The notes under the pieces were generated by a model. It searched no databases. It was not told the origin of the DNA and worked only from the letters and a program-made list of their open reading frames with translations. Shown piece after piece: positions 1-64,000 of a DNA stretch of 64,000 nucleotides. Position numbers and translations under genes: made by a program. This stretch comes from Bacteroidota bacterium (lineage in GTDB: Bacteria; Bacteroidota; Bacteroidia; UKL13-3): the NCBI GenBank assembly GCA_046309355.1, contig JBKCPL010000027.1, positions 11,857-75,856 of the forward strand, written 5' to 3'. Numbering within the stretch: position 1 is the first letter of the stretch; each line of letters starts with the position of its first letter.

Positions 1-630
1 ACGTGTACGTGGATTAGGTAAGCACGATGCGATGAGCGCACACTCGCGTTTACTTAATTTGCTGCAGGGTTTATTAAAATATTCACGTGCTGCTGCCTCC
101 ATACCGTATATGCCCTCACCTGTTTCAATGATGTTGAGATACACTTCCAATATTCGTTTTTTAGTCCATAATACTTCCAGCAAAACTGTTATGCCCATCT
201 CAGGAACTTTGCGTATCCAACTGCGCTGGGGCGTAAAAAATAAATTCTTGGCTGTTTGCTGCGTAATGGTACTTGCTCCTCGTAGCTTTCGTCCTTTCTC
301 CAAACTGTTCTCTATCGCTTTTTGCATCTGCTCGAAATCAAACCCATAATGCTCAAAAAAGCGTCCGTCCTCCGCAGCCAGTACTGCCTTACATATAGGT
401 TTACCCATATGCTCAATACTTGTCCAATCCTTTGTCAGCCTTAGCGGCTTCCCTTCTTCCGTTTGATCAAACAAACGGGCAATATGAAGCGGTGTAAGCG
501 GTACAGGCACCACACGATACATTACTATAAGCAAAATTGCCCATTGCAGTGCAATTAGAAGTGCCTGAAGTAAATAGTCTATCGCGTTTTTAAAAAACCT
601 TACTGCCTTATTACCGCTCTTTTTAGCCAT
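1..630 (-). CDS. mtgA: Monofunctional peptidoglycan transglycosylase (GT51), 3' end runs off the window
   Basis: Not in the ORF track. Translated by hand from ATG at 630 (MAKKSGNKAV...), open to position 1. GT51 motifs AAEDGRFFEHYGFD, RGASTITQQTAKNLFL, KRILEVYLN and GMEAAAREYF. Confidence 0.92.
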   Translation of the reverse strand, partial: MAKKSGNKAVRFFKNAIDYLLQALLIALQWAILLIVMYRVVPVPLTPLHIARLFDQTEEGKPLRLTKDWTSIEHMGKPICKAVLAAEDGRFFEHYGFDFEQMQKAIENSLEKGRKLRGASTITQQTAKNLFFTPQRSWIRKVPEMGITVLLEVLWTKKRILEVYLNIIETGEGIYGMEAAAREYFNKPCSKLSKRECALIASCLPNPRTR

Positions 631-668
631 GCTTCAATACTAGCTGAGATTGTGTTTATATGCTCAAT

Positions 669-2189
669 TTATTCTCTATCGTTTGTGAATAAACTTTTCA
701 TCGCACGAGGTATTTCTTCAATGATATCGGACGCAATAAGTGAACTACGTTGCTGTGCAGCCATATCGCCCGATAGTCCATGAATATACACACCAAGCCG
801 GGCAGCATCTAGCGAACTGTATCCCTGCGCCAGCAGTGAGCCGATTATTCCCGTTAACACATCTCCGCTTCCGGCTGTCGCCATAGCCGGATTGCCGGTA
901 GAATTGAAATATACTTGACCGTTGGGACAAGCCACCGATGTATAGGCACCTTTAAGTACCACTACCACCTGGTATTTTTTTGCAAAATACAGCTGCTTTT
1001 CAATCCGTTCTGCTGCATTTGAACTAACGCCTGCCAACCTGTCGAACTCCTTGGGATGAGGCGTAAGCACACAATTTGCAGGAAAATGAAAGCTAAAATG
1101 ATGCTCAGCGAGCAAACGTGCACACATATTCAATGCATCGGCATCCAGTACAATTGGTTTCTGAACATACCGTAACCAAAGTTCAAATGCATGAATGGTT
1201 TTTTCGTGCATTCCCATTCCGGGTCCCACTGCTACAGCATCAAAATCACGGGTGTCCGGCAAATGATGCAATTCATACATTTCCTCATCTGTAATCACCA
1301 TCGCTTCGGGAACGGCAGTTTGTAAAATAGTGTAGCCTGTTTTAGGAATATAAGCCGTTGCAAGTCCGCATCCGGTACGCAAAGCAGATTTTGCCATCAG
1401 GCACGCTGCACCCATTTTACCAAACGAACCACCTGCCAGCAACAAGTGACCGTAAGTGCCTTTGTGTGTAAATACAGAACGTGTACGGATAAGTTTTTTA
1501 ACATCATCGTGGGTTGTTAGAAAATAGGGAGTTTCGCAGTGTTCAGTAAAAGCGTGACTTAGCCCTATGTCAAGAACATGAATTTTTCCGCAATATTTTC
1601 CGGTTTCGGCCAGCATAAAACTAATTTTAGGCTGTTGAAAAGTGTATGTCTCATGAGCTGCGAACACAACCTGATCGTGCATGAAAGGCATACAATCGGC
1701 AAACATACCCGAAGGCATATCCACAGCTATCCGAAACCCTGCTGAGGCATTGAGGTAGTTAACCAATGAAGCAGAAATGCCGGTCAACGGTCTGGTAAGA
1801 CCGGTTCCGTACAATGCATCTACAATGAGGGTATTGGATGAAATATTCGGAAAGTCTGATTCCTGCTTAATAACTTGAACAGGCAGGTGCAGCAATTGCT
1901 TAATTCGAATCAGATTTTGTGTAAAATCCGGACTGCCTGACTCGGATAACACATACACCTTAACCGAATACGACTGAGCTGCCAGTAAACGTGCTATAGC
2001 TAGACCATCGCCTCCGTTATTTCCATTGCCGCAAAAAACCGCCACTGATTGAGAAGCAGGATGAAGCGAACAGAATTGGTGTGCAAATGCCGTAGCCGCC
2101 TGCTCCATCAAATCTAAAGATGTTATTGGCTTATGCTGAATGGTGTACTCATCCCACTTTTTAATATCCATCGATGTAAATAACTTCAT
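669..2189 (-). CDS. nnr: Bifunctional NAD(P)H-hydrate epimerase/dehydratase (YjeF/Nnr)
   Basis: GNGNNGGDG and VDALYGTG in the YjeF_N domain; HKGTYG, LDADAL, LTPHPKEF and ATAGSGDVLTG in the carbohydrate-kinase-like domain. Confidence 0.95.
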   Translation of the reverse strand: MKLFTSMDIKKWDEYTIQHKPITSLDLMEQAATAFAHQFCSLHPASQSVAVFCGNGNNGGDGLAIARLLAAQSYSVKVYVLSESGSPDFTQNLIRIKQLLHLPVQVIKQESDFPNISSNTLIVDALYGTGLTRPLTGISASLVNYLNASAGFRIAVDMPSGMFADCMPFMHDQVVFAAHETYTFQQPKISFMLAETGKYCGKIHVLDIGLSHAFTEHCETPYFLTTHDDVKKLIRTRSVFTHKGTYGHLLLAGGSFGKMGAACLMAKSALRTGCGLATAYIPKTGYTILQTAVPEAMVITDEEMYELHHLPDTRDFDAVAVGPGMGMHEKTIHAFELWLRYVQKPIVLDADALNMCARLLAEHHFSFHFPANCVLTPHPKEFDRLAGVSSNAAERIEKQLYFAKKYQVVVVLKGAYTSVACPNGQVYFNSTGNPAMATAGSGDVLTGIIGSLLAQGYSSLDAARLGVYIHGLSGDMAAQQRSSLIASDIIEEIPRAMKSLFTNDRE

Positions 2190-2229
2190 AATTAAACGGG
2201 TTATAATGAGTTCAGCGCAATCATTAGGC

Positions 2230-2237
2230 TATATTTG
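2230..2237 (+). promoter_or_regulatory. Bacteroidota sigma70 -7 element (TAnnTTTG) for smpB
   Basis: TATATTTG ending 8 nt before the smpB ATG. Confidence 0.6.
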
Positions 2238-2245
2238 CAGGGCTC

Positions 2246-2701
2246 ATGAGCAAAAATACGGTAAATATTACAAACAGAAAGGCATCGCACGATTATCATT
2301 TCATTCAGAAATATACGGCCGGTATTGTACTGTCAGGCAGTGAAATAAAGTCCATACGTGCGGGCAATGTTCACCTTACCGATGCATATTGCATCATTGC
2401 GGATGGCGAAATACTTGTAAAAGGGATGTTTATAGGGGCTTACAAAGAAGCTTCGCACTTTAATCACGAGCCTTTACGCGATAGAAAGTTGCTTTTAAAT
2501 AGGCAGGAGATTAGGAAAATAAAGAGCAAATCATCGGAAAAAGGGCTAACGCTCATTCCGATACGGCTATTTATGAGCGAAACAGGCTATGCCAAACTAG
2601 AAATTGCCGTAGCACAGGGCAAAAAAAGCTACGATAAACGGGAAGACATTAAAAAGCGTGATGTAGGTAGAGACTTGAAGAGGCAACTGGAGGAAAAGTA
2701 A
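2246..2701 (+). CDS. smpB: SsrA-binding protein SmpB
   Basis: NRKASHDY, AGIVLSGSEIKSIR, HEPLRDRKLLL and GKKSYDKR motifs; 151 aa. Confidence 0.98.
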   Translation: MSKNTVNITNRKASHDYHFIQKYTAGIVLSGSEIKSIRAGNVHLTDAYCIIADGEILVKGMFIGAYKEASHFNHEPLRDRKLLLNRQEIRKIKSKSSEKGLTLIPIRLFMSETGYAKLEIAVAQGKKSYDKREDIKKRDVGRDLKRQLEEK

Positions 2702-2836
2702 TGTCACGATTGAGTAAATAGCTTGCGGTTTAAAGAAATGAGTATAGTGTCCTACATAAATTTTTCGTTAACACTTACGAAAATTCAATTTTTGTTGTTT
2801 TTTCGCAACCCGGTAATAATTTAAACTTTAAATAAA

Positions 2837-3661
2837 ATGAACAAGGTTCAAACACAAAAACAAGAAGGCAAATTTCAAAGCATGTTTGCTTCATTCGCTA
2901 TTCCGGTATTGCTGGTAGTAGCTATTCTCATTTACCTATTTGTTTTAGGAAACCCCGATAACTTTGAAGGCGGTGATCCTAAAAATCACCCGGTGCCCGA
3001 TGGTGTTGCACACGTGCTTGGACTCATTTATAAAGGAGGAAGTATCGTACCAATTCTACTTTCATTGGTATTGATGAGTATTACATTCTCCATCGAACGT
3101 TTTTTAACCATCAATAAAGCTTCAGGCAAAGGCTCGGCCGAGGCCTTTCTCCGCAGAGTAAAATCACACCTTTCATCAAACAACCTGGATGCAGCTATTG
3201 CAGAATGCGATAAGCAACAAGGCTCTGTGGCCAATGTGGTAAAATCAACCCTGCACAAATACAAAGAAATGGAAAGCGCAACCGGCATTGATAAAGACCA
3301 AAAAGTTTTGGCCATACAAAAAGAACAGGAAGAATCTGTTCAACTTGAATTGCCTATGCTGGAGAAAAACCTGGTAATTATTGCCACCATGGCTTCGGTA
3401 TCAACTCTGGTAGCTCTATTAGGTACGGTAATTGGTATGATCAAGGCGTTCTCGGCTCTGGCAACTGCCGGTTCACCTGACTCTGTAGCTCTGGCAAACG
3501 GTATCTCGGAAGCACTTATTAATACTGCTTTGGGTATCGGTAACTCGGCTATCGCCATTATCATGTATAATGTGTTTACTACTAAGATTGATAAAATTAC
3601 CTACACCATTGATGAGGCCGGGTTTACCATTACCCAGCAATTTGCAGCTTCGCATAAATAA
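2837..3661 (+). CDS. exbB: MotA/TolQ/ExbB proton channel protein
   Basis: TLVALLGTVIGMIKAF and GISEALINTALG transmembrane motifs; precedes two ExbD genes and TonB. Confidence 0.92.
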   Translation: MNKVQTQKQEGKFQSMFASFAIPVLLVVAILIYLFVLGNPDNFEGGDPKNHPVPDGVAHVLGLIYKGGSIVPILLSLVLMSITFSIERFLTINKASGKGSAEAFLRRVKSHLSSNNLDAAIAECDKQQGSVANVVKSTLHKYKEMESATGIDKDQKVLAIQKEQEESVQLELPMLEKNLVIIATMASVSTLVALLGTVIGMIKAFSALATAGSPDSVALANGISEALINTALGIGNSAIAIIMYNVFTTKIDKITYTIDEAGFTITQQFAASHK

Positions 3662-3706
3662 GCGAAAAGCTATTTCATTGTGTGTTTGTAATATAAACTA
3701 AACAAA

Positions 3707-4312
3707 ATGCCTAAAGTAAAAGTACCTCGCAAAAGCACATCGGTAGATATGACTGCCATGACTGACGTTGCATTTCTTCTGCTTACGTTTTTCATGTTGG
3801 CAACCAAGTTTAAGCCCGATGAGCCTGTTGTGGTCGATACGCCTTCATCCATATCTGAAATTAAATTACCCGAAACCGATATCATGCTTATTACCATTGA
3901 TAAAGAAGGCAGGGTCTTTTTTGGAATAGATGGCCAAAATACCCGTGCTGAATTGCTTAACCGCATGACGGCCAAATACAAACTTCAACTCTCAGCCGAT
4001 GATGTGAAAGAGTTTTCACTGCTTTCGTCTTTTGGTGCACCTATTTCGCAACTCAAGCAATACGTGAGCCTAAAATCAGAACAGCGAGCCGACTTCGATA
4101 AGAAAACTACAGGAATACCCTGCGACTCGTTAAATAATGAACTAGCCGATTGGATATGGCAGGCCCGTTTAGCAAACAATAACTTAAGGGTGGCTATCAA
4201 GGGCGACCGTGAGACCAGCTACAAGGCATTTAAAAATGTAGTTAATACATTACAAGATAAAAAAGTAAACCGCTTTAACTTCATCACTTCGATGGAGCGT
4301 GCGGGAGAATAA
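3707..4312 (+). CDS. exbD: Biopolymer transporter ExbD/TolR family protein
   Basis: DMTAMTDVAFLLLTFFM TM motif with the conserved Asp; C-terminal IKGD. Confidence 0.92.
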   Translation: MPKVKVPRKSTSVDMTAMTDVAFLLLTFFMLATKFKPDEPVVVDTPSSISEIKLPETDIMLITIDKEGRVFFGIDGQNTRAELLNRMTAKYKLQLSADDVKEFSLLSSFGAPISQLKQYVSLKSEQRADFDKKTTGIPCDSLNNELADWIWQARLANNNLRVAIKGDRETSYKAFKNVVNTLQDKKVNRFNFITSMERAGE

Positions 4313-4347
4313 TTTAAAATTTTTCAACCCATTTAAATAGATATAAA

Positions 4348-4974
4348 ATGGCAGAAATAGAAGGTGGCGGAGGCGGTGGTAAACATAAAGGCAAAAAGAG
4401 AGGCAAGAAACTTTCTACCCGCGTAGACTTTACGCCTATGGTGGATTTAGGCTTTCTGCTTATCACCTTTTTCATGCTTACTACCAGTATGAATAAGCCT
4501 CAAACCATGGAAATAAACCTCCCCGTGAAGGAGGACTTACCACCCGAAGACCAAACGGTGGTTAAGGAATCACAAACCATTACTTTGCTACTGGGCAAAG
4601 ACGATAAAATTGTTTACTACTTCATGAAAGATGGTCAGCCTGGTGAAACAGTCATTGAAGATTTTGGTCCCAAAGGCATACGTCAGGTGCTGTTAAAAGA
4701 AAATAAATCGCGCAATCCTATTGCGGACTCTATTAAAATCTATAAACAACAACTCAATGCAGGGCAAATTACCGAAGATATATACCGAGCTCAGGTAGGT
4801 CGCATCAAAGCCTACAAAGATGCCTTGATTGTGATTATAAAAGCATCGGATGAATCGAAGTATAAAAACATGATTGATATACTGGACGAGATGCTCATAT
4901 GCAATATTGGTCGGTATGCAGTTGTTGATATCACCGACATTGAAATTGGCTTACTAAAAGAATCAAACCTTTAA
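4348..4974 (+). CDS. exbD: Second ExbD/TolR family protein
   Basis: DFTPMVDLGFLLITFFML motif; C-terminal SKYKNMIDILDEM. Confidence 0.92.
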   Translation: MAEIEGGGGGGKHKGKKRGKKLSTRVDFTPMVDLGFLLITFFMLTTSMNKPQTMEINLPVKEDLPPEDQTVVKESQTITLLLGKDDKIVYYFMKDGQPGETVIEDFGPKGIRQVLLKENKSRNPIADSIKIYKQQLNAGQITEDIYRAQVGRIKAYKDALIVIIKASDESKYKNMIDILDEMLICNIGRYAVVDITDIEIGLLKESNL

Positions 4975-4983
4975 TTCTGAATT

Positions 4984-5790
4984 ATGGCTTTAGGTAAAAC
5001 AAACATATTTGAAAAGAATTGGGTTGACATGGTTTTTACGGGCCGCAACCAAAATTATGGCGCATACGTATTGCGCAAGAAAGCGGATGAATACACCAAT
5101 AAAGGAATAGTTTACGCTATTGTATTTTTCACACTCGTTATCACCATGCCAATGGTTATCAACCTTATAAAAGGGTTGGTTCCTAAAGATATGGAGGACG
5201 TAAAAATTACCGAAGTAACAACGTTGGAAGAACCCCCTCCGATTGACAAAGATCAGCCACCTCCGCCACCGGCCGAGCCCCCGCCACCTCTTAAATCAAC
5301 AGTTAAGTTTACCCCCCCGGTAATTAAGCCTGATGAGGAAGTGCCCGATGAGCCGCCACCAACACAGGAAGAAATGAAGGACAAAGATGCCAGTACCAAA
5401 ACCGAAGAAGGCCAGGCTGATGGTGTGGATTTAAGTTTGCTCGAAGGAGACGGATTGACGGGTGAGGCTCCTGCAGAAATTATGACCTTTGCTGAGCAGA
5501 TGCCTGAATTCGATGGCGACCTAGGTTCATACCTGAGTAAAAACATCAATTATCCTCCCCTAGCCCGTGAAAGCGGACAGGAAGGTCGTGTTGTACTTCA
5601 ATTTGTAGTGGGTAAAGACGGCAAAATTGACCATAACAGCATTACTGTAGTTAAGCGAGTAGGCTGGGGACTGGAAGAAGAAGCTATACGTGTAGTGAAA
5701 ACAATGCCAGCCTGGAAAGTGGGTAAACAAAATGGTAACCCCGTTGCTGTTAGGTGTACCCTTCCTATATTGTTTAAACTTGAAAACTAA
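4984..5790 (+). CDS. tonB: Energy transducer TonB
   Basis: N-terminal TM helix, Pro-rich linker (PPPPPAEPPPP), TonB_C domain (YPPLARESGQEGRVVLQFVV...GKQNGNPV). Confidence 0.93.
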   Translation: MALGKTNIFEKNWVDMVFTGRNQNYGAYVLRKKADEYTNKGIVYAIVFFTLVITMPMVINLIKGLVPKDMEDVKITEVTTLEEPPPIDKDQPPPPPAEPPPPLKSTVKFTPPVIKPDEEVPDEPPPTQEEMKDKDASTKTEEGQADGVDLSLLEGDGLTGEAPAEIMTFAEQMPEFDGDLGSYLSKNINYPPLARESGQEGRVVLQFVVGKDGKIDHNSITVVKRVGWGLEEEAIRVVKTMPAWKVGKQNGNPVAVRCTLPILFKLEN

Positions 5791-5801
5791 GAACTCTTGA
5801 A

Positions 5802-6023
5802 TTGACAAACGAAAGCATTCGCGAACGCAACGATAAAAAAATAGCCACGGTGGTTAGGTACTTCAACATCATCATGGCTATTTTTTATTTAACGGCCGCA
5901 GCAGTATTACTGGCTTTGCCCAATGTTTTTACTATCGATACAACAACTCGGTATGGTGTCAGCATTATATTTGCAGTGTATGGTTTATACAGGTTTTACC
6001 GCATAGTAAACAAAAACAGATGA
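5802..6023 (+). CDS. Small two-TM membrane protein
   Basis: 73 aa, TTG start, two hydrophobic segments, ends YGLYRFYR. Its stop overlaps the next start (ATGA), indicating translational coupling. Confidence 0.7.
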   Translation: MTNESIRERNDKKIATVVRYFNIIMAIFYLTAAAVLLALPNVFTIDTTTRYGVSIIFAVYGLYRFYRIVNKNR

Positions 6024-6976
6024 AAAAATCCGTGTACTTCTCGTCAACTCTACTCCTTACTGTTGTCTTGCTAGCTTGTGCATGTGGCCAATCGGGCTCA
6101 AACAAGAAGAATGATGACACAGCCACCAGCGGCCATATATACATTGCTGCAGATGAATCCATTCGTCCGATAATCGAGGCACAGGAAGCCGTTTTCGAAT
6201 CAATCTATCCGAAAGCACATATTGATATAATTTATACAAACGAATTCAATGCCATCAAGCTGCTTGCCGATGACTCCGTTCGTTTGGCAATAGTTACACG
6301 AGATATGTATGCCGATGAACAGGCACCGATGGATGCAATAAAAATCAGACCACGTTACTCTCCCGTGGCATATGATGCCATAGCCATCATTTTAAATCAG
6401 GAAAACCACGATACAGTATTTACTATTGAACAGCTGGCCAACATCCTTAATGGAACGTATACGCATTGGAATCAATTAAATCCTGCATACAGCAGCAAAT
6501 CCATAAATGTAGTATTTGATAGCCCTAAGTCAGGCGCGGTTCGTATGCTTAGAGATTCATTACTCAAAGGCGGTGAATTAGGTAAACAATGTTTTGCTGT
6601 TCACTCAAACCGCGATGTGATAGACTATGTGGCTAACAACAAAGATGCATTGGGCATTATAGGTGTAGCGTGGATCAGCGACCGCGATGATTCAACAAGC
6701 AATTCATTTATCAAACGAATTCGTGTAGCTGAACTTGTACCGCATAATCCTGAAACTGCCGAGGCACCAACGATGAAGCCTTACCAAGCTTACATAGCGC
6801 TGAAACAATATCCGCTATGGCGCAAAGTGCAAATAATAAGCCGTGAAGCTCGTGTAGGTTTAGGCACAGGATTTGCAAGTTTTGTTGCCAGTGACCGGGG
6901 TCAGCGTATTGTACTAAAGTCAGGTTTGGTTCCCGCCCTTGCCCCGGTTCGTATTGTACAATTGAATTCTAACTAA
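6020..6976 (+). CDS. PstS-like substrate-binding lipoprotein (PBP2 fold)
   Basis: Lipobox LLAC, IAADES, AYDAIAII, YPLWRKV and GFASFVASDRGQRIVLKSGL, typical of the Bacteroidota PstS-like family. Confidence 0.8.
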   Translation: MKKSVYFSSTLLLTVVLLACACGQSGSNKKNDDTATSGHIYIAADESIRPIIEAQEAVFESIYPKAHIDIIYTNEFNAIKLLADDSVRLAIVTRDMYADEQAPMDAIKIRPRYSPVAYDAIAIILNQENHDTVFTIEQLANILNGTYTHWNQLNPAYSSKSINVVFDSPKSGAVRMLRDSLLKGGELGKQCFAVHSNRDVIDYVANNKDALGIIGVAWISDRDDSTSNSFIKRIRVAELVPHNPETAEAPTMKPYQAYIALKQYPLWRKVQIISREARVGLGTGFASFVASDRGQRIVLKSGLVPALAPVRIVQLNSN

Positions 6977-6992
6977 GAAATAACCTAACACC

Positions 6993-8600
6993 ATGAGATT
7001 TACATCCTTCCTTATTTCAGCTCTTTTTATCCTGCACGTTCAGGCCCAAAACATGACTGATGGTTTGCTAGCACTCGATTGCGAGAAGTACGAACAAGCC
7101 AGAAATATATTTACGCAAATAACCGAGAAAGAGCCCACCAACGGTTTAGCTTATTATTATCTGGGGCAGGCATATATCCAACTGCTTAAACCGGACATGG
7201 CCAAGGAGTCATTTCAAAAAGGTATAGCAGCTGAACCCAATAACCCGGCAAACTATGCAGGTGCTGGTCAAATGTTGCTGGAAGAGGGCAAAGTAGCAGA
7301 AGCAAAGCAGCAGTTTGAAAAAGCGCTAAGTTTCAGCCGCACAAAAGATGGTCGCTATAAAGATGTAAATGCCATTCGCTTTGTGGCCGATGCCATGATA
7401 GCTACTGAGAATAATAAATTAACTGACGATGCGGTTACACTTATAGAAGCAGGACTGGAAGTAGCTAAAAAAACTTACGACTTCTACATTACTGCAGGCG
7501 ATGTGTATATCGAGAAAAATGATGGAGGCAAATCGGCTACGAATTACGAAAAAGCTGCTGCCTTGGAAAAAAACAATCCTAAGGCGTTGGTAAGGGTGGC
7601 CTATATATGGCTCAAAGTTCGGAATGCTGAGGCTACGCTTAATGAATTAAAAAAAGTTGGAGAGTTGGATAGCAACTATGCTCCGGGCCTCAAAGCCTTT
7701 TCGGAATATTACTACCTTACCCGTCAGTTCGAAAAAGCGAAGGTAGCCTACACCCGATATCTTGAAAACTCAGAACGCAGTACGGCCAATCAATCGCGTT
7801 TCGTGCGTATACTGTTCCGTACGAAAGATTATAAAAGTACGCTCGCTCTAATCAATGAACTGCTTGCCTCCGATAAAAGCGATGTTTATTTGTACCGCAT
7901 GGGCGGTTATAGCTGTTATGAAATAGGTAATGAATTAAAAGACACCAATTATTACCGTCAGGGGCTGAACATGATGACTGAGTTCATGAAACGAATTGAA
8001 CAGAATAAGATACTCTCCAATGATTACGAATACCTGGGCAAGTTATACTCACGCCTACCCGGCAATGATAGTTTAGCAACATATTATATTGAAAAGGCAT
8101 TGGAAACTGATCCCAACAAAACAGATTTATACAAAGAAGCCGCTGTTATTTATCAAAAAATGAAAAAGTTTGAAAAAGCCATTGCGTGTATGGAAATCTA
8201 TATTGGAAATGCTAGTAAAGTAACGGCAGCCGACTACTACCTGCTGGGTATAAATGCATACTTCAACGCACGATATACAAAATCTGACTCTGCCTTCACC
8301 CGTGTGAGCGAAATTAGACCCGACTTTGCTGATGCCTATTATTGGAGGGGCAACTGCAATGCAGCTATGGATCCCGAATATAAAGATACACTGGCCAGAT
8401 TCAATTATGAGCGCTATACATCGTTAGCTGAATCTCAACCGGAGAAAAACAGAAAGAACCTGATAGTTTCTTACGAATTCCTGGGTTCCTATGCTATACA
8501 AAAAGATGATACTAAAACGGCTAAATTGTATTTCACTAAAATTGTGGCCTTAGATCCTCAAAACACACGCGCTAAAGATATTCTGAAGCAATTGAAGTAG
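6993..8600 (+). CDS. Secreted tetratricopeptide repeat protein
   Basis: Signal peptide (VQA-Q) followed by many TPR-like units (AYYYLGQAY, DAYYWRG, YEFLGSY). Confidence 0.85.
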   Translation: MRFTSFLISALFILHVQAQNMTDGLLALDCEKYEQARNIFTQITEKEPTNGLAYYYLGQAYIQLLKPDMAKESFQKGIAAEPNNPANYAGAGQMLLEEGKVAEAKQQFEKALSFSRTKDGRYKDVNAIRFVADAMIATENNKLTDDAVTLIEAGLEVAKKTYDFYITAGDVYIEKNDGGKSATNYEKAAALEKNNPKALVRVAYIWLKVRNAEATLNELKKVGELDSNYAPGLKAFSEYYYLTRQFEKAKVAYTRYLENSERSTANQSRFVRILFRTKDYKSTLALINELLASDKSDVYLYRMGGYSCYEIGNELKDTNYYRQGLNMMTEFMKRIEQNKILSNDYEYLGKLYSRLPGNDSLATYYIEKALETDPNKTDLYKEAAVIYQKMKKFEKAIACMEIYIGNASKVTAADYYLLGINAYFNARYTKSDSAFTRVSEIRPDFADAYYWRGNCNAAMDPEYKDTLARFNYERYTSLAESQPEKNRKNLIVSYEFLGSYAIQKDDTKTAKLYFTKIVALDPQNTRAKDILKQLK

Positions 8601-8609
8601 CAGCGGAGA

Positions 8610-8942
8610 TTACTTCATCAACTTATGTATCTCCTGCTCGAGAGCTATCGTTAGTACTTCCAGTTCAGCAATATGCTCGCTAATGGAATTTTTCTCTTCA
8701 TTCAACTTAGCTTCATGTTCGATGGAGGTAATTAATTCGGTAGCGCGGGTATTTCCAAGCATAGAAACGGCCGATTTACACCGATGAGCTGCTGATGCCA
8801 GCTGTGTTTTATCACCGCTTGCCGCCAGAGATTTCAGCGCACGTATGTCAGGCATAGTCTGGTTAATAAACATACCCAGTATGTCATTTATAAAAACTGT
8901 GTCGCCTCCTGAAACCTGCTTTAAATAGGTTAAATCAATCAT
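8610..8942 (-). CDS. Stand-alone Hpt (histidine phosphotransfer) domain protein
   Basis: IDLTYL...GGD N-terminus and AHRCKSAVSMLG phospho-His motif; 110 aa. Confidence 0.85.
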   Translation of the reverse strand: MIDLTYLKQVSGGDTVFINDILGMFINQTMPDIRALKSLAASGDKTQLASAAHRCKSAVSMLGNTRATELITSIEHEAKLNEEKNSISEHIAELEVLTIALEQEIHKLMK

Positions 8943-9032
8943 ATATTAGGGTTTGTTCGTAAGCGCATGATAGAATAACGCACACGTAAAGTCAAATGAG
9001 TAATCCACAGACTATGTTAACACTATATTTAC

Positions 9033-9040
9033 TAACTTTG
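9033..9040 (+). promoter_or_regulatory. -7 promoter element for the C40 peptidase gene
   Basis: TAACTTTG ending 7 nt before the ATG at 9048. Confidence 0.55.
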
Positions 9041-9047
9041 TTGCATA

Positions 9048-9788
9048 ATGAATAGCGGAATATGCACACTAGCTGCAGTACCTGTGCGCAGCGAACCATC
9101 ATCAAAAGCGGAAATGACCAACATGATTTTGTTTGGTGAAACATTTCAGTTGAACGAAATCCAAGGCGAATGGATACACATAACCGGTGATTACGATCAG
9201 TACTCAGGTTGGTTGAATGAGAAATATATCACCCCCCTTTTAAACAAGCCTGTTACTTCTACCCCACTCCGACAATTTCCTGTAGCTGTTTGCGTAGCGG
9301 TTGATCAACCACCATTACTGCTGCTTCCGGGCTCATCACTGCCCGACCTGGTTACGAACAGTTTTTATATAAATGAAAAAAAATATTCCATTGCCTTGCA
9401 GAATAATGAGGTAAGTGATGCCGTTACCTTTGCAAGACTGTTTATCAATGCGCCATACCTGTGGGGAGGTCGATCTTTATTTGGAATGGATTGCTCAGGA
9501 CTAACTCAGGTAGTATACAAGTTATGCGGTACCAAAATACCCCGTGATGCCTCGCAGCAGGCAATGACTGGAGAAGATGTTTCATTCCGAAGTGCTGTAT
9601 TGCCCGGTGACTTGGCATTTTTTGACAACGAGGAAGGGCTTATTACACATGTAGGCATTATGGTCGATACCGATACGATAATACATGCTTCGGGCAGAGT
9701 GCGTGTTGACAAATTGGATGATTATGGCATATGGAATGCCGATTTACAACAGCACACACATAAGCTCAGAATAATTAAGCGCATGTAA
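9048..9788 (+). CDS. SH3b + NlpC/P60 (C40) peptidoglycan peptidase
   Basis: N-terminal SH3b (VPVRSEPS...LFGE); PYLWGG, DCSG, HVGI and IHAS catalytic motifs. Confidence 0.93.
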   Translation: MNSGICTLAAVPVRSEPSSKAEMTNMILFGETFQLNEIQGEWIHITGDYDQYSGWLNEKYITPLLNKPVTSTPLRQFPVAVCVAVDQPPLLLLPGSSLPDLVTNSFYINEKKYSIALQNNEVSDAVTFARLFINAPYLWGGRSLFGMDCSGLTQVVYKLCGTKIPRDASQQAMTGEDVSFRSAVLPGDLAFFDNEEGLITHVGIMVDTDTIIHASGRVRVDKLDDYGIWNADLQQHTHKLRIIKRM

Positions 9789-9834
9789 AACCCCAGTGCG
9801 GCTATTTTGTTATAATTAAATAAATCATATCAAC

Positions 9835-10320
9835 ATGACACTTAAAAAAGGCGACAAAGCACCCTCATTTACCTTAGTAAACAGCGATAAAAAAAAGGTA
9901 TCATTAGAAGATTTTAAAGGAAAAAATCTGATAGTTCACTTCTTCCCTGCATCCTTTACAGGGGTATGCACCACACAGTTGTGCACTGTGCGCGATGCCA
10001 TTCATTTATACAGCAACGACAAAGCGGAAGTAGTTGCCATATCGGTTGATTTGCCTCATACGCTAGCTAAGTTTAAAGAAGACCAAAATCTAAACTTTCA
10101 ACTGCTTTCCGACTTCAACAAAGAAGCTATACGTGCCTATGGAACCATTTACGAGGAGTGGATTCTGGGACTAAAAGGCGTAGCTAAACGTTCAGCATTT
10201 GTCATTGATGGAGATGGTATTATTCAATATGCCGAAGTATTGGAAAATGCCGGAGAGTTGCCAAATTTCGAAGCCATCAACGAAACCCTAAAACAACTAG
10301 GCGTTTCGGCAAGTGCTTAA
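9835..10320 (+). CDS. Peroxiredoxin (AhpC/TSA family)
   Basis: FFPASFTGVC (PxxxTxxC), LLSDFN, conserved Arg in KRSAFVID. Confidence 0.9.
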   Translation: MTLKKGDKAPSFTLVNSDKKKVSLEDFKGKNLIVHFFPASFTGVCTTQLCTVRDAIHLYSNDKAEVVAISVDLPHTLAKFKEDQNLNFQLLSDFNKEAIRAYGTIYEEWILGLKGVAKRSAFVIDGDGIIQYAEVLENAGELPNFEAINETLKQLGVSASA

Positions 10321-10348
10321 TATCCGAAACGTGAAATGTATTTCAAAG

Positions 10349-10380
10349 AACCTTCGGAATTCAAAAGCCGAAGGTTTTTT
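10349..10380 (+). terminator. Intrinsic terminator after the peroxiredoxin gene
   Basis: AACCTTCGG...CCGAAGGTT stem followed by a T-tract. Confidence 0.8.
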
Positions 10381-10390
10381 ATTTTAACTC

Positions 10391-10420
10391 TTGCAATACA
10401 CGCATTTCAGCCTATATTTG
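10391..10420 (+). promoter_or_regulatory. sigma70 promoter of tRNA-Arg
   Basis: TTG at 10391 (-33-like) and TATATTTG at 10413-10420 (-7). Confidence 0.65.
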
Positions 10421-10439
10421 CTGCCCGTTCATCGGAATC

Positions 10440-10516
10440 GGTTTCGTAGCTCAACTGAATAGAGCATCTGACTACGGATCAGAAGGTTACAGGTTTGAAT
10501 CCTGTCGAGACCACCA
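10440..10516 (+). tRNA. tRNA-Arg(ACG)
   Basis: Cloverleaf: acceptor GGTTTCG/CGAGACC, D arm GCTC/GAGC, anticodon arm TCTGA-CTACGGA-TCAGA, T arm ACAGG-TTTGAAT-CCTGT, encoded CCA. Confidence 0.96.
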
Positions 10517-10518
10517 CT

Positions 10519-10542
10519 AAGCCACCACACGGTGGCTTTTTT
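10519..10542 (+). terminator. Intrinsic terminator after tRNA-Arg
   Basis: AAGCCACC-ACAC-GGTGGCTT followed by a T-tract. Confidence 0.85.
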
Positions 10543-10660
10543 ATTGCTTTCTCACACGGATTTATACTTTGGTTCGTAAAAAATGATGTTTATAAAATCA
10601 GTAGAAGGTTACCAATTGCAGCTATACATTTACCGCATTAACTAGTAAATTTCGTTTGCC

Positions 10661-11623
10661 ATGACAGATACACAAAAACCTATTGAATGCCTTATAATAG
10701 GCAGCGGTCCGGCCGGTTATACAGCTGCCATTTATGCTGCACGTGCCGATATGAAACCTATCATGTATGTAGGTATGCAACCCGGTGGCCAACTCACTAT
10801 TACCACCGATGTTGAAAACTACCCGGGCTATCCCGATGGAATTATGGGTCCTGAAATGATGGAACTGTTTCGCAAACAAGCTGAACGTTTTGGCACCGAC
10901 ATACGTTACGGTATGGTAACAGCTGTTGATTTCAGCGGCAAACCACCTTACAAAGTACAGATAGATGAAAAAGATGAACTCTATGCCGAAACCATAATCA
11001 TAGCTACAGGTGCAAGTGCCAAGTGGCTGGGCATTCCATCCGAAGAGAAGCTGAATGGCAAAGGAGTTTCGGCATGTGCCGTATGCGATGGTTTCTTTTT
11101 TCGCGGCAAAGATGTAGCCATTGTAGGTGCTGGAGATACTGCCTGTGAAGAAGCCAGCTACCTGGCTAAAATTTGCACCAAGGTATATATGCTTGTACGC
11201 AGAGATGAATTCAGAGCCTCAAAAGCCATGCAGCACCGTGTAATGAATACGCCCAATATTGAAGTGCTTTTTAACAGCGAAACCGATGAAATTTTAGGCG
11301 ACCAGAAAGTAGAAGGTGTGCGTGTAAAAAACAACAAAACAGGAGAAACCAAAGAATTAAGCATACAAGGATTTTTTGTTGCCATAGGCCATCAACCCAA
11401 TACAGGCATATTCAAAGATTTTATTTCGATGGACGAAACCGGATACATTATTACACAACCGGATTCAACTCGAACCAATATTGAAGGTGTATTTGCCTGT
11501 GGAGATGCACAGGATAAAGTATACCGACAAGCTGTAACGGCTGCCGGAACAGGCTGTATGGCTGCGCTAGATGCTGAACGATACCTGGCAGCCAAACACA
11601 GTGGCGAATCTTCACATGCATAA
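10661..11623 (+). CDS. trxB: Thioredoxin-disulfide reductase
   Basis: IIGSGPAG, GGQL, CAVCDG redox motif, GAGDTACEEA, RQAVTAAGTG. Confidence 0.97.
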   Translation: MTDTQKPIECLIIGSGPAGYTAAIYAARADMKPIMYVGMQPGGQLTITTDVENYPGYPDGIMGPEMMELFRKQAERFGTDIRYGMVTAVDFSGKPPYKVQIDEKDELYAETIIIATGASAKWLGIPSEEKLNGKGVSACAVCDGFFFRGKDVAIVGAGDTACEEASYLAKICTKVYMLVRRDEFRASKAMQHRVMNTPNIEVLFNSETDEILGDQKVEGVRVKNNKTGETKELSIQGFFVAIGHQPNTGIFKDFISMDETGYIITQPDSTRTNIEGVFACGDAQDKVYRQAVTAAGTGCMAALDAERYLAAKHSGESSHA

Positions 11624-11970
11624 TGGAAACCATGCTTCAATGGAATACCCTTAATGAAATAGGCCAGCTGGATTTGCTGGTTGACGAATCGTATCAAATT
11701 CCGGTAGTTATTTTCAAACACAGCACCCGATGCTCTATAAGCAGCGCAGCACTTGGCCGAATGCAACGCGGATGGACAGATCAACACATGAAGGCCAAAG
11801 CCTATTACCTTGATTTAATTGCACACAGAGACGTATCAAACCGCATTGCCTTACTGTTTGATGTTGAACACCAATCGCCACAGGTAATAGTAGTAAGAAA
11901 CAGCAAAGCAGTATATGATGCTTCGCACAGCATGATTCTGCCCGATGATTTAGTGCCTCATCTTAAGTAG
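11623..11970 (+). CDS. ytxJ: Bacillithiol system redox-active protein YtxJ (BrxC-like monothiol)
   Basis: FKHSTRCSIS and VEHQSPQ motifs; TAATG overlap with the trxB stop. Confidence 0.88.
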   Translation: METMLQWNTLNEIGQLDLLVDESYQIPVVIFKHSTRCSISSAALGRMQRGWTDQHMKAKAYYLDLIAHRDVSNRIALLFDVEHQSPQVIVVRNSKAVYDASHSMILPDDLVPHLK

Positions 11971-12178
11971 CATTGCATAACTGGAGTGCTTACGCACTCG
12001 TCTACATTGGTTGATAGTATTTAACTACATACGAGGTTATTCATTTGCATTTACGTAATGAATGCATCTTACCTATAATTTAGGTTTAGGCACAAAATTG
12101 TATATTTATGGTAAAAATAAACCGTCTCTTATATTTTTATACAAAATTGTAAACCTAAAAACTATGAATGTCTTTACT

Positions 12179-12197
12179 AAGTGTTATTTTTACACTT
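12179..12197. promoter_or_regulatory. Putative NrtR-family operator 1
   Basis: AAGTGT-TATTTTT-ACACTT, 25 nt upstream of the GH13 start; the same motif occurs in three other intergenic regions of the locus. Confidence 0.8.
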
Positions 12198-12222
12198 TAT
12201 ACCATAAACACTTTATACTTAA

Positions 12223-15015
12223 ATGAAATACTTCTTCATTGCACATTTTAGCCTGCTACTAGTTGCATTTTCTACACATGCACAACTCGTTACTATTGAC
12301 CCACCTTTTGCAGGTGCAAATGATAACAACGTAGTTATAACGTATGATGCTTCTCAGGGCAATGCCGGTTTGATTGGTCAAAGTACCATTTACGCACATA
12401 CAGGGGTTATTACTTCAGCTAGTACATCGGGCTCTGACTGGAGGTATGTAATTGCCAACTGGACAACTAACCTGCCTAAAGCATTGCTTACGCGTGTGGG
12501 CACCTCTAATTTATATACGTTATCTATCGGAAATATTCGTAGCTTTTATGGAATACCTTCCGGTGAAAGCGTACTTCGTCTAGCATTTGTTTTCCGTAAC
12601 GCAGATGGGTCAAAGACCGGCAAGACTACTTCAGGTGGCGATATATTTATTGATTTGAACCAGGGTAGCTATCAGGCCAGGTTGAACGCGCCTACTAAAG
12701 GTTCATTCTTTGCATTATCCGATAGCTTTACAGTTTCAGCAAGTGCTTCGGCACCATCTGTACTCACCCTTTATGCAAATGGCACTCAGGTAGCACAAGT
12801 AGGCAATACCACATCACTATCGTACAAAAATACACTAGTAGCGTTCGGCAACGACAGACTTAACCTGGTTTTAGAGGGTGATTTAAATGGCACTAAATCA
12901 TACGATTCGCTGTACATTATGCCTAGGCTTACACCACCCACAGCGGCATCGCCTACCGGTATAATAGACGGTATTAATTATATCAACGATTCAACTGTAA
13001 CGCTTCAACTCTTTGCACCGTCCAAGAACTTTGTGTATGTGGTAGGTGATTTTAATAATTGGGAGCTAAGTAAAGCATACTTAATGAACCGCACACCGGA
13101 CAATAACCGATACTGGCTTACCATCACAGGTTTGAAAAAAGGTATTGAATACGGTTTTCAGTATAGCATAGACGATGGGCAGATGAAAGTTGCCGATGTG
13201 TATGCCGAAAAATACCTTGACCCATGGAATGACCCCTGGATTAGCCCTGAAACCTACCCTAACTTAAAGGCATATCCTACCGGAAAAACTACCGAAATAG
13301 TATCGGTAATGCAAATAGGCCAACCGGGTTATACATGGAAAACAACCAACTTTAAGAAACCTACCAAAGATGAACTGGTTATTTATGAGTTGCTGGTAAG
13401 GGATTTCATAGGTAAGCACGATTTTAAAACATTAAAAGATACTATCAGCTACTTTAAAAGACTAGGTGTGAATTGCTTAAAAATCATGCCCATCATGGAA
13501 TTTGAAGGAAATGAGAGCTGGGGTTACAATCCCATGTTTTATTTCGCAATTGACAAATATTACGGTACTAAAAACGATTTTAAGGCATTTGTCGATGAGT
13601 GCCATACCAACGGAATAGCTGTAGTGCTAGACGTGGTTCTGAACCATTCATTCGGACAGAATCCTCAGGTACGTATGTATTTTAATCCTTCAGCAGGTCA
13701 GTATGGGCAACCAACCCCTCAGAATCCGTGGTTTAACGAGGTAGATAAACATCCTTACGGTGTGGGTTACGACTACAATCATGAAGCACAAAGTGTGCGT
13801 GAGTTCACTGATAGGGTGCTTAAGTTCTGGCTAACGGAATACCAAATTGACGGCTATCGATTTGACCTTTCTAAAGGATTTACTCAAAAAAATACGTTGG
13901 GCGATGTTGGGGCCTGGAGTGCATACGATCAGTCGCGTATAAATATTTGGAACAGGATTCGAAATGAAATTATCGCGTATGCTCCGGATGCCTATTTGAT
14001 ACTGGAACATTTAGGCGATAATTCAGAAGAAACGGTATTAGCTAACATGGGCTTTATGCTATGGGGAAAACTTACCGAAGCATATGCAGAAGCCGTTATG
14101 GGTTACAACAATTCGAAAGCCAATCTTAGCTGGGGCAACTACAAAAGCAGAGGATGGAACTCACCTAACTTGGTAACCTATGCCGAAAGCCACGATGAAG
14201 AACGCGTGATGTTCTTTGCACTTAGCTACGGAAATGCAAGCGGTTCCTACAATGTAAAAAACTTAAATACATCCCTTAAACGGGTTGCTGCTTACCATGC
14301 ATTGCTCTTGCCTTTAAGAGGTCCGAAAATGATGTGGCAAGGCGGAGAGTTGGGATATGAGGTATCTATCAACACCAATGGACGCACGGGCAATAAGCCG
14401 TTTCGCTGGGAATACCTAAATGTACCGGAACGTGTAGCAGTTTTAAATCAGGTAGGTAAGTTGGCACGCTTAAAACAGCATGTGTCCTTTTCATCCGATT
14501 CGTACACATACGATGTTGCTGCAACGGGTAAAATACTAAAAGTAAATCATGACAGTATGAATACCGTCATAGCCGGTAATTTTGATGTGGTTGCCTTGAA
14601 TTTGAAACCCGGTTTCCAACACACAGGCTGGTGGTACAACTATATCACAGGCGATTCTATTCAAGTGACTGATGTAACGCAAACTATTTCGCTTCAGCCG
14701 GGAGATTATGTAGTCTTTACCGACAAAAATCTGAATCCATATGTTAGTCCAACCGTTGGATATTCTGAACTGAACAGTAGCTATACAACACACATTTTCC
14801 CTAACCCTGCTCATAACTCCGTTTTTATTCAGTCGGTGAAAAATCCCATCAAACATATTGAGGTAATTGACTACACCGGTAAAGGCATCCTGCAACTCGA
14901 TGTGAACAGTGCAGAAGTGGAGTTATATACAAGCGAATGGCCTGCAGGAATCTATATGGTTAGGTTAACAACCGGACAATCTACAGAAGTAAAAAAGATC
15001 ATTATTACGCATTGA
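12223..15015 (+). CDS. Secreted multidomain GH13 alpha-amylase (N-terminal putative CBM, CBM48-like domain, GH13, T9SS CTD)
   Basis: Signal peptide; VYVVGDFNNW (CBM48-like); SWGYNP; catalytic GYRFDLSKG, ILEHL and ESHDEER; C-terminal IFPNPA...GIYMVRL...KKIII sorting domain. Confidence 0.92.
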   Translation: MKYFFIAHFSLLLVAFSTHAQLVTIDPPFAGANDNNVVITYDASQGNAGLIGQSTIYAHTGVITSASTSGSDWRYVIANWTTNLPKALLTRVGTSNLYTLSIGNIRSFYGIPSGESVLRLAFVFRNADGSKTGKTTSGGDIFIDLNQGSYQARLNAPTKGSFFALSDSFTVSASASAPSVLTLYANGTQVAQVGNTTSLSYKNTLVAFGNDRLNLVLEGDLNGTKSYDSLYIMPRLTPPTAASPTGIIDGINYINDSTVTLQLFAPSKNFVYVVGDFNNWELSKAYLMNRTPDNNRYWLTITGLKKGIEYGFQYSIDDGQMKVADVYAEKYLDPWNDPWISPETYPNLKAYPTGKTTEIVSVMQIGQPGYTWKTTNFKKPTKDELVIYELLVRDFIGKHDFKTLKDTISYFKRLGVNCLKIMPIMEFEGNESWGYNPMFYFAIDKYYGTKNDFKAFVDECHTNGIAVVLDVVLNHSFGQNPQVRMYFNPSAGQYGQPTPQNPWFNEVDKHPYGVGYDYNHEAQSVREFTDRVLKFWLTEYQIDGYRFDLSKGFTQKNTLGDVGAWSAYDQSRINIWNRIRNEIIAYAPDAYLILEHLGDNSEETVLANMGFMLWGKLTEAYAEAVMGYNNSKANLSWGNYKSRGWNSPNLVTYAESHDEERVMFFALSYGNASGSYNVKNLNTSLKRVAAYHALLLPLRGPKMMWQGGELGYEVSINTNGRTGNKPFRWEYLNVPERVAVLNQVGKLARLKQHVSFSSDSYTYDVAATGKILKVNHDSMNTVIAGNFDVVALNLKPGFQHTGWWYNYITGDSIQVTDVTQTISLQPGDYVVFTDKNLNPYVSPTVGYSELNSSYTTHIFPNPAHNSVFIQSVKNPIKHIEVIDYTGKGILQLDVNSAEVELYTSEWPAGIYMVRLTTGQSTEVKKIIITH

Positions 15016-15097
15016 TTTAATAATGCTGATTGGGTTCGTAAAATACTTGCAGCGCAGAGTAGTCATACACTACTTTGCAGAAAAGTTATCTAAACAA

Positions 15098-16558
15098 TCA
15101 ATTTAGCTTTAAGATAAGAACACCACCTGTTGATAGGGTAACTCCCCTACCTGATGTTTTTGCATTTTGCTGGTAAACCACTGAATGTTTGAGGGGCAAA
15201 TAAAGCTGTGCCTCACCGGCATCCAGACGATGAATAATTAGGTATTTGTTCTGAAGGTGATGCAATTCGTAAGCATAACAGCCCTCATACGTCTTATCGG
15301 TTTTTGCAAGTTTACCCAGTGACAAAAAGGGCATTTCATTGCGCAGTTTTATCCATTTTTTATAATACGTATATAAACTTTGCTCATTGGACATCTGCAG
15401 GTCTAGCGGTACAACAGTAGTAGTTGTTGTGTACTGTGGTTTTTCCCATGTTGTAGTATAAGAGCTTTGGCGGCTCCACAAAAACGGCTCACGCCTAAGT
15501 TCATCAGGGAATTTGCCGAGCATACCAATTTCTTCGCCATAATACAAAAACGGTATACCGGGCAAAGTAAACAATATAGCGACTGCCTGTTTCACTCGCA
15601 CCATATCCTGATTCAATATGGACACATACCTGTCTTGATCATGATTCGTTATGAAAATAGCATCTGTGTACGATGAATTGTAAGAACTGTAAAGTGCATG
15701 CATAGCGATTAATTTATCAATAAAGTCATCAGCCTTTGAAGTGCTAACAGCACGTAAAATGGCCGAAGACAAATCAAAGTTAAAGCAGGCATCCATTCCA
15801 TCCTTTAAGTACGCAGCTACTAAACTATCCTTATTCCAAACTTCACCAATGATGTAAGCCTCCGGATTTATCTTCTTAACATGCTTATGAAACGTAGTCC
15901 ACCAGCGCATATTTTTCTCCGGTTCGTGGGGCTCGTAAATATGTTGTGCAGCATCCAACCTGAAACCATCAACACCCGCAGCTAACCAAAAAGAAGCAAT
16001 CTTTAGTACTTCCTGTTCAACTTCAGGATTATCAAAATTGAGGTCGGGCATTTGCTCCCAGAAAAAGCCATAATACTTTTGCTGAGGATTTTTTAAGTTG
16101 TTATACCAACCTTTTGTCTTAGCGGTATCGCTCCATACATAGTAATCGACAAAAGGCGCTTTGCCTTCACAGGCACTTAAAAACCATGGGTGACGGCTGC
16201 TAGTATGATTTACTACCAAATCCATTACCACTTTAATATTGCGTATGTGTGCCTGAGCAAGAAGTTCTTTAAAATCATCCATCGTGCCGTATTCAGGATC
16301 GATGGAGTAGTAATCCATTACATCGTATTTATGGTATGTAGGTGAAAGATGAAAAGGAGTAAGCCATAGCCCTCCAATACCGAGTTGTTGTAAATAATCC
16401 AATTTTTGTGTTATCCCTTTTAAGTCGCCTATCCCATCACCGTTTCCATCGGCAAACGAGCGAATAAATATTTCATAAAATACTGGCGTTGGTTTTTTAG
16501 CTTGTGCAAACACATTCACACTGCACAAAACGAGCATAGATAATAGTACTTTTTTCAT
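15098..16558 (-). CDS. GH13 alpha-amylase/alpha-glucosidase, probably periplasmic
   Basis: SPI signal (VFA-Q); FADGNGDGIGDLKG, YHKYDV, DLVVNH, MPDLN, GFRLDA, GEVW, NHDQDR, YYGEEIG. Confidence 0.92.
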   Translation of the reverse strand: MKKVLLSMLVLCSVNVFAQAKKPTPVFYEIFIRSFADGNGDGIGDLKGITQKLDYLQQLGIGGLWLTPFHLSPTYHKYDVMDYYSIDPEYGTMDDFKELLAQAHIRNIKVVMDLVVNHTSSRHPWFLSACEGKAPFVDYYVWSDTAKTKGWYNNLKNPQQKYYGFFWEQMPDLNFDNPEVEQEVLKIASFWLAAGVDGFRLDAAQHIYEPHEPEKNMRWWTTFHKHVKKINPEAYIIGEVWNKDSLVAAYLKDGMDACFNFDLSSAILRAVSTSKADDFIDKLIAMHALYSSYNSSYTDAIFITNHDQDRYVSILNQDMVRVKQAVAILFTLPGIPFLYYGEEIGMLGKFPDELRREPFLWSRQSSYTTTWEKPQYTTTTTVVPLDLQMSNEQSLYTYYKKWIKLRNEMPFLSLGKLAKTDKTYEGCYAYELHHLQNKYLIIHRLDAGEAQLYLPLKHSVVYQQNAKTSGRGVTLSTGGVLILKLN

Positions 16559-16584
16559 CGAGATTATTTGTAATTATACAATAT

Positions 16585-16603
16585 TAGTGTATTTTGTACA
16601 CCT
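16585..16603. promoter_or_regulatory. Putative NrtR-family operator 2, between divergent GH13 and MFS genes
   Basis: TAGTGT-ATTTTGT-ACACCT in a 65-bp divergent intergenic region. Confidence 0.75.
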
Positions 16604-16623
16604 AATAGCAATTAATCTAACCT

Positions 16624-17874
16624 ATGGCATTAACTACCTCTACCCTGAAAGAACCCTCTGTGCATGAAGACAAACCTGTTTCGAATGCAGGCATTGCTTT
16701 GGCCTCTCTCATGACGTTGTTTTTTATGATGGGGTTTATCACCTGTCTGAACGACATACTTATACCATACATGAAAGCGATATTCCAGCTTAATTATGCT
16801 CAGGCTAATTTTATTAACCTGTGTTTTTTTGGTGCGTATTTTTTTATGTCTATCCCATCGGGAATGCTCATTAATCGTATTGGGTATAAAAAAAGTATGA
16901 TAGCAGGATTTATAATTGCCGCTATAGGTTGTTTTTTATTTTATCCGGCTGCAGGCAGTAAAATTTACGGGCTGTTTCTGGCAGCACTATTTATTCTGGC
17001 ATCCGGCATCACTTTGCTTCAGGTAGCGGGCAATCCGTATGTTGCCGCACTGGGTCCATCATCTTCTTCATCTGCTCGTCTTACATTAACCCAGGCATTT
17101 AATTCAGTTGGCACCACCATCGCACCGTATTTTGGCAGTATGCTTATACTTTCCGGATTGCCAAAAGACGTTTCGATTATTGAAAACATTGACGTAAGTG
17201 CAGTGCAAAAACCGTATATATGGATTGGTCTTTTGCTGGTTGCGATTGCCGCAGTTCTGGTGCTGCTAAAGTTACCCGCTATTGAGCACGGAGGGAAACA
17301 GCAAAACACCAGTGCAAAAAAAGCATGGCAATACCCGCATTTGGTACTAGGAGCTGTTGGTATTTTTTGTTACGTGGGTGCTGAAGTAGCCATTGGAAGC
17401 CACATTGTAAGTTACCTGCAATTACCTGATGTAATGGGTATGCAAGCTGATGAGGCGGGAAAATACGTATCCTACTACTGGGGCGGTGCCATGATTGGTC
17501 GATTCATTGGCAGCTGGATTCTCAGTAAATTCAAGCCTGGAAATGTACTGGCGTTTAATGCTTTGATGGCTTTTGTATTGGTTATGATTTCTATTTTAAG
17601 CGGTGGGGCAACGGCTATGTGGAGCTTGCTTGCGGTGGGTTTATTTAACTCCCTGATGTTTGCCACTATTTTCACATTGGCTGTAGAAGGTTTGGGAGCA
17701 CAAACTGATGAAGGATCAGGCATTTTATGTACAGCTATAGTGGGTGGAGCACTTATACCCTTTTTATATGGAATAACCGGTGATATTTTTAGCTTAAAAA
17801 CAGCATATTTGCTACCGGCATTATGCTATATATACATTATTTATTACGGATTAAAAGGCTATAAACACTCATGA
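16624..17874 (+). CDS. Glucose/galactose MFS transporter (FucP/GluP family)
   Basis: LFFMMGFITCLNDILIP, LQVAGNPY, YVGAEV and YWGGAMIGRF motifs; about 12 TM segments. Confidence 0.92.
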   Translation: MALTTSTLKEPSVHEDKPVSNAGIALASLMTLFFMMGFITCLNDILIPYMKAIFQLNYAQANFINLCFFGAYFFMSIPSGMLINRIGYKKSMIAGFIIAAIGCFLFYPAAGSKIYGLFLAALFILASGITLLQVAGNPYVAALGPSSSSSARLTLTQAFNSVGTTIAPYFGSMLILSGLPKDVSIIENIDVSAVQKPYIWIGLLLVAIAAVLVLLKLPAIEHGGKQQNTSAKKAWQYPHLVLGAVGIFCYVGAEVAIGSHIVSYLQLPDVMGMQADEAGKYVSYYWGGAMIGRFIGSWILSKFKPGNVLAFNALMAFVLVMISILSGGATAMWSLLAVGLFNSLMFATIFTLAVEGLGAQTDEGSGILCTAIVGGALIPFLYGITGDIFSLKTAYLLPALCYIYIIYYGLKGYKHS

Positions 17875-18743
17875 TACTCATTGCAGACAGCGGATCTACC
17901 AAAACAGACTGGGCGCTCACACATCCTGAAAAGGGACTGGTCAGAATTTATCACACCATTGGTTACAATCCGTATTTTATTGATTCTGAATCCATCTTTT
18001 ATTCCTTATCCGAAAATCTGGTAAAGGACTTTGATGCGTCTAGCGTAACCGAGGTACATTTCTACGGTGCTGGCTGTTCGACACCTGAAAAAAAAGAAAT
18101 TGTTAAGAAAGCGTTGGTTAGAATATTCGCCAATGCTGAATCGATATTTGTTGGCCATGATCTGCTGGGATCAGCAAGAGCTTTACTGGGAAATACTGAG
18201 GGTTTTGCAGCCATATTGGGAACGGGTGCAAACACCTGCCTGTACAATGGTGAAGAGTGCGTACTAAATATAGATTCATTGGGCTATCTGCTGGGTGATG
18301 AAGGCAGCGGCAGTTACATCGGAAAGAAAATTATACGTGATTTTATGCGCAAACGCCTTGAGCCCGAATTACACCAACGTTTTAAAGAGCGCTTTCAGAT
18401 TGAAAGCAACGAACAAATATTCCATACACTTTACACCACCCAATTTCCTAACCGATACCTGGCGAGCTTTTGCAAATTTGCCGATGAGTATTTAACACAT
18501 CCGTATATTAAAAATAAGGTGCGTGATTCATTTAGAGATTTCTTTAAAAACCTGGTGAGCAAGTATCCCGACTACAAAAAATACAGCTTTAATTGCGTGG
18601 GCTCTGTTGGCTATGTTTTCAGAGAAATACTGGAGGAAGTAGCCGTAAGCTACGATATGAAAATGGGCAGGGTTATTCAATCACCGCTTGACGACCTGGT
18701 GAAATTTCACCTGCAACAGGTAAAAGCCAAAACAACGGCTTAA
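17871..18743 (+). CDS. BadF/BadG/BcrA/BcrD-type sugar kinase (GlcNAc-kinase-like; probable glucokinase)
   Basis: IADSGSTKTDW, FYGAGC, ILGTG and LGDEGSG ASKHA motifs; ATGA overlap with the MFS gene. Confidence 0.85.
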   Translation: MILIADSGSTKTDWALTHPEKGLVRIYHTIGYNPYFIDSESIFYSLSENLVKDFDASSVTEVHFYGAGCSTPEKKEIVKKALVRIFANAESIFVGHDLLGSARALLGNTEGFAAILGTGANTCLYNGEECVLNIDSLGYLLGDEGSGSYIGKKIIRDFMRKRLEPELHQRFKERFQIESNEQIFHTLYTTQFPNRYLASFCKFADEYLTHPYIKNKVRDSFRDFFKNLVSKYPDYKKYSFNCVGSVGYVFREILEEVAVSYDMKMGRVIQSPLDDLVKFHLQQVKAKTTA

Positions 18744-18787
18744 CTTAAAGCCACAAATAATTTACTAACGTCCGCAGGTTGTGGCTG

Positions 18788-21241
18788 CTACCAACTTATG
18801 GTTATTTCATCCTTGCTGTGCTCAGTTACAAATGATCCCACTTCTGTTTTTTTAGCATCAATGCTTTTTCCTATCGGATCAAACTGAGATACTCCCGGCA
18901 TCATTTCCAATTGCGCATTGGCTACATTCACAGCTTTGCCATTTAACTTAATAGAAGCATTGGCAGGAAAACCATGCATGTAAAAACGTAGGAATTTATA
19001 CTTGGAAACATGATTGCCTATCGCCTTTGAAGCACTTAATGTGTTACTGGAAGGTTGATACGTAAAATTTCTTGAAAGGAATTTTCCATTGCGGTATTCA
19101 TACATGTCGCCTTGATCTTCGTAATACTCAAACGTATTGGCCTGTTTGCCGTAATAAAAATGAATAGCCAAGGTATCGGAAGGCTTTTCGCCTGCATGCT
19201 GTACAACGGTTTGCATCGGTATGATACTGCCTCCTTTTACATAAACCGGCAACATTTCCATCGGTGTTTCTACATACAATTCGCGGTTGCCTTCATATTT
19301 TTCTTCGGTAAAAAACTGATACCACTCACCTGCAGGCAAATACACCTTATTAATTTCTTTATAGCTTGTAACAGGAGCAACCAATATGCCGTGCCCAAAC
19401 ATATATTGATTCTGGTATTTCCAATCATACACCATCGGGTCATAGGTATGTGTAATGGCCAAACTGCGTGCAACAGGCATTCCGTTTTTGGTTGATTCAT
19501 AAAACGAACTGTATAGATAAGGCATAAGGCGATAGCGGAGTGAAATATAATTCCTTACGATTTCTTCTACCTTCTCACCATAACTCCAAGGTTCACTGTC
19601 TTTGGCATCAATCATTTTATGGCTTCTGAAAAACGGGCAGAAAGACCCGATTTGCATCCAACGGCAAAACAACTCCTTAGATGCCTCGCCTGCAAATCCT
19701 CCAACGTCATATCCTGCATTGGAAACACCACTTAATCCCAAACTATTTATTAAACGAACACCCGCCAACATATGGTCATCATCCGGGCGGTTATCGCCTG
19801 TCCATATGGCTGAATAACGCTGAATACCTGCATACGCTGCACGTGTTAAAATAAAAGGCCGCTTTCCTTTCATCAGTTCTTTGCTGCCTTCAAAAGTGCT
19901 GCGAGCCATTTGCATACCATACACATTGTGCCACTCGCGGTGTGATGCCTTGCGGCCTTCAAAATCAGCTTCTACCAAATCAGGGAAACGTTGCCCCCAG
20001 GTAGCGGGCTCATTCATGTCGTTCCAAAAACCATCAATTCCATCGTTGATGTATCCTGCAAATGATTGTCCCCACCACTTTCTGGCTTTGGGTTTTGTAA
20101 AATCCGGAAAGTGACACCAGCCGGGCCAAACTTGTCCCGTGTAGTTGGTTCCGTCAGGATACTTTAAAAACAATTCATCCTTCAGGCCTTCTTCATAAGC
20201 TTTATAACCCTTCTCTACTTTTATACCCGGATCAACAATCACCACATTTTTAAAGCCCATGCCTTCCAGCTCATCCAGCATTTTTTTCGGCTGAGGGAAA
20301 CGCTCATTGTTCCAGGTAAATATTTTGTATTGATCCATATAATGGATATCGAAATAAATCACATCGGAAGGAATTTTTTTATCGCGAAAAGTTTTGGCCA
20401 GCGTAATTACTTCCTTGTCGGGATAGTAACTGTATCGACACTGCTGAAAGCCGATGCTCCAAAGAGATGGCATTTCCATACGGCCTGTTAATGCAGTGTA
20501 TGATTCGATAATTCCCGCGACAGTTGCAGACGCAAATAAATAATAGTTCATCTCCCCATCTTCTGCTGTAAATGAACTGAAACGATTGTTAGATGCTCCG
20601 AAATTAAAGTGTGATTTATAGGTATTGTCTAAAAACAAACCGTATACCACATTATGGTGCACGCCCATGTAAAAAGGAATTGATGCATAGATAGGGTCTC
20701 CGTTTGACGGATAGGCAAAGTAATCGGTATTCCAGTTGGTAAAACCTTCGCCTCTTCTATTGAGGTTACCTGTTTTTTCTCCTAACCCGATAAACTTTTC
20801 ATCATCCTGCATTTTTTTGTACGTACTCACTTCTTCCCCTATCCATCCGGTACCAAATGCTGGCTCGTCTTCATTCAATAACTCGCCTTTATGATTGAAT
20901 AGTGCAATTCGTGCAGGATTTTTAGTAATAACCAGATAACAAGAGTCGGTGCGCAATTCATACGCTGAACCTTTATCAGTAACATTAATTAAACCAGCAA
21001 CAGGCTTGGCTTGTACGGCATAACTAAAGTCCTCAAAAGATGTTGATTTATTAATTTGCACGCGTATACACACAGGCGAATACGCACTGATACGAATGTG
21101 GCCGGTAGACGTATTGAATAGCACATAAGGTTCTTTATTGCTGTAGCCATTAATAGAGCCTAGTGACTGATGAAGTTTAGCCTGCGAATTAGCTTGTAAA
21201 CAAATTACTATAGAGAAAATACTTAGAATTATTTTTTTCAT
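18788..21241 (-). CDS. GH31 alpha-glucosidase
   Basis: Start moved to MKKIILSIF (signal peptide) at 21241; GLGEK, GFWNDMNEP nucleophile, WTGDN acid/base, DVGGF. Confidence 0.93.
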   Translation of the reverse strand: MKKIILSIFSIVICLQANSQAKLHQSLGSINGYSNKEPYVLFNTSTGHIRISAYSPVCIRVQINKSTSFEDFSYAVQAKPVAGLINVTDKGSAYELRTDSCYLVITKNPARIALFNHKGELLNEDEPAFGTGWIGEEVSTYKKMQDDEKFIGLGEKTGNLNRRGEGFTNWNTDYFAYPSNGDPIYASIPFYMGVHHNVVYGLFLDNTYKSHFNFGASNNRFSSFTAEDGEMNYYLFASATVAGIIESYTALTGRMEMPSLWSIGFQQCRYSYYPDKEVITLAKTFRDKKIPSDVIYFDIHYMDQYKIFTWNNERFPQPKKMLDELEGMGFKNVVIVDPGIKVEKGYKAYEEGLKDELFLKYPDGTNYTGQVWPGWCHFPDFTKPKARKWWGQSFAGYINDGIDGFWNDMNEPATWGQRFPDLVEADFEGRKASHREWHNVYGMQMARSTFEGSKELMKGKRPFILTRAAYAGIQRYSAIWTGDNRPDDDHMLAGVRLINSLGLSGVSNAGYDVGGFAGEASKELFCRWMQIGSFCPFFRSHKMIDAKDSEPWSYGEKVEEIVRNYISLRYRLMPYLYSSFYESTKNGMPVARSLAITHTYDPMVYDWKYQNQYMFGHGILVAPVTSYKEINKVYLPAGEWYQFFTEEKYEGNRELYVETPMEMLPVYVKGGSIIPMQTVVQHAGEKPSDTLAIHFYYGKQANTFEYYEDQGDMYEYRNGKFLSRNFTYQPSSNTLSASKAIGNHVSKYKFLRFYMHGFPANASIKLNGKAVNVANAQLEMMPGVSQFDPIGKSIDAKKTEVGSFVTEHSKDEITISW

Positions 21242-21293
21242 AACTGTATTTTTACAAGACACAATGATACATAACATCCAGTTAGTATCAAAC

Positions 21294-21312
21294 CTGTGTA
21301 CGCATAACACTT
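21294..21312. promoter_or_regulatory. Putative NrtR-family operator 3, between divergent GH31 and the NrtR gene
   Basis: CTGTGT-ACGCATA-ACACTT; position fits autoregulation. Confidence 0.7.
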
Positions 21313-21349
21313 ATTTCGCAGAAAAATTTATTTTCGCTGTACCTTTATC

Positions 21350-22063
21350 ATGAAAAAAAGTACCTTCCAGAAACACCTATCTGTCGATTGTGTCATTTTC
21401 GGGTTTGACGAAAGCAATAATAAATTTGAAGTATTGCTCATTGAGCAAAAAGACCCATCACAAAAATCTACACATACATACAGACCCCAATTTGCCCTAC
21501 CAGGTGATTTGATAAACGAGAAAGAGAGCCTTGATGAGGCCGCTACACGTGTTTTAAAAGAGCTTACCCACGTAGAAGGTTTAGTATTGAGGCAATTTCA
21601 CACCTTTGGCGACCCCTTGCGTGTAAAACAAACCAAGGACAAAGAATGGCTGGCGTTTTACCGTTCAGATCCGGATGCACGTGTGGTAACCATAGCGTAT
21701 TATACTTTGGTGCGCAAAGAAATGATACGACCAATACCGGGGTCATTTGCGAAAAACGTTGTGTGGAAGAATGTACAACGAGTGCCGCCATTGGCTTTTG
21801 ACCATAATCTAATTGTTAAAACAGCGCTTGACGATATAAGAACCCGAATGCACTATAACCATATTGCAGAGCAGCTACTGCCGGTAAAATTCACTTTGCG
21901 TCAATTGCAAAACCTGTATGAAGTAGTACTGAATACTACGTTTGACAAACGAAATTTCATCAAGCGTTTCAAAAAAGATGAGGAACTCATCGAGTTGGGC
22001 GAAAAGCAGAAGGGTGTATTGCACAAGCCTGCGAAGTTGTATTCGTTTAAAACCCGCCATTGA
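21350..22063 (+). CDS. NrtR-family transcriptional regulator (Nudix + winged HTH)
   Basis: LSVDCVIFGF, degenerate Nudix box GDLINEKESLDEAATRVLKELT, LAFDH, and wHTH FTLRQLQNLYE...DKRNF...PAKLYSF. Confidence 0.92.
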   Translation: MKKSTFQKHLSVDCVIFGFDESNNKFEVLLIEQKDPSQKSTHTYRPQFALPGDLINEKESLDEAATRVLKELTHVEGLVLRQFHTFGDPLRVKQTKDKEWLAFYRSDPDARVVTIAYYTLVRKEMIRPIPGSFAKNVVWKNVQRVPPLAFDHNLIVKTALDDIRTRMHYNHIAEQLLPVKFTLRQLQNLYEVVLNTTFDKRNFIKRFKKDEELIELGEKQKGVLHKPAKLYSFKTRH

Positions 22064-22093
22064 TTTTTAATCGAGTGTCAATATAGTAAGCAT

Positions 22094-22125
22094 AAAAAAA
22101 GCCCGGCAATGCCGGGCTTTTTTTT
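22094..22125. terminator. Bidirectional intrinsic terminator between the NrtR gene and the T9SS binding protein gene
   Basis: A7-GCCCGGC-AAT-GCCGGGC-T8 between convergent genes. Confidence 0.9.
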
Positions 22126-22140
22126 GAGAGTTTGATTCGT

Positions 22141-23850
22141 TTACTGTACAATCAGTTTCAGCACACGTGATTCTCCATTAGCACCAGTTAAGCGCACAAA
22201 GAATAAGCCATTGCCTAATTCCTCTTTCGAGAGTTTCACTTCTTTAGATTCTGTTTGAATACTTTTCAGTACACGTCCTGTAATGTCAATTACCGAGATA
22301 TTTACTTCACCTTTTACTGAGCTCAGGTTAAGTGTAGCAAATTCTTTGGCAGGGTTAGGATACATTACAACCTGGTTGAATAAACCAGCTACTTTGTTCA
22401 ATCCTACAGAAATGGTAGCACACTTGTTATAAACATAAGCTAATACCACAGCAGCTGTATCGGTTCTAGTATATTTACGGTTAAAGCCACCCAATCCGTT
22501 TGGCTCAAGACAAGCACGTGAAGCAGTGTCAGGATAGGTTTCTTCACTAGCCTGCAGTGATGAGTCGCCATTTAAAAATTTATAGTTGAATGAACCAGGG
22601 CATACATTATTTACTGTTATAGCAAATACACCAGGCTCACCGGCTACAGGATTTAAACGCAGTGCACCCGCTTGCCAGTTTGGAGTTTGGAATGTACCCA
22701 TAACATAAATTCTTCCTTGTGGATCCGGAACTTCATTTGACATATCCACTTTAAACGTAATGCTTGAAGGGGCTGGCTTAGGAACACATGGTGAAGATGA
22801 GCCGAAGCAATTAGGTGCCAAAACAGAATCTTTATCTAATACATACGTTCTGTCTCCTCCGCCTTCCCAGTTGGTGTTGCCATTTTTGTGGAAGCGGAAT
22901 TTGAATTTAACTTCACCTGAGTCGAGCTCAATTACTGCTGAGTAAACATTGCTCGTTCCTACTTGATTCAGTTTAACACCGCTGCCCCAGTTAGTCAATT
23001 CAGAGCGGGCACCGGCAACTGTAACTGAATCAAATCCACCATCGCAATTGCTGTTCGACATGTCCACACGGAAAGTAATATCGTAGCGTGGAAGCGGAGC
23101 AGCAGGACAAGCGATACATGAATTGAAGCATACAATAGCTTCAGCTTTGCTGGCATTGGAAACTACCTGACGGTTACCATTTACAGCGCAACTTGATGGA
23201 ACGGACTCCCAGCCACCATCTCCATTTTTAAATTTGTATTCGTAAGACATTCCGGTGTCAAGAATAGCAATGTACTCATACAATTTGTTAGATGTATACA
23301 GGTTAGTCATGGAACGCTGACCTGCACCCCAACTTGTAAATGCACCGGCAATAAATACACCGTCATTGGCTACTGTTTCATTTTTCAGATCCACAGCAAA
23401 ACGCACTGCATTTTTACCTGCTGGGGCATTACCGTTGAACAAATAAGCGGGTAGGTCTGTGGTATCATTCGCTGATGAGTCGATAAACATCCAGCGATTA
23501 CCGTTAGATTGTCCATTGTTCGGATGACCTTTTTGGCTCAACGAAGGAACTGACTCGGGTACGCTAGGGCTATTCCAGTCGTTGCCGTTGATGAATTTAA
23601 ATTCATAATAACGTCCGGCAGGAATGTCAACCACAACAGCATAAATTTCGCTTGAACCTACTTTTGTTAATGGAGTTTCATTGGGTTTCCAGTCGCCAGA
23701 GGCGCCCGCTTCACTTTGAAAATCGCCAGCAACGTGTACACCGTTTGAGCTGACAGCAGTTCCGGTCATATCAACCTGAAATCTGACTTTTTTTGCAAAT
23801 GCACCTGAAAACATTCCAAGTGCAGCTGTGAATAGTAATAGTTTTTTCAT
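22141..23850 (-). CDS. T9SS-secreted non-catalytic protein with four tandem CBM20/CBM48-like starch-binding modules
   Basis: Signal peptide; four repeats of FxVD[ML]...[VI]xG...W...[YF]KF...R; C-terminal MYPNPA...GLFFVRL...KLIVQ sorting domain; no catalytic motif seen. Confidence 0.75.
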   Translation of the reverse strand: MKKLLLFTAALGMFSGAFAKKVRFQVDMTGTAVSSNGVHVAGDFQSEAGASGDWKPNETPLTKVGSSEIYAVVVDIPAGRYYEFKFINGNDWNSPSVPESVPSLSQKGHPNNGQSNGNRWMFIDSSANDTTDLPAYLFNGNAPAGKNAVRFAVDLKNETVANDGVFIAGAFTSWGAGQRSMTNLYTSNKLYEYIAILDTGMSYEYKFKNGDGGWESVPSSCAVNGNRQVVSNASKAEAIVCFNSCIACPAAPLPRYDITFRVDMSNSNCDGGFDSVTVAGARSELTNWGSGVKLNQVGTSNVYSAVIELDSGEVKFKFRFHKNGNTNWEGGGDRTYVLDKDSVLAPNCFGSSSPCVPKPAPSSITFKVDMSNEVPDPQGRIYVMGTFQTPNWQAGALRLNPVAGEPGVFAITVNNVCPGSFNYKFLNGDSSLQASEETYPDTASRACLEPNGLGGFNRKYTRTDTAAVVLAYVYNKCATISVGLNKVAGLFNQVVMYPNPAKEFATLNLSSVKGEVNISVIDITGRVLKSIQTESKEVKLSKEELGNGLFFVRLTGANGESRVLKLIVQ

Positions 23851-23906
23851 AATGTGTTATTCAAATATGATTCGAATATAAAATTATTTTTAACAAAAAA
23901 ACAAAT

Positions 23907-23925
23907 AAGTGTAGGAAATACACTT
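23907..23925. promoter_or_regulatory. Putative NrtR-family operator 4, between the divergent binding-protein gene and susC
   Basis: AAGTGT-AGGAAAT-ACACTT, perfect 6-bp arms. Confidence 0.8.
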
Positions 23926-24012
23926 TCAATTTTCTAAATCGCACTGTCAATTTATGTTTTTCTATTGAGAAACAGCTATAAATTGGTATCAGAATATTAA
24001 ACATTATTACAT

Positions 24013-27000
24013 ATGAAAGGAACGATACTTACATTCGTATTGGCTGCCATCTTTACACAGGCGGGAGCACAAACTATTTCAGGAAAAGTAACCGACAACC
24101 AAAATCAACCTTTAATTGGTGTAGTGGTTATGGCTGAAGGTACTCAAAAAGGAGATGTAACAAATATAGATGGGAATTATACCATACAGGGCCTGCAGCA
24201 GGGTAAATATAAAATACGTTTTCAATTTACAGGCCTTAAAACCGAATACAAAACTGTGGAACTTGGTGCTGCACCAGTTGTAATTAATATGTCACTCAAA
24301 GAAGACCCCAAGCAACTGGATGAAGTCGTGGTAGTTGGGTATGGTGTGCAGCGCAGAAGAGAACTAACGTCATCCATCGCTAAAATTTCTACAAAAGAGC
24401 TTACCGATCTACCTGTTCAAAGTTTTGAGCAAGCCATGCAGGGTAAGCTTGCAGGTGTTGCTGTTACGCAGGGCAGCGGAGTTGCAGGTTCTCCGTCTAT
24501 TATTCGCATACGGGGTATAAGTTCTATTAGTGCCAGTGGCGATCCTTTATACGTAATAGACGGAATTCCGATTACTCAAAGCTATGCTGTTTATGGGAAC
24601 AGCGGTGGATTCAACTTTAATCCGCTTGCAACCATCAACCCGAATGATATAGAATCAGTAGAAGTTTTAAAAGATGCAGCTGCAACTGCTATTTATGGAT
24701 CCAGAGGCGCTAATGGAGTTATTATGATAACGACCCGCAGGGCCAAAAAAGGCAAGCTCGCTATTACCTATAATGGTCAATTAGGTTTTTCAACGCCTAC
24801 AGCACGCCCTAAGCTGGTTAGCAGAGATGAATTTTTGCAGCTGTATGAAGAAGCGTGGATTAATGATGGCCGGGTGGGGAAACCCGATTTATCGGTAGGT
24901 GGTATTACAGGCATAACATGGGATGAAGCACGCAATAACAATACCGACTGGTATAGCGCAACAACACAAACAGGAGTTAGACACCAGCACGATATAACCC
25001 TCTCCAAAGGGTGGGATAAATTCAATGTATTCTCCAGCATATCGTATCTTAAAAACGAAACCTTTATACGTGGAAATTCGTATGAACGAATAAGTACACG
25101 TTTCAATATGGATTATCAAATTCTTAAAAACCTGAAAGCTTCATTTGGAACATCATTTACCTCGGGTTTGAATAACCGTATATACAGCGGTTGGTCAGGC
25201 GGATTCGGTTTAGTAATGTCATCGGCACTGCCTATATATCCTATCCGAAATGCAGACGGAACTTATTTTACCTTCAATAACTCAGATGCAGCATTTAGAA
25301 CAAATCCGGTGATGATGCAGGACCTCTACAAATGGGAAACCCGCGAATTGCGTTCCATCAATTCAATAAGCCTGGATTATCAGGTGATTAAAAACCTAAG
25401 CGTACGTGCACAAGGAAATTACGATTACCAGAACATAGCAGACGATAATTTTTCGCCTGCTGAATTGCTTCGTGCTACCCGAGCTGATACAACAGGAATT
25501 GCCCGCAGAGATGCTAACCATACCAATAACTACAACTACACTATTCAGGCAACGTACAATTACGATATCAATAAGTTCAATAACATTAGCGTTACAGGTG
25601 GTTTTGAAAGACAACGTTCTGTAACCAATGGTGTAAGTTTGCAACAACGAAATGCTACAGGATTGTTGCAATCAAATGAGCCTACTTCTGTTCCCTATTT
25701 TACTTCAAGTGGTACACCCAATCCTAACTTTCTGTCGACAAACAAATTGCAGCAAGAATGGATATTCGAACGCTATTTCAGCCGATTTAATTACAGCCTG
25801 TGGCAGCGTTACTATGCTCAGGTATCGTTAAGCTACGATGGCTCATCACGCTTCGGTACTAACTACCGCTACGGTTTCTTCCCTGCGGTGTCAGCCGGAT
25901 GGAACATTTCAGATGAAAGCTTCCTATCAGGAAATAAAACCATCAGCTACCTCAAATTGCGTTCATCGTATGGTAAGGCCGGTAACTCTGATTTTGAAAA
26001 CGATGCGCGTTTCGGATTTTTCCAGCTATCGCCAGGAACACCGTACAACGGACAACCAATTTTATACCCTACTAAACTTGAAAACAGAAACCTTCGCTGG
26101 GAAACTTCGTGGACGTTTAACGTTGGCCTCGACTTTGGCTTATTTAATGACCGCATAACCGGTACGGTTGAATACTACGACAAACGAAGTTCTGATATTA
26201 TTATGCGTTTAAATATTGACCCGTCAAACGGCTTTAGTGAATATTTTGACAATGTTGGCTCTATAAGAAATCACGGTATTGAACTTTCGTTGAAGTCAAA
26301 CAATATAGTAGGTCGCAACTTTAAATGGACTACTCAGTTTGTTATTGCACGCAACCTTAATGAGCTTACCAGTACAGGAAACTACACCGAAGAAGCGGTG
26401 AGTGGCGGTACCAATGATACACGAATAGTTGTGGGTAGTCCGGTGGGTACTTTTTATCTGGTACGCTTCTCGCACGTTGATAAAGAAACCGGAAGACCTG
26501 TATATCTAGATAAAAACGGAAACGAAACCTTTACCTGGGACCCCAGCAATCGAGTTCCTGTTGGCTCCATTTTGCCCAAAGCTACAGGAGGCTTAACAAA
26601 TACCTTTCAATACAAAAACTGGGATCTGAGTATATTATTTATTTTCCAAATTGGTGGCAGCATATACGATGCTTCGGCCAAGCGTCAGCTGGGTGTAGTT
26701 TCATTCTGGAATATACGTCCGGAAATTGCAGACAGGTGGCAAAAACCGGGTGACGATGCCAAATTTCCTCGATTAACGCTGGATGCATCTAACTATGGCC
26801 TTCCCAACTACTGGCAGTACAACACCACAATGTGGATGTATGATGCCAGCTTTGTGCGTTTGCGTAATTTGTCAATCGGATATAACCTGCCAGCTAAATG
26901 GGCTAAAAAAGCCGGAATGGGATCAGCTCGAATAGGATTTATCGGAACCAACCTCTTAGTGTTTACCTCCTATCCCGGATTGGATCCTGAAATTGCACGC

Positions 27001-27111
27001 GATGGAGAAGGCAATATCAATCAATCGCGAAATATGCAGGCACAAAATACCTATTACCTGAATGCACCTCAGGAAAGAACCTACAATTTTCAAGTTACTT
27101 TAACCTTTTAA
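24013..27111 (+). CDS. susC: SusC/RagA family TonB-dependent transporter
   Basis: LDEVVVVGYG, PLYVIDG, DIESVEVLKDAAATAIYGSRGANGVIMITT, LRWET; C-terminal Phe; 1032 aa. Confidence 0.96.
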   Translation: MKGTILTFVLAAIFTQAGAQTISGKVTDNQNQPLIGVVVMAEGTQKGDVTNIDGNYTIQGLQQGKYKIRFQFTGLKTEYKTVELGAAPVVINMSLKEDPKQLDEVVVVGYGVQRRRELTSSIAKISTKELTDLPVQSFEQAMQGKLAGVAVTQGSGVAGSPSIIRIRGISSISASGDPLYVIDGIPITQSYAVYGNSGGFNFNPLATINPNDIESVEVLKDAAATAIYGSRGANGVIMITTRRAKKGKLAITYNGQLGFSTPTARPKLVSRDEFLQLYEEAWINDGRVGKPDLSVGGITGITWDEARNNNTDWYSATTQTGVRHQHDITLSKGWDKFNVFSSISYLKNETFIRGNSYERISTRFNMDYQILKNLKASFGTSFTSGLNNRIYSGWSGGFGLVMSSALPIYPIRNADGTYFTFNNSDAAFRTNPVMMQDLYKWETRELRSINSISLDYQVIKNLSVRAQGNYDYQNIADDNFSPAELLRATRADTTGIARRDANHTNNYNYTIQATYNYDINKFNNISVTGGFERQRSVTNGVSLQQRNATGLLQSNEPTSVPYFTSSGTPNPNFLSTNKLQQEWIFERYFSRFNYSLWQRYYAQVSLSYDGSSRFGTNYRYGFFPAVSAGWNISDESFLSGNKTISYLKLRSSYGKAGNSDFENDARFGFFQLSPGTPYNGQPILYPTKLENRNLRWETSWTFNVGLDFGLFNDRITGTVEYYDKRSSDIIMRLNIDPSNGFSEYFDNVGSIRNHGIELSLKSNNIVGRNFKWTTQFVIARNLNELTSTGNYTEEAVSGGTNDTRIVVGSPVGTFYLVRFSHVDKETGRPVYLDKNGNETFTWDPSNRVPVGSILPKATGGLTNTFQYKNWDLSILFIFQIGGSIYDASAKRQLGVVSFWNIRPEIADRWQKPGDDAKFPRLTLDASNYGLPNYWQYNTTMWMYDASFVRLRNLSIGYNLPAKWAKKAGMGSARIGFIGTNLLVFTSYPGLDPEIARDGEGNINQSRNMQAQNTYYLNAPQERTYNFQVTLTF

Positions 27112-27123
27112 TTAAGACGTACC

Positions 27124-28554
27124 ATGAAATTAAATACAGTAAGCACACTTTTATATACAGCTGTTCTGGCACTGGCCTTATCTGTCAGCTCTTGCGAAAA
27201 AAATCTGGATGTAGAATTGGAAACAGGTCCTGAGGCGTTAACACCTGAAAATGCTATCAAAAGCAAAGACGACCTGCAGAAACTGCTCAATTCTTGCTAC
27301 GATGCATGCGCCAATATGATGAACGGTCAGTTTCAGGTATCTTCTGATTTGCTGGCAGACGATGTTAGTAAACCCACCAACAACGATGGATTTATAACAG
27401 GTATTTACAACCGCCAAAGCGACCAGTTTAATACGTTTATCGGACGAGCGTTTGCTCAACCCTATTTTACCATCTACCGCTGTAACGTAATGGATCTGTA
27501 TTATGACAAAGTTGAAATAAGCGATGCAGAGAAAAACCGCTTACAGGGTGAAGCAGCTTTTCTGAGAGCCTTGTGCCATTTCGAGGCTGTTAAACTATGG
27601 GCACACCCTTATGGCTTCACACCTGATAACTCACATCTGGGAATAATCATTCGGAAAAGAGCGCTAAATGAAGCTATACCACGCAGCACAGTTAAAGAAA
27701 CTTACGATTACATTATTAGTGAGCTGCAAAGTGCAATAGGTAAATTACCGGAGCAGAATGGGGTGTATGCCACAAAAAATGCTGCTAAAGCGTTACTTGC
27801 CAAAGTATATTTTCAGATGAATGACTATACCAATGCGCTAACACTTCTTGATGAAGTAATAAATACCGGTGGGTATCAGTTAAGTGACAGCTTGAACAGA
27901 TTTGTACGTGAGAATAGTGTGAATGAAGTGGTGTTTGGATTTGTGAGCGGTAATAACGCTTACGAAACTGGCAGTCGCAGTGGTGAGTTTAAAGACAAAT
28001 ACAGAAACGACTTGCAAGGCGATAATGTACTGCCTGTATTATGTTTATCAGCTGAATTGGCGGGAATACTAAAAAGCGATACCACCGATCAGCGAGGCAA
28101 ACTGACACGTACCTATAATAAAGGGCAGCCTAATGAGCAAATGGCCACTACAAAATTTAATCTGAATAATTTTGCAACACCCTATATACACTTAACCGAC
28201 CTGAAACTGATGCGTGCAGAAATACTCGCTATACAAGGCAACGCATCTTCAGCTATTAGTGATTTAACTCCTATCATAAAACGAGCTTACCTGCCAAGTG
28301 CAAGCAAAGAAACATATGTAGCCACCTTAAGCGGAAATGCGTTAGTGGAAGAAATACGTTTGCAACGCAGAATTGAGTTGAATTGCGAAGGCGACCGACT
28401 GCATCAGGTAAAAAGAATAGGCGTAAGCAAAGGTCAAAATAATCTGATGGTTAGAGGTGTGCCTTGGAATTGCAACGGAATGATCTTACAGTTCCCAGCA
28501 TCCTGCGGAACATCACGTGTATTTGAATTTAACCCTACTACTATTTGCAATTAA
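27124..28554 (+). CDS. susD: SusD/RagB family surface lipoprotein
   Basis: Lipobox VSSC, GEAAFLRALCHF, AKALLAKVY, LMRAE, RRIELNCEGDR. Confidence 0.93.
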   Translation: MKLNTVSTLLYTAVLALALSVSSCEKNLDVELETGPEALTPENAIKSKDDLQKLLNSCYDACANMMNGQFQVSSDLLADDVSKPTNNDGFITGIYNRQSDQFNTFIGRAFAQPYFTIYRCNVMDLYYDKVEISDAEKNRLQGEAAFLRALCHFEAVKLWAHPYGFTPDNSHLGIIIRKRALNEAIPRSTVKETYDYIISELQSAIGKLPEQNGVYATKNAAKALLAKVYFQMNDYTNALTLLDEVINTGGYQLSDSLNRFVRENSVNEVVFGFVSGNNAYETGSRSGEFKDKYRNDLQGDNVLPVLCLSAELAGILKSDTTDQRGKLTRTYNKGQPNEQMATTKFNLNNFATPYIHLTDLKLMRAEILAIQGNASSAISDLTPIIKRAYLPSASKETYVATLSGNALVEEIRLQRRIELNCEGDRLHQVKRIGVSKGQNNLMVRGVPWNCNGMILQFPASCGTSRVFEFNPTTICN

Positions 28555-28560
28555 TAATAT

Positions 28561-29076
28561 ATGAAAAATAGAATTTTAAAAGTTATGGTATGTGCGTTTC
28601 CGCTGCTGTGGGGCGCTTGCGAAAAACCCTATGACGAGACTAAAAAAATAGGTCCGCCACGGTTTAATCCGGAGCAAATAATGACCGTACTTGAAGGCAA
28701 ATGGCAAATGCTTTCAGCCAAACAGGTAGATGAAAAGTCATTGACTAAGGAGTCGATTGATATTACTGATTTTTTCACACAGGAACCCGGTTCGAATGTA
28801 CCAACTCTTGTTTTTAAATCAGACTTTACCTTTACAGCCGACACCACCGGTGTAGCGGTTGATTATTTTGGAGTAACCTCCGGTAAATGGAATTTTGATG
28901 ACCCGGCCTACCCCACCGTGATAAACCTTTCGGATGCGAATGATCTACCAGTAGGTAGTATAGGCATAGGTGCAAACCTGCTTAGCCTTAATCCCATGCT
29001 GCTGTATACCAAATCAGCGATGTGCGGGGAAGAAAAAGCATTTACGTACAACCTTGAATTTCTAAAGCAACAGTGA
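28561..29076 (+). CDS. PUL-associated lipoprotein (DUF5004-like)
   Basis: Lipobox WGAC, GKWQM and GKWNFDDPAYPT, reminiscent of DUF5004 lipoproteins found after susD. Confidence 0.6.
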   Translation: MKNRILKVMVCAFPLLWGACEKPYDETKKIGPPRFNPEQIMTVLEGKWQMLSAKQVDEKSLTKESIDITDFFTQEPGSNVPTLVFKSDFTFTADTTGVAVDYFGVTSGKWNFDDPAYPTVINLSDANDLPVGSIGIGANLLSLNPMLLYTKSAMCGEEKAFTYNLEFLKQQ

Positions 29077-29077
29077 A

Positions 29078-29944
29078 ATGAAAAAAATAGTATTAAGCAT
29101 AGCTGCCATTTTTACGTACCTGACCTCGATGAGTCAGGCAGCGTGGATAGAACCTGAAAATCCGGATGTAACCAAACCCATTCGTATTTACTGCGACATA
29201 TTAAAAGTTACCGCTGCAACAGCAGATGGAATGAAAAGTAATCCTGACGGTCCATTCTATATTTGGACATGGAATCCGAATGAAGCACGCGTTGATTCAC
29301 TTCTGAACGGATCGGGAGATAAGCCCTGGAAAAACAGTAACGAAACCATGCGAATGACCAAAGACGATACTAAAGGTGCGAATGTGTGGTATTATGAAAT
29401 GGTACCCGTTTTGTTTTACGGTGTAGATGCAAATACCGTTTACACGAAGGGCATATCGTTTCTGGTAAAGCCGAAAGATGGTGGAGGTTACGGTGACCCT
29501 GATGCTAAAACCGAAGACTTTAATCTTCCCGTATCTCCTCCGAAGTTGAACAGAGGCATTATTTACACTGTGCCGGGTACCATCTTCGAACAGGAAATTA
29601 CCAGTTTAGTGTACGATAATCCTCAGGAAACCAAAGTAAGCATGCAAAATCTTCCTGATGGCGAAGTGTATATGCACATAGTAGCTACAATAGAAGATAC
29701 AGCAACCAAAAATAAAAGTACTATAGAACCCAGCAAGTTTTTTAAAGTACAAGATAATCCTAAGTTGAGAATGAAAAAAATGCCTGATGGCCGTTTCAAA
29801 ATAACGATGATACCCAAAAAGTATTTGAGCATACCTGATGGTTCGCGTTTACTTGACATCGAAGCTACGGTTAGAAAAAAAACATACGTAAGTTCAGATG
29901 ACCAAAGCAACGAAAAAAATAAACTTAAGGCTGGCTGTAAATAA
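29078..29944 (+). CDS. Secreted hypothetical protein with two Ig-like repeats (putative glycan-binding, DUF4961-like)
   Basis: Signal peptide; two halves starting WIEP...IYCD...YIWTW and YTVP...LVYD...YMHI; last gene of the susCD operon. Confidence 0.6.
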   Translation: MKKIVLSIAAIFTYLTSMSQAAWIEPENPDVTKPIRIYCDILKVTAATADGMKSNPDGPFYIWTWNPNEARVDSLLNGSGDKPWKNSNETMRMTKDDTKGANVWYYEMVPVLFYGVDANTVYTKGISFLVKPKDGGGYGDPDAKTEDFNLPVSPPKLNRGIIYTVPGTIFEQEITSLVYDNPQETKVSMQNLPDGEVYMHIVATIEDTATKNKSTIEPSKFFKVQDNPKLRMKKMPDGRFKITMIPKKYLSIPDGSRLLDIEATVRKKTYVSSDDQSNEKNKLKAGCK

Positions 29945-29968
29945 CCTTCTCCTAAGCGCTCTCTATAC

Positions 29969-29999
29969 AAAGCATGTTCAAAATGGGCATGCTTTTTTT
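29969..29999 (+). terminator. Intrinsic terminator closing the susCD operon
   Basis: AAGCATGTTCA-AAA-TGGGCATGCTT followed by a T-tract. Confidence 0.8.
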
Positions 30000-30177
30000 A
30001 TTGTACGAATATGAATAAGCTACTATCGTATCTTTTAAGTAGCTGTTCTATTCGTATTATCTAATTCATATATAAGTCGAGATATTCATAAAGTACGTGT
30101 TAAGCATATTCGCACAGACAAAAGACTTAAAAATTTTGTTTTGAAGTCTGAGCTAATGCGCATGAATTATGAACGTA

Positions 30178-31608
30178 CTACTTATCGTGAATGTAAGGCT
30201 CTACCAGCATCACCTCTTCCCTATCAACCACCACCTGACCGGGCTCCATCCCTTTAGGCTTGCGAACATATTTTTTGAGGGTATAGCACACTGGCACCAA
30301 AGAACTGCCTTTTAATTTAGAGTAGTATGCAGCTAACTGTGCTGCGTAGTGTATCACATCATTAGGGAAATGTGCTCCCTGCTGTTTGATGACAACATGC
30401 GAACCCGATACATCTTTGGCATGTAACCACATATCATTTTTCTGTGCGTATTGTGTGGTTAATACATCGTTGCTGGATGCATTTTTCCCCACCCAAATGG
30501 TGTAGCCGTTTTTCTCATACACCTTAAAAGGCAAGGATTTCTCTTTTTCCCATTGTTGTTTCATAAACGGCTTCAGGTCGCTAGCTTGTGATGCCTTGAT
30601 TACCTGCTTATAGTTTGATTGCAAGTGTTCAAGCTTAGCCTGTGCTCGCATTAATGTATCGTGTCGCGTGGCGGTTTCCGATTTTATATTACGCTGTTTA
30701 CGGTAATAGTGGGCTGCATTATCTTGAGGCGATAAATCCTTTTTCAATTTTATAACTACATCTTTTCCATGATACAAATCGTACAAAGTGACTTCTTGCA
30801 TACCTTGTTTTATGGTGTTCAAATTGGCCATAATGAGGTGTCCGATTTGATCAGCAGAAAGTGTTTGCTCATCAGGTTGCAATAACAAGTTGGTGTTATG
30901 AATCAACGACTCAGTTCGCCTGATTTGAGCTTTCAGGTTGTATAACAGTGTTTGTTTTTGTGCATTAAAATGAAGCTGAGCTAAGTTAAGCCGTGCAAAC
31001 TGAGTAAGTGCGTCCAATATTTCATCGCTTTCATATACCTTATCAGAAACCGGTTGAAGGTAAAATGCAAAAGGTAAGTGTGCATCTTGCTGAGGTGCTA
31101 TGCAAAAGTATCCTTCCACTATGGATATGTTCTTCAGTAGTTCAGCGCGCTCTGTAGTGCTTCTATCAAAATCATTTAGCGCTAACAGCCGATCGTTCTT
31201 GATTGATTCCCGAAATACTTCAACAGGCAGGTTTGAATCTGCGTAAAGTAACACATTGGCAAGCCCATCATAAAGTTTAAAAAGCAGAACGCATGAATGT
31301 TCAAATTGCAGTTCAAACGATCGGTTATTGTGATGCTGTTTTACTTTTTTTAGTCGTTGTTCAACTAGTTGTTGAAACAAAGGCTGTGCATTTGATGGCT
31401 TTCGTGGGTTATCATGACTGAACAGCAGGAAACAATGCCGGGAAGCGAGAACCATTTTCATGCATAGGTTTTTATTCGATTTCTCGAACAGCAGTACCAG
31501 TTCATCTTTACTTAGCGTGTAGGCATCGTGCAATACAGCATCCTGCAACTGCTCAGTGAGTGCTGCGCTTAGCTGCCTTACCGTATGATAATGCTGATGC
31601 AAGGACAT
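30178..31608 (-). CDS. NFACT family protein (RqcH/FbpA-like ribosome quality control factor)
   Basis: LSPQDNAAHYY coiled coil; NFACT-R motifs WVGKNASSND, WLHAKDVSGSHVVI, AAQLAAYYSK and KYVRKPKG. Confidence 0.88.
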   Translation of the reverse strand: MSLHQHYHTVRQLSAALTEQLQDAVLHDAYTLSKDELVLLFEKSNKNLCMKMVLASRHCFLLFSHDNPRKPSNAQPLFQQLVEQRLKKVKQHHNNRSFELQFEHSCVLLFKLYDGLANVLLYADSNLPVEVFRESIKNDRLLALNDFDRSTTERAELLKNISIVEGYFCIAPQQDAHLPFAFYLQPVSDKVYESDEILDALTQFARLNLAQLHFNAQKQTLLYNLKAQIRRTESLIHNTNLLLQPDEQTLSADQIGHLIMANLNTIKQGMQEVTLYDLYHGKDVVIKLKKDLSPQDNAAHYYRKQRNIKSETATRHDTLMRAQAKLEHLQSNYKQVIKASQASDLKPFMKQQWEKEKSLPFKVYEKNGYTIWVGKNASSNDVLTTQYAQKNDMWLHAKDVSGSHVVIKQQGAHFPNDVIHYAAQLAAYYSKLKGSSLVPVCYTLKKYVRKPKGMEPGQVVVDREEVMLVEPYIHDK

Positions 31609-32372
31609 TACAGTTCAAGAGTTAACCCATCATAAGCCAAGTAAACACCATTGGGCAATTCACGTTCTACTTCCTCATGCTTACCCATCTGATGGCTTAA
31701 ATGTGTGAGGTATGCTGCTTTTGGCTTAACCTGCTCAATGATGTGAAGTGCTTCGTCAAGTGTAAAATGAGATACATGTTTTTCTTTACGAAGTGCATTC
31801 AATACAAGTATTTTACATCCTTTTATTTTCTCCATTTCATCCGGAGAAATGTAATTGGCATCGGTAATGTATACAAAATCATTAATTCGAAATCCAAGTA
31901 CCGGTAGCTTATAGTGAAGTACCTCTATGGGCTGTATTCGTAGGTCACGCACGGTAAAAAACACATCGTTGTGTATACGGTGCAGGTGTATTTCGGGGAT
32001 GCCCGGGTAGCGTGTTTCAGCAAAAATGTAGGCAAACTCACGATGCAGTTGTTGCTCAACGGCTTCGGTACAGTATACGTCAACGGCTTTCTTCATCCTG
32101 AAGTTAAACCCACGTATATCATCCATACCGGCTATATGGTCTTTGTGTCCGTGAGTAAAAATAAGTGCATCAAGGTGCTGAATACCTGCACGTAGCATTT
32201 GCTGCCTGAAGTCTGGACCACTATCAATAACAGCATGAGTATCGCCCGATTGTATTAAAACAGATGTACGCAGCCTTTTGTCGCGGCTGTCGGTTGACGA
32301 GCATACTGTACAGCTGCAGGCAATCAGGGGCACGCCCTGCGAAGTTCCGGTTCCCAAAAAAGTGACTTTCAC
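31608..32372 (-). CDS. MBL-fold metallo-hydrolase (PhnP/YycJ-like)
   Basis: FLGTGTSQGVP, CSCTVC, THGHKDH, YITD, THLSH, AYDG. Confidence 0.92.
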   Translation of the reverse strand: MKVTFLGTGTSQGVPLIACSCTVCSSTDSRDKRLRTSVLIQSGDTHAVIDSGPDFRQQMLRAGIQHLDALIFTHGHKDHIAGMDDIRGFNFRMKKAVDVYCTEAVEQQLHREFAYIFAETRYPGIPEIHLHRIHNDVFFTVRDLRIQPIEVLHYKLPVLGFRINDFVYITDANYISPDEMEKIKGCKILVLNALRKEKHVSHFTLDEALHIIEQVKPKAAYLTHLSHQMGKHEEVERELPNGVYLAYDGLTLEL

Positions 32373-32454
32373 ACAACTAAAATATTATTCGTGTCAGAAA
32401 ATAAAAATAATGGGTAATATATCGAATATTGCATTTGTAGACAAACATGTGCAA

Positions 32455-33960
32455 ATGACGCTGAATAAACTCATTATTCCCATACTATTTATACTCTCAG
32501 CCTTATGCTTGTGTTGGTTTTATAATTATTTCGAAATACTGTTCTGGCAACCTCAAGGCATTCATTTCATGCGCCAAACGGATTGCTTGTCATTTATCAG
32601 CTATTATTTAAAAACCGGAGCACCGCTATGGGAGCCCGGCCTGCTTTGCCTTTACAGCCATGATGGTAAGACAGCCAGTGAGTTTCCTGCTGTATATTAT
32701 GCACTTTCATTTGTGTGGAAGTATGCGGGCAAGCAAGAGTTTCTGCTACGGCTATTTAATCTGACTGTATTTTTTGTCGGTGTTTATCACCTGCTGCTTA
32801 TGTTTAAAAAGTCTTTGCTTAGGTGGCACATATCTGTTATTGCTGTTTTATTTATCATTACAAGTCCTGTTATAGTTTACTACGCCAACAATTTTTTACC
32901 TGACATTTCAGCAATGGCATTAGCATTTATTGCCTTGCGTTATTCATATGAGTATTTGAGCAACCATCGTAACGAACGTCTTGTTAAGGCAACTATATTT
33001 TATACGCTATCGGCCTTACTTAAAATATCGTATTTTATTTATCCTGCTGCATTTTTTGTGGCTGTGCTAGTAACCCAGTTTTCTAACAATAAAATGCATA
33101 AAGAACTGAAAAGGCTATTTGTGTATTTTCTTTTCAGTTTAATCGTATGCGGAAGCTGGATGTATTATGTCGTGTGGTATAACCGAATTCATACGGGCTA
33201 TTTCTTAAGTACTTACAAAGCCTATTGGATGCTGGATGAAAGTTACATACAATCCGTTTGGAAGCATATACTTGAATACTGGTATGGCTGGCACCTTACA
33301 GTGTTTGCCGTTTTTGGGCTGTTTTTTAGCCTGCTTCTGATACTTGATTTCAAAAAATATGTGAGCTTGACAGCAGGTGTATGGGGTATTCTAGCAGCAT
33401 TGGCTGGGTTTGCGTATCTTATACTATTTTTTGGCCAGTTACATGACCACGATTATTATATACTAACCATTATACCGGCTTTTGCACTTTTATTTATGAA
33501 TATGTTGTCACTAATTACGCAACAACTTCCACTCAACTATGCAAAGACGTTAGTAGCATTGGTTGTTGGTATCTTTTTATACAAAAACCTGTTCTATACT
33601 CAAAATTTTGTTCGGTGGCGTTATTGGGATTCATCTATAAACGATCCTTATGCACGAGTAGGCATTAAGTTATTACATGCCGATAAAGAATTGACAAATG
33701 CGGGTATATCTGAGGATGCACGACTTGTATTTGTTCCTGATGATGGTTATTCCGGATGTACCTATTTCAGCAACCGCTTTGGCTGGCAACTGGGTAGTAA
33801 TTACGAAAACGAACTAAGCCGAATTACTGCATTCAAAGAGCAGGGAGCATCACACCTTGTCATCATCGATACTGCCCTTTTCAGTCACGCTGGACTGCTT
33901 GCCTATACAGATTCAGTCGTTTTAAAAACTCCCAATTATATAGTTTACTCACTTAAATAA
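32455..33960 (+). CDS. Polytopic GT-C fold glycosyltransferase (ArnT/PMT-like, GT39-related)
   Basis: Start moved to MTLNKLII because the longer ORF overlaps the MBL gene; HFMRQTD, SEFP, LRL, NFLPD and HDYY motifs; many TM helices. Confidence 0.7.
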   Translation: MTLNKLIIPILFILSALCLCWFYNYFEILFWQPQGIHFMRQTDCLSFISYYLKTGAPLWEPGLLCLYSHDGKTASEFPAVYYALSFVWKYAGKQEFLLRLFNLTVFFVGVYHLLLMFKKSLLRWHISVIAVLFIITSPVIVYYANNFLPDISAMALAFIALRYSYEYLSNHRNERLVKATIFYTLSALLKISYFIYPAAFFVAVLVTQFSNNKMHKELKRLFVYFLFSLIVCGSWMYYVVWYNRIHTGYFLSTYKAYWMLDESYIQSVWKHILEYWYGWHLTVFAVFGLFFSLLLILDFKKYVSLTAGVWGILAALAGFAYLILFFGQLHDHDYYILTIIPAFALLFMNMLSLITQQLPLNYAKTLVALVVGIFLYKNLFYTQNFVRWRYWDSSINDPYARVGIKLLHADKELTNAGISEDARLVFVPDDGYSGCTYFSNRFGWQLGSNYENELSRITAFKEQGASHLVIIDTALFSHAGLLAYTDSVVLKTPNYIVYSLK

Positions 33961-33968
33961 ATTTTATC

Positions 33969-34352
33969 ATGAAACACTCCGCAACAATTCTGTTTATTCT
34001 ATTCAGCTCATTCATGCTGCATGCACAGCAGGGCGTTAAGTACCTTCAACCCCGACAGTTTCAGGAAGTAATGCAGAAACAGAAAGGCATATTGCTGGAT
34101 GTAAGAACACCGGCCGAATTTAAAAAGGGACACCTAAAAGGCGCTCAACTCATGAATATATTCGATGATGACTTCGAAGCACGAATAAATAAGCTCGATC
34201 GAAATGCAGTGTATTATGTGTACTGTGGTAGTGGTGGCCGAAGTAGCGAGTGTACCGAAATGATGGCGAAGAAAGGCTTCAAAAACGTAGTTGAACTAGA
34301 AGGCGGAACCTCAAACTGGCTGAAAAACGGTATGCCATTGGTTACGGACTAA
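33969..34352 (+). CDS. Exported rhodanese-like domain protein
   Basis: Signal peptide, LDVRTPAEF..GHL, active loop YCGSGGRS, LEGG...W. Confidence 0.9.
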   Translation: MKHSATILFILFSSFMLHAQQGVKYLQPRQFQEVMQKQKGILLDVRTPAEFKKGHLKGAQLMNIFDDDFEARINKLDRNAVYYVYCGSGGRSSECTEMMAKKGFKNVVELEGGTSNWLKNGMPLVTD

Positions 34353-34406
34353 TACATTACTCTTAACTTTGATTAATTAGCTAACGGCAGCAAACGTCCA
34401 CAATTT

Positions 34407-35561
34407 TTACCGTTGTATTAGAAGCTTTTTCGTTACTGTTTCTCCTGATACGGTTGTTAACCGAATGTAGTGTAGCCCTGCAGGCAGCTCTGTTACATCT
34501 GCGTGCTGGAAATTTTCTGTTAGTATTAATTCCAGTAGTCCGTTCATGGAATAAAACTCAGCCTTTGAAAAACCGGCATTACTTTCTAAGGTTATGTAAG
34601 ATGAAGCGGGATTGGGATAAAGGGAAACACCTACGTGGTCTTGGTAAGTATCATTAAGCGAAACAGGCAATACAGTATACCTTTTATAGTTGAAGTACCC
34701 CATAACCGGATAGTGATCGCTGGTATTGTTTACATATCCCGAAATATAAAATGGGAGGCTATCAAGCACACGCGATGAATTGGCTACATAATATGGATTA
34801 TTGGAATTATTTATCAATATATGATCAATCATACTACCACCCGAGAAGGCATACGATGCTTTACCCAAATCGCTCAAGCGCTTGCTGATGAAAAAATAGT
34901 TAGGTGAATCGGTTACAAAATTTACAAATGGACTTTGTGTAGCACCCGACCAAATAGATTGATTTACATCATCATTCCAGTCGCCAATGACCATAACCTT
35001 ATCATTTTTTCGGTTAGCATCCAAAAAGGTTTTTAGGTAAGCAGCTGCATTTTTACGTCTTGTATACGATTCTTGATCGTCAAAAGCCTTTAAGTGTATA
35101 ACATATACATATAACGTATCTGTTTTGTTATTCCCTTTTGTGGTTAACACCACTTCAAGAGGCGGTCTATATGCAAAATCATAATTGTATTGAGACTCTG
35201 TAAGCACCATTTGCCACGATTGCATGGTGAACATATTTTTCTTAAACAACAATGCGGTTTTCTGAGTCTGGCTATAGGTAGCAATGGCACCGTCATAGTC
35301 GGGCAAATCGTTCAGTAAATTCATCCACGTGGTATTATCGGAAACTTCACACAATCCCCACATGTCTACATCTGCATTATTAATAATTGTTTTTACGTTA
35401 CTGTATTGAAGCGCTTCGTTTGTAGGACCATTTGATGTATTGCCCAGCCACTCTACATTCCAGCAGGCTACATCAAGCAATGTATCGTTCCCATATTTAG
35501 GAACCTGAGCAACTACTGCAGTATATGTACACAAAAAAATAAGTATGAAAGCTTTATTCAT
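34407..35561 (-). CDS. Endonuclease/exonuclease/phosphatase (EEP) family protein with T9SS CTD
   Basis: WNVEW, GLCEV, HLKA, GDWND, IDHI and SDHYPV; C-terminal LYPNPA...GLHYIRL...KKLLIQ. Confidence 0.88.
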   Translation of the reverse strand: MNKAFILIFLCTYTAVVAQVPKYGNDTLLDVACWNVEWLGNTSNGPTNEALQYSNVKTIINNADVDMWGLCEVSDNTTWMNLLNDLPDYDGAIATYSQTQKTALLFKKNMFTMQSWQMVLTESQYNYDFAYRPPLEVVLTTKGNNKTDTLYVYVIHLKAFDDQESYTRRKNAAAYLKTFLDANRKNDKVMVIGDWNDDVNQSIWSGATQSPFVNFVTDSPNYFFISKRLSDLGKASYAFSGGSMIDHILINNSNNPYYVANSSRVLDSLPFYISGYVNNTSDHYPVMGYFNYKRYTVLPVSLNDTYQDHVGVSLYPNPASSYITLESNAGFSKAEFYSMNGLLELILTENFQHADVTELPAGLHYIRLTTVSGETVTKKLLIQR

Positions 35562-36511
35562 TACCTGTATGTTTTAACGAACCAAATATACGCAATCGCT
35601 GTTAACGCAAGTGTAAAAACAGATTGGATCCCATGAATAACAATGGCCAGAGCATTTCCAGCTACCAGTGATACACCCAGTAAAAGGCACGCCTGAGCCA
35701 CCAAAAAATGATAGGCTCCCAAACCTCCGCCTTGAATAGGAACCGAACGTCCTATGCTTCCGATAATCATGATAAAAAAAGCATCACTTAGTGTAAGTAC
35801 GGATGTTTCAGTAAAGGTATAAAACCATAAATAGGTCATGAGGTAGTAGCAAATCCAGATGCCTATTGTATATATCCAAAAAGTAGGAAGCAGCAATGTA
35901 CTGAGTAGCTGTACAGCCATAGTTTTGTAAAACAAAAAAGACTTACGCGCTTTAGCATACACAAAATACAGTGCAACAAGCAGCAAACACGCAAGTATAA
36001 AAGCCACTATATAGTGCACATACGTAAACTTCTCCTGCATGTGTATCCATATGTTTTTGTACATAAAGTTTGCTACATCGGCTGAATACAGCAGCACAAG
36101 CAGTGCGAGGAGCAAAAACAGACACATGGTATCCACTATACGTTCTACAGCCACTGAAAGCAATGACTTGTCGAATTCTAAATGATGCGACTTACGCAAA
36201 AGGGCGCAGCGAGTCAGTTCGCCCAAGCGTGGCACAGCATAATTCATACCGTAGCCAATACACAACGATGCCAGCAATGTTTTTTTATCTACGTGCTCAT
36301 TCATCTGCCTGAGCATAATTTGCCACCGGCTTATACGAAATACATAACCTAAAAAGGATACCGTTAAAACAGGTATGGCAAGAAAATAGTTGCCATGTAT
36401 CAGCACATCAATAACTTCATGGATGCTAACACGGGTAAAAGCAGCCCACATAAGCAACAGACCGGCCAGAAAGTATATTGCATAAGTCAGGTATGAAGTG
36501 GTGATTTTCAT
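35561..36511 (-). CDS. Lysylphosphatidylglycerol synthase TM / flippase-like domain protein (YbhN family)
   Basis: RISRWQ, GYGMNYAVPRLGELTR, VERIVD and PIQGGGLGAYH; polytopic. Confidence 0.88.
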   Translation of the reverse strand: MKITTSYLTYAIYFLAGLLLMWAAFTRVSIHEVIDVLIHGNYFLAIPVLTVSFLGYVFRISRWQIMLRQMNEHVDKKTLLASLCIGYGMNYAVPRLGELTRCALLRKSHHLEFDKSLLSVAVERIVDTMCLFLLLALLVLLYSADVANFMYKNIWIHMQEKFTYVHYIVAFILACLLLVALYFVYAKARKSFLFYKTMAVQLLSTLLLPTFWIYTIGIWICYYLMTYLWFYTFTETSVLTLSDAFFIMIIGSIGRSVPIQGGGLGAYHFLVAQACLLLGVSLVAGNALAIVIHGIQSVFTLALTAIAYIWFVKTYR

Positions 36512-37401
36512 CTGACTAAAAGCGGAGATATAATACCTACCTGATTAGTTTGCCAGTAATAGCCCGGTGCAGGATAGTGTATATAATCAGCTAATTGTTT
36601 TACTGTGTGCAAGGTTTTGTTTTTAACTTTCCATGCCCCCAGGTTCCAGTCTAGCCCTATGGCAAATGCGCGGTCTTGTATTGGTTTATGCATTGGCGAG
36701 TCGCGGTCTACACCATATCCTACAGCCATATTCAAAAAAGCAGGCCAGCGTTTTTGGTGCTTTGCCGGCAGCATATTGTGAATATCAAATGTCATCCAGT
36801 ACATATGCCCGTGATAGTCACTGGTAAGTGTCCACTCCTTAAATCCATTTTTTATATAATAGGAAGTAGGCCAATAGCTCATCTTGAACTTGATGTTTGA
36901 CAAATAAGGGTAGCGCAACTGAAGGTAGGCCATTCCGATACCGGAAAAATTTGCGGCTAAATCATGCCAGGAATAGCCCCATTGGGTAACGCCATCGCCC
37001 AACTCGATACTTACTGCCCAAAATGCACTAAGCCAGAATGAAGTTCGTAATCGTTGCTTATCATTAAATTCACACAACTTCATGAGTTCGCTTATAGAAT
37101 TAAAGTACATGTACGATACATAAAAATGCCCGGCTTTATCCATGCCATAATGGTAGTTCGTTGTAAACTTATCGCCTTTCTCAAACCGAAATGAATTAAA
37201 CCCTTCATCCCACCACCATTTGTATTGAATGAACGCACTAATTACCTGCTGTGTTGCAATACCAGCCGTAAACACTTTTTGTTTAGTTGTATAGGATGTC
37301 CAAAAGCGATTGTCGGATTGAGCATGTACAGAAAAGTACATTGAAATAGCTATTAAAATTATAGCTATACGTAAAATTATATGACTAAATTTAGATTTCA
37401 A
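36508..37401 (-). CDS. DUF2279 (YfiM-like) family protein
   Basis: MDKAGHF, IELGDG, YSWHDLAAN, DYHGHMYW and LNMAVGYG. Confidence 0.8.
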   Translation of the reverse strand: MKSKFSHIILRIAIILIAISMYFSVHAQSDNRFWTSYTTKQKVFTAGIATQQVISAFIQYKWWWDEGFNSFRFEKGDKFTTNYHYGMDKAGHFYVSYMYFNSISELMKLCEFNDKQRLRTSFWLSAFWAVSIELGDGVTQWGYSWHDLAANFSGIGMAYLQLRYPYLSNIKFKMSYWPTSYYIKNGFKEWTLTSDYHGHMYWMTFDIHNMLPAKHQKRWPAFLNMAVGYGVDRDSPMHKPIQDRAFAIGLDWNLGAWKVKNKTLHTVKQLADYIHYPAPGYYWQTNQVGIISPLLVR

Positions 37402-38197
37402 GTTGCAATGCCAGGGATACGATATTTACTTTGGAATTATAGAACTGACCACGCTCATCGTAGCCTGAAGTATTTTGCAATACAAAGCGAAAAGCTTGAT
37501 TAGTGGAGTTAAAATAGCGGTAGCCGATCAATGCATTAGTTGTTCTACCAAAGTTTACTTCTTCTTTCCATTTAGTATCAAATGCTACAAAAATGTAGCC
37601 TGCTTTTCGTGACCCCAAAAGTGCCACATCTCCTCCAAACTGTACCATCGATTTAGGAGTTTGTGTAACTGTAGCCCGAAAAACGGTGTTATAGCAAACG
37701 CCACCGTATAACGTGTACACATTATCGTAGTTAAACAAAGCATGTACTGAAATATAATCGCGCTGGTAATTATTATTTACATAGCCTAACGACACACCGT
37801 CATCGCTTAGGTGATGACTGGTATGGCCTATACTACTTCGTAAATACAAATACTTCATCAGTTTGATATCGGCAACAATGTCCAGGTAATAATCGGTATT
37901 TAATACTGCATTTTTTATGGATGTACGTCTCATAGTAGCATGCGCTGAAGTGCCTACGAGCAATTGAAATCTGTTGTTGTATTGCAACACGGGCAGCAGT
38001 GTACCTATACCGAAATAGAATGTTCGGTTCTCCATAGTTGATTGCAAATATGTTCGGTGTGCACGGGAATCGGCTGAAAGCAAGGGTGCCATTCGACTTC
38101 CGGGTAAAAAACGAAAGCCTGTAGAGTCAGCAGATGAAACCTCGGCAGTTAACCATATAGGTAGCAACAAGATAAATGCAACTGCAGCACTCTTCAT
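37391..38197 (-). CDS. Hypothetical outer-membrane beta-barrel protein (DUF1207-like)
   Basis: Signal peptide; PLLSAD.R, NTDY, HTSHHLSD and RGQFY motifs; amphipathic beta-strand C-terminus. Confidence 0.55.
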   Translation of the reverse strand: MKSAAVAFILLLPIWLTAEVSSADSTGFRFLPGSRMAPLLSADSRAHRTYLQSTMENRTFYFGIGTLLPVLQYNNRFQLLVGTSAHATMRRTSIKNAVLNTDYYLDIVADIKLMKYLYLRSSIGHTSHHLSDDGVSLGYVNNNYQRDYISVHALFNYDNVYTLYGGVCYNTVFRATVTQTPKSMVQFGGDVALLGSRKAGYIFVAFDTKWKEEVNFGRTTNALIGYRYFNSTNQAFRFVLQNTSGYDERGQFYNSKVNIVSLALQLEI

Positions 38198-38200
38198 GTA

Positions 38201-39682
38201 TCAGTATGTTTTCCGGTGTTTTGACCAATTTGATACCGAACTGTCGCCATTAATATTTTCTTTACTTGTGGTAGGTTTATTAAAAAGCATAGCGGCAGCT
38301 ACAGCAGCTACTTCATCGAACGATTTTTCATTCTTAAGCATATCAGGAGTAAAGTAGGTGTCAACAAACTTGGTATCGAACTGGCCTTTCCTATAAGCTT
38401 CATGTTGCATGACATAACTGCCAAACGGAAGTGTGGTTTCTATTCCGCTTATCTGATAGTTTCGTATGGCATGTATCATACGCAATCTGGCTTCTTCACG
38501 GTCTTTACCAAACGTAATCAGTTTTGCTATCATCGGGTCATAATGGATAGGAATATCCATACCCTGCTCAAATGAATCATCAACCCGAATGCCATAGCCT
38601 TGGGGCACTTTGTATGTTGTTAACTTTCCTATATCAGGCAGAAAATTATTGGCCGGGTCTTCCGCACAAATACGCAATTCAATGGCATGGCCTTTAATAG
38701 AAAGATCCTCTTGAGCGTAACCCAGTGCTTCACCTCTGGCAACTCGGATTTGCTCCTTCACCAAATCAAGACCTGTTATTTGTTCGGTCACAGGGTGTTC
38801 AACCTGCAATCGTGTATTCATTTCCAGAAAATAAAAATTGAGGTTTTCATCTACCAGAAACTCAACTGTGCCTGCATTTGTATACTTACAGGCTTTCGCA
38901 ACATTTACTGCAGCCTCTCCCATTTTTTTACGTACTTCGGGTGTCAAGCACGATGACGGAGCCTCTTCAACCAATTTTTGGTGTCTTCTCTGAATAGAGC
39001 ATTCGCGTTCAAATAAGTAAACGATATGGCCATGTGTATCTCCCAATACCTGAATTTCAATATGTTTGGGCGAAGCCACATACTTTTCTATAAATACAGC
39101 ATCATCACCGAATGCCGATAGTGCTTCGCTTTGGGCAAGTTTTATCTGCTCTTCAAATTCGCCTGCATGATTAACCACACGCATGCCTTTTCCTCCACCA
39201 CCGGCACTGGCCTTAACCAAAACCGGATAACCTATTTTTTCAGCAATTAGTGCACCCTGCTGTATGTCGCGAAGGGCCTCCTTAGTTCCGGGTACCATAG
39301 GCACATCATAGGCCGATACAGCTTGTTTGGCACTTATCTTACCTCCCATCATACGCATACTATCTCCGCTTGGGCCGATAAACACAAGGCCTGCTTCTTT
39401 TACCTTATCGGCAAAAACAGCATTTTCAGATAAAAAACCATACCCCGGATGAATGGCATCAGCTCCTGCTTGCAACGCAGTTTCGATAATTTTATCCATA
39501 CGCAAGTAAGATTGGGCAGATGGTGCAGGACCAATGCAGTATGCTTCACCTGCATACCGCACGTGTAATGCGTTTCGATCAGCTTCGCTGTATATGGCTA
39601 CGGTTTCTATTCCCATTTCATGCGCTGTTCGCATGACACGTAAAGCAATTTCGCCTCTATTGGCTATCAGTATCTTTTTCAT
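38201..39682 (-). CDS. accC: Biotin carboxylase subunit (acetyl/propionyl-CoA carboxylase)
   Basis: IANRGEIA, HPGYGFLSEN, GGGGKGMR, ECSIQRRHQK, EMNTRLQVEH; no fused BCCP domain. Confidence 0.95.
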   Translation of the reverse strand: MKKILIANRGEIALRVMRTAHEMGIETVAIYSEADRNALHVRYAGEAYCIGPAPSAQSYLRMDKIIETALQAGADAIHPGYGFLSENAVFADKVKEAGLVFIGPSGDSMRMMGGKISAKQAVSAYDVPMVPGTKEALRDIQQGALIAEKIGYPVLVKASAGGGGKGMRVVNHAGEFEEQIKLAQSEALSAFGDDAVFIEKYVASPKHIEIQVLGDTHGHIVYLFERECSIQRRHQKLVEEAPSSCLTPEVRKKMGEAAVNVAKACKYTNAGTVEFLVDENLNFYFLEMNTRLQVEHPVTEQITGLDLVKEQIRVARGEALGYAQEDLSIKGHAIELRICAEDPANNFLPDIGKLTTYKVPQGYGIRVDDSFEQGMDIPIHYDPMIAKLITFGKDREEARLRMIHAIRNYQISGIETTLPFGSYVMQHEAYRKGQFDTKFVDTYFTPDMLKNEKSFDEVAAVAAAMLFNKPTTSKENINGDSSVSNWSKHRKTY

Positions 39683-39738
39683 GGTGTTTTAAAAGCAGAT
39701 ATTAAAGCAATTGGATGTATCTGACTGGGTTTGTCCCA

Positions 39739-41136
39739 TTATTCCGAGTCAATGGTCTCACGATTATCCGTGCGAACTTTACGCCTCTTTTTGGTATCGC
39801 CATACACCAAGTTAAATCCTGTACGAAAGTAAAGACTACGTGCGGTGGTAGGTGAAAACATGGTCATGACGTTATCCTGTACAAAAAACAATTGAAATGG
39901 CCCTAATTTCATTGTGGTACCAAAACCAATTCCATAATTATTAAAATCATAGAGGGAATAATTGAGCACGATTTGCCAAAAGCGACCAATCATGTGTGAG
40001 TAATTAGCTGTAAAGGCAGTATAAAAACCCGTTGGGAAATTTTGACCCTGAAACATTACTCCTACCTTATCGCTGCGGCCCAAGGTATAATTCATCCCTG
40101 CAAAAAGCCTGGTAGGCAAAGTAGTTACAAAAGGAGACTCAGAGAATTGAGCAGCACTCAGAATATTAGTCAAACTATCCAGATAACGGTCACGTTCCTC
40201 AACGCTATTAATCTGCGTATAGGTAAACCCTTCAAACGTGCGTTCCACACTTTTCAATTCATACTTATAGGTACGGTGTTTCCAGGTTATTGACCCAAAA
40301 TCAATGACTGACGCAAATAATTCGAGCTTTGTAAACGGCTGATAAGTTAAGCCGAAGTCTAAACCCCATCCACTGTTATTGGAAATTTCACTGATAAGTT
40401 TATCTGTTGACGGCATGCTACGCTCGGCATCTGTAAATGTTCTATCACCCAACTCCGTAAGCAAAACAGGAAATCCTGAGGTAATCACAGACCCGGATGC
40501 TTTCAATGTAATGGGATATGGCACACTACTACCCGTACGGGTACTCATAGCTAAATCATTTATACCGAAATAGGCATGACCTATAAGATACTTGAAGCGA
40601 GCGCCTACAGTAAACTTTCTGATTTCTTTGGCAATACTGAAATTGATATTAGAGTATGACAACAGCTGAAGATTGCTTCCTGAAAAGTCAACATCTTTGC
40701 CTCGCACAAAAATGCTCCCGTTGATTAAGTCCTTACTCAATGCAATACTTGTATTAAGTGATGTACCTGCACCAATACCAACAAAAAAGCCTTTTATCGG
40801 GAAACCTATATATAGCAAATCGGTGTTGTAGGTAAAGTTTAGACCGAAGGCGTTGCCATCTTTCATGCTCTTTTGCAAACCCGTTAAATCAAGCAAACCG
40901 CTTGTGTCAATATTATCCATCAGCATACCAGCATCCAAATTCACCAGGTGAGCATTAAATCCCAAATTATTAACAACAGGTAAGCCTACTACTACCTGAT
41001 ACTCGGGTATAAATGCCGGATTCATGAAGTTCGACTGATACAAGCCCCGCATATACGGCAGAGTTGTTTCGGTTTGGGAGAATGCTGTAAAGCACGTACC
41101 GAAAATGAGTGCGTAGGTTAAGCGAAATTTTTTCAT
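39739..41136 (-). CDS. DUF5723-like outer-membrane beta-barrel protein
   Basis: Signal peptide from ATG 41136 (alternative start at 41154); NPAF, GARFKYLIG, GWGLDFG, DFGSITW, TTLP and GPFQLF. Confidence 0.75.
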   Translation of the reverse strand: MKKFRLTYALIFGTCFTAFSQTETTLPYMRGLYQSNFMNPAFIPEYQVVVGLPVVNNLGFNAHLVNLDAGMLMDNIDTSGLLDLTGLQKSMKDGNAFGLNFTYNTDLLYIGFPIKGFFVGIGAGTSLNTSIALSKDLINGSIFVRGKDVDFSGSNLQLLSYSNINFSIAKEIRKFTVGARFKYLIGHAYFGINDLAMSTRTGSSVPYPITLKASGSVITSGFPVLLTELGDRTFTDAERSMPSTDKLISEISNNSGWGLDFGLTYQPFTKLELFASVIDFGSITWKHRTYKYELKSVERTFEGFTYTQINSVEERDRYLDSLTNILSAAQFSESPFVTTLPTRLFAGMNYTLGRSDKVGVMFQGQNFPTGFYTAFTANYSHMIGRFWQIVLNYSLYDFNNYGIGFGTTMKLGPFQLFFVQDNVMTMFSPTTARSLYFRTGFNLVYGDTKKRRKVRTDNRETIDSE

Positions 41137-41143
41137 ATCCGTT

Positions 41144-41151
41144 CCTCCTTT
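41144..41151 (-). promoter_or_regulatory. Strong Shine-Dalgarno motif at the lipoprotein/DUF5723 junction
   Basis: Minus strand reads TAA-TG-AAAGGAGG-AACGGAT-ATG. Confidence 0.55.
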
Positions 41152-41153
41152 CA

Positions 41154-42809
41154 TTATCGATTACCTGTTGATTGATACTGTGCATTTCCAATCATTCCCA
41201 CCTTTATCGCTATTTTTTGGGTATTGTATATGCGAACAGAAGGCTTGTTATTATTGGCATCTCGTGCTGTATTGCCTTTAAATGTTGTATAGTAGTAATC
41301 ACAGCCGGCATCCTGCAGGTTTTTGTAGCGCTCTTTGGTCATATAACAAATGCTTTGCGCACTTCGCGGAATGGGGATTACGTTTCCACTGGCATCTACA
41401 TCTGCCGGATCAAGTTTTAATCCTTCAACAAACAGGCTGTCTATAATCTCAAATGAATCAATCCCATTAATAGTTTTGAGCTTACAGAAGTAAACCTGAA
41501 TGAGTGCGCCAACCGGCATTGTACTGGTTGCTTCAGCAACTATACTCATATCCTGCAACTGAGTATTCGCAAAATCAGGAAATTTAAAATTGTCACCGTG
41601 CTGAACTATGTAATCATCAATTCTCATATCGAAGGGTATTTCGATATCGCAATATGTTTTAAGTGAACTGGTATCAAACATGAAATTACCGACAGGCACA
41701 TTATTGTAATTTGCTTGTATGTCCAATACAAAACTGATTGATTTTGGGGCGCTGTTCAGAACCTGATCTATATTTGAGTTATTGCGGTCAATAACATACG
41801 AACCGATGCCTACCTGCCCCGGAGATGCTGCAAAAGGAAGTGAAAAGGTATCTTTAAGAAAATCAATAGTGATAGGTATTGGTACATCATCGTATCCACG
41901 TGCAATGAAGTTGGATATTTTACACGTGATAGGCAACCCGAAACCATTCGAAATACGGATACGCAATCTTGGGTCATTTAGAAACAAACGTCCGCCTACC
42001 TGATTAGAAAATAAGTCTATAGATATGTTTTCGCTGGTACGTAGTAAGGTAAAATTTCCTAAATAGCCTTCCAAAAATCTGTATTTAGGTACCGAGAGGT
42101 ACTGACTCATTCCAAATTTTTCACCGGCTACCATGTTAGGATTGCCGGTTACCTTCTGCACTGAAAGTGAAACACTGTAAGGCAATTTATTAGTGGTTGT
42201 GCCGCCATCTGTAAAATCAATCACATATCCTGCAAGACTTATTACACGATTAATAGTAACAGGTGAGCTTCCCGAATAATTCAACTCGAATGAATCGGTA
42301 AGTGCTTTGCCGTTTAGCGTTATAGTAGGATAAGTCATCACAACTTTGGTGTTGTGCTTAAAGTCGCTCGAAATGTTTAATGCCAGCGAGCCATTGCCAA
42401 TTTCTAGCTTTTTAAATTGCTCGTTACCACCGACTGCAATATCTGTTACACCTGAAAAAGTCTGAGAAAAAGAACCAACAAAGTTGAAGGCAGTAGCTAT
42501 GGCAGCGTCCGTTTGAACACCAAAATTTACCAGTACGGGTGGTATATTAATAAACTGACGTTCGTCAATACTATCTCTGCTGGTATAGATAAAGGTTAGT
42601 GGTTCGGCTCCATCCTGTTTAATTAATCCGGTTTTAGAAAACTGATCGTAGATATCCTTTAAGCCCAGTTCGTCCTGAAACAAAGGCAGGGCTATTTCAG
42701 TAGCCAGTTTTGCTCCTTTAATATCGGAAAGGGGAGCAAGTTCATAAAAGCATCCTGAAAAGAAGGGCAACGCAGCACCAATAAGCCACACTCGCTTTTT
42801 TAAACGCAT
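41154..42809 (-). CDS. Hypothetical beta-rich lipoprotein paired with the DUF5723-like barrel
   Basis: Lipobox FFSGC; IALPL, EGYLG, NGFGLP and EIPF motifs; about 550 aa. Confidence 0.7.
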   Translation of the reverse strand: MRLKKRVWLIGAALPFFSGCFYELAPLSDIKGAKLATEIALPLFQDELGLKDIYDQFSKTGLIKQDGAEPLTFIYTSRDSIDERQFINIPPVLVNFGVQTDAAIATAFNFVGSFSQTFSGVTDIAVGGNEQFKKLEIGNGSLALNISSDFKHNTKVVMTYPTITLNGKALTDSFELNYSGSSPVTINRVISLAGYVIDFTDGGTTTNKLPYSVSLSVQKVTGNPNMVAGEKFGMSQYLSVPKYRFLEGYLGNFTLLRTSENISIDLFSNQVGGRLFLNDPRLRIRISNGFGLPITCKISNFIARGYDDVPIPITIDFLKDTFSLPFAASPGQVGIGSYVIDRNNSNIDQVLNSAPKSISFVLDIQANYNNVPVGNFMFDTSSLKTYCDIEIPFDMRIDDYIVQHGDNFKFPDFANTQLQDMSIVAEATSTMPVGALIQVYFCKLKTINGIDSFEIIDSLFVEGLKLDPADVDASGNVIPIPRSAQSICYMTKERYKNLQDAGCDYYYTTFKGNTARDANNNKPSVRIYNTQKIAIKVGMIGNAQYQSTGNR

Positions 42810-42845
42810 AGTCACGGTTTTTTTACGAATGTAAGAAAATACGTG

Positions 42846-45500
42846 TTATTTCAAACGGAAAGCATTCAAATAATTACCAGTTACCGGCACTATCAGGTAG
42901 CGAACACCGTCATTCAAAAGCATTCCTACAGTTCCCGGTGCTGACGCATCAACCGGAAATCCATTATCTAGTGACGATCCCATGTAGGAGTTCATTGTCA
43001 TACTGGCCGAATCGAATACCATGAAGTCATTCGCAGCGCTTGATTGTTGGTAAGCATACCCCCCGGCTGTCGGTCCTGTTAATATTTTGCCGTTTAGATC
43101 ATAAACAAGCATTCCTTTACCTGAATTCGCAACTAACATTGTGCCTATAAATTTAAAACTTCCACTATCCAGGTGTGCAACCTGTGACGATTGTGTAGGC
43201 ATGAAATCTTCATCAAACACAAATCGTGTTACCGATTGTGTTGAACTGTCAACAACCCATACCTGGTTTTCAGTAATTAGAAAATCTGCTCCCATAGTGG
43301 CAGCATGCTCTATGGTTGTTCCGTCCGGCTTCCAGATGCATAGTTTTTTAGTCTCTGTGGTTCCGTATAAAACGGGCTCGTTGCGTAAAACACCATGCTT
43401 TAAGTTTGCCATTTTTTCACCTGTTACTTTTGGATTCCATGAAGGGATTGCCTTACCTGTCATGTTATATCCCATGACGCGTTTATTAGTTAATGGAATA
43501 AAAAAGGCATAGAAGCTATCGTTGTAAAAATCGGTTAGCAATAAACTACCTGAGGCTGTACCGGGCAGATATATGGGATATCCGGAAACATTCTTGCCGC
43601 TAGTATCAATCAGTGAAACACTTTTTGCTGTGTTAAACAAATAGCCCCATTTACCTGAAGGGTGATAGGTAACTGAATATGGGGTACTTAATACGGGACC
43701 AGACATTTTAGTCTTCCATTTCAATGTGCCATCAGCAGCCATACAATACAGCATGTTCTGTACATCCTGAACAATGACATCGTATACTTGCTCAGTTTTG
43801 TTAAATACGAATACCGGTGGTGAAATTAATGTGGTATCTAATTTTATCTGCCAAAGCATTCGCTGTTTTTCTTCATACTCAGGTTGAAACTGGACAGTAT
43901 ATTGCGTATGAAAATATTTATCGCTTGCTGATGCAAATTGAAAATGAACGGCTGTAAATTTTTTGTAGATAATTTCGTTTCTGCTCAGGTGACTGTGCAT
44001 GGTTGTATTCACATTAGCCAGTGGAATTGAAAATGATTGAGACGTATTGATGTACATGTCCAAATTCGATGTAGGACCTGAAAGCGATTTCATTTTAGCA
44101 TATAACTCATCGTTGCTTAACACATTGTTCGATTGATAAGCATCAAGTATATGCATCACAGTTTCGGGATATTTAGCCAGTACAATCACATCTTCTGCCA
44201 ACGTTACATAAGGACTTGGAGTGCCACAATACACACTGCCGAAATAATTCGGCATAAAATTACCAAACGGCCACTGGGTAATCGAGTATCCTTTGTAGAC
44301 AAGCGTGGTTTGTAACGAGTCAATAAGCAGCCGTTTGCTAAATTGCTGCTGATAATTTACGAGCAGCTGAGCAGCAGCCGAGGCCGATGTTGTTTTAATA
44401 AGCGTAAAGGGGTGCTGTTGCCCAGCTAAAAGCAATGAACCTGTTATTACTTGTTTACCAATTATTGCCCTGAGATTATTTAAATCGATTTTATAGAGTG
44501 AACTTATACTGTCTTCATTTGTCTTGTAACGAGTGTAAATCCCAAGTCGTTCATGGTAATCGTCCAATTCGTTTTTAAATGACAGGAAATCACTAAATCC
44601 CATTCGCACTAGATATGCACAGTTATTGGGTACGAACTTATTTATGTCGTCAAGCGGAACAGGATTCTGATTGCGGAATAAATCGAGAAACTGGCTCACG
44701 GTATCATCCGTTAAGCTTATGCCTTTAAAAACTAGTTCGTTTTGTTGAACAGACACGTTCAGCATACTCCAGTTTGCTAAATTTTGTAGAGGTGTAAACC
44801 ATGACCATTCAGCCGGATTTCTGGAAATGCAGGCATATAACTTCTCCATCTGACGGTAATTCACATATAGCCGAAATGCTGCACTTTTATCCTCAAATGG
44901 CTGCAGCATGGCAAGTTCATCCGTTTGGCCACGAACTTTGTATCTCATTTTCCGAATGGCCGACTCTGCTAACAGGCCGGTAGTACTATAGAATACATAC
45001 GACCCAGTTGCTACCACTACTCCTGTGTAATTACCCGAAGCATCTTGGAGGTCGTAAAGCTTTATGCCCTCGTATGTACGAGTTTTAATGCGGTACGAAT
45101 TCCGGTAATTTAATGCGGATAACACTTCGTTCATATTAGCATTATCAGGCAGGTGCATAGTTACCATCCATTCAAGCCGATCTCCCTGAACATGTATAGA
45201 AACGGCCATCTCTTCTTCATTTAGTGGTGTTGTTTGCAACAGGGAGTCGTACAGACCGAGAAAGTTTAACGCATCTGTGGAAGATGGGTAAGACTGCAAC
45301 ATTTGCCACAATTCAGTACGCTGTACTATTTCCAGACTTTCACCGAAGTTAGAAGTAATGACGACAGCAACGGCTGTTTCGGGGATAATGGCATACAATG
45401 GCTTATCATCCGGCTTTATGTACTTCGAATAAAAGTAAACTGCCAATACAATAAACAGTAAAAATGTAGCTGCAATACCTACCCAAAGCGATCTGTTCAT
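42846..45500 (-). CDS. Large membrane-anchored protein (DUF3352-like N-terminal region, C-terminal beta-propeller)
   Basis: N-terminal TM then YAIIPETA; C-terminal W-x-x-K-[LM] and G[YF]P[IV] propeller-like repeats. ATG 45500 preferred because the TTG at 45524 lies inside a TAAATTTG promoter element. Confidence 0.65.
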   Translation of the reverse strand: MNRSLWVGIAATFLLFIVLAVYFYSKYIKPDDKPLYAIIPETAVAVVITSNFGESLEIVQRTELWQMLQSYPSSTDALNFLGLYDSLLQTTPLNEEEMAVSIHVQGDRLEWMVTMHLPDNANMNEVLSALNYRNSYRIKTRTYEGIKLYDLQDASGNYTGVVVATGSYVFYSTTGLLAESAIRKMRYKVRGQTDELAMLQPFEDKSAAFRLYVNYRQMEKLYACISRNPAEWSWFTPLQNLANWSMLNVSVQQNELVFKGISLTDDTVSQFLDLFRNQNPVPLDDINKFVPNNCAYLVRMGFSDFLSFKNELDDYHERLGIYTRYKTNEDSISSLYKIDLNNLRAIIGKQVITGSLLLAGQQHPFTLIKTTSASAAAQLLVNYQQQFSKRLLIDSLQTTLVYKGYSITQWPFGNFMPNYFGSVYCGTPSPYVTLAEDVIVLAKYPETVMHILDAYQSNNVLSNDELYAKMKSLSGPTSNLDMYINTSQSFSIPLANVNTTMHSHLSRNEIIYKKFTAVHFQFASASDKYFHTQYTVQFQPEYEEKQRMLWQIKLDTTLISPPVFVFNKTEQVYDVIVQDVQNMLYCMAADGTLKWKTKMSGPVLSTPYSVTYHPSGKWGYLFNTAKSVSLIDTSGKNVSGYPIYLPGTASGSLLLTDFYNDSFYAFFIPLTNKRVMGYNMTGKAIPSWNPKVTGEKMANLKHGVLRNEPVLYGTTETKKLCIWKPDGTTIEHAATMGADFLITENQVWVVDSSTQSVTRFVFDEDFMPTQSSQVAHLDSGSFKFIGTMLVANSGKGMLVYDLNGKILTGPTAGGYAYQQSSAANDFMVFDSASMTMNSYMGSSLDNGFPVDASAPGTVGMLLNDGVRYLIVPVTGNYLNAFRLK

Positions 45501-45583
45501 GAATAAACTATTTTTTTTAACCAAATTTACTGTAATTGCGTATGTATGAAATGCATATTGTTAACATAAATCTGTTCAAAGCT

Positions 45584-46021
45584 ATGAGTAAACATACACT
45601 TCAAAAACAAATGATCAGAGCCGGGGCAGCCATACTTTCTGCTTCGATTGCATTGGGTGCTATTGGCACACATTTTATTCAACGTTTCATCCCTGTCGAC
45701 CATATGAATACTTACAAAACCGGCATTGAATACATGATGATTCATGGCCTTGGAATACTACTGATTGCCTCATTGCTGCGCAGATTGCATGAATCAACAT
45801 CACGAAACGTATTTTTTATGTTTATAGCGGGCATTGTTATCTTCACTGGCACACTCATACTGCTTTCAACCCGATCACTATGGATTGGCGATGCCATTTC
45901 TTGGTTAGGAATGATTACCCCGGTAGGTGGGGCTCTTATGATTGGCGGATGGGCACTACTCGCCATGAAAGGGTATAAAAAACCAACACAATTTCAGGAT
46001 GGAACTACCGAACGCCTGTAA
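45584..46021 (+). CDS. DUF423 (YgdD/TMEM256) family membrane protein
   Basis: LGAIGTH, TGIEYMMIHG, GIVIFTG and GMITPVGG...GW. Confidence 0.88.
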   Translation: MSKHTLQKQMIRAGAAILSASIALGAIGTHFIQRFIPVDHMNTYKTGIEYMMIHGLGILLIASLLRRLHESTSRNVFFMFIAGIVIFTGTLILLSTRSLWIGDAISWLGMITPVGGALMIGGWALLAMKGYKKPTQFQDGTTERL

Positions 46022-46030
46022 TCACTTAAC

Positions 46031-46798
46031 ATGAACCTAAACCTTAAACGCCCTCTTATTATTTTCGATCTTGAAACAACCGGAATTAGCATTCAAACTG
46101 ATCGTATCATTGAGATATCATATATAAAACTGATGCCTGAAGGCACACAGATTACATATACTCAACGCTTAAATCCACAAATGCCCATACCTCCTCAAGC
46201 CACAGCTATACATGGCATTACTGACAGTGATGTGTCTGACAAACCAGGATTTAAAGACATTGCACAGCAATTGGCTAAAGACTTTGAAGGGTGTGACGTA
46301 GGAGGCTATAACTCTAATAAATTTGATTTTCCAATGCTGGTTGAAGAGTTTTTACGTTCAGGAATTGAGTTTGATACAGAAAACAGAAAGTTTATAGATG
46401 CACAGCGAATATTTCATTTGATGGAACAGCGAACACTATCAGCTGCATACAAATTCTATTGCAATAAGGAACTCTTACAGGCGCATAGTGCCGAGGCCGA
46501 CACCCGTGCAACTCTTGAAATATTGATGGCGCAGCTCGACCGATATCCGCAATTGAAAAACGACATTGATTTCCTGCACGAATTTTCAGGCCAGTCAAAT
46601 AATGTAGATTTAGCAGGCCGTCTTATACGAAATGATAAACAAGAGGTAGTATTTAACTTTGGTAAGCATCGCCATAAGAAGGTAATGGATATATTCAAGG
46701 TAGAACCCAGCTACTATAAGTGGATGATGGATGGAGATTTTTCACTCGATACCAAGCGAAAAATTACAGCATTATATATTCAGGCAAACGTCAAATAA
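46031..46798 (+). CDS. dnaQ: DEDDh 3'-5' exonuclease (DNA polymerase III epsilon-like)
   Basis: FDLETTG, GYNSNKFD, AHSAEAD; C-terminal FNFGKH domain typical of Bacteroidota. Confidence 0.88.
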   Translation: MNLNLKRPLIIFDLETTGISIQTDRIIEISYIKLMPEGTQITYTQRLNPQMPIPPQATAIHGITDSDVSDKPGFKDIAQQLAKDFEGCDVGGYNSNKFDFPMLVEEFLRSGIEFDTENRKFIDAQRIFHLMEQRTLSAAYKFYCNKELLQAHSAEADTRATLEILMAQLDRYPQLKNDIDFLHEFSGQSNNVDLAGRLIRNDKQEVVFNFGKHRHKKVMDIFKVEPSYYKWMMDGDFSLDTKRKITALYIQANVK

Positions 46799-46800
46799 AT

Positions 46801-48216
46801 TTATTTGCCTGCACCTTTTACTATGGTTAGTACAGTGTAAATCATAATTCTGAAGTCTACTGCCAGCGACATGTTTTCAATATAAAGTATATCAAACTTA
46901 AGTCGCTCAACCATTTGCTCTACATTTTCGGCATAGCCATACTTAACCATTCCCCACGAAGTTATTCCGGGCTTTACCCTGAGCAATTGCTTATAGTAGG
47001 GCGCAGTCTGCACAATCTGGTCTATATAAAATTTACGCTCGGGTCTTGGGCCTACCAGAGACATATCGCCTTTAAGCACATTATAAAACTGGGGGATTTC
47101 ATCGAGTCGGTATTTACGCAATACTTTGCCAATGGATGTAATACGCCTATCATTCTTTGATGAAAGTGCTGGACCAGCATCTTCTGCGTTAACATACATC
47201 GACCTGAATTTATAGATATGAAAAGGCTTGCCTTTTTTACCTATGCGTATTTGCTTAAAAAATACAGGCCCGGCTGATGACCGCTTTACAGCTATGCTCA
47301 ACGCTAAATAAAGCGGAGAAAGCAAAACGAGAACTGTAGCAGAAACGACAATATCAAGTAGCCGTTTAATTACCTGCTGCCATTTAGCCATCATTTCATG
47401 TTTTACTTCTATAAGGGCAATACCCACGATGTTCTCTAATTTAACTGTACCCGAAACAACATCATAGGTGTCGGGTATTATCTTTAGCACTACAGGTTCT
47501 CCTTCGAGCAGATTAGTCACCTGTATAATTTCGCTGTGTCGGCCGCTGTCAATGGCTATGATGACTTCTTCAACTTCGAGGGTGTGAATTATTTCCGGCA
47601 ATTGATCATAAGTACCCAGGTATTCAATATCGGTATGTGAAGACGCAGATAAGGTTGTGCCTACATAACCTTTAATTAAGTAACCAGAAGGGAATGCCTC
47701 ATTCATTATATCATGATACAACTTAGTGGCATTTTCACAATTTCCCGCAATAATTGTATTGAAGCCTATTTTACGTTTGCTGATAAGCTTTTTAATGTAT
47801 GTAACAAAAGCAATGCGAGAAATCACGGTTGCCCCATACTGAAGAGAGAATAAGGTAAAAGCAGTATAGTAATAATCCGTATATCTGGCCACTTCATCAT
47901 CAAGAAGCAAGGAGAAAAACAATATGATTACACCAATCAGTGTAACACTAAACGTTGTATGCAGCTCTTTCAGGCGTGACTTGCGCCACACATCGCTGTA
48001 AAATCCGGTGAGGTAATAAATCAGAATCCAAAAAAGCGGCACGTAAAACAACCCCAGATAAAAGTTTTGGCCGGTTTCAAATGCAATGCTGTATCCAAAC
48101 TTATAAGGTTCAATAAAATACTTTCGGTATAAAAAAAATGCAAACCACGCACCCATTGCCGACATGTAATCGAGCATTACGTAATATAAGGTATGTATTC
48201 TTTTCAAACGTTTCAT
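46801..48216 (-). CDS. Polyprenyl-phosphate glycosyl-1-phosphate transferase (WcaJ/WbaP-type sugar transferase)
   Basis: N-terminal TMs, KRLLDI, YKFRSM, RLDEIPQF.NVLKGDMSLVGPRPE, KPGIT. Confidence 0.93.
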   Translation of the reverse strand: MKRLKRIHTLYYVMLDYMSAMGAWFAFFLYRKYFIEPYKFGYSIAFETGQNFYLGLFYVPLFWILIYYLTGFYSDVWRKSRLKELHTTFSVTLIGVIILFFSLLLDDEVARYTDYYYTAFTLFSLQYGATVISRIAFVTYIKKLISKRKIGFNTIIAGNCENATKLYHDIMNEAFPSGYLIKGYVGTTLSASSHTDIEYLGTYDQLPEIIHTLEVEEVIIAIDSGRHSEIIQVTNLLEGEPVVLKIIPDTYDVVSGTVKLENIVGIALIEVKHEMMAKWQQVIKRLLDIVVSATVLVLLSPLYLALSIAVKRSSAGPVFFKQIRIGKKGKPFHIYKFRSMYVNAEDAGPALSSKNDRRITSIGKVLRKYRLDEIPQFYNVLKGDMSLVGPRPERKFYIDQIVQTAPYYKQLLRVKPGITSWGMVKYGYAENVEQMVERLKFDILYIENMSLAVDFRIMIYTVLTIVKGAGK

Positions 48217-49098
48217 TTAATACACAATCTTAATATTATCGAGGTATATATCGGCTTGCTGATTGGCGTCCTTAAATAAACCGATATAAAACTTATACAA
48301 TGTATTGGATGGCTTACCGGCAGTCTCTTGATTGAGCGCAAGGTATACTTTCCTCCACTCGCCTTCCGTGTTAAACAAACGTATAACTTCGTTCGGCTGA
48401 CTGGATGATTGTCCGGGTTCGAAGTAATAATAACCGAGAATTAGCGGCACATTACTCTTATAATCCATTTCCAGAAAAACTGGCTGGTTCATACCCGGTA
48501 AATTAAAGTTTTCTGTAGTAAACAGCTGAAAGGACTGAGTGCCCGGAGTGAGTTCTACTTTACCTGAGTTTTTTCCAGCTTCAAGGGCCTGCGTACCACT
48601 TACACGCAAAACAGTATCGCCAGCGCGTGAATAAAGCGGATTGAGCGTAAAACGAAATCCAACTTTATCGAAATCTTCAATGAGCGGAAATACACATGAA
48701 CTGCGGTATGTAAATTCAGGTTTTACGGTATCAACTGTATTTTCTTTTAAATCTTTGGTTATTCTGTAGGTTTGAAACATAGGATAAGGTATTCGCTCTT
48801 CCAGCTGTCCCGAGTAAACAACCCCTGCTTCTATATTCAGATTCACTTTACCGCTTCGGGGAATGGGTATAGTTGCAGGTATTCGGTAAATTCCCAGCAA
48901 CACACCTTCATCATACACCCAAACATCTGGGATGCGGTGAAATGCATCACCTTGAGATCCATCTGAATTCGTAGACGTGCTTACTGAAGGTATATGAATG
49001 TATGACGGAACGGTTACGGGTGTTGTATCTTCCAGAACTTCACATGCTGAAAGCCCTAGTAGGCAGGACAACCCAAGAAAATACCTGTATGTATGCAT
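48217..49098 (-). CDS. Hypothetical lipoprotein
   Basis: Lipobox LSAC; ATG 49098 lies 6 nt downstream of a TACATTTG -7 element; C-terminal EDF...WRKVY...YLDNIK beta-sandwich. Confidence 0.7.
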   Translation of the reverse strand: MHTYRYFLGLSCLLGLSACEVLEDTTPVTVPSYIHIPSVSTSTNSDGSQGDAFHRIPDVWVYDEGVLLGIYRIPATIPIPRSGKVNLNIEAGVVYSGQLEERIPYPMFQTYRITKDLKENTVDTVKPEFTYRSSCVFPLIEDFDKVGFRFTLNPLYSRAGDTVLRVSGTQALEAGKNSGKVELTPGTQSFQLFTTENFNLPGMNQPVFLEMDYKSNVPLILGYYYFEPGQSSSQPNEVIRLFNTEGEWRKVYLALNQETAGKPSNTLYKFYIGLFKDANQQADIYLDNIKIVY

Positions 49099-49134
49099 CG
49101 ATTGCAAATGTACCGAATTAGTCGGTAGGTTGAT

Positions 49135-50073
49135 TTAATCAAATAACGTGCTGGGGTGAAATTTTTCGATAATCTGATGAGCTACTTTTAGCGATTGATA
49201 AGCGTGAAAAATATCCTGGCTGTTGCGTTGCCTGTGCTCAATGGCATGGGCAAATTCCTGAAGCTCCAGCTTTATCACATCCTGTTGCTTAATACGTGAA
49301 GCACTGTACGGAACTTCTGCCAATTCACCTGTTTCAGTTTTTATTAGTTTAGTCAGTTGATACTGATTTAAATCAAACCGTATACATTCTGATTTCTGAA
49401 AAATGCGCAGGTAACTGTTTTGCCCGTTGGCAAAATTTCCGCAATTAATATTCGCAGTACAGCCATTTTCAAAGTCGATACGAACGTTTACGAAATCAAC
49501 AAAGTCGTTAAATAATTGAGTGGCATTTGCAGTCACTTTTCTGATAGTAGAACCTGTGATATAGGTAAGAAGCTCAATGTCGTTCAGCAATCCACCGAAA
49601 ATGAGTGAATCGTTAGATATGCTGAGTACTTTTTGCTGAAAGCGGTTACACTCTATATATATTGGCCTCCGGGCCAATCGTTTCAGCTTTTTTACTTCCG
49701 GATGCAAGCGGTCTTCATGCAGCACTTTAATATTTACCTGTGCTTCCATGGCCAGATCACAGAGTTGACGGGCTTCGCGCACGTCTTCCGAAATAAGTCC
49801 GGTAAACAACACGTGTGTAGAGCGCATAAGTGCTTCTGATGCATATTTAAAATGATGGCCTACCGGTGTTTGTATATCAACAGCATCAGACTTCTGCAGC
49901 AAGTACTCGTATGAATTGACAAATGGAATCTGATATACATCGGCTACCGAGCGGGCGGCATCTGCCTGATGGTCGTAAATGCCGGTAATTTCAAACTCGG
50001 GCATACCTTTTAACACATCCAGATGCATCTTGGCAGCTTCGTTTACACCGGCTAAACCTATTTTTATTGTCAT
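49135..50073 (-). CDS. Gfo/Idh/MocA-fold protein with degenerate active-site motifs
   Basis: Rossmann-like start IKIGLAG, DAVDIQTP..HH, VRIDFENGCTANI; the GxGxxG and EKP motifs are lost. Confidence 0.75.
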   Translation of the reverse strand: MTIKIGLAGVNEAAKMHLDVLKGMPEFEITGIYDHQADAARSVADVYQIPFVNSYEYLLQKSDAVDIQTPVGHHFKYASEALMRSTHVLFTGLISEDVREARQLCDLAMEAQVNIKVLHEDRLHPEVKKLKRLARRPIYIECNRFQQKVLSISNDSLIFGGLLNDIELLTYITGSTIRKVTANATQLFNDFVDFVNVRIDFENGCTANINCGNFANGQNSYLRIFQKSECIRFDLNQYQLTKLIKTETGELAEVPYSASRIKQQDVIKLELQEFAHAIEHRQRNSQDIFHAYQSLKVAHQIIEKFHPSTLFD

Positions 50074-50250
50074 ATTCGGTGTATCAAAAATAAGCTGCAT
50101 GAGTTTACCCGCATGATGCACTTATTCACGTGTTTTATAAAAGCTACCCGGTATAAAGCACTAAAGTATACACCTAAAAGCCCTATGGCCTACGGAATGT
50201 GAGCAAAAGGTGTATGAACAACCATTAAAGAGTTCTTTATTTGCTTTCAG

Positions 50251-50901
50251 ATGATAGATGATTATAAATACAAGGGAGCACGAAAAAAGCTAGTTGAAGA
50301 ATTGAAAGCCAAGGGTATAACAGACAGCCGTGTATTGCAAGCCATAGGCGAAGTGCCACGCCATTTCTTTTTTGAAAAAACGTTTTATCCGCATGCTTAT
50401 GTCGATAAAGCTTTTCCTATAGGTGAAAATCAAACCATTTCACAACCTTACACCGTTGCGTACCAAACTCAGGCTTTGCATATTCAGCCAGGCGATAAAG
50501 TACTGGAAATAGGAACCGGATCCGGCTATCAGGCGGCTGTGCTTATGCAAATGGGTGCAACCTTATACAGTATTGAGCGTATTGAAAAACTTCAGGTAAA
50601 GGCCGAAAAACTCCTGAAACAAATGGGTTACTCAGCCACTCTGAAATGCGATGATGGAACGAAAGGCTGGCCGGCTCATGCCCCGTTCGATAAGATAATC
50701 GTAACTGCGGGCGCACCGGTTATTCCCAATTCACTGGCTGCACAGTTAAAAATTGGAGGTATTATGGTAATACCGGTTGGTGACCTGAAAAAACAAAAAA
50801 TGATCAGTATTATTCGTAAAACCGAAATTAAATTCGAGCAAATAGAACTTGATCAATTTGCCTTTGTTCCGCTGGTTGGAGAAAAAGGTTGGAAAAATTA
50901 G
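50251..50901 (+). CDS. pcm: Protein-L-isoaspartate O-methyltransferase
   Basis: VPRHFF, QTISQP, VLEIGTGSGYQAA, APFDKIIVTA, FVPL. Confidence 0.97.
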   Translation: MIDDYKYKGARKKLVEELKAKGITDSRVLQAIGEVPRHFFFEKTFYPHAYVDKAFPIGENQTISQPYTVAYQTQALHIQPGDKVLEIGTGSGYQAAVLMQMGATLYSIERIEKLQVKAEKLLKQMGYSATLKCDDGTKGWPAHAPFDKIIVTAGAPVIPNSLAAQLKIGGIMVIPVGDLKKQKMISIIRKTEIKFEQIELDQFAFVPLVGEKGWKN

Positions 50902-50961
50902 TCCCAGGCAGGCAATCAAAAGTCATATCGCTTCACTCTACCCCTGAATTAGAGAATGGTG

Positions 50962-52290
50962 TTAACGCATAAATGGCATTTTAGGCATAGCCCTGCCGGC
51001 TCCTTGTAGCTTATTCATACTACGCATCATTTTGCGCATTTCTTCAAACTGTTTCAGCAACTGATTTACCTGCTGAATATCTGTTCCACTTCCCATCGAA
51101 ATGCGTTTTCTTCTGTTCCCGTTTATAATGTCCGGTGTCTTGCGTTCGGCAGGAGTCATGGAGTTGATAATGGCTTCAATTCCTTTAAACGCATCATCGC
51201 TTATGTCCAGGTCTTTTACCGCTTTGCCAACACCCGGAATCATACCCATTAAATCTTTCAGATTTCCCATTTTCTTGATTTGCTGAATCTGGGAATAGAA
51301 ATCTTCAAACGTAAACTGATCTTTCATCAGTTTTTTCTGAAGCTTGGCGGCTTCCTCCTCATCAAATACCTGTTGTGCTTTTTCTACCAACGTTACAATA
51401 TCGCCCATACCCAATATACGCTGAGCCATACGGTCGGGGTGGAATAGTTCAAGCGCCTCTATTTTTTCACCGGTACCAACAAATTTTATGGGCTTATTAA
51501 CTACTGACTTGATGGAAAGGGCTGCTCCACCGCGTGTATCGCCATCTAACTTGGTAAGAATTACACCGGTAAAATCCAATACGTCATTAAATGCTTTGGC
51601 GGTATTCACAGCATCCTGCCCGGTCATGGAGTCGACCACAAATAAAATTTCCTGCGGATTGAGTGCTTTTTTGATTTGGCCGATTTCGCGCATCATCTCT
51701 TCATCTACGCTCAGTCGCCCGGCCGTATCCACTATTAACACTTTAGCGCCCTGCTGTCGGGCTTCTTTCAAGGCATGTTCAGCAATACTTACCGGATTTT
51801 TATTTCCTTCTTCCCAGTATACCGGAACTTCAAGTTGCTGTCCTAAAACCTTTAGTTGCTCAATAGCAGCAGGCCTGTATACATCGCATGCGGCCAGCAT
51901 AACAGTTCTGCCTTTTTTCTTCAGGTAATTTGCCAGCTTTGCCGAGTGCGTAGTTTTACCAGAACCTTGCAAACCGGCCATTAATATGATTGACGGAGTA
52001 CCCGATATGTTTATATCCTCTGTTTTACCCCCCAGCAGTTCAGTTAGTTCATCGTTAACAATTTTCACCATCAATTGACCGGGAGATACACTGGTGAGCA
52101 CATTTTGGCCCAACGCTTTTTCTTTGACGTTATCGGTAAATGTTTTGGCTATTTTATAATTAACGTCAGCGTCAATAAGGGCCTTGCGTATTTCTTTTAT
52201 CGTTTCGGCTACGTTTATCTCAGAAATTTTGCCCTGACCTTTCAGGGTTTTAAACGCTTTATCTAACTTACTGCTTAAATTTTCAAACAT
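50962..52290 (-). CDS. ffh: Signal recognition particle protein Ffh
   Basis: GLQGSGKTT, DVYRPAA, DTAGR, TKLDGDTRGGAALS, RILGMGD, Met-rich M domain. Confidence 0.99.
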   Translation of the reverse strand: MFENLSSKLDKAFKTLKGQGKISEINVAETIKEIRKALIDADVNYKIAKTFTDNVKEKALGQNVLTSVSPGQLMVKIVNDELTELLGGKTEDINISGTPSIILMAGLQGSGKTTHSAKLANYLKKKGRTVMLAACDVYRPAAIEQLKVLGQQLEVPVYWEEGNKNPVSIAEHALKEARQQGAKVLIVDTAGRLSVDEEMMREIGQIKKALNPQEILFVVDSMTGQDAVNTAKAFNDVLDFTGVILTKLDGDTRGGAALSIKSVVNKPIKFVGTGEKIEALELFHPDRMAQRILGMGDIVTLVEKAQQVFDEEEAAKLQKKLMKDQFTFEDFYSQIQQIKKMGNLKDLMGMIPGVGKAVKDLDISDDAFKGIEAIINSMTPAERKTPDIINGNRRKRISMGSGTDIQQVNQLLKQFEEMRKMMRSMNKLQGAGRAMPKMPFMR

Positions 52291-52342
52291 AATTGCTCAA
52301 TTTTGAAGCTACGAAAATAATCAATTCAGCCATTTACACTTC

Positions 52343-52735
52343 ATGAATACACATCCGGTCATATTTTACGATGGAGTTTGTGCATTGTGCAACAAAGCTG
52401 TGCGTTTTATTTTACGTAACGATAAAAAGCAAGTATACCGCTATGCAGCCTTACAATCGGATAGTGCGATTAATCTGCTGGGGCAGTCATCTGATATGAA
52501 ATCATTCATACTGTATACAGACAATAAAATATACAGGCAGTCTGCAGCCGTTATACGTGCCCTCTCAGGACTTGGCGGCTTGTGGAAATGTGTTCTGGTA
52601 CTTTTATTATTCCCACCGTTTATACGCAATGGCGTATACAACCTTATAGCAACAAACAGATACAGGTGGTTCGGCAAGTACGACACCTGTCCGCTTCCCT
52701 CGCCCGATAAGCGCCATTTATTTATTGAAAGCTAA
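52343..52735 (+). CDS. DCC1-like thiol-disulfide oxidoreductase (DUF393)
   Basis: FYDGVCALC, ALQS, NRYRWFG..C. Confidence 0.9.
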   Translation: MNTHPVIFYDGVCALCNKAVRFILRNDKKQVYRYAALQSDSAINLLGQSSDMKSFILYTDNKIYRQSAAVIRALSGLGGLWKCVLVLLLFPPFIRNGVYNLIATNRYRWFGKYDTCPLPSPDKRHLFIES

Positions 52736-52737
52736 CT

Positions 52738-53637
52738 ATGCAAATAGCTTCAGAACGGGGTGAATATGAAATTTTGGAAACACTTCGCAAAAACGGGAAG
52801 TTCGGGTCCGTTTATAGGGGCGAGGTAAAATCAAACCAACAGCCGGTTATTGTTAAACAACTTTCTGCAGGGGCAACTCCTGAAAAGATTGTTCGTTTCC
52901 ACAATGAGTTTCGCTTGGCCGTTCAACATCCACACCTCATTGCTGCTATTGATTGCTTTACCGCAAACGGCATGCATTATCTGATACGCCCCTACATTAC
53001 CGGGGTTGATGCTTCGGCATTTATCCGTAAAAAATCTATTAGTACTACTCAACTGGTTAGTGCGGCAAACGATATTTTGTCAGCAATTCAGCATTTACAC
53101 ACACAAGGCATTTTACATACCGATATAAAGCCGTCAAATATTATACTTAGTGAAATGAACGGACAATTGCGTGCCTACCTCACTGATTTAGGATTGGCGC
53201 GTAAAATAAATGAACCTGAACAACGAAGGCCGTTTGCTCTGCTTTATAGTCCACCCGAACAGGTACTTCAGTATCATTCGCTGATGAATGCCACCTCCGA
53301 TATTTATTCTCTTGGAATAACCTTTTATGAACTGATAAGCGGTCATGCGCCATTTAGGGATTCCAACCCGGAGTTCATCATGCATCTGCAGATGACACAA
53401 AGCATAGAGCCGCATAAAAAAATCAATAAAGATATGTTGAACTTTTTACAGAAAGCCACGGCAAAGCCTAGGTTCTTAAAACCAGCCAATCATTACAGTT
53501 ATGCTGAGTTGGAGTACTTGCTTACCGAGGCTATGGCACAACGCTACCAATCGGCTGGCGAGATGCTTACTGATTTAAACACTCTCCCTATTCCTACAGA
53601 AACTAAATCGCGCTGGCGAAAATGGTTTTACTCGTAG
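52738..53637 (+). CDS. Hanks-type Ser/Thr protein kinase, soluble
   Basis: GKFGSVY, VIVK, HTDIKPSN, DLG, YSPPEQ, DIYSLG. Confidence 0.88.
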   Translation: MQIASERGEYEILETLRKNGKFGSVYRGEVKSNQQPVIVKQLSAGATPEKIVRFHNEFRLAVQHPHLIAAIDCFTANGMHYLIRPYITGVDASAFIRKKSISTTQLVSAANDILSAIQHLHTQGILHTDIKPSNIILSEMNGQLRAYLTDLGLARKINEPEQRRPFALLYSPPEQVLQYHSLMNATSDIYSLGITFYELISGHAPFRDSNPEFIMHLQMTQSIEPHKKINKDMLNFLQKATAKPRFLKPANHYSYAELEYLLTEAMAQRYQSAGEMLTDLNTLPIPTETKSRWRKWFYS

Positions 53638-54113
53638 TGTTCTTTTAGACGCTCAACTATTTCATATACGGCCGGACAAACAGCCACGTTGTTATACGTT
53701 TCTTTCAGTATGGTGTGCATTTTACGCTGATGTGTGTGAGGATATTCACGGCATGCACCCGGACGGTATTCATAAACCGAGCAATAATTATCGGGACCTA
53801 AAAAAGGACATGGCAACGTATTTAGAACCCAGTCACCGTCTTCATCCACATGCAGAAATTTATCTGTAAATGCAGCCGGACGCATACGCAGATGATGAGC
53901 CAGCCGTTCAATATCACGTTGGGTAAATAGCGGACCTGTAGTTTTGCAACAGTTGGCACAGGTTAAACAATCCATTCGTTCAAAAACTGTCTCGTGAGCT
54001 TCGTGAAATCGCTCGTCTAAATCGTCTGGTGTTTTGCGCTTCAGGCGGTCAAAGAATTTTTTCGTTGACGCCTGAGTTTTTTTAACCGCTAACTTGTGTT
54101 TGGCTAAATCCAT
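53628..54113 (-). CDS. YkgJ family cysteine-cluster protein
   Basis: CLTCANCC, CPFL, CSVYEYRPGACREYP. Confidence 0.9.
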   Translation of the reverse strand: MDLAKHKLAVKKTQASTKKFFDRLKRKTPDDLDERFHEAHETVFERMDCLTCANCCKTTGPLFTQRDIERLAHHLRMRPAAFTDKFLHVDEDGDWVLNTLPCPFLGPDNYCSVYEYRPGACREYPHTHQRKMHTILKETYNNVAVCPAVYEIVERLKEHYE

Positions 54114-55993
54114 TACCTGTCAGGCTTAACAATGAGTACGGGAATAGAAACACCATGACGAACTACATCGGCTGTTGTACCAAAAATGAAATCTTTAAAC
54201 CCTTTATGTCCGTGCGAGCCCAAAACCAGCAGTTCAGCATCCGACTGATTTATCATACTCACCAGCACCTGACCTGATTTGCCATAGCCCAGTTTACTTT
54301 CTGTTTGATAGCCGAGCTCCGTTAATCCGTTCGTGTAACCGGAAAGCAGCTCCATGTCTTCCTTCGATTCGGCATCAGCTATTTCCTCACGCATCTTTAA
54401 GGCTCCGGCCGATTCAACCACGTGAAGTAATATATAGCGAGCTTGCTTCCCTCCCATTTGCAATGCATATTTCAATGCTGTTTCATCTGATGAACTAAAA
54501 TCAACTGCTATAGCAATGCATGAGTACTGCCTAGCCTCGGGCACAATAAATTTGGCCTGTGTCCGGTGCATTTTTGCCTCGTACTCGTTCTCTTTTTTAG
54601 TACTAAAAAATGGATAAAACACAATGTAAAACAACAGTACAACCGTATACAGAATAGCTGCACCCAGCATGCTTTTTAGTACAATATGTGTATTAGAAGA
54701 AAACAGCGCTGATGTTTCCTGGTACACCAAAAGTGCGTTTAGTGCAACAATAACAGTAGCACAAACAGATGCAAACACGATGATTCCTTTGCCAATTGTA
54801 AATTTACCCATCAGCTTTTTATTGGCTGTAAAATGGATAAGCGGAATAACAGCAAAGCCCAGTTGCATGCTCAATACAACCTGACTTAACACAAGCAAAT
54901 CGCCCATGCGGTTTTCGCCATATACGAAAATGGTAACCAATGCAGGTGCGATAGCCAGTAAACGTGTAACCAGTCTTCGTATCCACGGACTAAAACGCAG
55001 ATTGAGGTAACCCTCCATAATGATTTGACCGGCCAGTGTTCCAGTAATCGTTGAGCTTTGTCCGGCTGCGATAAGTGCAATAGCAAAAAGTGCAGGTGCA
55101 AGTGTGCCGAACAAATCACTTAAAAGCAAATGTGCATCCTGAATATCGGATACGTGGTAATATCCCGATTGATAAAAAGCCGTTCCGGCAAGAATGAGAA
55201 TAGCGGCATTCACAAAAAAGGCCAGATTCAATGCAATACCCGAGTCAATCAAATTAAAACGTATGGCCTTGCGAATACCTGTTTCATCACGAGTAAACTG
55301 ACGTGTTTGAACCAGTGATGAGTGCAGATAAAGGTTATGTGGCATAACCGTAGCGCCTATTATTCCAATGGCTATGTACAACGCCCCATCGCTAAGCGAT
55401 GAAGGAATTAGTCCGGTGGCTACCTGTGTAAATTCAGGCTTTACAATCAGCAATTCAATGACAAAGGAAACACCTATGACCATAATCAGCGCCAAAATAA
55501 AGGCCTCCATTTTTCGAATACCTTTATTAATTAAAAACATGAGTAAGAACGTATCGAGTGCAGTGATGATTACACCCCATCCCAGCGGAATGTGAAAAAG
55601 TAGCTTTAAACCAATGGCCATACCAATAATTTCTGCCAGATCGCATGCAATGATGGCAATTTCGGCCAATACATACAGTGAAATATTAGCCCATGCCGGA
55701 TAATACATACGTGATGCTTGAGCCAGATCCAACCCTTTTACAATTCCTAAACGTGCAGCCAGACTTTGCAGCAGCAATGCCATGATATTGCTCATCAGTA
55801 AAACCCAAATCAGCTGGTATCCAAACTTACTGCCTGCTGCTATGTCAGTAGCCCAGTTGCCCGGATCCATGTACCCAACACTTACCATATAAGCCGGGCC
55901 TAAAAAGGCCAACAGTGTTTTCCAAAAACCGCGTTTTACCGGTATGGGTACTGAAGCATTCACTTCCTGCAACGATTTAGCCGGTGTTTTCAT
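54113..55993 (-). CDS. mntH: Nramp family Mn2+/Fe2+ transporter fused to a C-terminal USP domain
   Basis: YMDPGNW, MPHNLYLHS, GQSSTITGTLAGQ; C-terminal IAVDFS...LVLGSHGHKG....FGTT...PVLIV. Confidence 0.93.
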   Translation of the reverse strand: MKTPAKSLQEVNASVPIPVKRGFWKTLLAFLGPAYMVSVGYMDPGNWATDIAAGSKFGYQLIWVLLMSNIMALLLQSLAARLGIVKGLDLAQASRMYYPAWANISLYVLAEIAIIACDLAEIIGMAIGLKLLFHIPLGWGVIITALDTFLLMFLINKGIRKMEAFILALIMVIGVSFVIELLIVKPEFTQVATGLIPSSLSDGALYIAIGIIGATVMPHNLYLHSSLVQTRQFTRDETGIRKAIRFNLIDSGIALNLAFFVNAAILILAGTAFYQSGYYHVSDIQDAHLLLSDLFGTLAPALFAIALIAAGQSSTITGTLAGQIIMEGYLNLRFSPWIRRLVTRLLAIAPALVTIFVYGENRMGDLLVLSQVVLSMQLGFAVIPLIHFTANKKLMGKFTIGKGIIVFASVCATVIVALNALLVYQETSALFSSNTHIVLKSMLGAAILYTVVLLFYIVFYPFFSTKKENEYEAKMHRTQAKFIVPEARQYSCIAIAVDFSSSDETALKYALQMGGKQARYILLHVVESAGALKMREEIADAESKEDMELLSGYTNGLTELGYQTESKLGYGKSGQVLVSMINQSDAELLVLGSHGHKGFKDFIFGTTADVVRHGVSIPVLIVKPDR

Positions 55994-56661
55994 TTACCTT
56001 TTTTGCGTTTAACTAAAATTTGTCTCGCCACATCTTTGCTTAGTAAAACAGGCGTCTTCGATCCGGATATACGCCCTATAATGCTACCGTCATACTCCTC
56101 TACTTCTTCTACTTCAACCAGTACACCCAAGCGCAAGCCTAACTTATCAAGGTATTGCAAAAAAAGTGGACTGTGATCTACCACTCCGGAAAGCACCAGC
56201 GTATCTCCGGTTTTACACTCAGCCAGCAGATGCAAAGGCAATGGCTTCATCTCACCATTTTTGCCCGGAATGACATCACCGTGTGGATCTACCTTAGGGT
56301 AACCCAAAAATTCATCCAGTTTATCTGTCAGCAATTCGGAATGTATATGCTCTAGTTGCTCAGCAATTTCATGCACTTCATCCCAGCCGAAGTTGAGCTT
56401 TTCAAATAAAAAAACTTCCCACAGCCTATGTTTACGTACAACCGATACAGCAATATGTTTCCCTTTCTCGGTCAATACTACACCCCTGTACTTTTCATAA
56501 TTTACAATCTTTTTAGCAGATAGCTTACGAATCATGTCGGTAACCGATGCGGCTTTGGTTTGCAGCATTTCCGCTATCGCATTGGTGGTTACATTTCCCT
56601 GCAGCTGATGCGACAACTTGTATATTGCCTTTATGTAGTTTTCTTCAGTTTGAGAATACAC
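55990..56661 (-). CDS. mntR: DtxR/MntR family metal-dependent transcriptional regulator with FeoA-like C-terminus
   Basis: EENYIKAIY, ASVTDM, RKHRLWEVFL, VHEIAEQLEH, DPHGD; GTG start. Confidence 0.92.
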   Translation of the reverse strand: MYSQTEENYIKAIYKLSHQLQGNVTTNAIAEMLQTKAASVTDMIRKLSAKKIVNYEKYRGVVLTEKGKHIAVSVVRKHRLWEVFLFEKLNFGWDEVHEIAEQLEHIHSELLTDKLDEFLGYPKVDPHGDVIPGKNGEMKPLPLHLLAECKTGDTLVLSGVVDHSPLFLQYLDKLGLRLGVLVEVEEVEEYDGSIIGRISGSKTPVLLSKDVARQILVKRKKGK

Positions 56662-56665
56662 AGTA

Positions 56666-56673
56666 CAAACATA
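56666..56673 (-). promoter_or_regulatory. -7 promoter element of the mntR-mntH-ykgJ operon
   Basis: TATGTTTG on the minus strand, 4 nt before the GTG start. Confidence 0.6.
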
Positions 56674-56681
56674 GTATTATT

Positions 56682-56697
56682 TTTAGACTAGTCTAAA
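56682..56697. promoter_or_regulatory. Putative MntR operator
   Basis: Perfect 16-bp palindrome TTTAGACTAGTCTAAA just upstream of the mntR -7 element; TTAG-N6-CTAA resembles DtxR/MntR boxes. Confidence 0.75.
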
Positions 56698-56771
56698 TTT
56701 CATCCCGAATACTATTTAAAACCTGATGTATTGGCAATAAATCAAAACTTGGTTAGCTTTGTTTGACTATT

Positions 56772-56936
56772 ATGATTGTAAAAAAATTTCTGTCATACCT
56801 GACATTCTGGAAAAAACCTGACCCGAATGCACCCCATTCTTTCAACCTGAAAATGATGCACGGTATCAACAAAATATCTATCATCATGTTTCTGTTTGCG
56901 CTCATCGTCATTCTCATTCGACTTGTCAGGTCGTGA
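56772..56936 (+). CDS. Small membrane protein (DUF6728-like), missing from the ORF track
   Basis: 54 aa: MIVKKFLSYLTFWKKPDPNAPHSFNLKMMHGINKISIIMFLFALIVILIRLVRS; TAGCTTTG -7 element at 56754-56761. Confidence 0.75.
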   Translation: MIVKKFLSYLTFWKKPDPNAPHSFNLKMMHGINKISIIMFLFALIVILIRLVRS

Positions 56937-56987
56937 AGAATGGAATGAAATTTGTTCAGTCTGCTCAACCATTAATCAATTTACATT

Positions 56988-57677
56988 ATGCTGTTTATTT
57001 TCATTGTTTTCGCGCTTTTAAGTTTGGTAGTAAGCTGGCGCTTTAAGTCAAAAATTAAAACCTATTCAGAAACTTCGCTGGTTAAAAACCTTAGTGGTGC
57101 TGAAATAGCCGAACAAATGCTTCGCGACAATAACATTCACGATGTTAGAGTCATCAGCACGGAAGGGCAGCTTACCGACCACTATAATCCATTGGATAAA
57201 ACGGTAAACCTGAGTCGCGATGTATACTACGGAAGAAATGCCGCTGCTGCAGCTATTTCTGCTCACGAATGCGGTCACGCGCTTCAGCATGCACAAGCCT
57301 ATAGTTTCCTAAAGTTTCGTTCGGCCATGGTACCGGTACAAAATGCCAGTGCACGTCTGTTGAATATCATCATCATGGTAATGATGTTTGGAGGTATGTT
57401 TCTGTTTAAATCATTCCCTTTTCAATACGTACTGTTAACGATTATTGCCTGTCAGTCAGTAATCACGTTGTTCAGTGTTATCACATTGCCTGTTGAGTTT
57501 GATGCCAGCCGCAGGGCACTGGCATGGCTTACCAACCGCGGTATTGTAATGACCAATGAGCATGATATGGCGAAAGATGCATTAAAATGGGCTGCCATGA
57601 CCTACGTAGTGGCTGCACTTGGCGCAATCGCTACGCTGTTGTACTGGGTTATGATGCTGATGGGAAGAAGAGATTAA
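56988..57677 (+). CDS. Membrane zinc metallopeptidase (YugP/Zn_peptidase_2)
   Basis: LTDHYNP, AHECGHA (HExxH), TLPVEFDASRRA, AAMTYV. Confidence 0.92.
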   Translation: MLFIFIVFALLSLVVSWRFKSKIKTYSETSLVKNLSGAEIAEQMLRDNNIHDVRVISTEGQLTDHYNPLDKTVNLSRDVYYGRNAAAAAISAHECGHALQHAQAYSFLKFRSAMVPVQNASARLLNIIIMVMMFGGMFLFKSFPFQYVLLTIIACQSVITLFSVITLPVEFDASRRALAWLTNRGIVMTNEHDMAKDALKWAAMTYVVAALGAIATLLYWVMMLMGRRD

Positions 57678-57698
57678 TTGATTACCTACTTAATACTT

Positions 57699-57729
57699 AA
57701 AAGCCATAGCTGTTTGCTATGGCTTTTTT
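57699..57729 (+). terminator. Intrinsic terminator after the zinc peptidase gene
   Basis: AAAAGCCATAGC-TGTTT-GCTATGGCTTTT plus a T-tract. Confidence 0.85.
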
Positions 57730-57833
57730 AGTATAGCTACGTCACGAACAGTAGCATGTTTATAAAAAGAGAAGCAGAGCTAAAAACAGCGTAATCGTAC
57801 CTGCGACAAACAGATTGCGATAAGCCCGTAAAT

Positions 57834-57869
57834 AAAGACGGCCGCCTGATGTATCGGGCGGCCGTCTTT
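57834..57869 (-). terminator. Intrinsic terminator after hppA
   Basis: 17-bp GC-rich stem AAAGACGGCCGCCTGAT/ATCGGGCGGCCGTCTTT (one non-Watson-Crick pair); T-rich on the minus strand. Confidence 0.8.
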
Positions 57870-57890
57870 CCATTTATTTAAAAAAAGTTT

Positions 57891-60398
57891 TTAGTGAGCG
57901 TGCTCATGGCCTTCGCCATGTTGATGGGCATCGGTATTAGCCGATGAATGATGTACAGCACACATATCGCCACACATCTTCTCACATTCTTCCTGGGTTT
58001 TGCATCCTTTAGCACAACCTGTCATGCATTCGCCACCCTTGGCATGCTTCATACACATTTCTTTTTCTTCGGCACTGCATCCCAGACTATCGCACATGGC
58101 TGCACATTCTTCCTGAGTCATTTCAGCACATTTGCTCATATCACATTTCATTTCTTTATTCATGCCTTCGCAGCACTCCATCTTTTCTTTACCCTGTGCA
58201 GGGGCATGTCCGTTCATTTGATGACCCAGCATTGGAGCTAATGTAAGACCAACCAGGCACGATAATTTAATCAAAATATTCATCGATGGACCTGACGTAT
58301 CTTTGAATGGATCACCCACTGTGTCGCCCACTACCGCTGCTTTGTGCGGTTCTGATTTTTTATAGAATATTTCTTTCTTGCCATTTACTTCAATTTCTAC
58401 TCCCTTTTCAAATGATTTTTTAGCATTGTCCCAAGCTCCACCTGCATTGTTTTGGAATATAGCCCAAAGCACACCGCTTACGGTAACGCCAGCCATGTAT
58501 GCACCTAATGCCTCTGCACCCATAACCAAACCTACTATAATAGGTGTAACTATAGTAATCACACCGGGAAGCAGCATTTCACGAAGCGCTGCGCTTGTAG
58601 AAATCTCTACACATTTACCGTATTCAGGTTTCGCAGTTCCTTCCATAATTCCGGGAATTTCACGAAACTGTCTACGCACCTCGTTCACCATATCCATAGC
58701 GGCCTTACCTACCGAGTTCATGGCAAGGGCTGAGAACACAACCGGTATCATACCTCCAATAAACAGGGCGGCAAGCACTTTAGCATCAAAAATGTTAATC
58801 CCGTTAATGCCTGTAAAGGTTACGTAAGCAGCAAATAAAGCCAGCGCTGTTAAGGCTGCTGAGGCAATGGCAAAGCCTTTACCAATAGCTGCTGTAGTAT
58901 TGCCTACCGAGTCCAGAATATCTGTTTTTTCACGTACATCAGCCGGCAATTCACTCATTTCGGCAACACCGCCTGCATTGTCGGCAATGGGACCAAATGC
59001 ATCAATAGCCAATTGCATGGCTGTGTTAGCCATCATGGCAGAAGCTGCGATACCAACACCATAAAAACCGGCCAAAGCATATGCTCCCCAAATGGCACCG
59101 GCAAACAAGATAACAGGAAGTGCCGTTGAAAGCATACCTGTACCTAATCCGGCAATAATATTTGTAGCTGCACCTGTAGCTGATTTCTGCACAATACCCA
59201 ACACCGGTTTTTTACCCAGACCGGTATAATATTCAGTTATATATGATATAGCACCACCTACGAACATCCCAATGATTACTGCGTAAAAAATATTCATTGA
59301 AGTAGTAGTGGCAGTACTAAACTGACCTGCATTAAACACGCTCATGGTCATTTCTTTGGGTAACATCATATCAATCAGAAAATAAGAAGCAACCAATGAA
59401 AGAAGAATAGATGCCCAATTTCCGCGGTTAAGCGCTGCCTGAACCGTATTAGTGTCCGCTTTTCCATTATCGCTAATGCTTACAAAATAGCTGCTGATTA
59501 TCGATGCCAATAACCCGAAACCGGCAATGCTCAAAGGCAATAAAATTGGACCTAATCCGTCAAACGGAATGCCATCATAGGAATTGTTTGCCTGAAACCA
59601 ATCGCGAATGAGGTAATTGCCTAATACCATAGAAGCCAAAACGGTGGCCACATACGAACCGAACAGGTCGGCACCCATTCCAGCCACGTCACCTACGTTA
59701 TCTCCTACGTTATCGGCAATAGTTGCCGGGTTACGCGGGTCATCTTCCGGAATACCAGCCTCTACTTTACCTACCAGGTCAGCACCCACGTCAGCTGCTT
59801 TAGTGTAAATACCACCGCCTACGCGTGCAAACAAGGCAATACTTTCAGCACCAACCGAGAAACCGGCAAGTACTTCCAATACACGGGTCATGGTATCGTG
59901 TCCGCCATTGGCCAATGTTCCATCCATGAAGAAACTGAAAAATACGATAAACAACATGCTCAAACCAAGTACTGCCAGGCCAGCAACACCCAAGCCCATA
60001 ACTGTACCACCGGTGAATGATACCTTAAGAGCCTTACTTAAAGATGTGCGTGCAGCTTGAGTTGTGCGCACATTGGCCTTGGTGGCAATACGCATACCGA
60101 AAAAGCCGGCCAGCGCACTGAAAAAACAGCCCAATACAAAGGCTACTACTATCAATATGTGCGAGGTTTCAACCACTTGGGAAAGCCAGCCCAAGCCTGC
60201 TCCCGCTATCACAACATAAATGGCAAGAATGCGGTATTCTGCTTTTAAAAAGGCCATAGCGCCTTCGGCTACATAGCCTGCAATTTCTTTCATGCGGTCG
60301 TTGCCCGCATCTTGTTTGGTAACCCAGGCACTTTTTACTGCCATAATAATGAGGCCTAATACGCCTAAAGCCGGAATTAAATAGATAAAGTTCTGCAT
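57891..60398 (-). CDS. hppA: K+-dependent membrane-integral pyrophosphatase with a Cys/Met/His-rich C-terminal tail
   Basis: [43 protein letters not shown] (K+-dependent signature), [19 protein letters not shown]; start moved to MQNFIYL. Confidence 0.95.
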
Positions 60399-60426
60399 AA
60401 TGTCTTTTAATTTTTTACAAAGCGGG

Positions 60427-60466
60427 CAAAAATAATATAAAATTTTACATTCGGAATTTAGATTTG
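60427..60466. promoter_or_regulatory. Back-to-back -7 promoter elements for hppA and the HhH operon
   Basis: TATTTTTG on the minus strand (60427-60434) and TAGATTTG on the plus strand (60459-60466). Confidence 0.55.
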
Positions 60467-60471
60467 AACAC

Positions 60472-61329
60472 ATGTGTAAACGCTACCTGCATTCAACGGG
60501 CTTGATTTTGCTAAGTGTGTGGCTTACTGTATCGTGCAAAAGCCTTATGGCTCAAGGTATATCAGGCCCCGTTGGTGCTGAATCGTGGATAACCGGAGGA
60601 ACTTCTGCAGCACAAATCAATACCTGGTCGGGTTTGAATAACCCGGCTACGCTGGCTTTTCAACACACACATAACCTGGGGATTTATACCGAACAGCGGT
60701 TTATGATGAATGAGCAACGTATAGCTAGTATTAGCGGTCACTATAAGACACGATGGATTACTGCAGGCGCACATATTCATCAATACGGCTATGACTTGTT
60801 TAATCAGCAAAGACTGGGAATTACGTTTGGAAGGCTGCTTACCGAAGATTTCAGCTTGGGTATGGGTATTGAATACGTAGTTACCAATATTAGCGAATAC
60901 GGCAATGAAGGCGCAGCGGTGGCTACGCTGGGCGCGTATTTTAAAGCGAACGATAAACTGTCGCTGGGGGTGTATGTTTTTAACCCTACCCGCAGCAGAT
61001 ATGCGCTGGCCCTTTCTGATCCTATACCCACTTTTGCCAGAGCAGGTATAACCTATCTTTTGGCTTCGCGTATAAAACTATGTATTGAAGCAGAGCAGCA
61101 ATTGAATCAATCGCCTGTGTGGAGAGGAGGTATTCGCTATCAACTTCATGATAGGATTGAACTGGGTATTGGCGGTGCATCCAATCCTACTTACTTAACT
61201 GCGGGCTGTCGTATGCAGGTGCGCAAGTTAAAATTTGAGCTGGCTTCTAGTTTTCATCAGGTACTTGGACTAACACCTCATCTGGCATTATCAATTCCGC
61301 TTACGAAAACACAGCATGCCAAGTTGTAA
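60472..61329 (+). CDS. Hypothetical outer-membrane beta-barrel protein (PorV/FadL-like signature), partner of the HhH protein
   Basis: Signal peptide, NNPATLA motif, alternating beta-strands, HQVLGLTP near the C-terminus; overlaps the next gene by 14 nt. Confidence 0.65.
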   Translation: MCKRYLHSTGLILLSVWLTVSCKSLMAQGISGPVGAESWITGGTSAAQINTWSGLNNPATLAFQHTHNLGIYTEQRFMMNEQRIASISGHYKTRWITAGAHIHQYGYDLFNQQRLGITFGRLLTEDFSLGMGIEYVVTNISEYGNEGAAVATLGAYFKANDKLSLGVYVFNPTRSRYALALSDPIPTFARAGITYLLASRIKLCIEAEQQLNQSPVWRGGIRYQLHDRIELGIGGASNPTYLTAGCRMQVRKLKFELASSFHQVLGLTPHLALSIPLTKTQHAKL

Positions 61330-63400
61330 GTCATACCTGTGTGTATTGCTTTTCGTTGGGTTTTCAACTGTTGCATTGGCCCAACAAAACAAGCGCGAAC
61401 CGGAAGAGAAAATCATTGCCGATTTAATGGAAAGGTACATTGAAAACAATGAAGCTACCATTGATTATACCGACTTGCAGGAGCAGCTTGAATACTATAT
61501 GCGAAATAAACTGAACCTGAACAAAGCTTCCCGTCAGCAATTGCAGCGCTTATTTTTTTTGAACGAAGGCGATATGAATGCCATTCTTTCGCACCGGCAA
61601 CAGCATGGTGATTTTGTCAGCATTTACGAACTTCAGGCTATTCCCAGACTGGATGAACTTAAACTGTATTACCTCAGCTACTTTGTTACTGTTGAAGGAA
61701 ACTTACTGGATGACCAAACTCCCTTTTTGAAAAGAATGGCTAAAGGCAGGCATGAATTGTTGTTGCTTCACGAAAGCGAAATGCAGCAACGGGCAGGTTA
61801 TGAAACTGAACGTAAACAAAGCGGACAATCGTATTATGAAGGTTCGCCCTATAGATACGTGGTAAGGCACCGCTTTACATATTCCAACTCGTTGTATTTT
61901 GGCTACACTGCCGAAAAAGACAAAGGCGAGCCATTTTTTAATGACCGCATACCCGGATTCGACTTTAATTCCTTTCACTTTTTTTACCGCCCTGCACGTA
62001 GCATCCTAAAAACCATAGCGATTGGCGATTATCAGGCTAATTTCGGACAAGGATTGACATTTGGTTCAGGCGTTGCCGCTCGTAAATCGGCCTATGTCAT
62101 GAGCGTCAAACGTCAATTTCAACAACTGCGGCCCTACCGTTCGCTTAATGAAAATGAATTTTTACGAGGTGCTGCCATAACACTGAGTAAAGGACAGTTT
62201 GAATGTACCCCATTTTATTCAGGCAAACATATAAGTACGAACTACCGAGATACGGTTGACGATGCGATGCTGGATGAAGTGCAGTTCACTTCGATTCAGC
62301 TATCGGGCTTGCACCGAACTGAAACCGAATTGCAAAACCGCTACACAGTTTTTCATCGCATGTATGGTGCACATACGGCATGGTCTAAGAAAAATAACCG
62401 TATTGGCTTTACTTATGTTCGCAGTGAGTTCGACAAACCTTTTGCGAGCGGCAACTCACCCTATCAGTTATATAATTTTAGCGGACAAAGGATGTCTCAG
62501 GCAGGTGTTGATTATTCATTCACCCTACGAAACACCAACTTGTTTGGCGAAGTAAGTCGCAGCAACAATGGCGCGTATGCCATGACAACGGGATTGATAA
62601 TGCCGTTGGATGACAAACTGGATATCATAGTGCTGTACCGAAATTTTGGCCGCAATTACCAAGCTGTGTTTGCCAATCCATTTGCCGAAAATAACGATGC
62701 CAGAAACGAAGAAGGTTTTTACACCGGTGCCACTATTCGTTTCAGCCGAAAATGGACGCTTCAAACGTATTTCGATGTGTATACTTCACCTTGGCTTAGG
62801 TACCTAACCGATGCGCCCTCTCGCGGATACGACTACCTGGGCGAATTGCAATACGCACTATCACGTACTACACAAATTTACTTGCGCTTCAGGCACGAAG
62901 AAAAATGGCGCAATCAAAGTAACCTGAACGAACGAACAGATTACCTGACACCCGCTTCACGCAGCCAATACCGACTACATGCTCAGTATAAGCTGAATGC
63001 ACAATGGGCCGGCAAGAGCCGAATAGAACATGTGCTGTATAGCGATGCCCTGCTTAAGAACCGAACAGGTACAGTTATTTTTCAGGATGTATTTTACAGC
63101 ACACCGCGTAAGCGAACAACTTTTACTGCTCGTGTGGCTTTATTTACTGTAGATGATTATAACGCTCGCATATACGCCAACGAAAATGATGTATTGTATC
63201 AATATGCAGTGCCCTTGTTTAACAACAGCGGGATTCGCTATTTTTTTCTGATTCATCAACGAATTACGCGCAAACTGGATTTTTGGATAAAATATGCCGT
63301 AACCGAATACAGCAATATAGAAACGATAAGTTCGGGGCTGCAGCAAATCAATGGAAATATACAACAGGATTTAAGAATTCAACTGCGCATCGTTTTGTGA
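61316..63400 (+). CDS. ComEA-like helix-hairpin-helix protein with a long C-terminal beta-rich (barrel-like) region
   Basis: Signal peptide; LNLNKASRQQLQRL...ILSHRQQHGDFVSIYELQAIP (HhH); EKDKGE, GDYQANFGQGL, RIYANENDVLY; beta-strand C-terminus. Confidence 0.8.
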   Translation: MPSCKSYLCVLLFVGFSTVALAQQNKREPEEKIIADLMERYIENNEATIDYTDLQEQLEYYMRNKLNLNKASRQQLQRLFFLNEGDMNAILSHRQQHGDFVSIYELQAIPRLDELKLYYLSYFVTVEGNLLDDQTPFLKRMAKGRHELLLLHESEMQQRAGYETERKQSGQSYYEGSPYRYVVRHRFTYSNSLYFGYTAEKDKGEPFFNDRIPGFDFNSFHFFYRPARSILKTIAIGDYQANFGQGLTFGSGVAARKSAYVMSVKRQFQQLRPYRSLNENEFLRGAAITLSKGQFECTPFYSGKHISTNYRDTVDDAMLDEVQFTSIQLSGLHRTETELQNRYTVFHRMYGAHTAWSKKNNRIGFTYVRSEFDKPFASGNSPYQLYNFSGQRMSQAGVDYSFTLRNTNLFGEVSRSNNGAYAMTTGLIMPLDDKLDIIVLYRNFGRNYQAVFANPFAENNDARNEEGFYTGATIRFSRKWTLQTYFDVYTSPWLRYLTDAPSRGYDYLGELQYALSRTTQIYLRFRHEEKWRNQSNLNERTDYLTPASRSQYRLHAQYKLNAQWAGKSRIEHVLYSDALLKNRTGTVIFQDVFYSTPRKRTTFTARVALFTVDDYNARIYANENDVLYQYAVPLFNNSGIRYFFLIHQRITRKLDFWIKYAVTEYSNIETISSGLQQINGNIQQDLRIQLRIVL

Positions 63401-64000
63401 TGCGGCTTCAGGATTCTGTCTCCATATCCACATTGATAAGCGGTTGATAAAGGGTAACAGCATCAGCGCGGTTATTACATTAAAAAACACATATGCATAG
63501 GATACCTGAAACCGAATATCATCTGTTAAGTTCTGTACAAAAGCTGACATTGCGTTGGTAAAAGGCAAAAATACCAGTAAACCGGCTGCGTTAAACAGCA
63601 CATTGGCTGTTGCAGTGCGTTTGGCTGCGCTCCCCATTTTTGATGCACCCAGCAAGGCCGTGGTGGTAGTGCCAATGTTGCACCCCAAAATGATACTGAT
63701 AGCTCCGTCAATTGGTAGCATGTGCTGAGCCGCACCTAAAATAACCAGACCGGTTACCAGTGAACTAGACTGTAATACTATCGTTGCTGCAGCGCCCATC
63801 AGTACACCTAGTACTCTATTTTCAGATTTTTTGAGCAACGAGATGAGCCATGATTCATTTTGAACCGATACCAATACTTCGCTAAAAAGTGAAAGACTGA
63901 ATAGAATAAAACCGAAATAAAAAATACTTTTCCCATACAAATTCCACCGCAGCGGTATCATGCTGATGATACTTCCAAGCACAATAAAGTAAGGGCCGAT
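63371..64000 (-). CDS. Na+/Pi cotransporter family protein, 5' end outside the window
   Basis: LQSSSLVT and ILGCNIGTT repeat signature; frame open to the window edge. Confidence 0.85.
   Translation of the reverse strand: MGPYFIVLGSIISMIPLRWNLYGKSIFYFGFILFSLSLFSEVLVSVQNESWLISLLKKSENRVLGVLMGAAATIVLQSSSLVTGLVILGAAQHMLPIDGAISIILGCNIGTTTTALLGASKMGSAAKRTATANVLFNAAGLLVFLPFTNAMSAFVQNLTDDIRFQVSYAYVFFNVITALMLLPFINRLSMWIWRQNPEAASQNDAQLNS

Follow-up and report, generated by a model that had tools for sequence, protein, structure and literature searches.

An 18-kb alpha-glucan locus of a member of the Bacteroidota carries a 19-bp palindrome with the core GTGT-N7-ACAC in each of its promoter regions. We consider it probable, at roughly three chances in four, that the four palindromes are operators of a dimer of the AraR-like protein encoded at 21350-22063, acting as a sugar-released repressor of seven transcription units. 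The sites, their placement and conservation, their co-occurrence with the regulator and its retained GTGT-reading residues were all observed in silico. By the precedent of its family, the regulator would bind as a dimer, repress, and respond to a sugar. Without inducer, the dimer would occupy the palindrome in all four promoter regions and hold down the units for the secreted T9SS amylase, the second GH13 enzyme, the MFS transporter and the adjoining glucokinase-like kinase, the GH31 enzyme, the regulator itself, the secreted starch-binding protein, and the SusC/SusD operon. A small sugar arising in the pathway would enter the Nudix pocket and cause the wHTH domains to turn, much as arabinose does in AraR, so that the DNA is released. 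The likeliest ligand would be glucose, with maltose or a hexose phosphate as alternatives.

Palindromes in the promoter gaps of an alpha-glucan locus

The window, meaning the whole 64-kb stretch of DNA that was analysed, contains exactly four matches to GTGT-N7-ACAC (12181-12195, 16587-16601, 21296-21310 and 23909-23923), and all four 19-bp copies listed in a preliminary description of the sequence were found at their positions (Table 1). The open reading frame map leaves 29 gaps of at least 30 bp, totalling 3,393 bp, of which four hold a site and 25 hold none. The four are the full set of promoter-bearing gaps in the locus (4/4); its three convergent gaps (15016-15097, 18744-18787 and 22064-22140) are without the motif. 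The preliminary description had placed the sites upstream of the T9SS amylase and in three divergent gaps, had counted seven transcription units beneath them, and had noticed the motif in no other intergenic region of the window; the gene map agrees on all of these points. The site at 21296 is non-coding only if the GH31 gene starts at the ATG at 21241 and not at the GTG at 21310 of the ORF listing, and the former start is backed by orthologue lengths of 816-817 aa.

Table 1. Predicted operators and genes of the alpha-glucan locus (window coordinates).
Feature	Coordinates	Strand	Position or basis of assignment
Predicted operator 1	12179-12197		Centre 35 bp 5' of T9SS GH13 start codon; PWM score 22.2
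Secreted alpha-glucan hydrolase	12223-15015	+	GH13 catalytic, CBM48 and T9SS C-terminal sorting domain (Pfam, NCBIfam)
GH13 alpha-amylase or alpha-glucosidase-like enzyme	15098-16558	-	Pfam Alpha-amylase, E 3e-92
Predicted operator 2	16585-16603		65-bp divergent gap; centre 36 bp from GH13 start, 30 bp from MFS start
MFS glucose/galactose-type transporter, gluP subfamily	16624-17874	+	TIGR01272, 334 bits (cut-off 202.6)
BadF/N-acetylglucosamine-kinase-like ASKHA kinase	17871-18743	+	Weak family matches
GH31 alpha-glucosidase	18788-21241	-	Pfam; NF040948 MalA-like
Predicted operator 3	21294-21312		GH31/autoregulatory site; centre 47 bp from regulator start, 62 bp from GH31 start
NrtR/AraR-family regulator, degenerate Nudix and winged HTH	21350-22063	+	PF21906, PF00293, PF19368
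T9SS-secreted starch-binding protein	22141-23850	-	X25, CBM48/AMPK-CBM, CBM20 (Pfam)
Predicted operator 4	23907-23925		Divergent gap; centre 66 bp from CBM-protein start, 97 bp from SusC start
SusC-like gene	24013-27111	+	Pfam
SusD-like gene	27124-28554	+	Pfam
DUF5004 gene	28561-29076	+	Pfam
DUF4961-like gene	29078-29944	+	Pfam
Terminator-like hairpin	29969-29995		Terminator scan; follows gene group 24013-29944 (+)

Palindromes of this kind could have arisen by chance, or could form hairpins, terminators or other structural elements, and in either case play no part in regulation. Shuffled versions of the window held 0.85 core matches on average and reached at least four in 3 of 100 shuffles, and a relaxed 17-mer allowing up to two mismatches was not enriched (28 observed versus 28.5 expected); it is the near-perfect copies alone that stand out above expectation. 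Their positions are what argue against chance. The whole genome (2.59 Mb) contains 45 core matches, 12 of them outside ORFs of at least 120 aa (about 9.5% of the DNA), and four of these 12 fall in the alpha-glucan locus. At the background non-coding rate only 0.018 sites would be expected in the four gaps (Poisson P ~4e-9, a post-hoc value). The convergent gaps, where terminators would sit, hold none, and the positions of the sites are conserved among relatives, as detailed below. An origin by chance or as structural elements is hardly credible in view of these observations.

All 11 genes between 12223 and 29944 could be assigned. The locus is an alpha-glucan PUL, in which adjacent SusC-like and SusD-like genes are accompanied by two GH13 enzymes, one GH31 enzyme and a CBM20/CBM48 protein (in which Pfam found no catalytic domain), and both PF00128 matches of the genome fall within it. 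The kinase is probably the genome's glucokinase: the genome yielded no member of the ROK or Glk families, and kinase homologues in relatives adjoin PFK, GH65 and beta-PGM-like genes. The only regulator gene of the locus is 21350-22063, and no SusR-like regulator was found within the locus. Near-identical pieces of the locus are present in metatranscriptome contigs from four runs in three studies, as contigs that give no starts, strands or levels and are thus uninformative about regulation, with uncovered stretches carrying no weight.

An AraR-like regulator with a degenerate Nudix domain

The 237-aa regulator matches PF21906 (NrtR_WHD) over residues 175-233 with 75.6 bits (cut-off 27), giving it a winged helix of the NrtR type, and the AraR-type C-terminal wHTH family PF19368 with 28.2 bits (cut-off 23.8). 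A PF00293 match (28.7 bits) marks an N-terminal Nudix-fold domain with an impaired signature, R-V-L-K-E-L-T-H in place of the required R-E-U-x-E-E-x-G. Of the three Glu residues of REUxEE, two are thus replaced and the next G is H, and the domain is predicted to be catalytically dead. Proteins of this type are labelled MutT, 8-oxo-dGTPase (a DNA-repair enzyme) or hypothetical in public records; if our reading is confirmed, the MutT and 8-oxo-dGTPase labels represent a widespread mis-annotation that can be corrected.

Both sequence and structure point to AraR as the nearest characterised relative. It was the best match in a sequence search of the PDB (5bs6, E 2e-26) as well as in a Foldseek search with a structure model of the regulator (pLDDT 88.8), where AraR (E 8e-20, TM 0.70-0.75) was followed by Shewanella NrtR. 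In the crystal structure of BtAraR with DNA, Lys179, Arg180, Asn181 and Lys184 read GTGT, the operator strand being GTGT, seven bases and ACAC (PMC4666351). HMMER aligns these residues with D-K-R-N-F-x-K of the locus regulator, in which the base readers K, R, N and K are kept. Across 61 family members, the D, N and F of this stretch never vary, and its K and R show conservation of 90% or more. By analogy with the AraR and NrtR structures, the protein would bind DNA as a homodimer and be freed by a small ligand. The positions that bond arabinose in AraR are occupied by K34, S106 (next to R105) and H152, two of which are flanked by indels; the AraR triad Arg34/Arg86/His131 and linkage to ara genes are not found here, the neighbours being alpha-glucan genes. 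The arabinose-bonding residues are only partly kept, and the ligand is not readable from homology.

A classical NrtR sensing ADP-ribose or another nucleotide-derived ligand would make starch use depend on NAD status instead of on a starch-derived sugar. In keeping with such a protein, NrtR_WHD is the best domain match, the ADPR-responsive equivalog NF050029 is the sole NCBIfam match, and the Nudix domain is larger than that of AraR owing to a family-specific helix (residues 95-104; D97, W100 and R105 are conserved). However, the NF050029 match scores 81.4 bits against a cut-off of 400, no NAD genes are among the conserved neighbours of the regulator family, and it is AraR, not NrtR, that is closest by sequence and fold. 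We therefore judge control by NAD status to be improbable, and favour the AraR-like repressor released by a sugar.

Conservation of sites and regulator

The PWM was trained on seven sites from this locus and three orthologous loci, so that scores on those loci are circular. A scan of the genome and of orthologous loci, as had been suggested in the preliminary description, found sites recurring at equivalent gaps in the orthologues. For example, related genomes G015 and G019 have strict sites at the same three divergent gaps, and G012 has one strict site and three with 1-2 mismatches in equivalent gaps. G037 has a single site, between regulator and PFK, and sites keep their position even in loci whose regulators are as little as about 50% identical. 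Operators 2 and 4 are conserved in three and six further loci, respectively. Operator 3 is the sole invariant block in an alignment of nine orthologous GH31-regulator gaps, with fixed arms and a variable spacer. By contrast, G013 (100% complete) has no match to the regulator, and the gaps of its orthologous GH13-T9SS, CBM, GH31 and GH13 cluster contain no PWM match of at least 12. With neither the regulator in the genome nor sites in the cluster found, G013 can be taken as a negative control. The earlier proposal that a Nudix-wHTH protein runs this starch system is thus supported in silico, in that the sole regulator gene of the locus is AraR-like with its GTGT readers kept, and in that the sites hold their positions in orthologous loci and are missing where the regulator is missing.

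The family survey covered the best 80 of 536 relatives, whose loci contain 76 strict sites in 159.5 kb of non-coding DNA versus 12 in 957 kb of coding DNA. Their operator consensus, TWAGTGT-N7-ACACTWA, comes from sites picked with the PWM and is partly circular; as for NrtR, a 21-bp palindrome with a GT-N7-AC core lies near the regulator and its targets. The palindrome upstream of the regulator beats 95% of shuffles in 61 of 74 testable loci, and 99% in 54 of 74; an upstream site is absent in the other 13. Taking the 300 bp upstream of each gene, strict sites were found for the regulator in 46/77 loci, for PFK in 19/24 and for the CBM protein in 10/11, and for GH31, SusC and T9SS GH13 genes in 7/14, 6/12 and 4/13 cases, respectively. 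Family members sit beside an alpha-glucan PUL, a maltose-phosphorylase operon, or genes for phosphofructokinase and glucokinase-like proteins; a carbohydrate gene is missing from the examined flank in about 16 of the 77 loci. Orthologues also occur in culturable species such as Marivirga lumbricoides and Fulvivirga imtechensis. The predicted regulon of the family is wider than one PUL and includes maltose-phosphorylase operons and glycolysis genes. In the source genome (G000), PFK (on C21) and GAPDH (on C57) have no site, and the PFK link of the relatives fails here. No covariation between half-sites and recognition helix was apparent by eye, as loci with TTGTA or ATGTA arms share the D-K-R-N-F helix. 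A fifth strong genomic site, C14:5544, lies upstream of an outer-membrane beta-barrel gene; it was rejected as a regulon member, since none of six homologous loci in four relatives had an upstream score of at least 10.

It could be argued that the sites belong to another DNA-binding protein, perhaps a global regulator of carbohydrate use, and that the Nudix-wHTH gene is a bystander or acts on other genes. The same GTGT core is indeed also read by other AraR-like proteins. The genome holds just one further NrtR_WHD protein, encoded on contig C29 and 42% identical to the locus regulator. It has DKSNF in place of DKRNF and so lacks the intercalating Arg, and no GTGT-N7-ACAC-type site lies near its gene. 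The 21350-22063 product is, judging from these residues, the only candidate reader of the sites in the genome. Together with the joint presence of regulator and site in 61 of 74 loci from many lineages, and the lack of both from the G013 cluster, this makes a different reader very improbable. The regulator encoded within the locus remains our preferred candidate.

Mode of control and relation to known systems

With centres 30-36 bp from start codons, operators 1 and 2 necessarily overlap either the 5' leader or the core promoter. The four gaps contain no exact TAnnTTTG box, and allowing one mismatch gives hits too common in this AT-rich DNA to be informative; a sigma-70 scan gave 35 matches versus 50.9 in shuffles, the sigma-70 model being unfit for this phylum. 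Operators 3 and 4, centred 47-97 bp from starts, may sit just upstream of -33 elements, an arrangement that would also fit an activator. The same protein and sites might then activate, or serve dual roles, at some promoters, from upstream of the divergent -33 elements at these two operators. Conserved blocks resembling -7 boxes, seen by eye in the alignment 26-45 nt outside the operators, are consistent with this, and RNA contigs from two studies that end at 23848 and 23856, roughly 50-70 nt from operator 4, offer a weak hint. On the other hand, the characterised members NrtR and AraR are ligand-released repressors (PMC4666351, PMC2330246), and the spacing of operators 1 and 2 is in keeping with occlusion, not activation. 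Activation or dual control is thus unlikely in our estimation, and repression relieved by a sugar is the reading we retain.

A full-text literature search, in which text of PMC4666351 was included, returned no description of an NrtR-type regulator with an alpha-glucan locus. Within that scope, the statement in the preliminary description that no such Nudix-wHTH starch regulator was known to have been described is borne out. Our verdict is that the locus regulator belongs to the known NrtR/AraR family and represents a functionally new branch of it. Induction of PULs is known mainly from gut Bacteroides, where it involves SusR, hybrid two-component systems and ECF sigma factors; for marine Bacteroidetes, PUL regulatory pathways were still described as unknown in a 2020 paper. 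In this freshwater member of the Bacteroidota, an entire starch locus appears to be run by a compact one-component regulator whose operator code can be read, and in many uncultured freshwater lineages relatives of this regulator appear to govern maltose and upper-glycolysis genes. For a broader proposal the odds seem to us evenly balanced: an unrecognised hexose/alpha-glucan branch of NrtR/AraR may be the main switch in environmental Bacteroidota for alpha-glucan capture, maltose phosphorolysis, glucose phosphorylation and the first committed steps of glycolysis (PFK, GAPDH), with a Nudix pocket remodelled by the family-specific helix as its sensor of glucose or a hexose phosphate. If the control inferred for the locus and its relatives is confirmed, alpha-glucan and glucose regulons would become predictable from sequence alone, and hexoses or their phosphates would join ADP-ribose and pentoses in the known ligand range of Nudix sensors.

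Among known systems, BtAraR of Bacteroides thetaiotaomicron (BT0354; PDB 5BS6, 5DD4, 5DDG and 5DEQ), an L-arabinose-responsive repressor, likewise combines a degenerate Nudix domain with a wHTH. AraR and XylR of Bacteroides are, as stated in the preliminary description, NrtR-family regulators of pentose genes (PMC3878776, PMC4666351). AraR and the locus regulator have the operator core GTGT-N7-ACAC in common and have lost the same two Nudix Glu positions, and AraR too governs loci that include SusC/SusD genes, along with catabolic genes and a monosaccharide transporter. The two proteins are only about 31-32% identical, however, and serve different pathways, arabinan/pentose for AraR and alpha-glucan/hexose here. 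The locus regulator has an insertion of about six residues within the loop by which AraR closes on arabinose and another of about 15 residues, modelled as helix 95-104, and does not keep both of the arabinose-bonding residues Arg34 and Arg86. Moreover, no hybrid two-component regulator shares control of the alpha-glucan locus, and there is one operator per promoter region in place of the tandem sites at AraR's araM.

The ADP-ribose-responsive NAD repressors NrtR of Shewanella oneidensis and Synechocystis belong to the same two-domain family (PF21906), have an impaired Nudix signature, and bind 21-bp palindromes with a GT-N7-AC core (PMC2330246), in agreement with the binding pattern earlier ascribed to the family. 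They differ in that the locus regulon contains no NAD genes and in that the locus regulator falls far short of the NF050029 cut-off and is nearer to AraR than to SoNrtR. The model starch system of B. thetaiotaomicron, correctly given in the preliminary description as being under SusR (PMC7641319), shares with the locus an outer-membrane SusC/SusD pair, starch binding at the surface, and enzymes of the GH13 and alpha-glucosidase types, a set that is induced together there and would be here. SusR, however, is an inner-membrane sensor of starch oligosaccharides that controls the other sus genes (PMC7641319), whereas the locus regulator is a cytoplasmic one-component Nudix-wHTH protein with predicted operators in every promoter region, and the enzymes and binding protein of the locus bear T9SS sorting domains.

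Palindromes in the promoter gaps of the alpha-glucan locus

The alpha-glucan locus comprises 11 genes between 12223 and 29944, with a terminator-like hairpin 3' of its last gene, and the genes that flank it have no relation to carbohydrate use. The four 19-mers given in the preliminary description are all present as quoted, and the strict pattern GTGT-N7-ACAC matches the 64-kb window at these four places only, while shuffled versions of the window gave a mean of 0.85 matches and reached four in 3 of 100 shuffles. The ORF map of the window has 29 gaps of 30 bp or longer; four hold a palindrome and the remaining 25 hold none, in agreement with the earlier remark that the motif was not noticed in other intergenic regions. 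The three convergent gaps within the locus are likewise free of the strict pattern on this map, and each of the four promoter-bearing gaps has exactly one site. By gene directions, the count of seven transcription units covered by four sites is also correct. Operator 3 is non-coding if the GH31 gene starts at ATG 21241, a start supported by orthologue lengths of 816–817 aa. The occurrence of four palindromes in promoter gaps is real.

Coordinates of the operators and genes of the alpha-glucan locus
Feature	Position	Strand	Description
Operator 1	12179-12197		strict match at 12181
Operator 2	16585-16603		strict match at 16587
Operator 3	21294-21312		strict match at 21296
Operator 4	23907-23925		strict match at 23909
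GH13			with CBM48, T9SS-secreted
GH13			second GH13
MFS transporter			gluP-type
Kinase			BadF-like, overlaps transporter gene
GH31	starts 21241		alpha-glucosidase
Regulator	21350-22063	+	Nudix-wHTH protein
CBM protein	22141-23850	-	T9SS-secreted, built of starch-binding modules
SusC-like	starts 24013		
SusD-like			
DUF5004			
DUF4961-like			

Across the 2.59-Mb genome that holds the window (G000), the core pattern matches 45 times, with 12 matches outside long ORFs and four of these 12 within the locus. At the background non-coding rate, 0.018 sites would be expected in the four gaps of the locus (Poisson P ~4e-9, calculated post hoc). A relaxed 17-mer with up to 2 mismatches was not enriched (28 observed versus 28.5 expected). 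Two near-matches in the window, at 5119-5135 and 35094-35116, both lie within coding regions, one having a single mismatch to the 17-mer and the other a score of 17.1 with a matrix trained on palindromes (PWM); they are taken as chance. The PFK and GAPDH genes of this genome have no site, and its regulon is the alpha-glucan locus of the window. Beyond the window, at C14:5544 (locus L037:5544), the genome has another strong palindrome, its fifth (PWM 23.5), about 90 bp upstream of a gene for a 256-aa outer-membrane beta-barrel; the upstream regions of 6 homologous genes in 4 relatives showed nothing equivalent.

Both PF00128 matches of the genome fall within the locus, as does the sole GH31 match found. 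Because searches of this 99.6% complete genome returned no kinase of the ROK or Glk families, we infer the BadF-like kinase to be the glucokinase. Two genomes of the same genus (G001 and G002; 84% and 94% complete) yielded no match to the regulator or to GH31, and G015, from another genus, has the locus at ~90% protein identity; it could be an accessory locus or one acquired by transfer. In freshwater metatranscriptomes (4 runs from 3 studies), the longest RNA contigs of the locus, in the stretch 22141-23856, span the CBM-protein gene, and those from 2 studies end at 23848 and 23856, beside its start codon. This is a hint only, as contig depth cannot rank genes.

The regulator and its recognition helix

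The regulator is a 237-aa protein with an NrtR wHTH domain (75.6 bits), a Nudix domain and an AraR C-terminal domain. Its Nudix signature is degenerate, with 2 of the 3 Glu of REUxEE substituted; the same two are lost in BtAraR, the L-arabinose-responsive repressor of Bacteroides thetaiotaomicron, which is also the regulator's closest solved relative by sequence (E 2e-26). An AlphaFold model built with 61 family sequences (pLDDT 88.8) matched AraR best (E 8e-20, TM 0.70–0.75), followed by Shewanella NrtR. Members of the family are annotated in public databases as hypothetical protein, 8-oxo-dGTP diphosphatase, NUDIX domain-containing protein or MutT.

According to PMC4666351 (section 15), Lys179, Arg180, Asn181 and Lys184 of the BtAraR recognition helix contact GTGT in the DNA-bound crystal, as do two wing residues, and one strand of the operator in its Table 2 reads GTGT, seven bases, ACAC. 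Most NrtR motifs are described in PMC2330246 (2008) as 21-bp palindromes with a GT-N7-AC core. In a HMMER alignment, D-K-R-N-F-x-K of the regulator falls on the GTGT-contacting helix residues of BtAraR. This motif is retained in all 6 close orthologues; across 61 members of the family, no substitution is seen at D, N or F, and conservation of K and R reaches 90% or more.

In the only other NrtR_WHD protein of the genome, Ser replaces the intercalating Arg (DKSNF versus DKRNF), and the surroundings of its gene yielded no GTGT-type site. This protein, encoded outside the window at C29:2711-3331 (locus L035:2654-3376), is 42% identical to the regulator; its gene adjoins a beta-glucan (laminarin-like) set of MFS_2 sugar transporter, GH30 and GH17, and the protein could be a further NrtR-type regulator with a link to a glycan locus.

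Conservation among relatives

The regulator has a match in 18 of 41 related genomes (G000 counted), the closest being in G015 (91% identity), G016 and G019 (74% each), G012 (71%) and G037 (54%). Strict sites occupy the same three divergent gaps in G015 and G019; the equivalent gaps of G012 hold one strict site and three with 1–2 mismatches, and in G037 a single site lies between the regulator and a PFK-kinase-MGS operon. G016 lacks a strict site; in loci of its type the palindrome is a variant whose arms read TTGTA or ATGTA. The G016 regulator, the one aligned from such loci, has an unaltered recognition helix. The variant arms replace GTGTA at L041-L045, L049 and L054-L059, where regulators 54–77% identical stand beside kinase, beta-PGM-like, GH65, GH13 and MFS operons. 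As a negative control from one genome, G013 (100% complete) has no match to the regulator, and the gaps of its orthologous GH13-T9SS, CBM, GH31 and GH13 cluster show no PWM score of 12 or more.

When nine GH31-regulator gaps were aligned, the palindrome arms were the sole invariant block and the spacer varied. The conserved block of the CBM-SusC gap is broader than the palindrome: across 7 loci (window 23885-23950), an A-run to its left and a T-run with a short GC-containing block to its right are all conserved. This extra sequence could be a promoter or leader.

When a single genome was scanned for each species, 536 relatives emerged. The best 80 of these (43–91% identity) come mostly from freshwater Bacteroidota MAGs and include Marivirga lumbricoides and Fulvivirga imtechensis; their loci hold 76 strict sites across 159.5 kb of non-coding sequence and 12 across 957 kb of coding sequence. 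For 74 regulator genes with an upstream gap of at least 40 nt (three further loci were too short), the upstream palindrome beat 95% of shuffles in 61 and 99% in 54, and 13 missed; the PWM was built on seven sites from the window locus and three orthologous loci, for which the result is not independent.

Panel genes in the flanks of 80 loci, those of the best 80 of 536 relatives (with Pfam checks), and strict sites within 300 bp upstream
Gene	Loci with gene in flanks	Loci with upstream strict site
Regulator		46/77
BadF-like kinase	44 (40 + 4)/80	
HAD / beta-phosphoglucomutase-like	30/80	
PFK	24/80	19/24 with gene
GH65	22/80	
GH31	14/80	7/14 with gene
SusC	12/80	6/12 with gene
GAPDH	7/80	
CBM protein		10/11 with gene
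T9SS GH13		4/13 with gene

Panel genes are absent from about 16 of 77 loci, some of them short contigs; in the three longer ones checked, the neighbours are unrelated. A quick tree places the window regulator in a clade of 16 (SH-aLRT 99), in which every readable context is an alpha-glucan PUL or a GH65 operon. This comparative evidence, drawn from sequences, supports the earlier interpretation of a putative starch/glycogen system run by a Nudix-wHTH regulator.

Proposed working and relation to known systems

By analogy with AraR and NrtR, the regulator would be a dimeric repressor released by a ligand. Operators 1 and 2 lie 30–36 bp from start codons and so must cover part of the core promoter or of the leader. 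For operators 3 and 4 the distance is 47–97 bp, a placement that would also fit a less likely activating or dual role there. As effector of the presumed repressor, glucose would be the simplest guess, since AraR responds to the free monosaccharide from its own pathway; glucose and glucose phosphates are the meeting point of all branches of the family regulons.

PMC3878776, PMC4666351 and PMC2330246 credit NrtR-family regulators with NAD, PRPP and pentose regulons, and in the last of these pfk, phosphofructokinase, glycoly-, amylase, maltose and glucokinase are never mentioned. In searches of full-text literature, no description of an NrtR/Nudix regulator of a starch, alpha-glucan or glucose regulon was found. 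The branch might appear in the AraR paper's tree of Bacteroidetes NrtR proteins (Figure 1A) or in its supplements.

Assignment to the ADP-ribose-responsive NrtR proper failed (81 bits with its NCBIfam model versus a cut-off of 400), as did assignment to the arabinose branch. Compared with the AraR pocket, the regulator retains the His and Phe (H152, F150), Arg34 is aligned to Lys, and there are two insertions, one modelled as a helix (95–104) in which D97, W100 and R105 are family-wide conserved residues; this residue mapping is tentative, as the alignments adjoin indels. The system would be AraR-like in its working and is NrtR-family by membership, and on sequence grounds we file it as a putative new functional variant within the known NrtR family.
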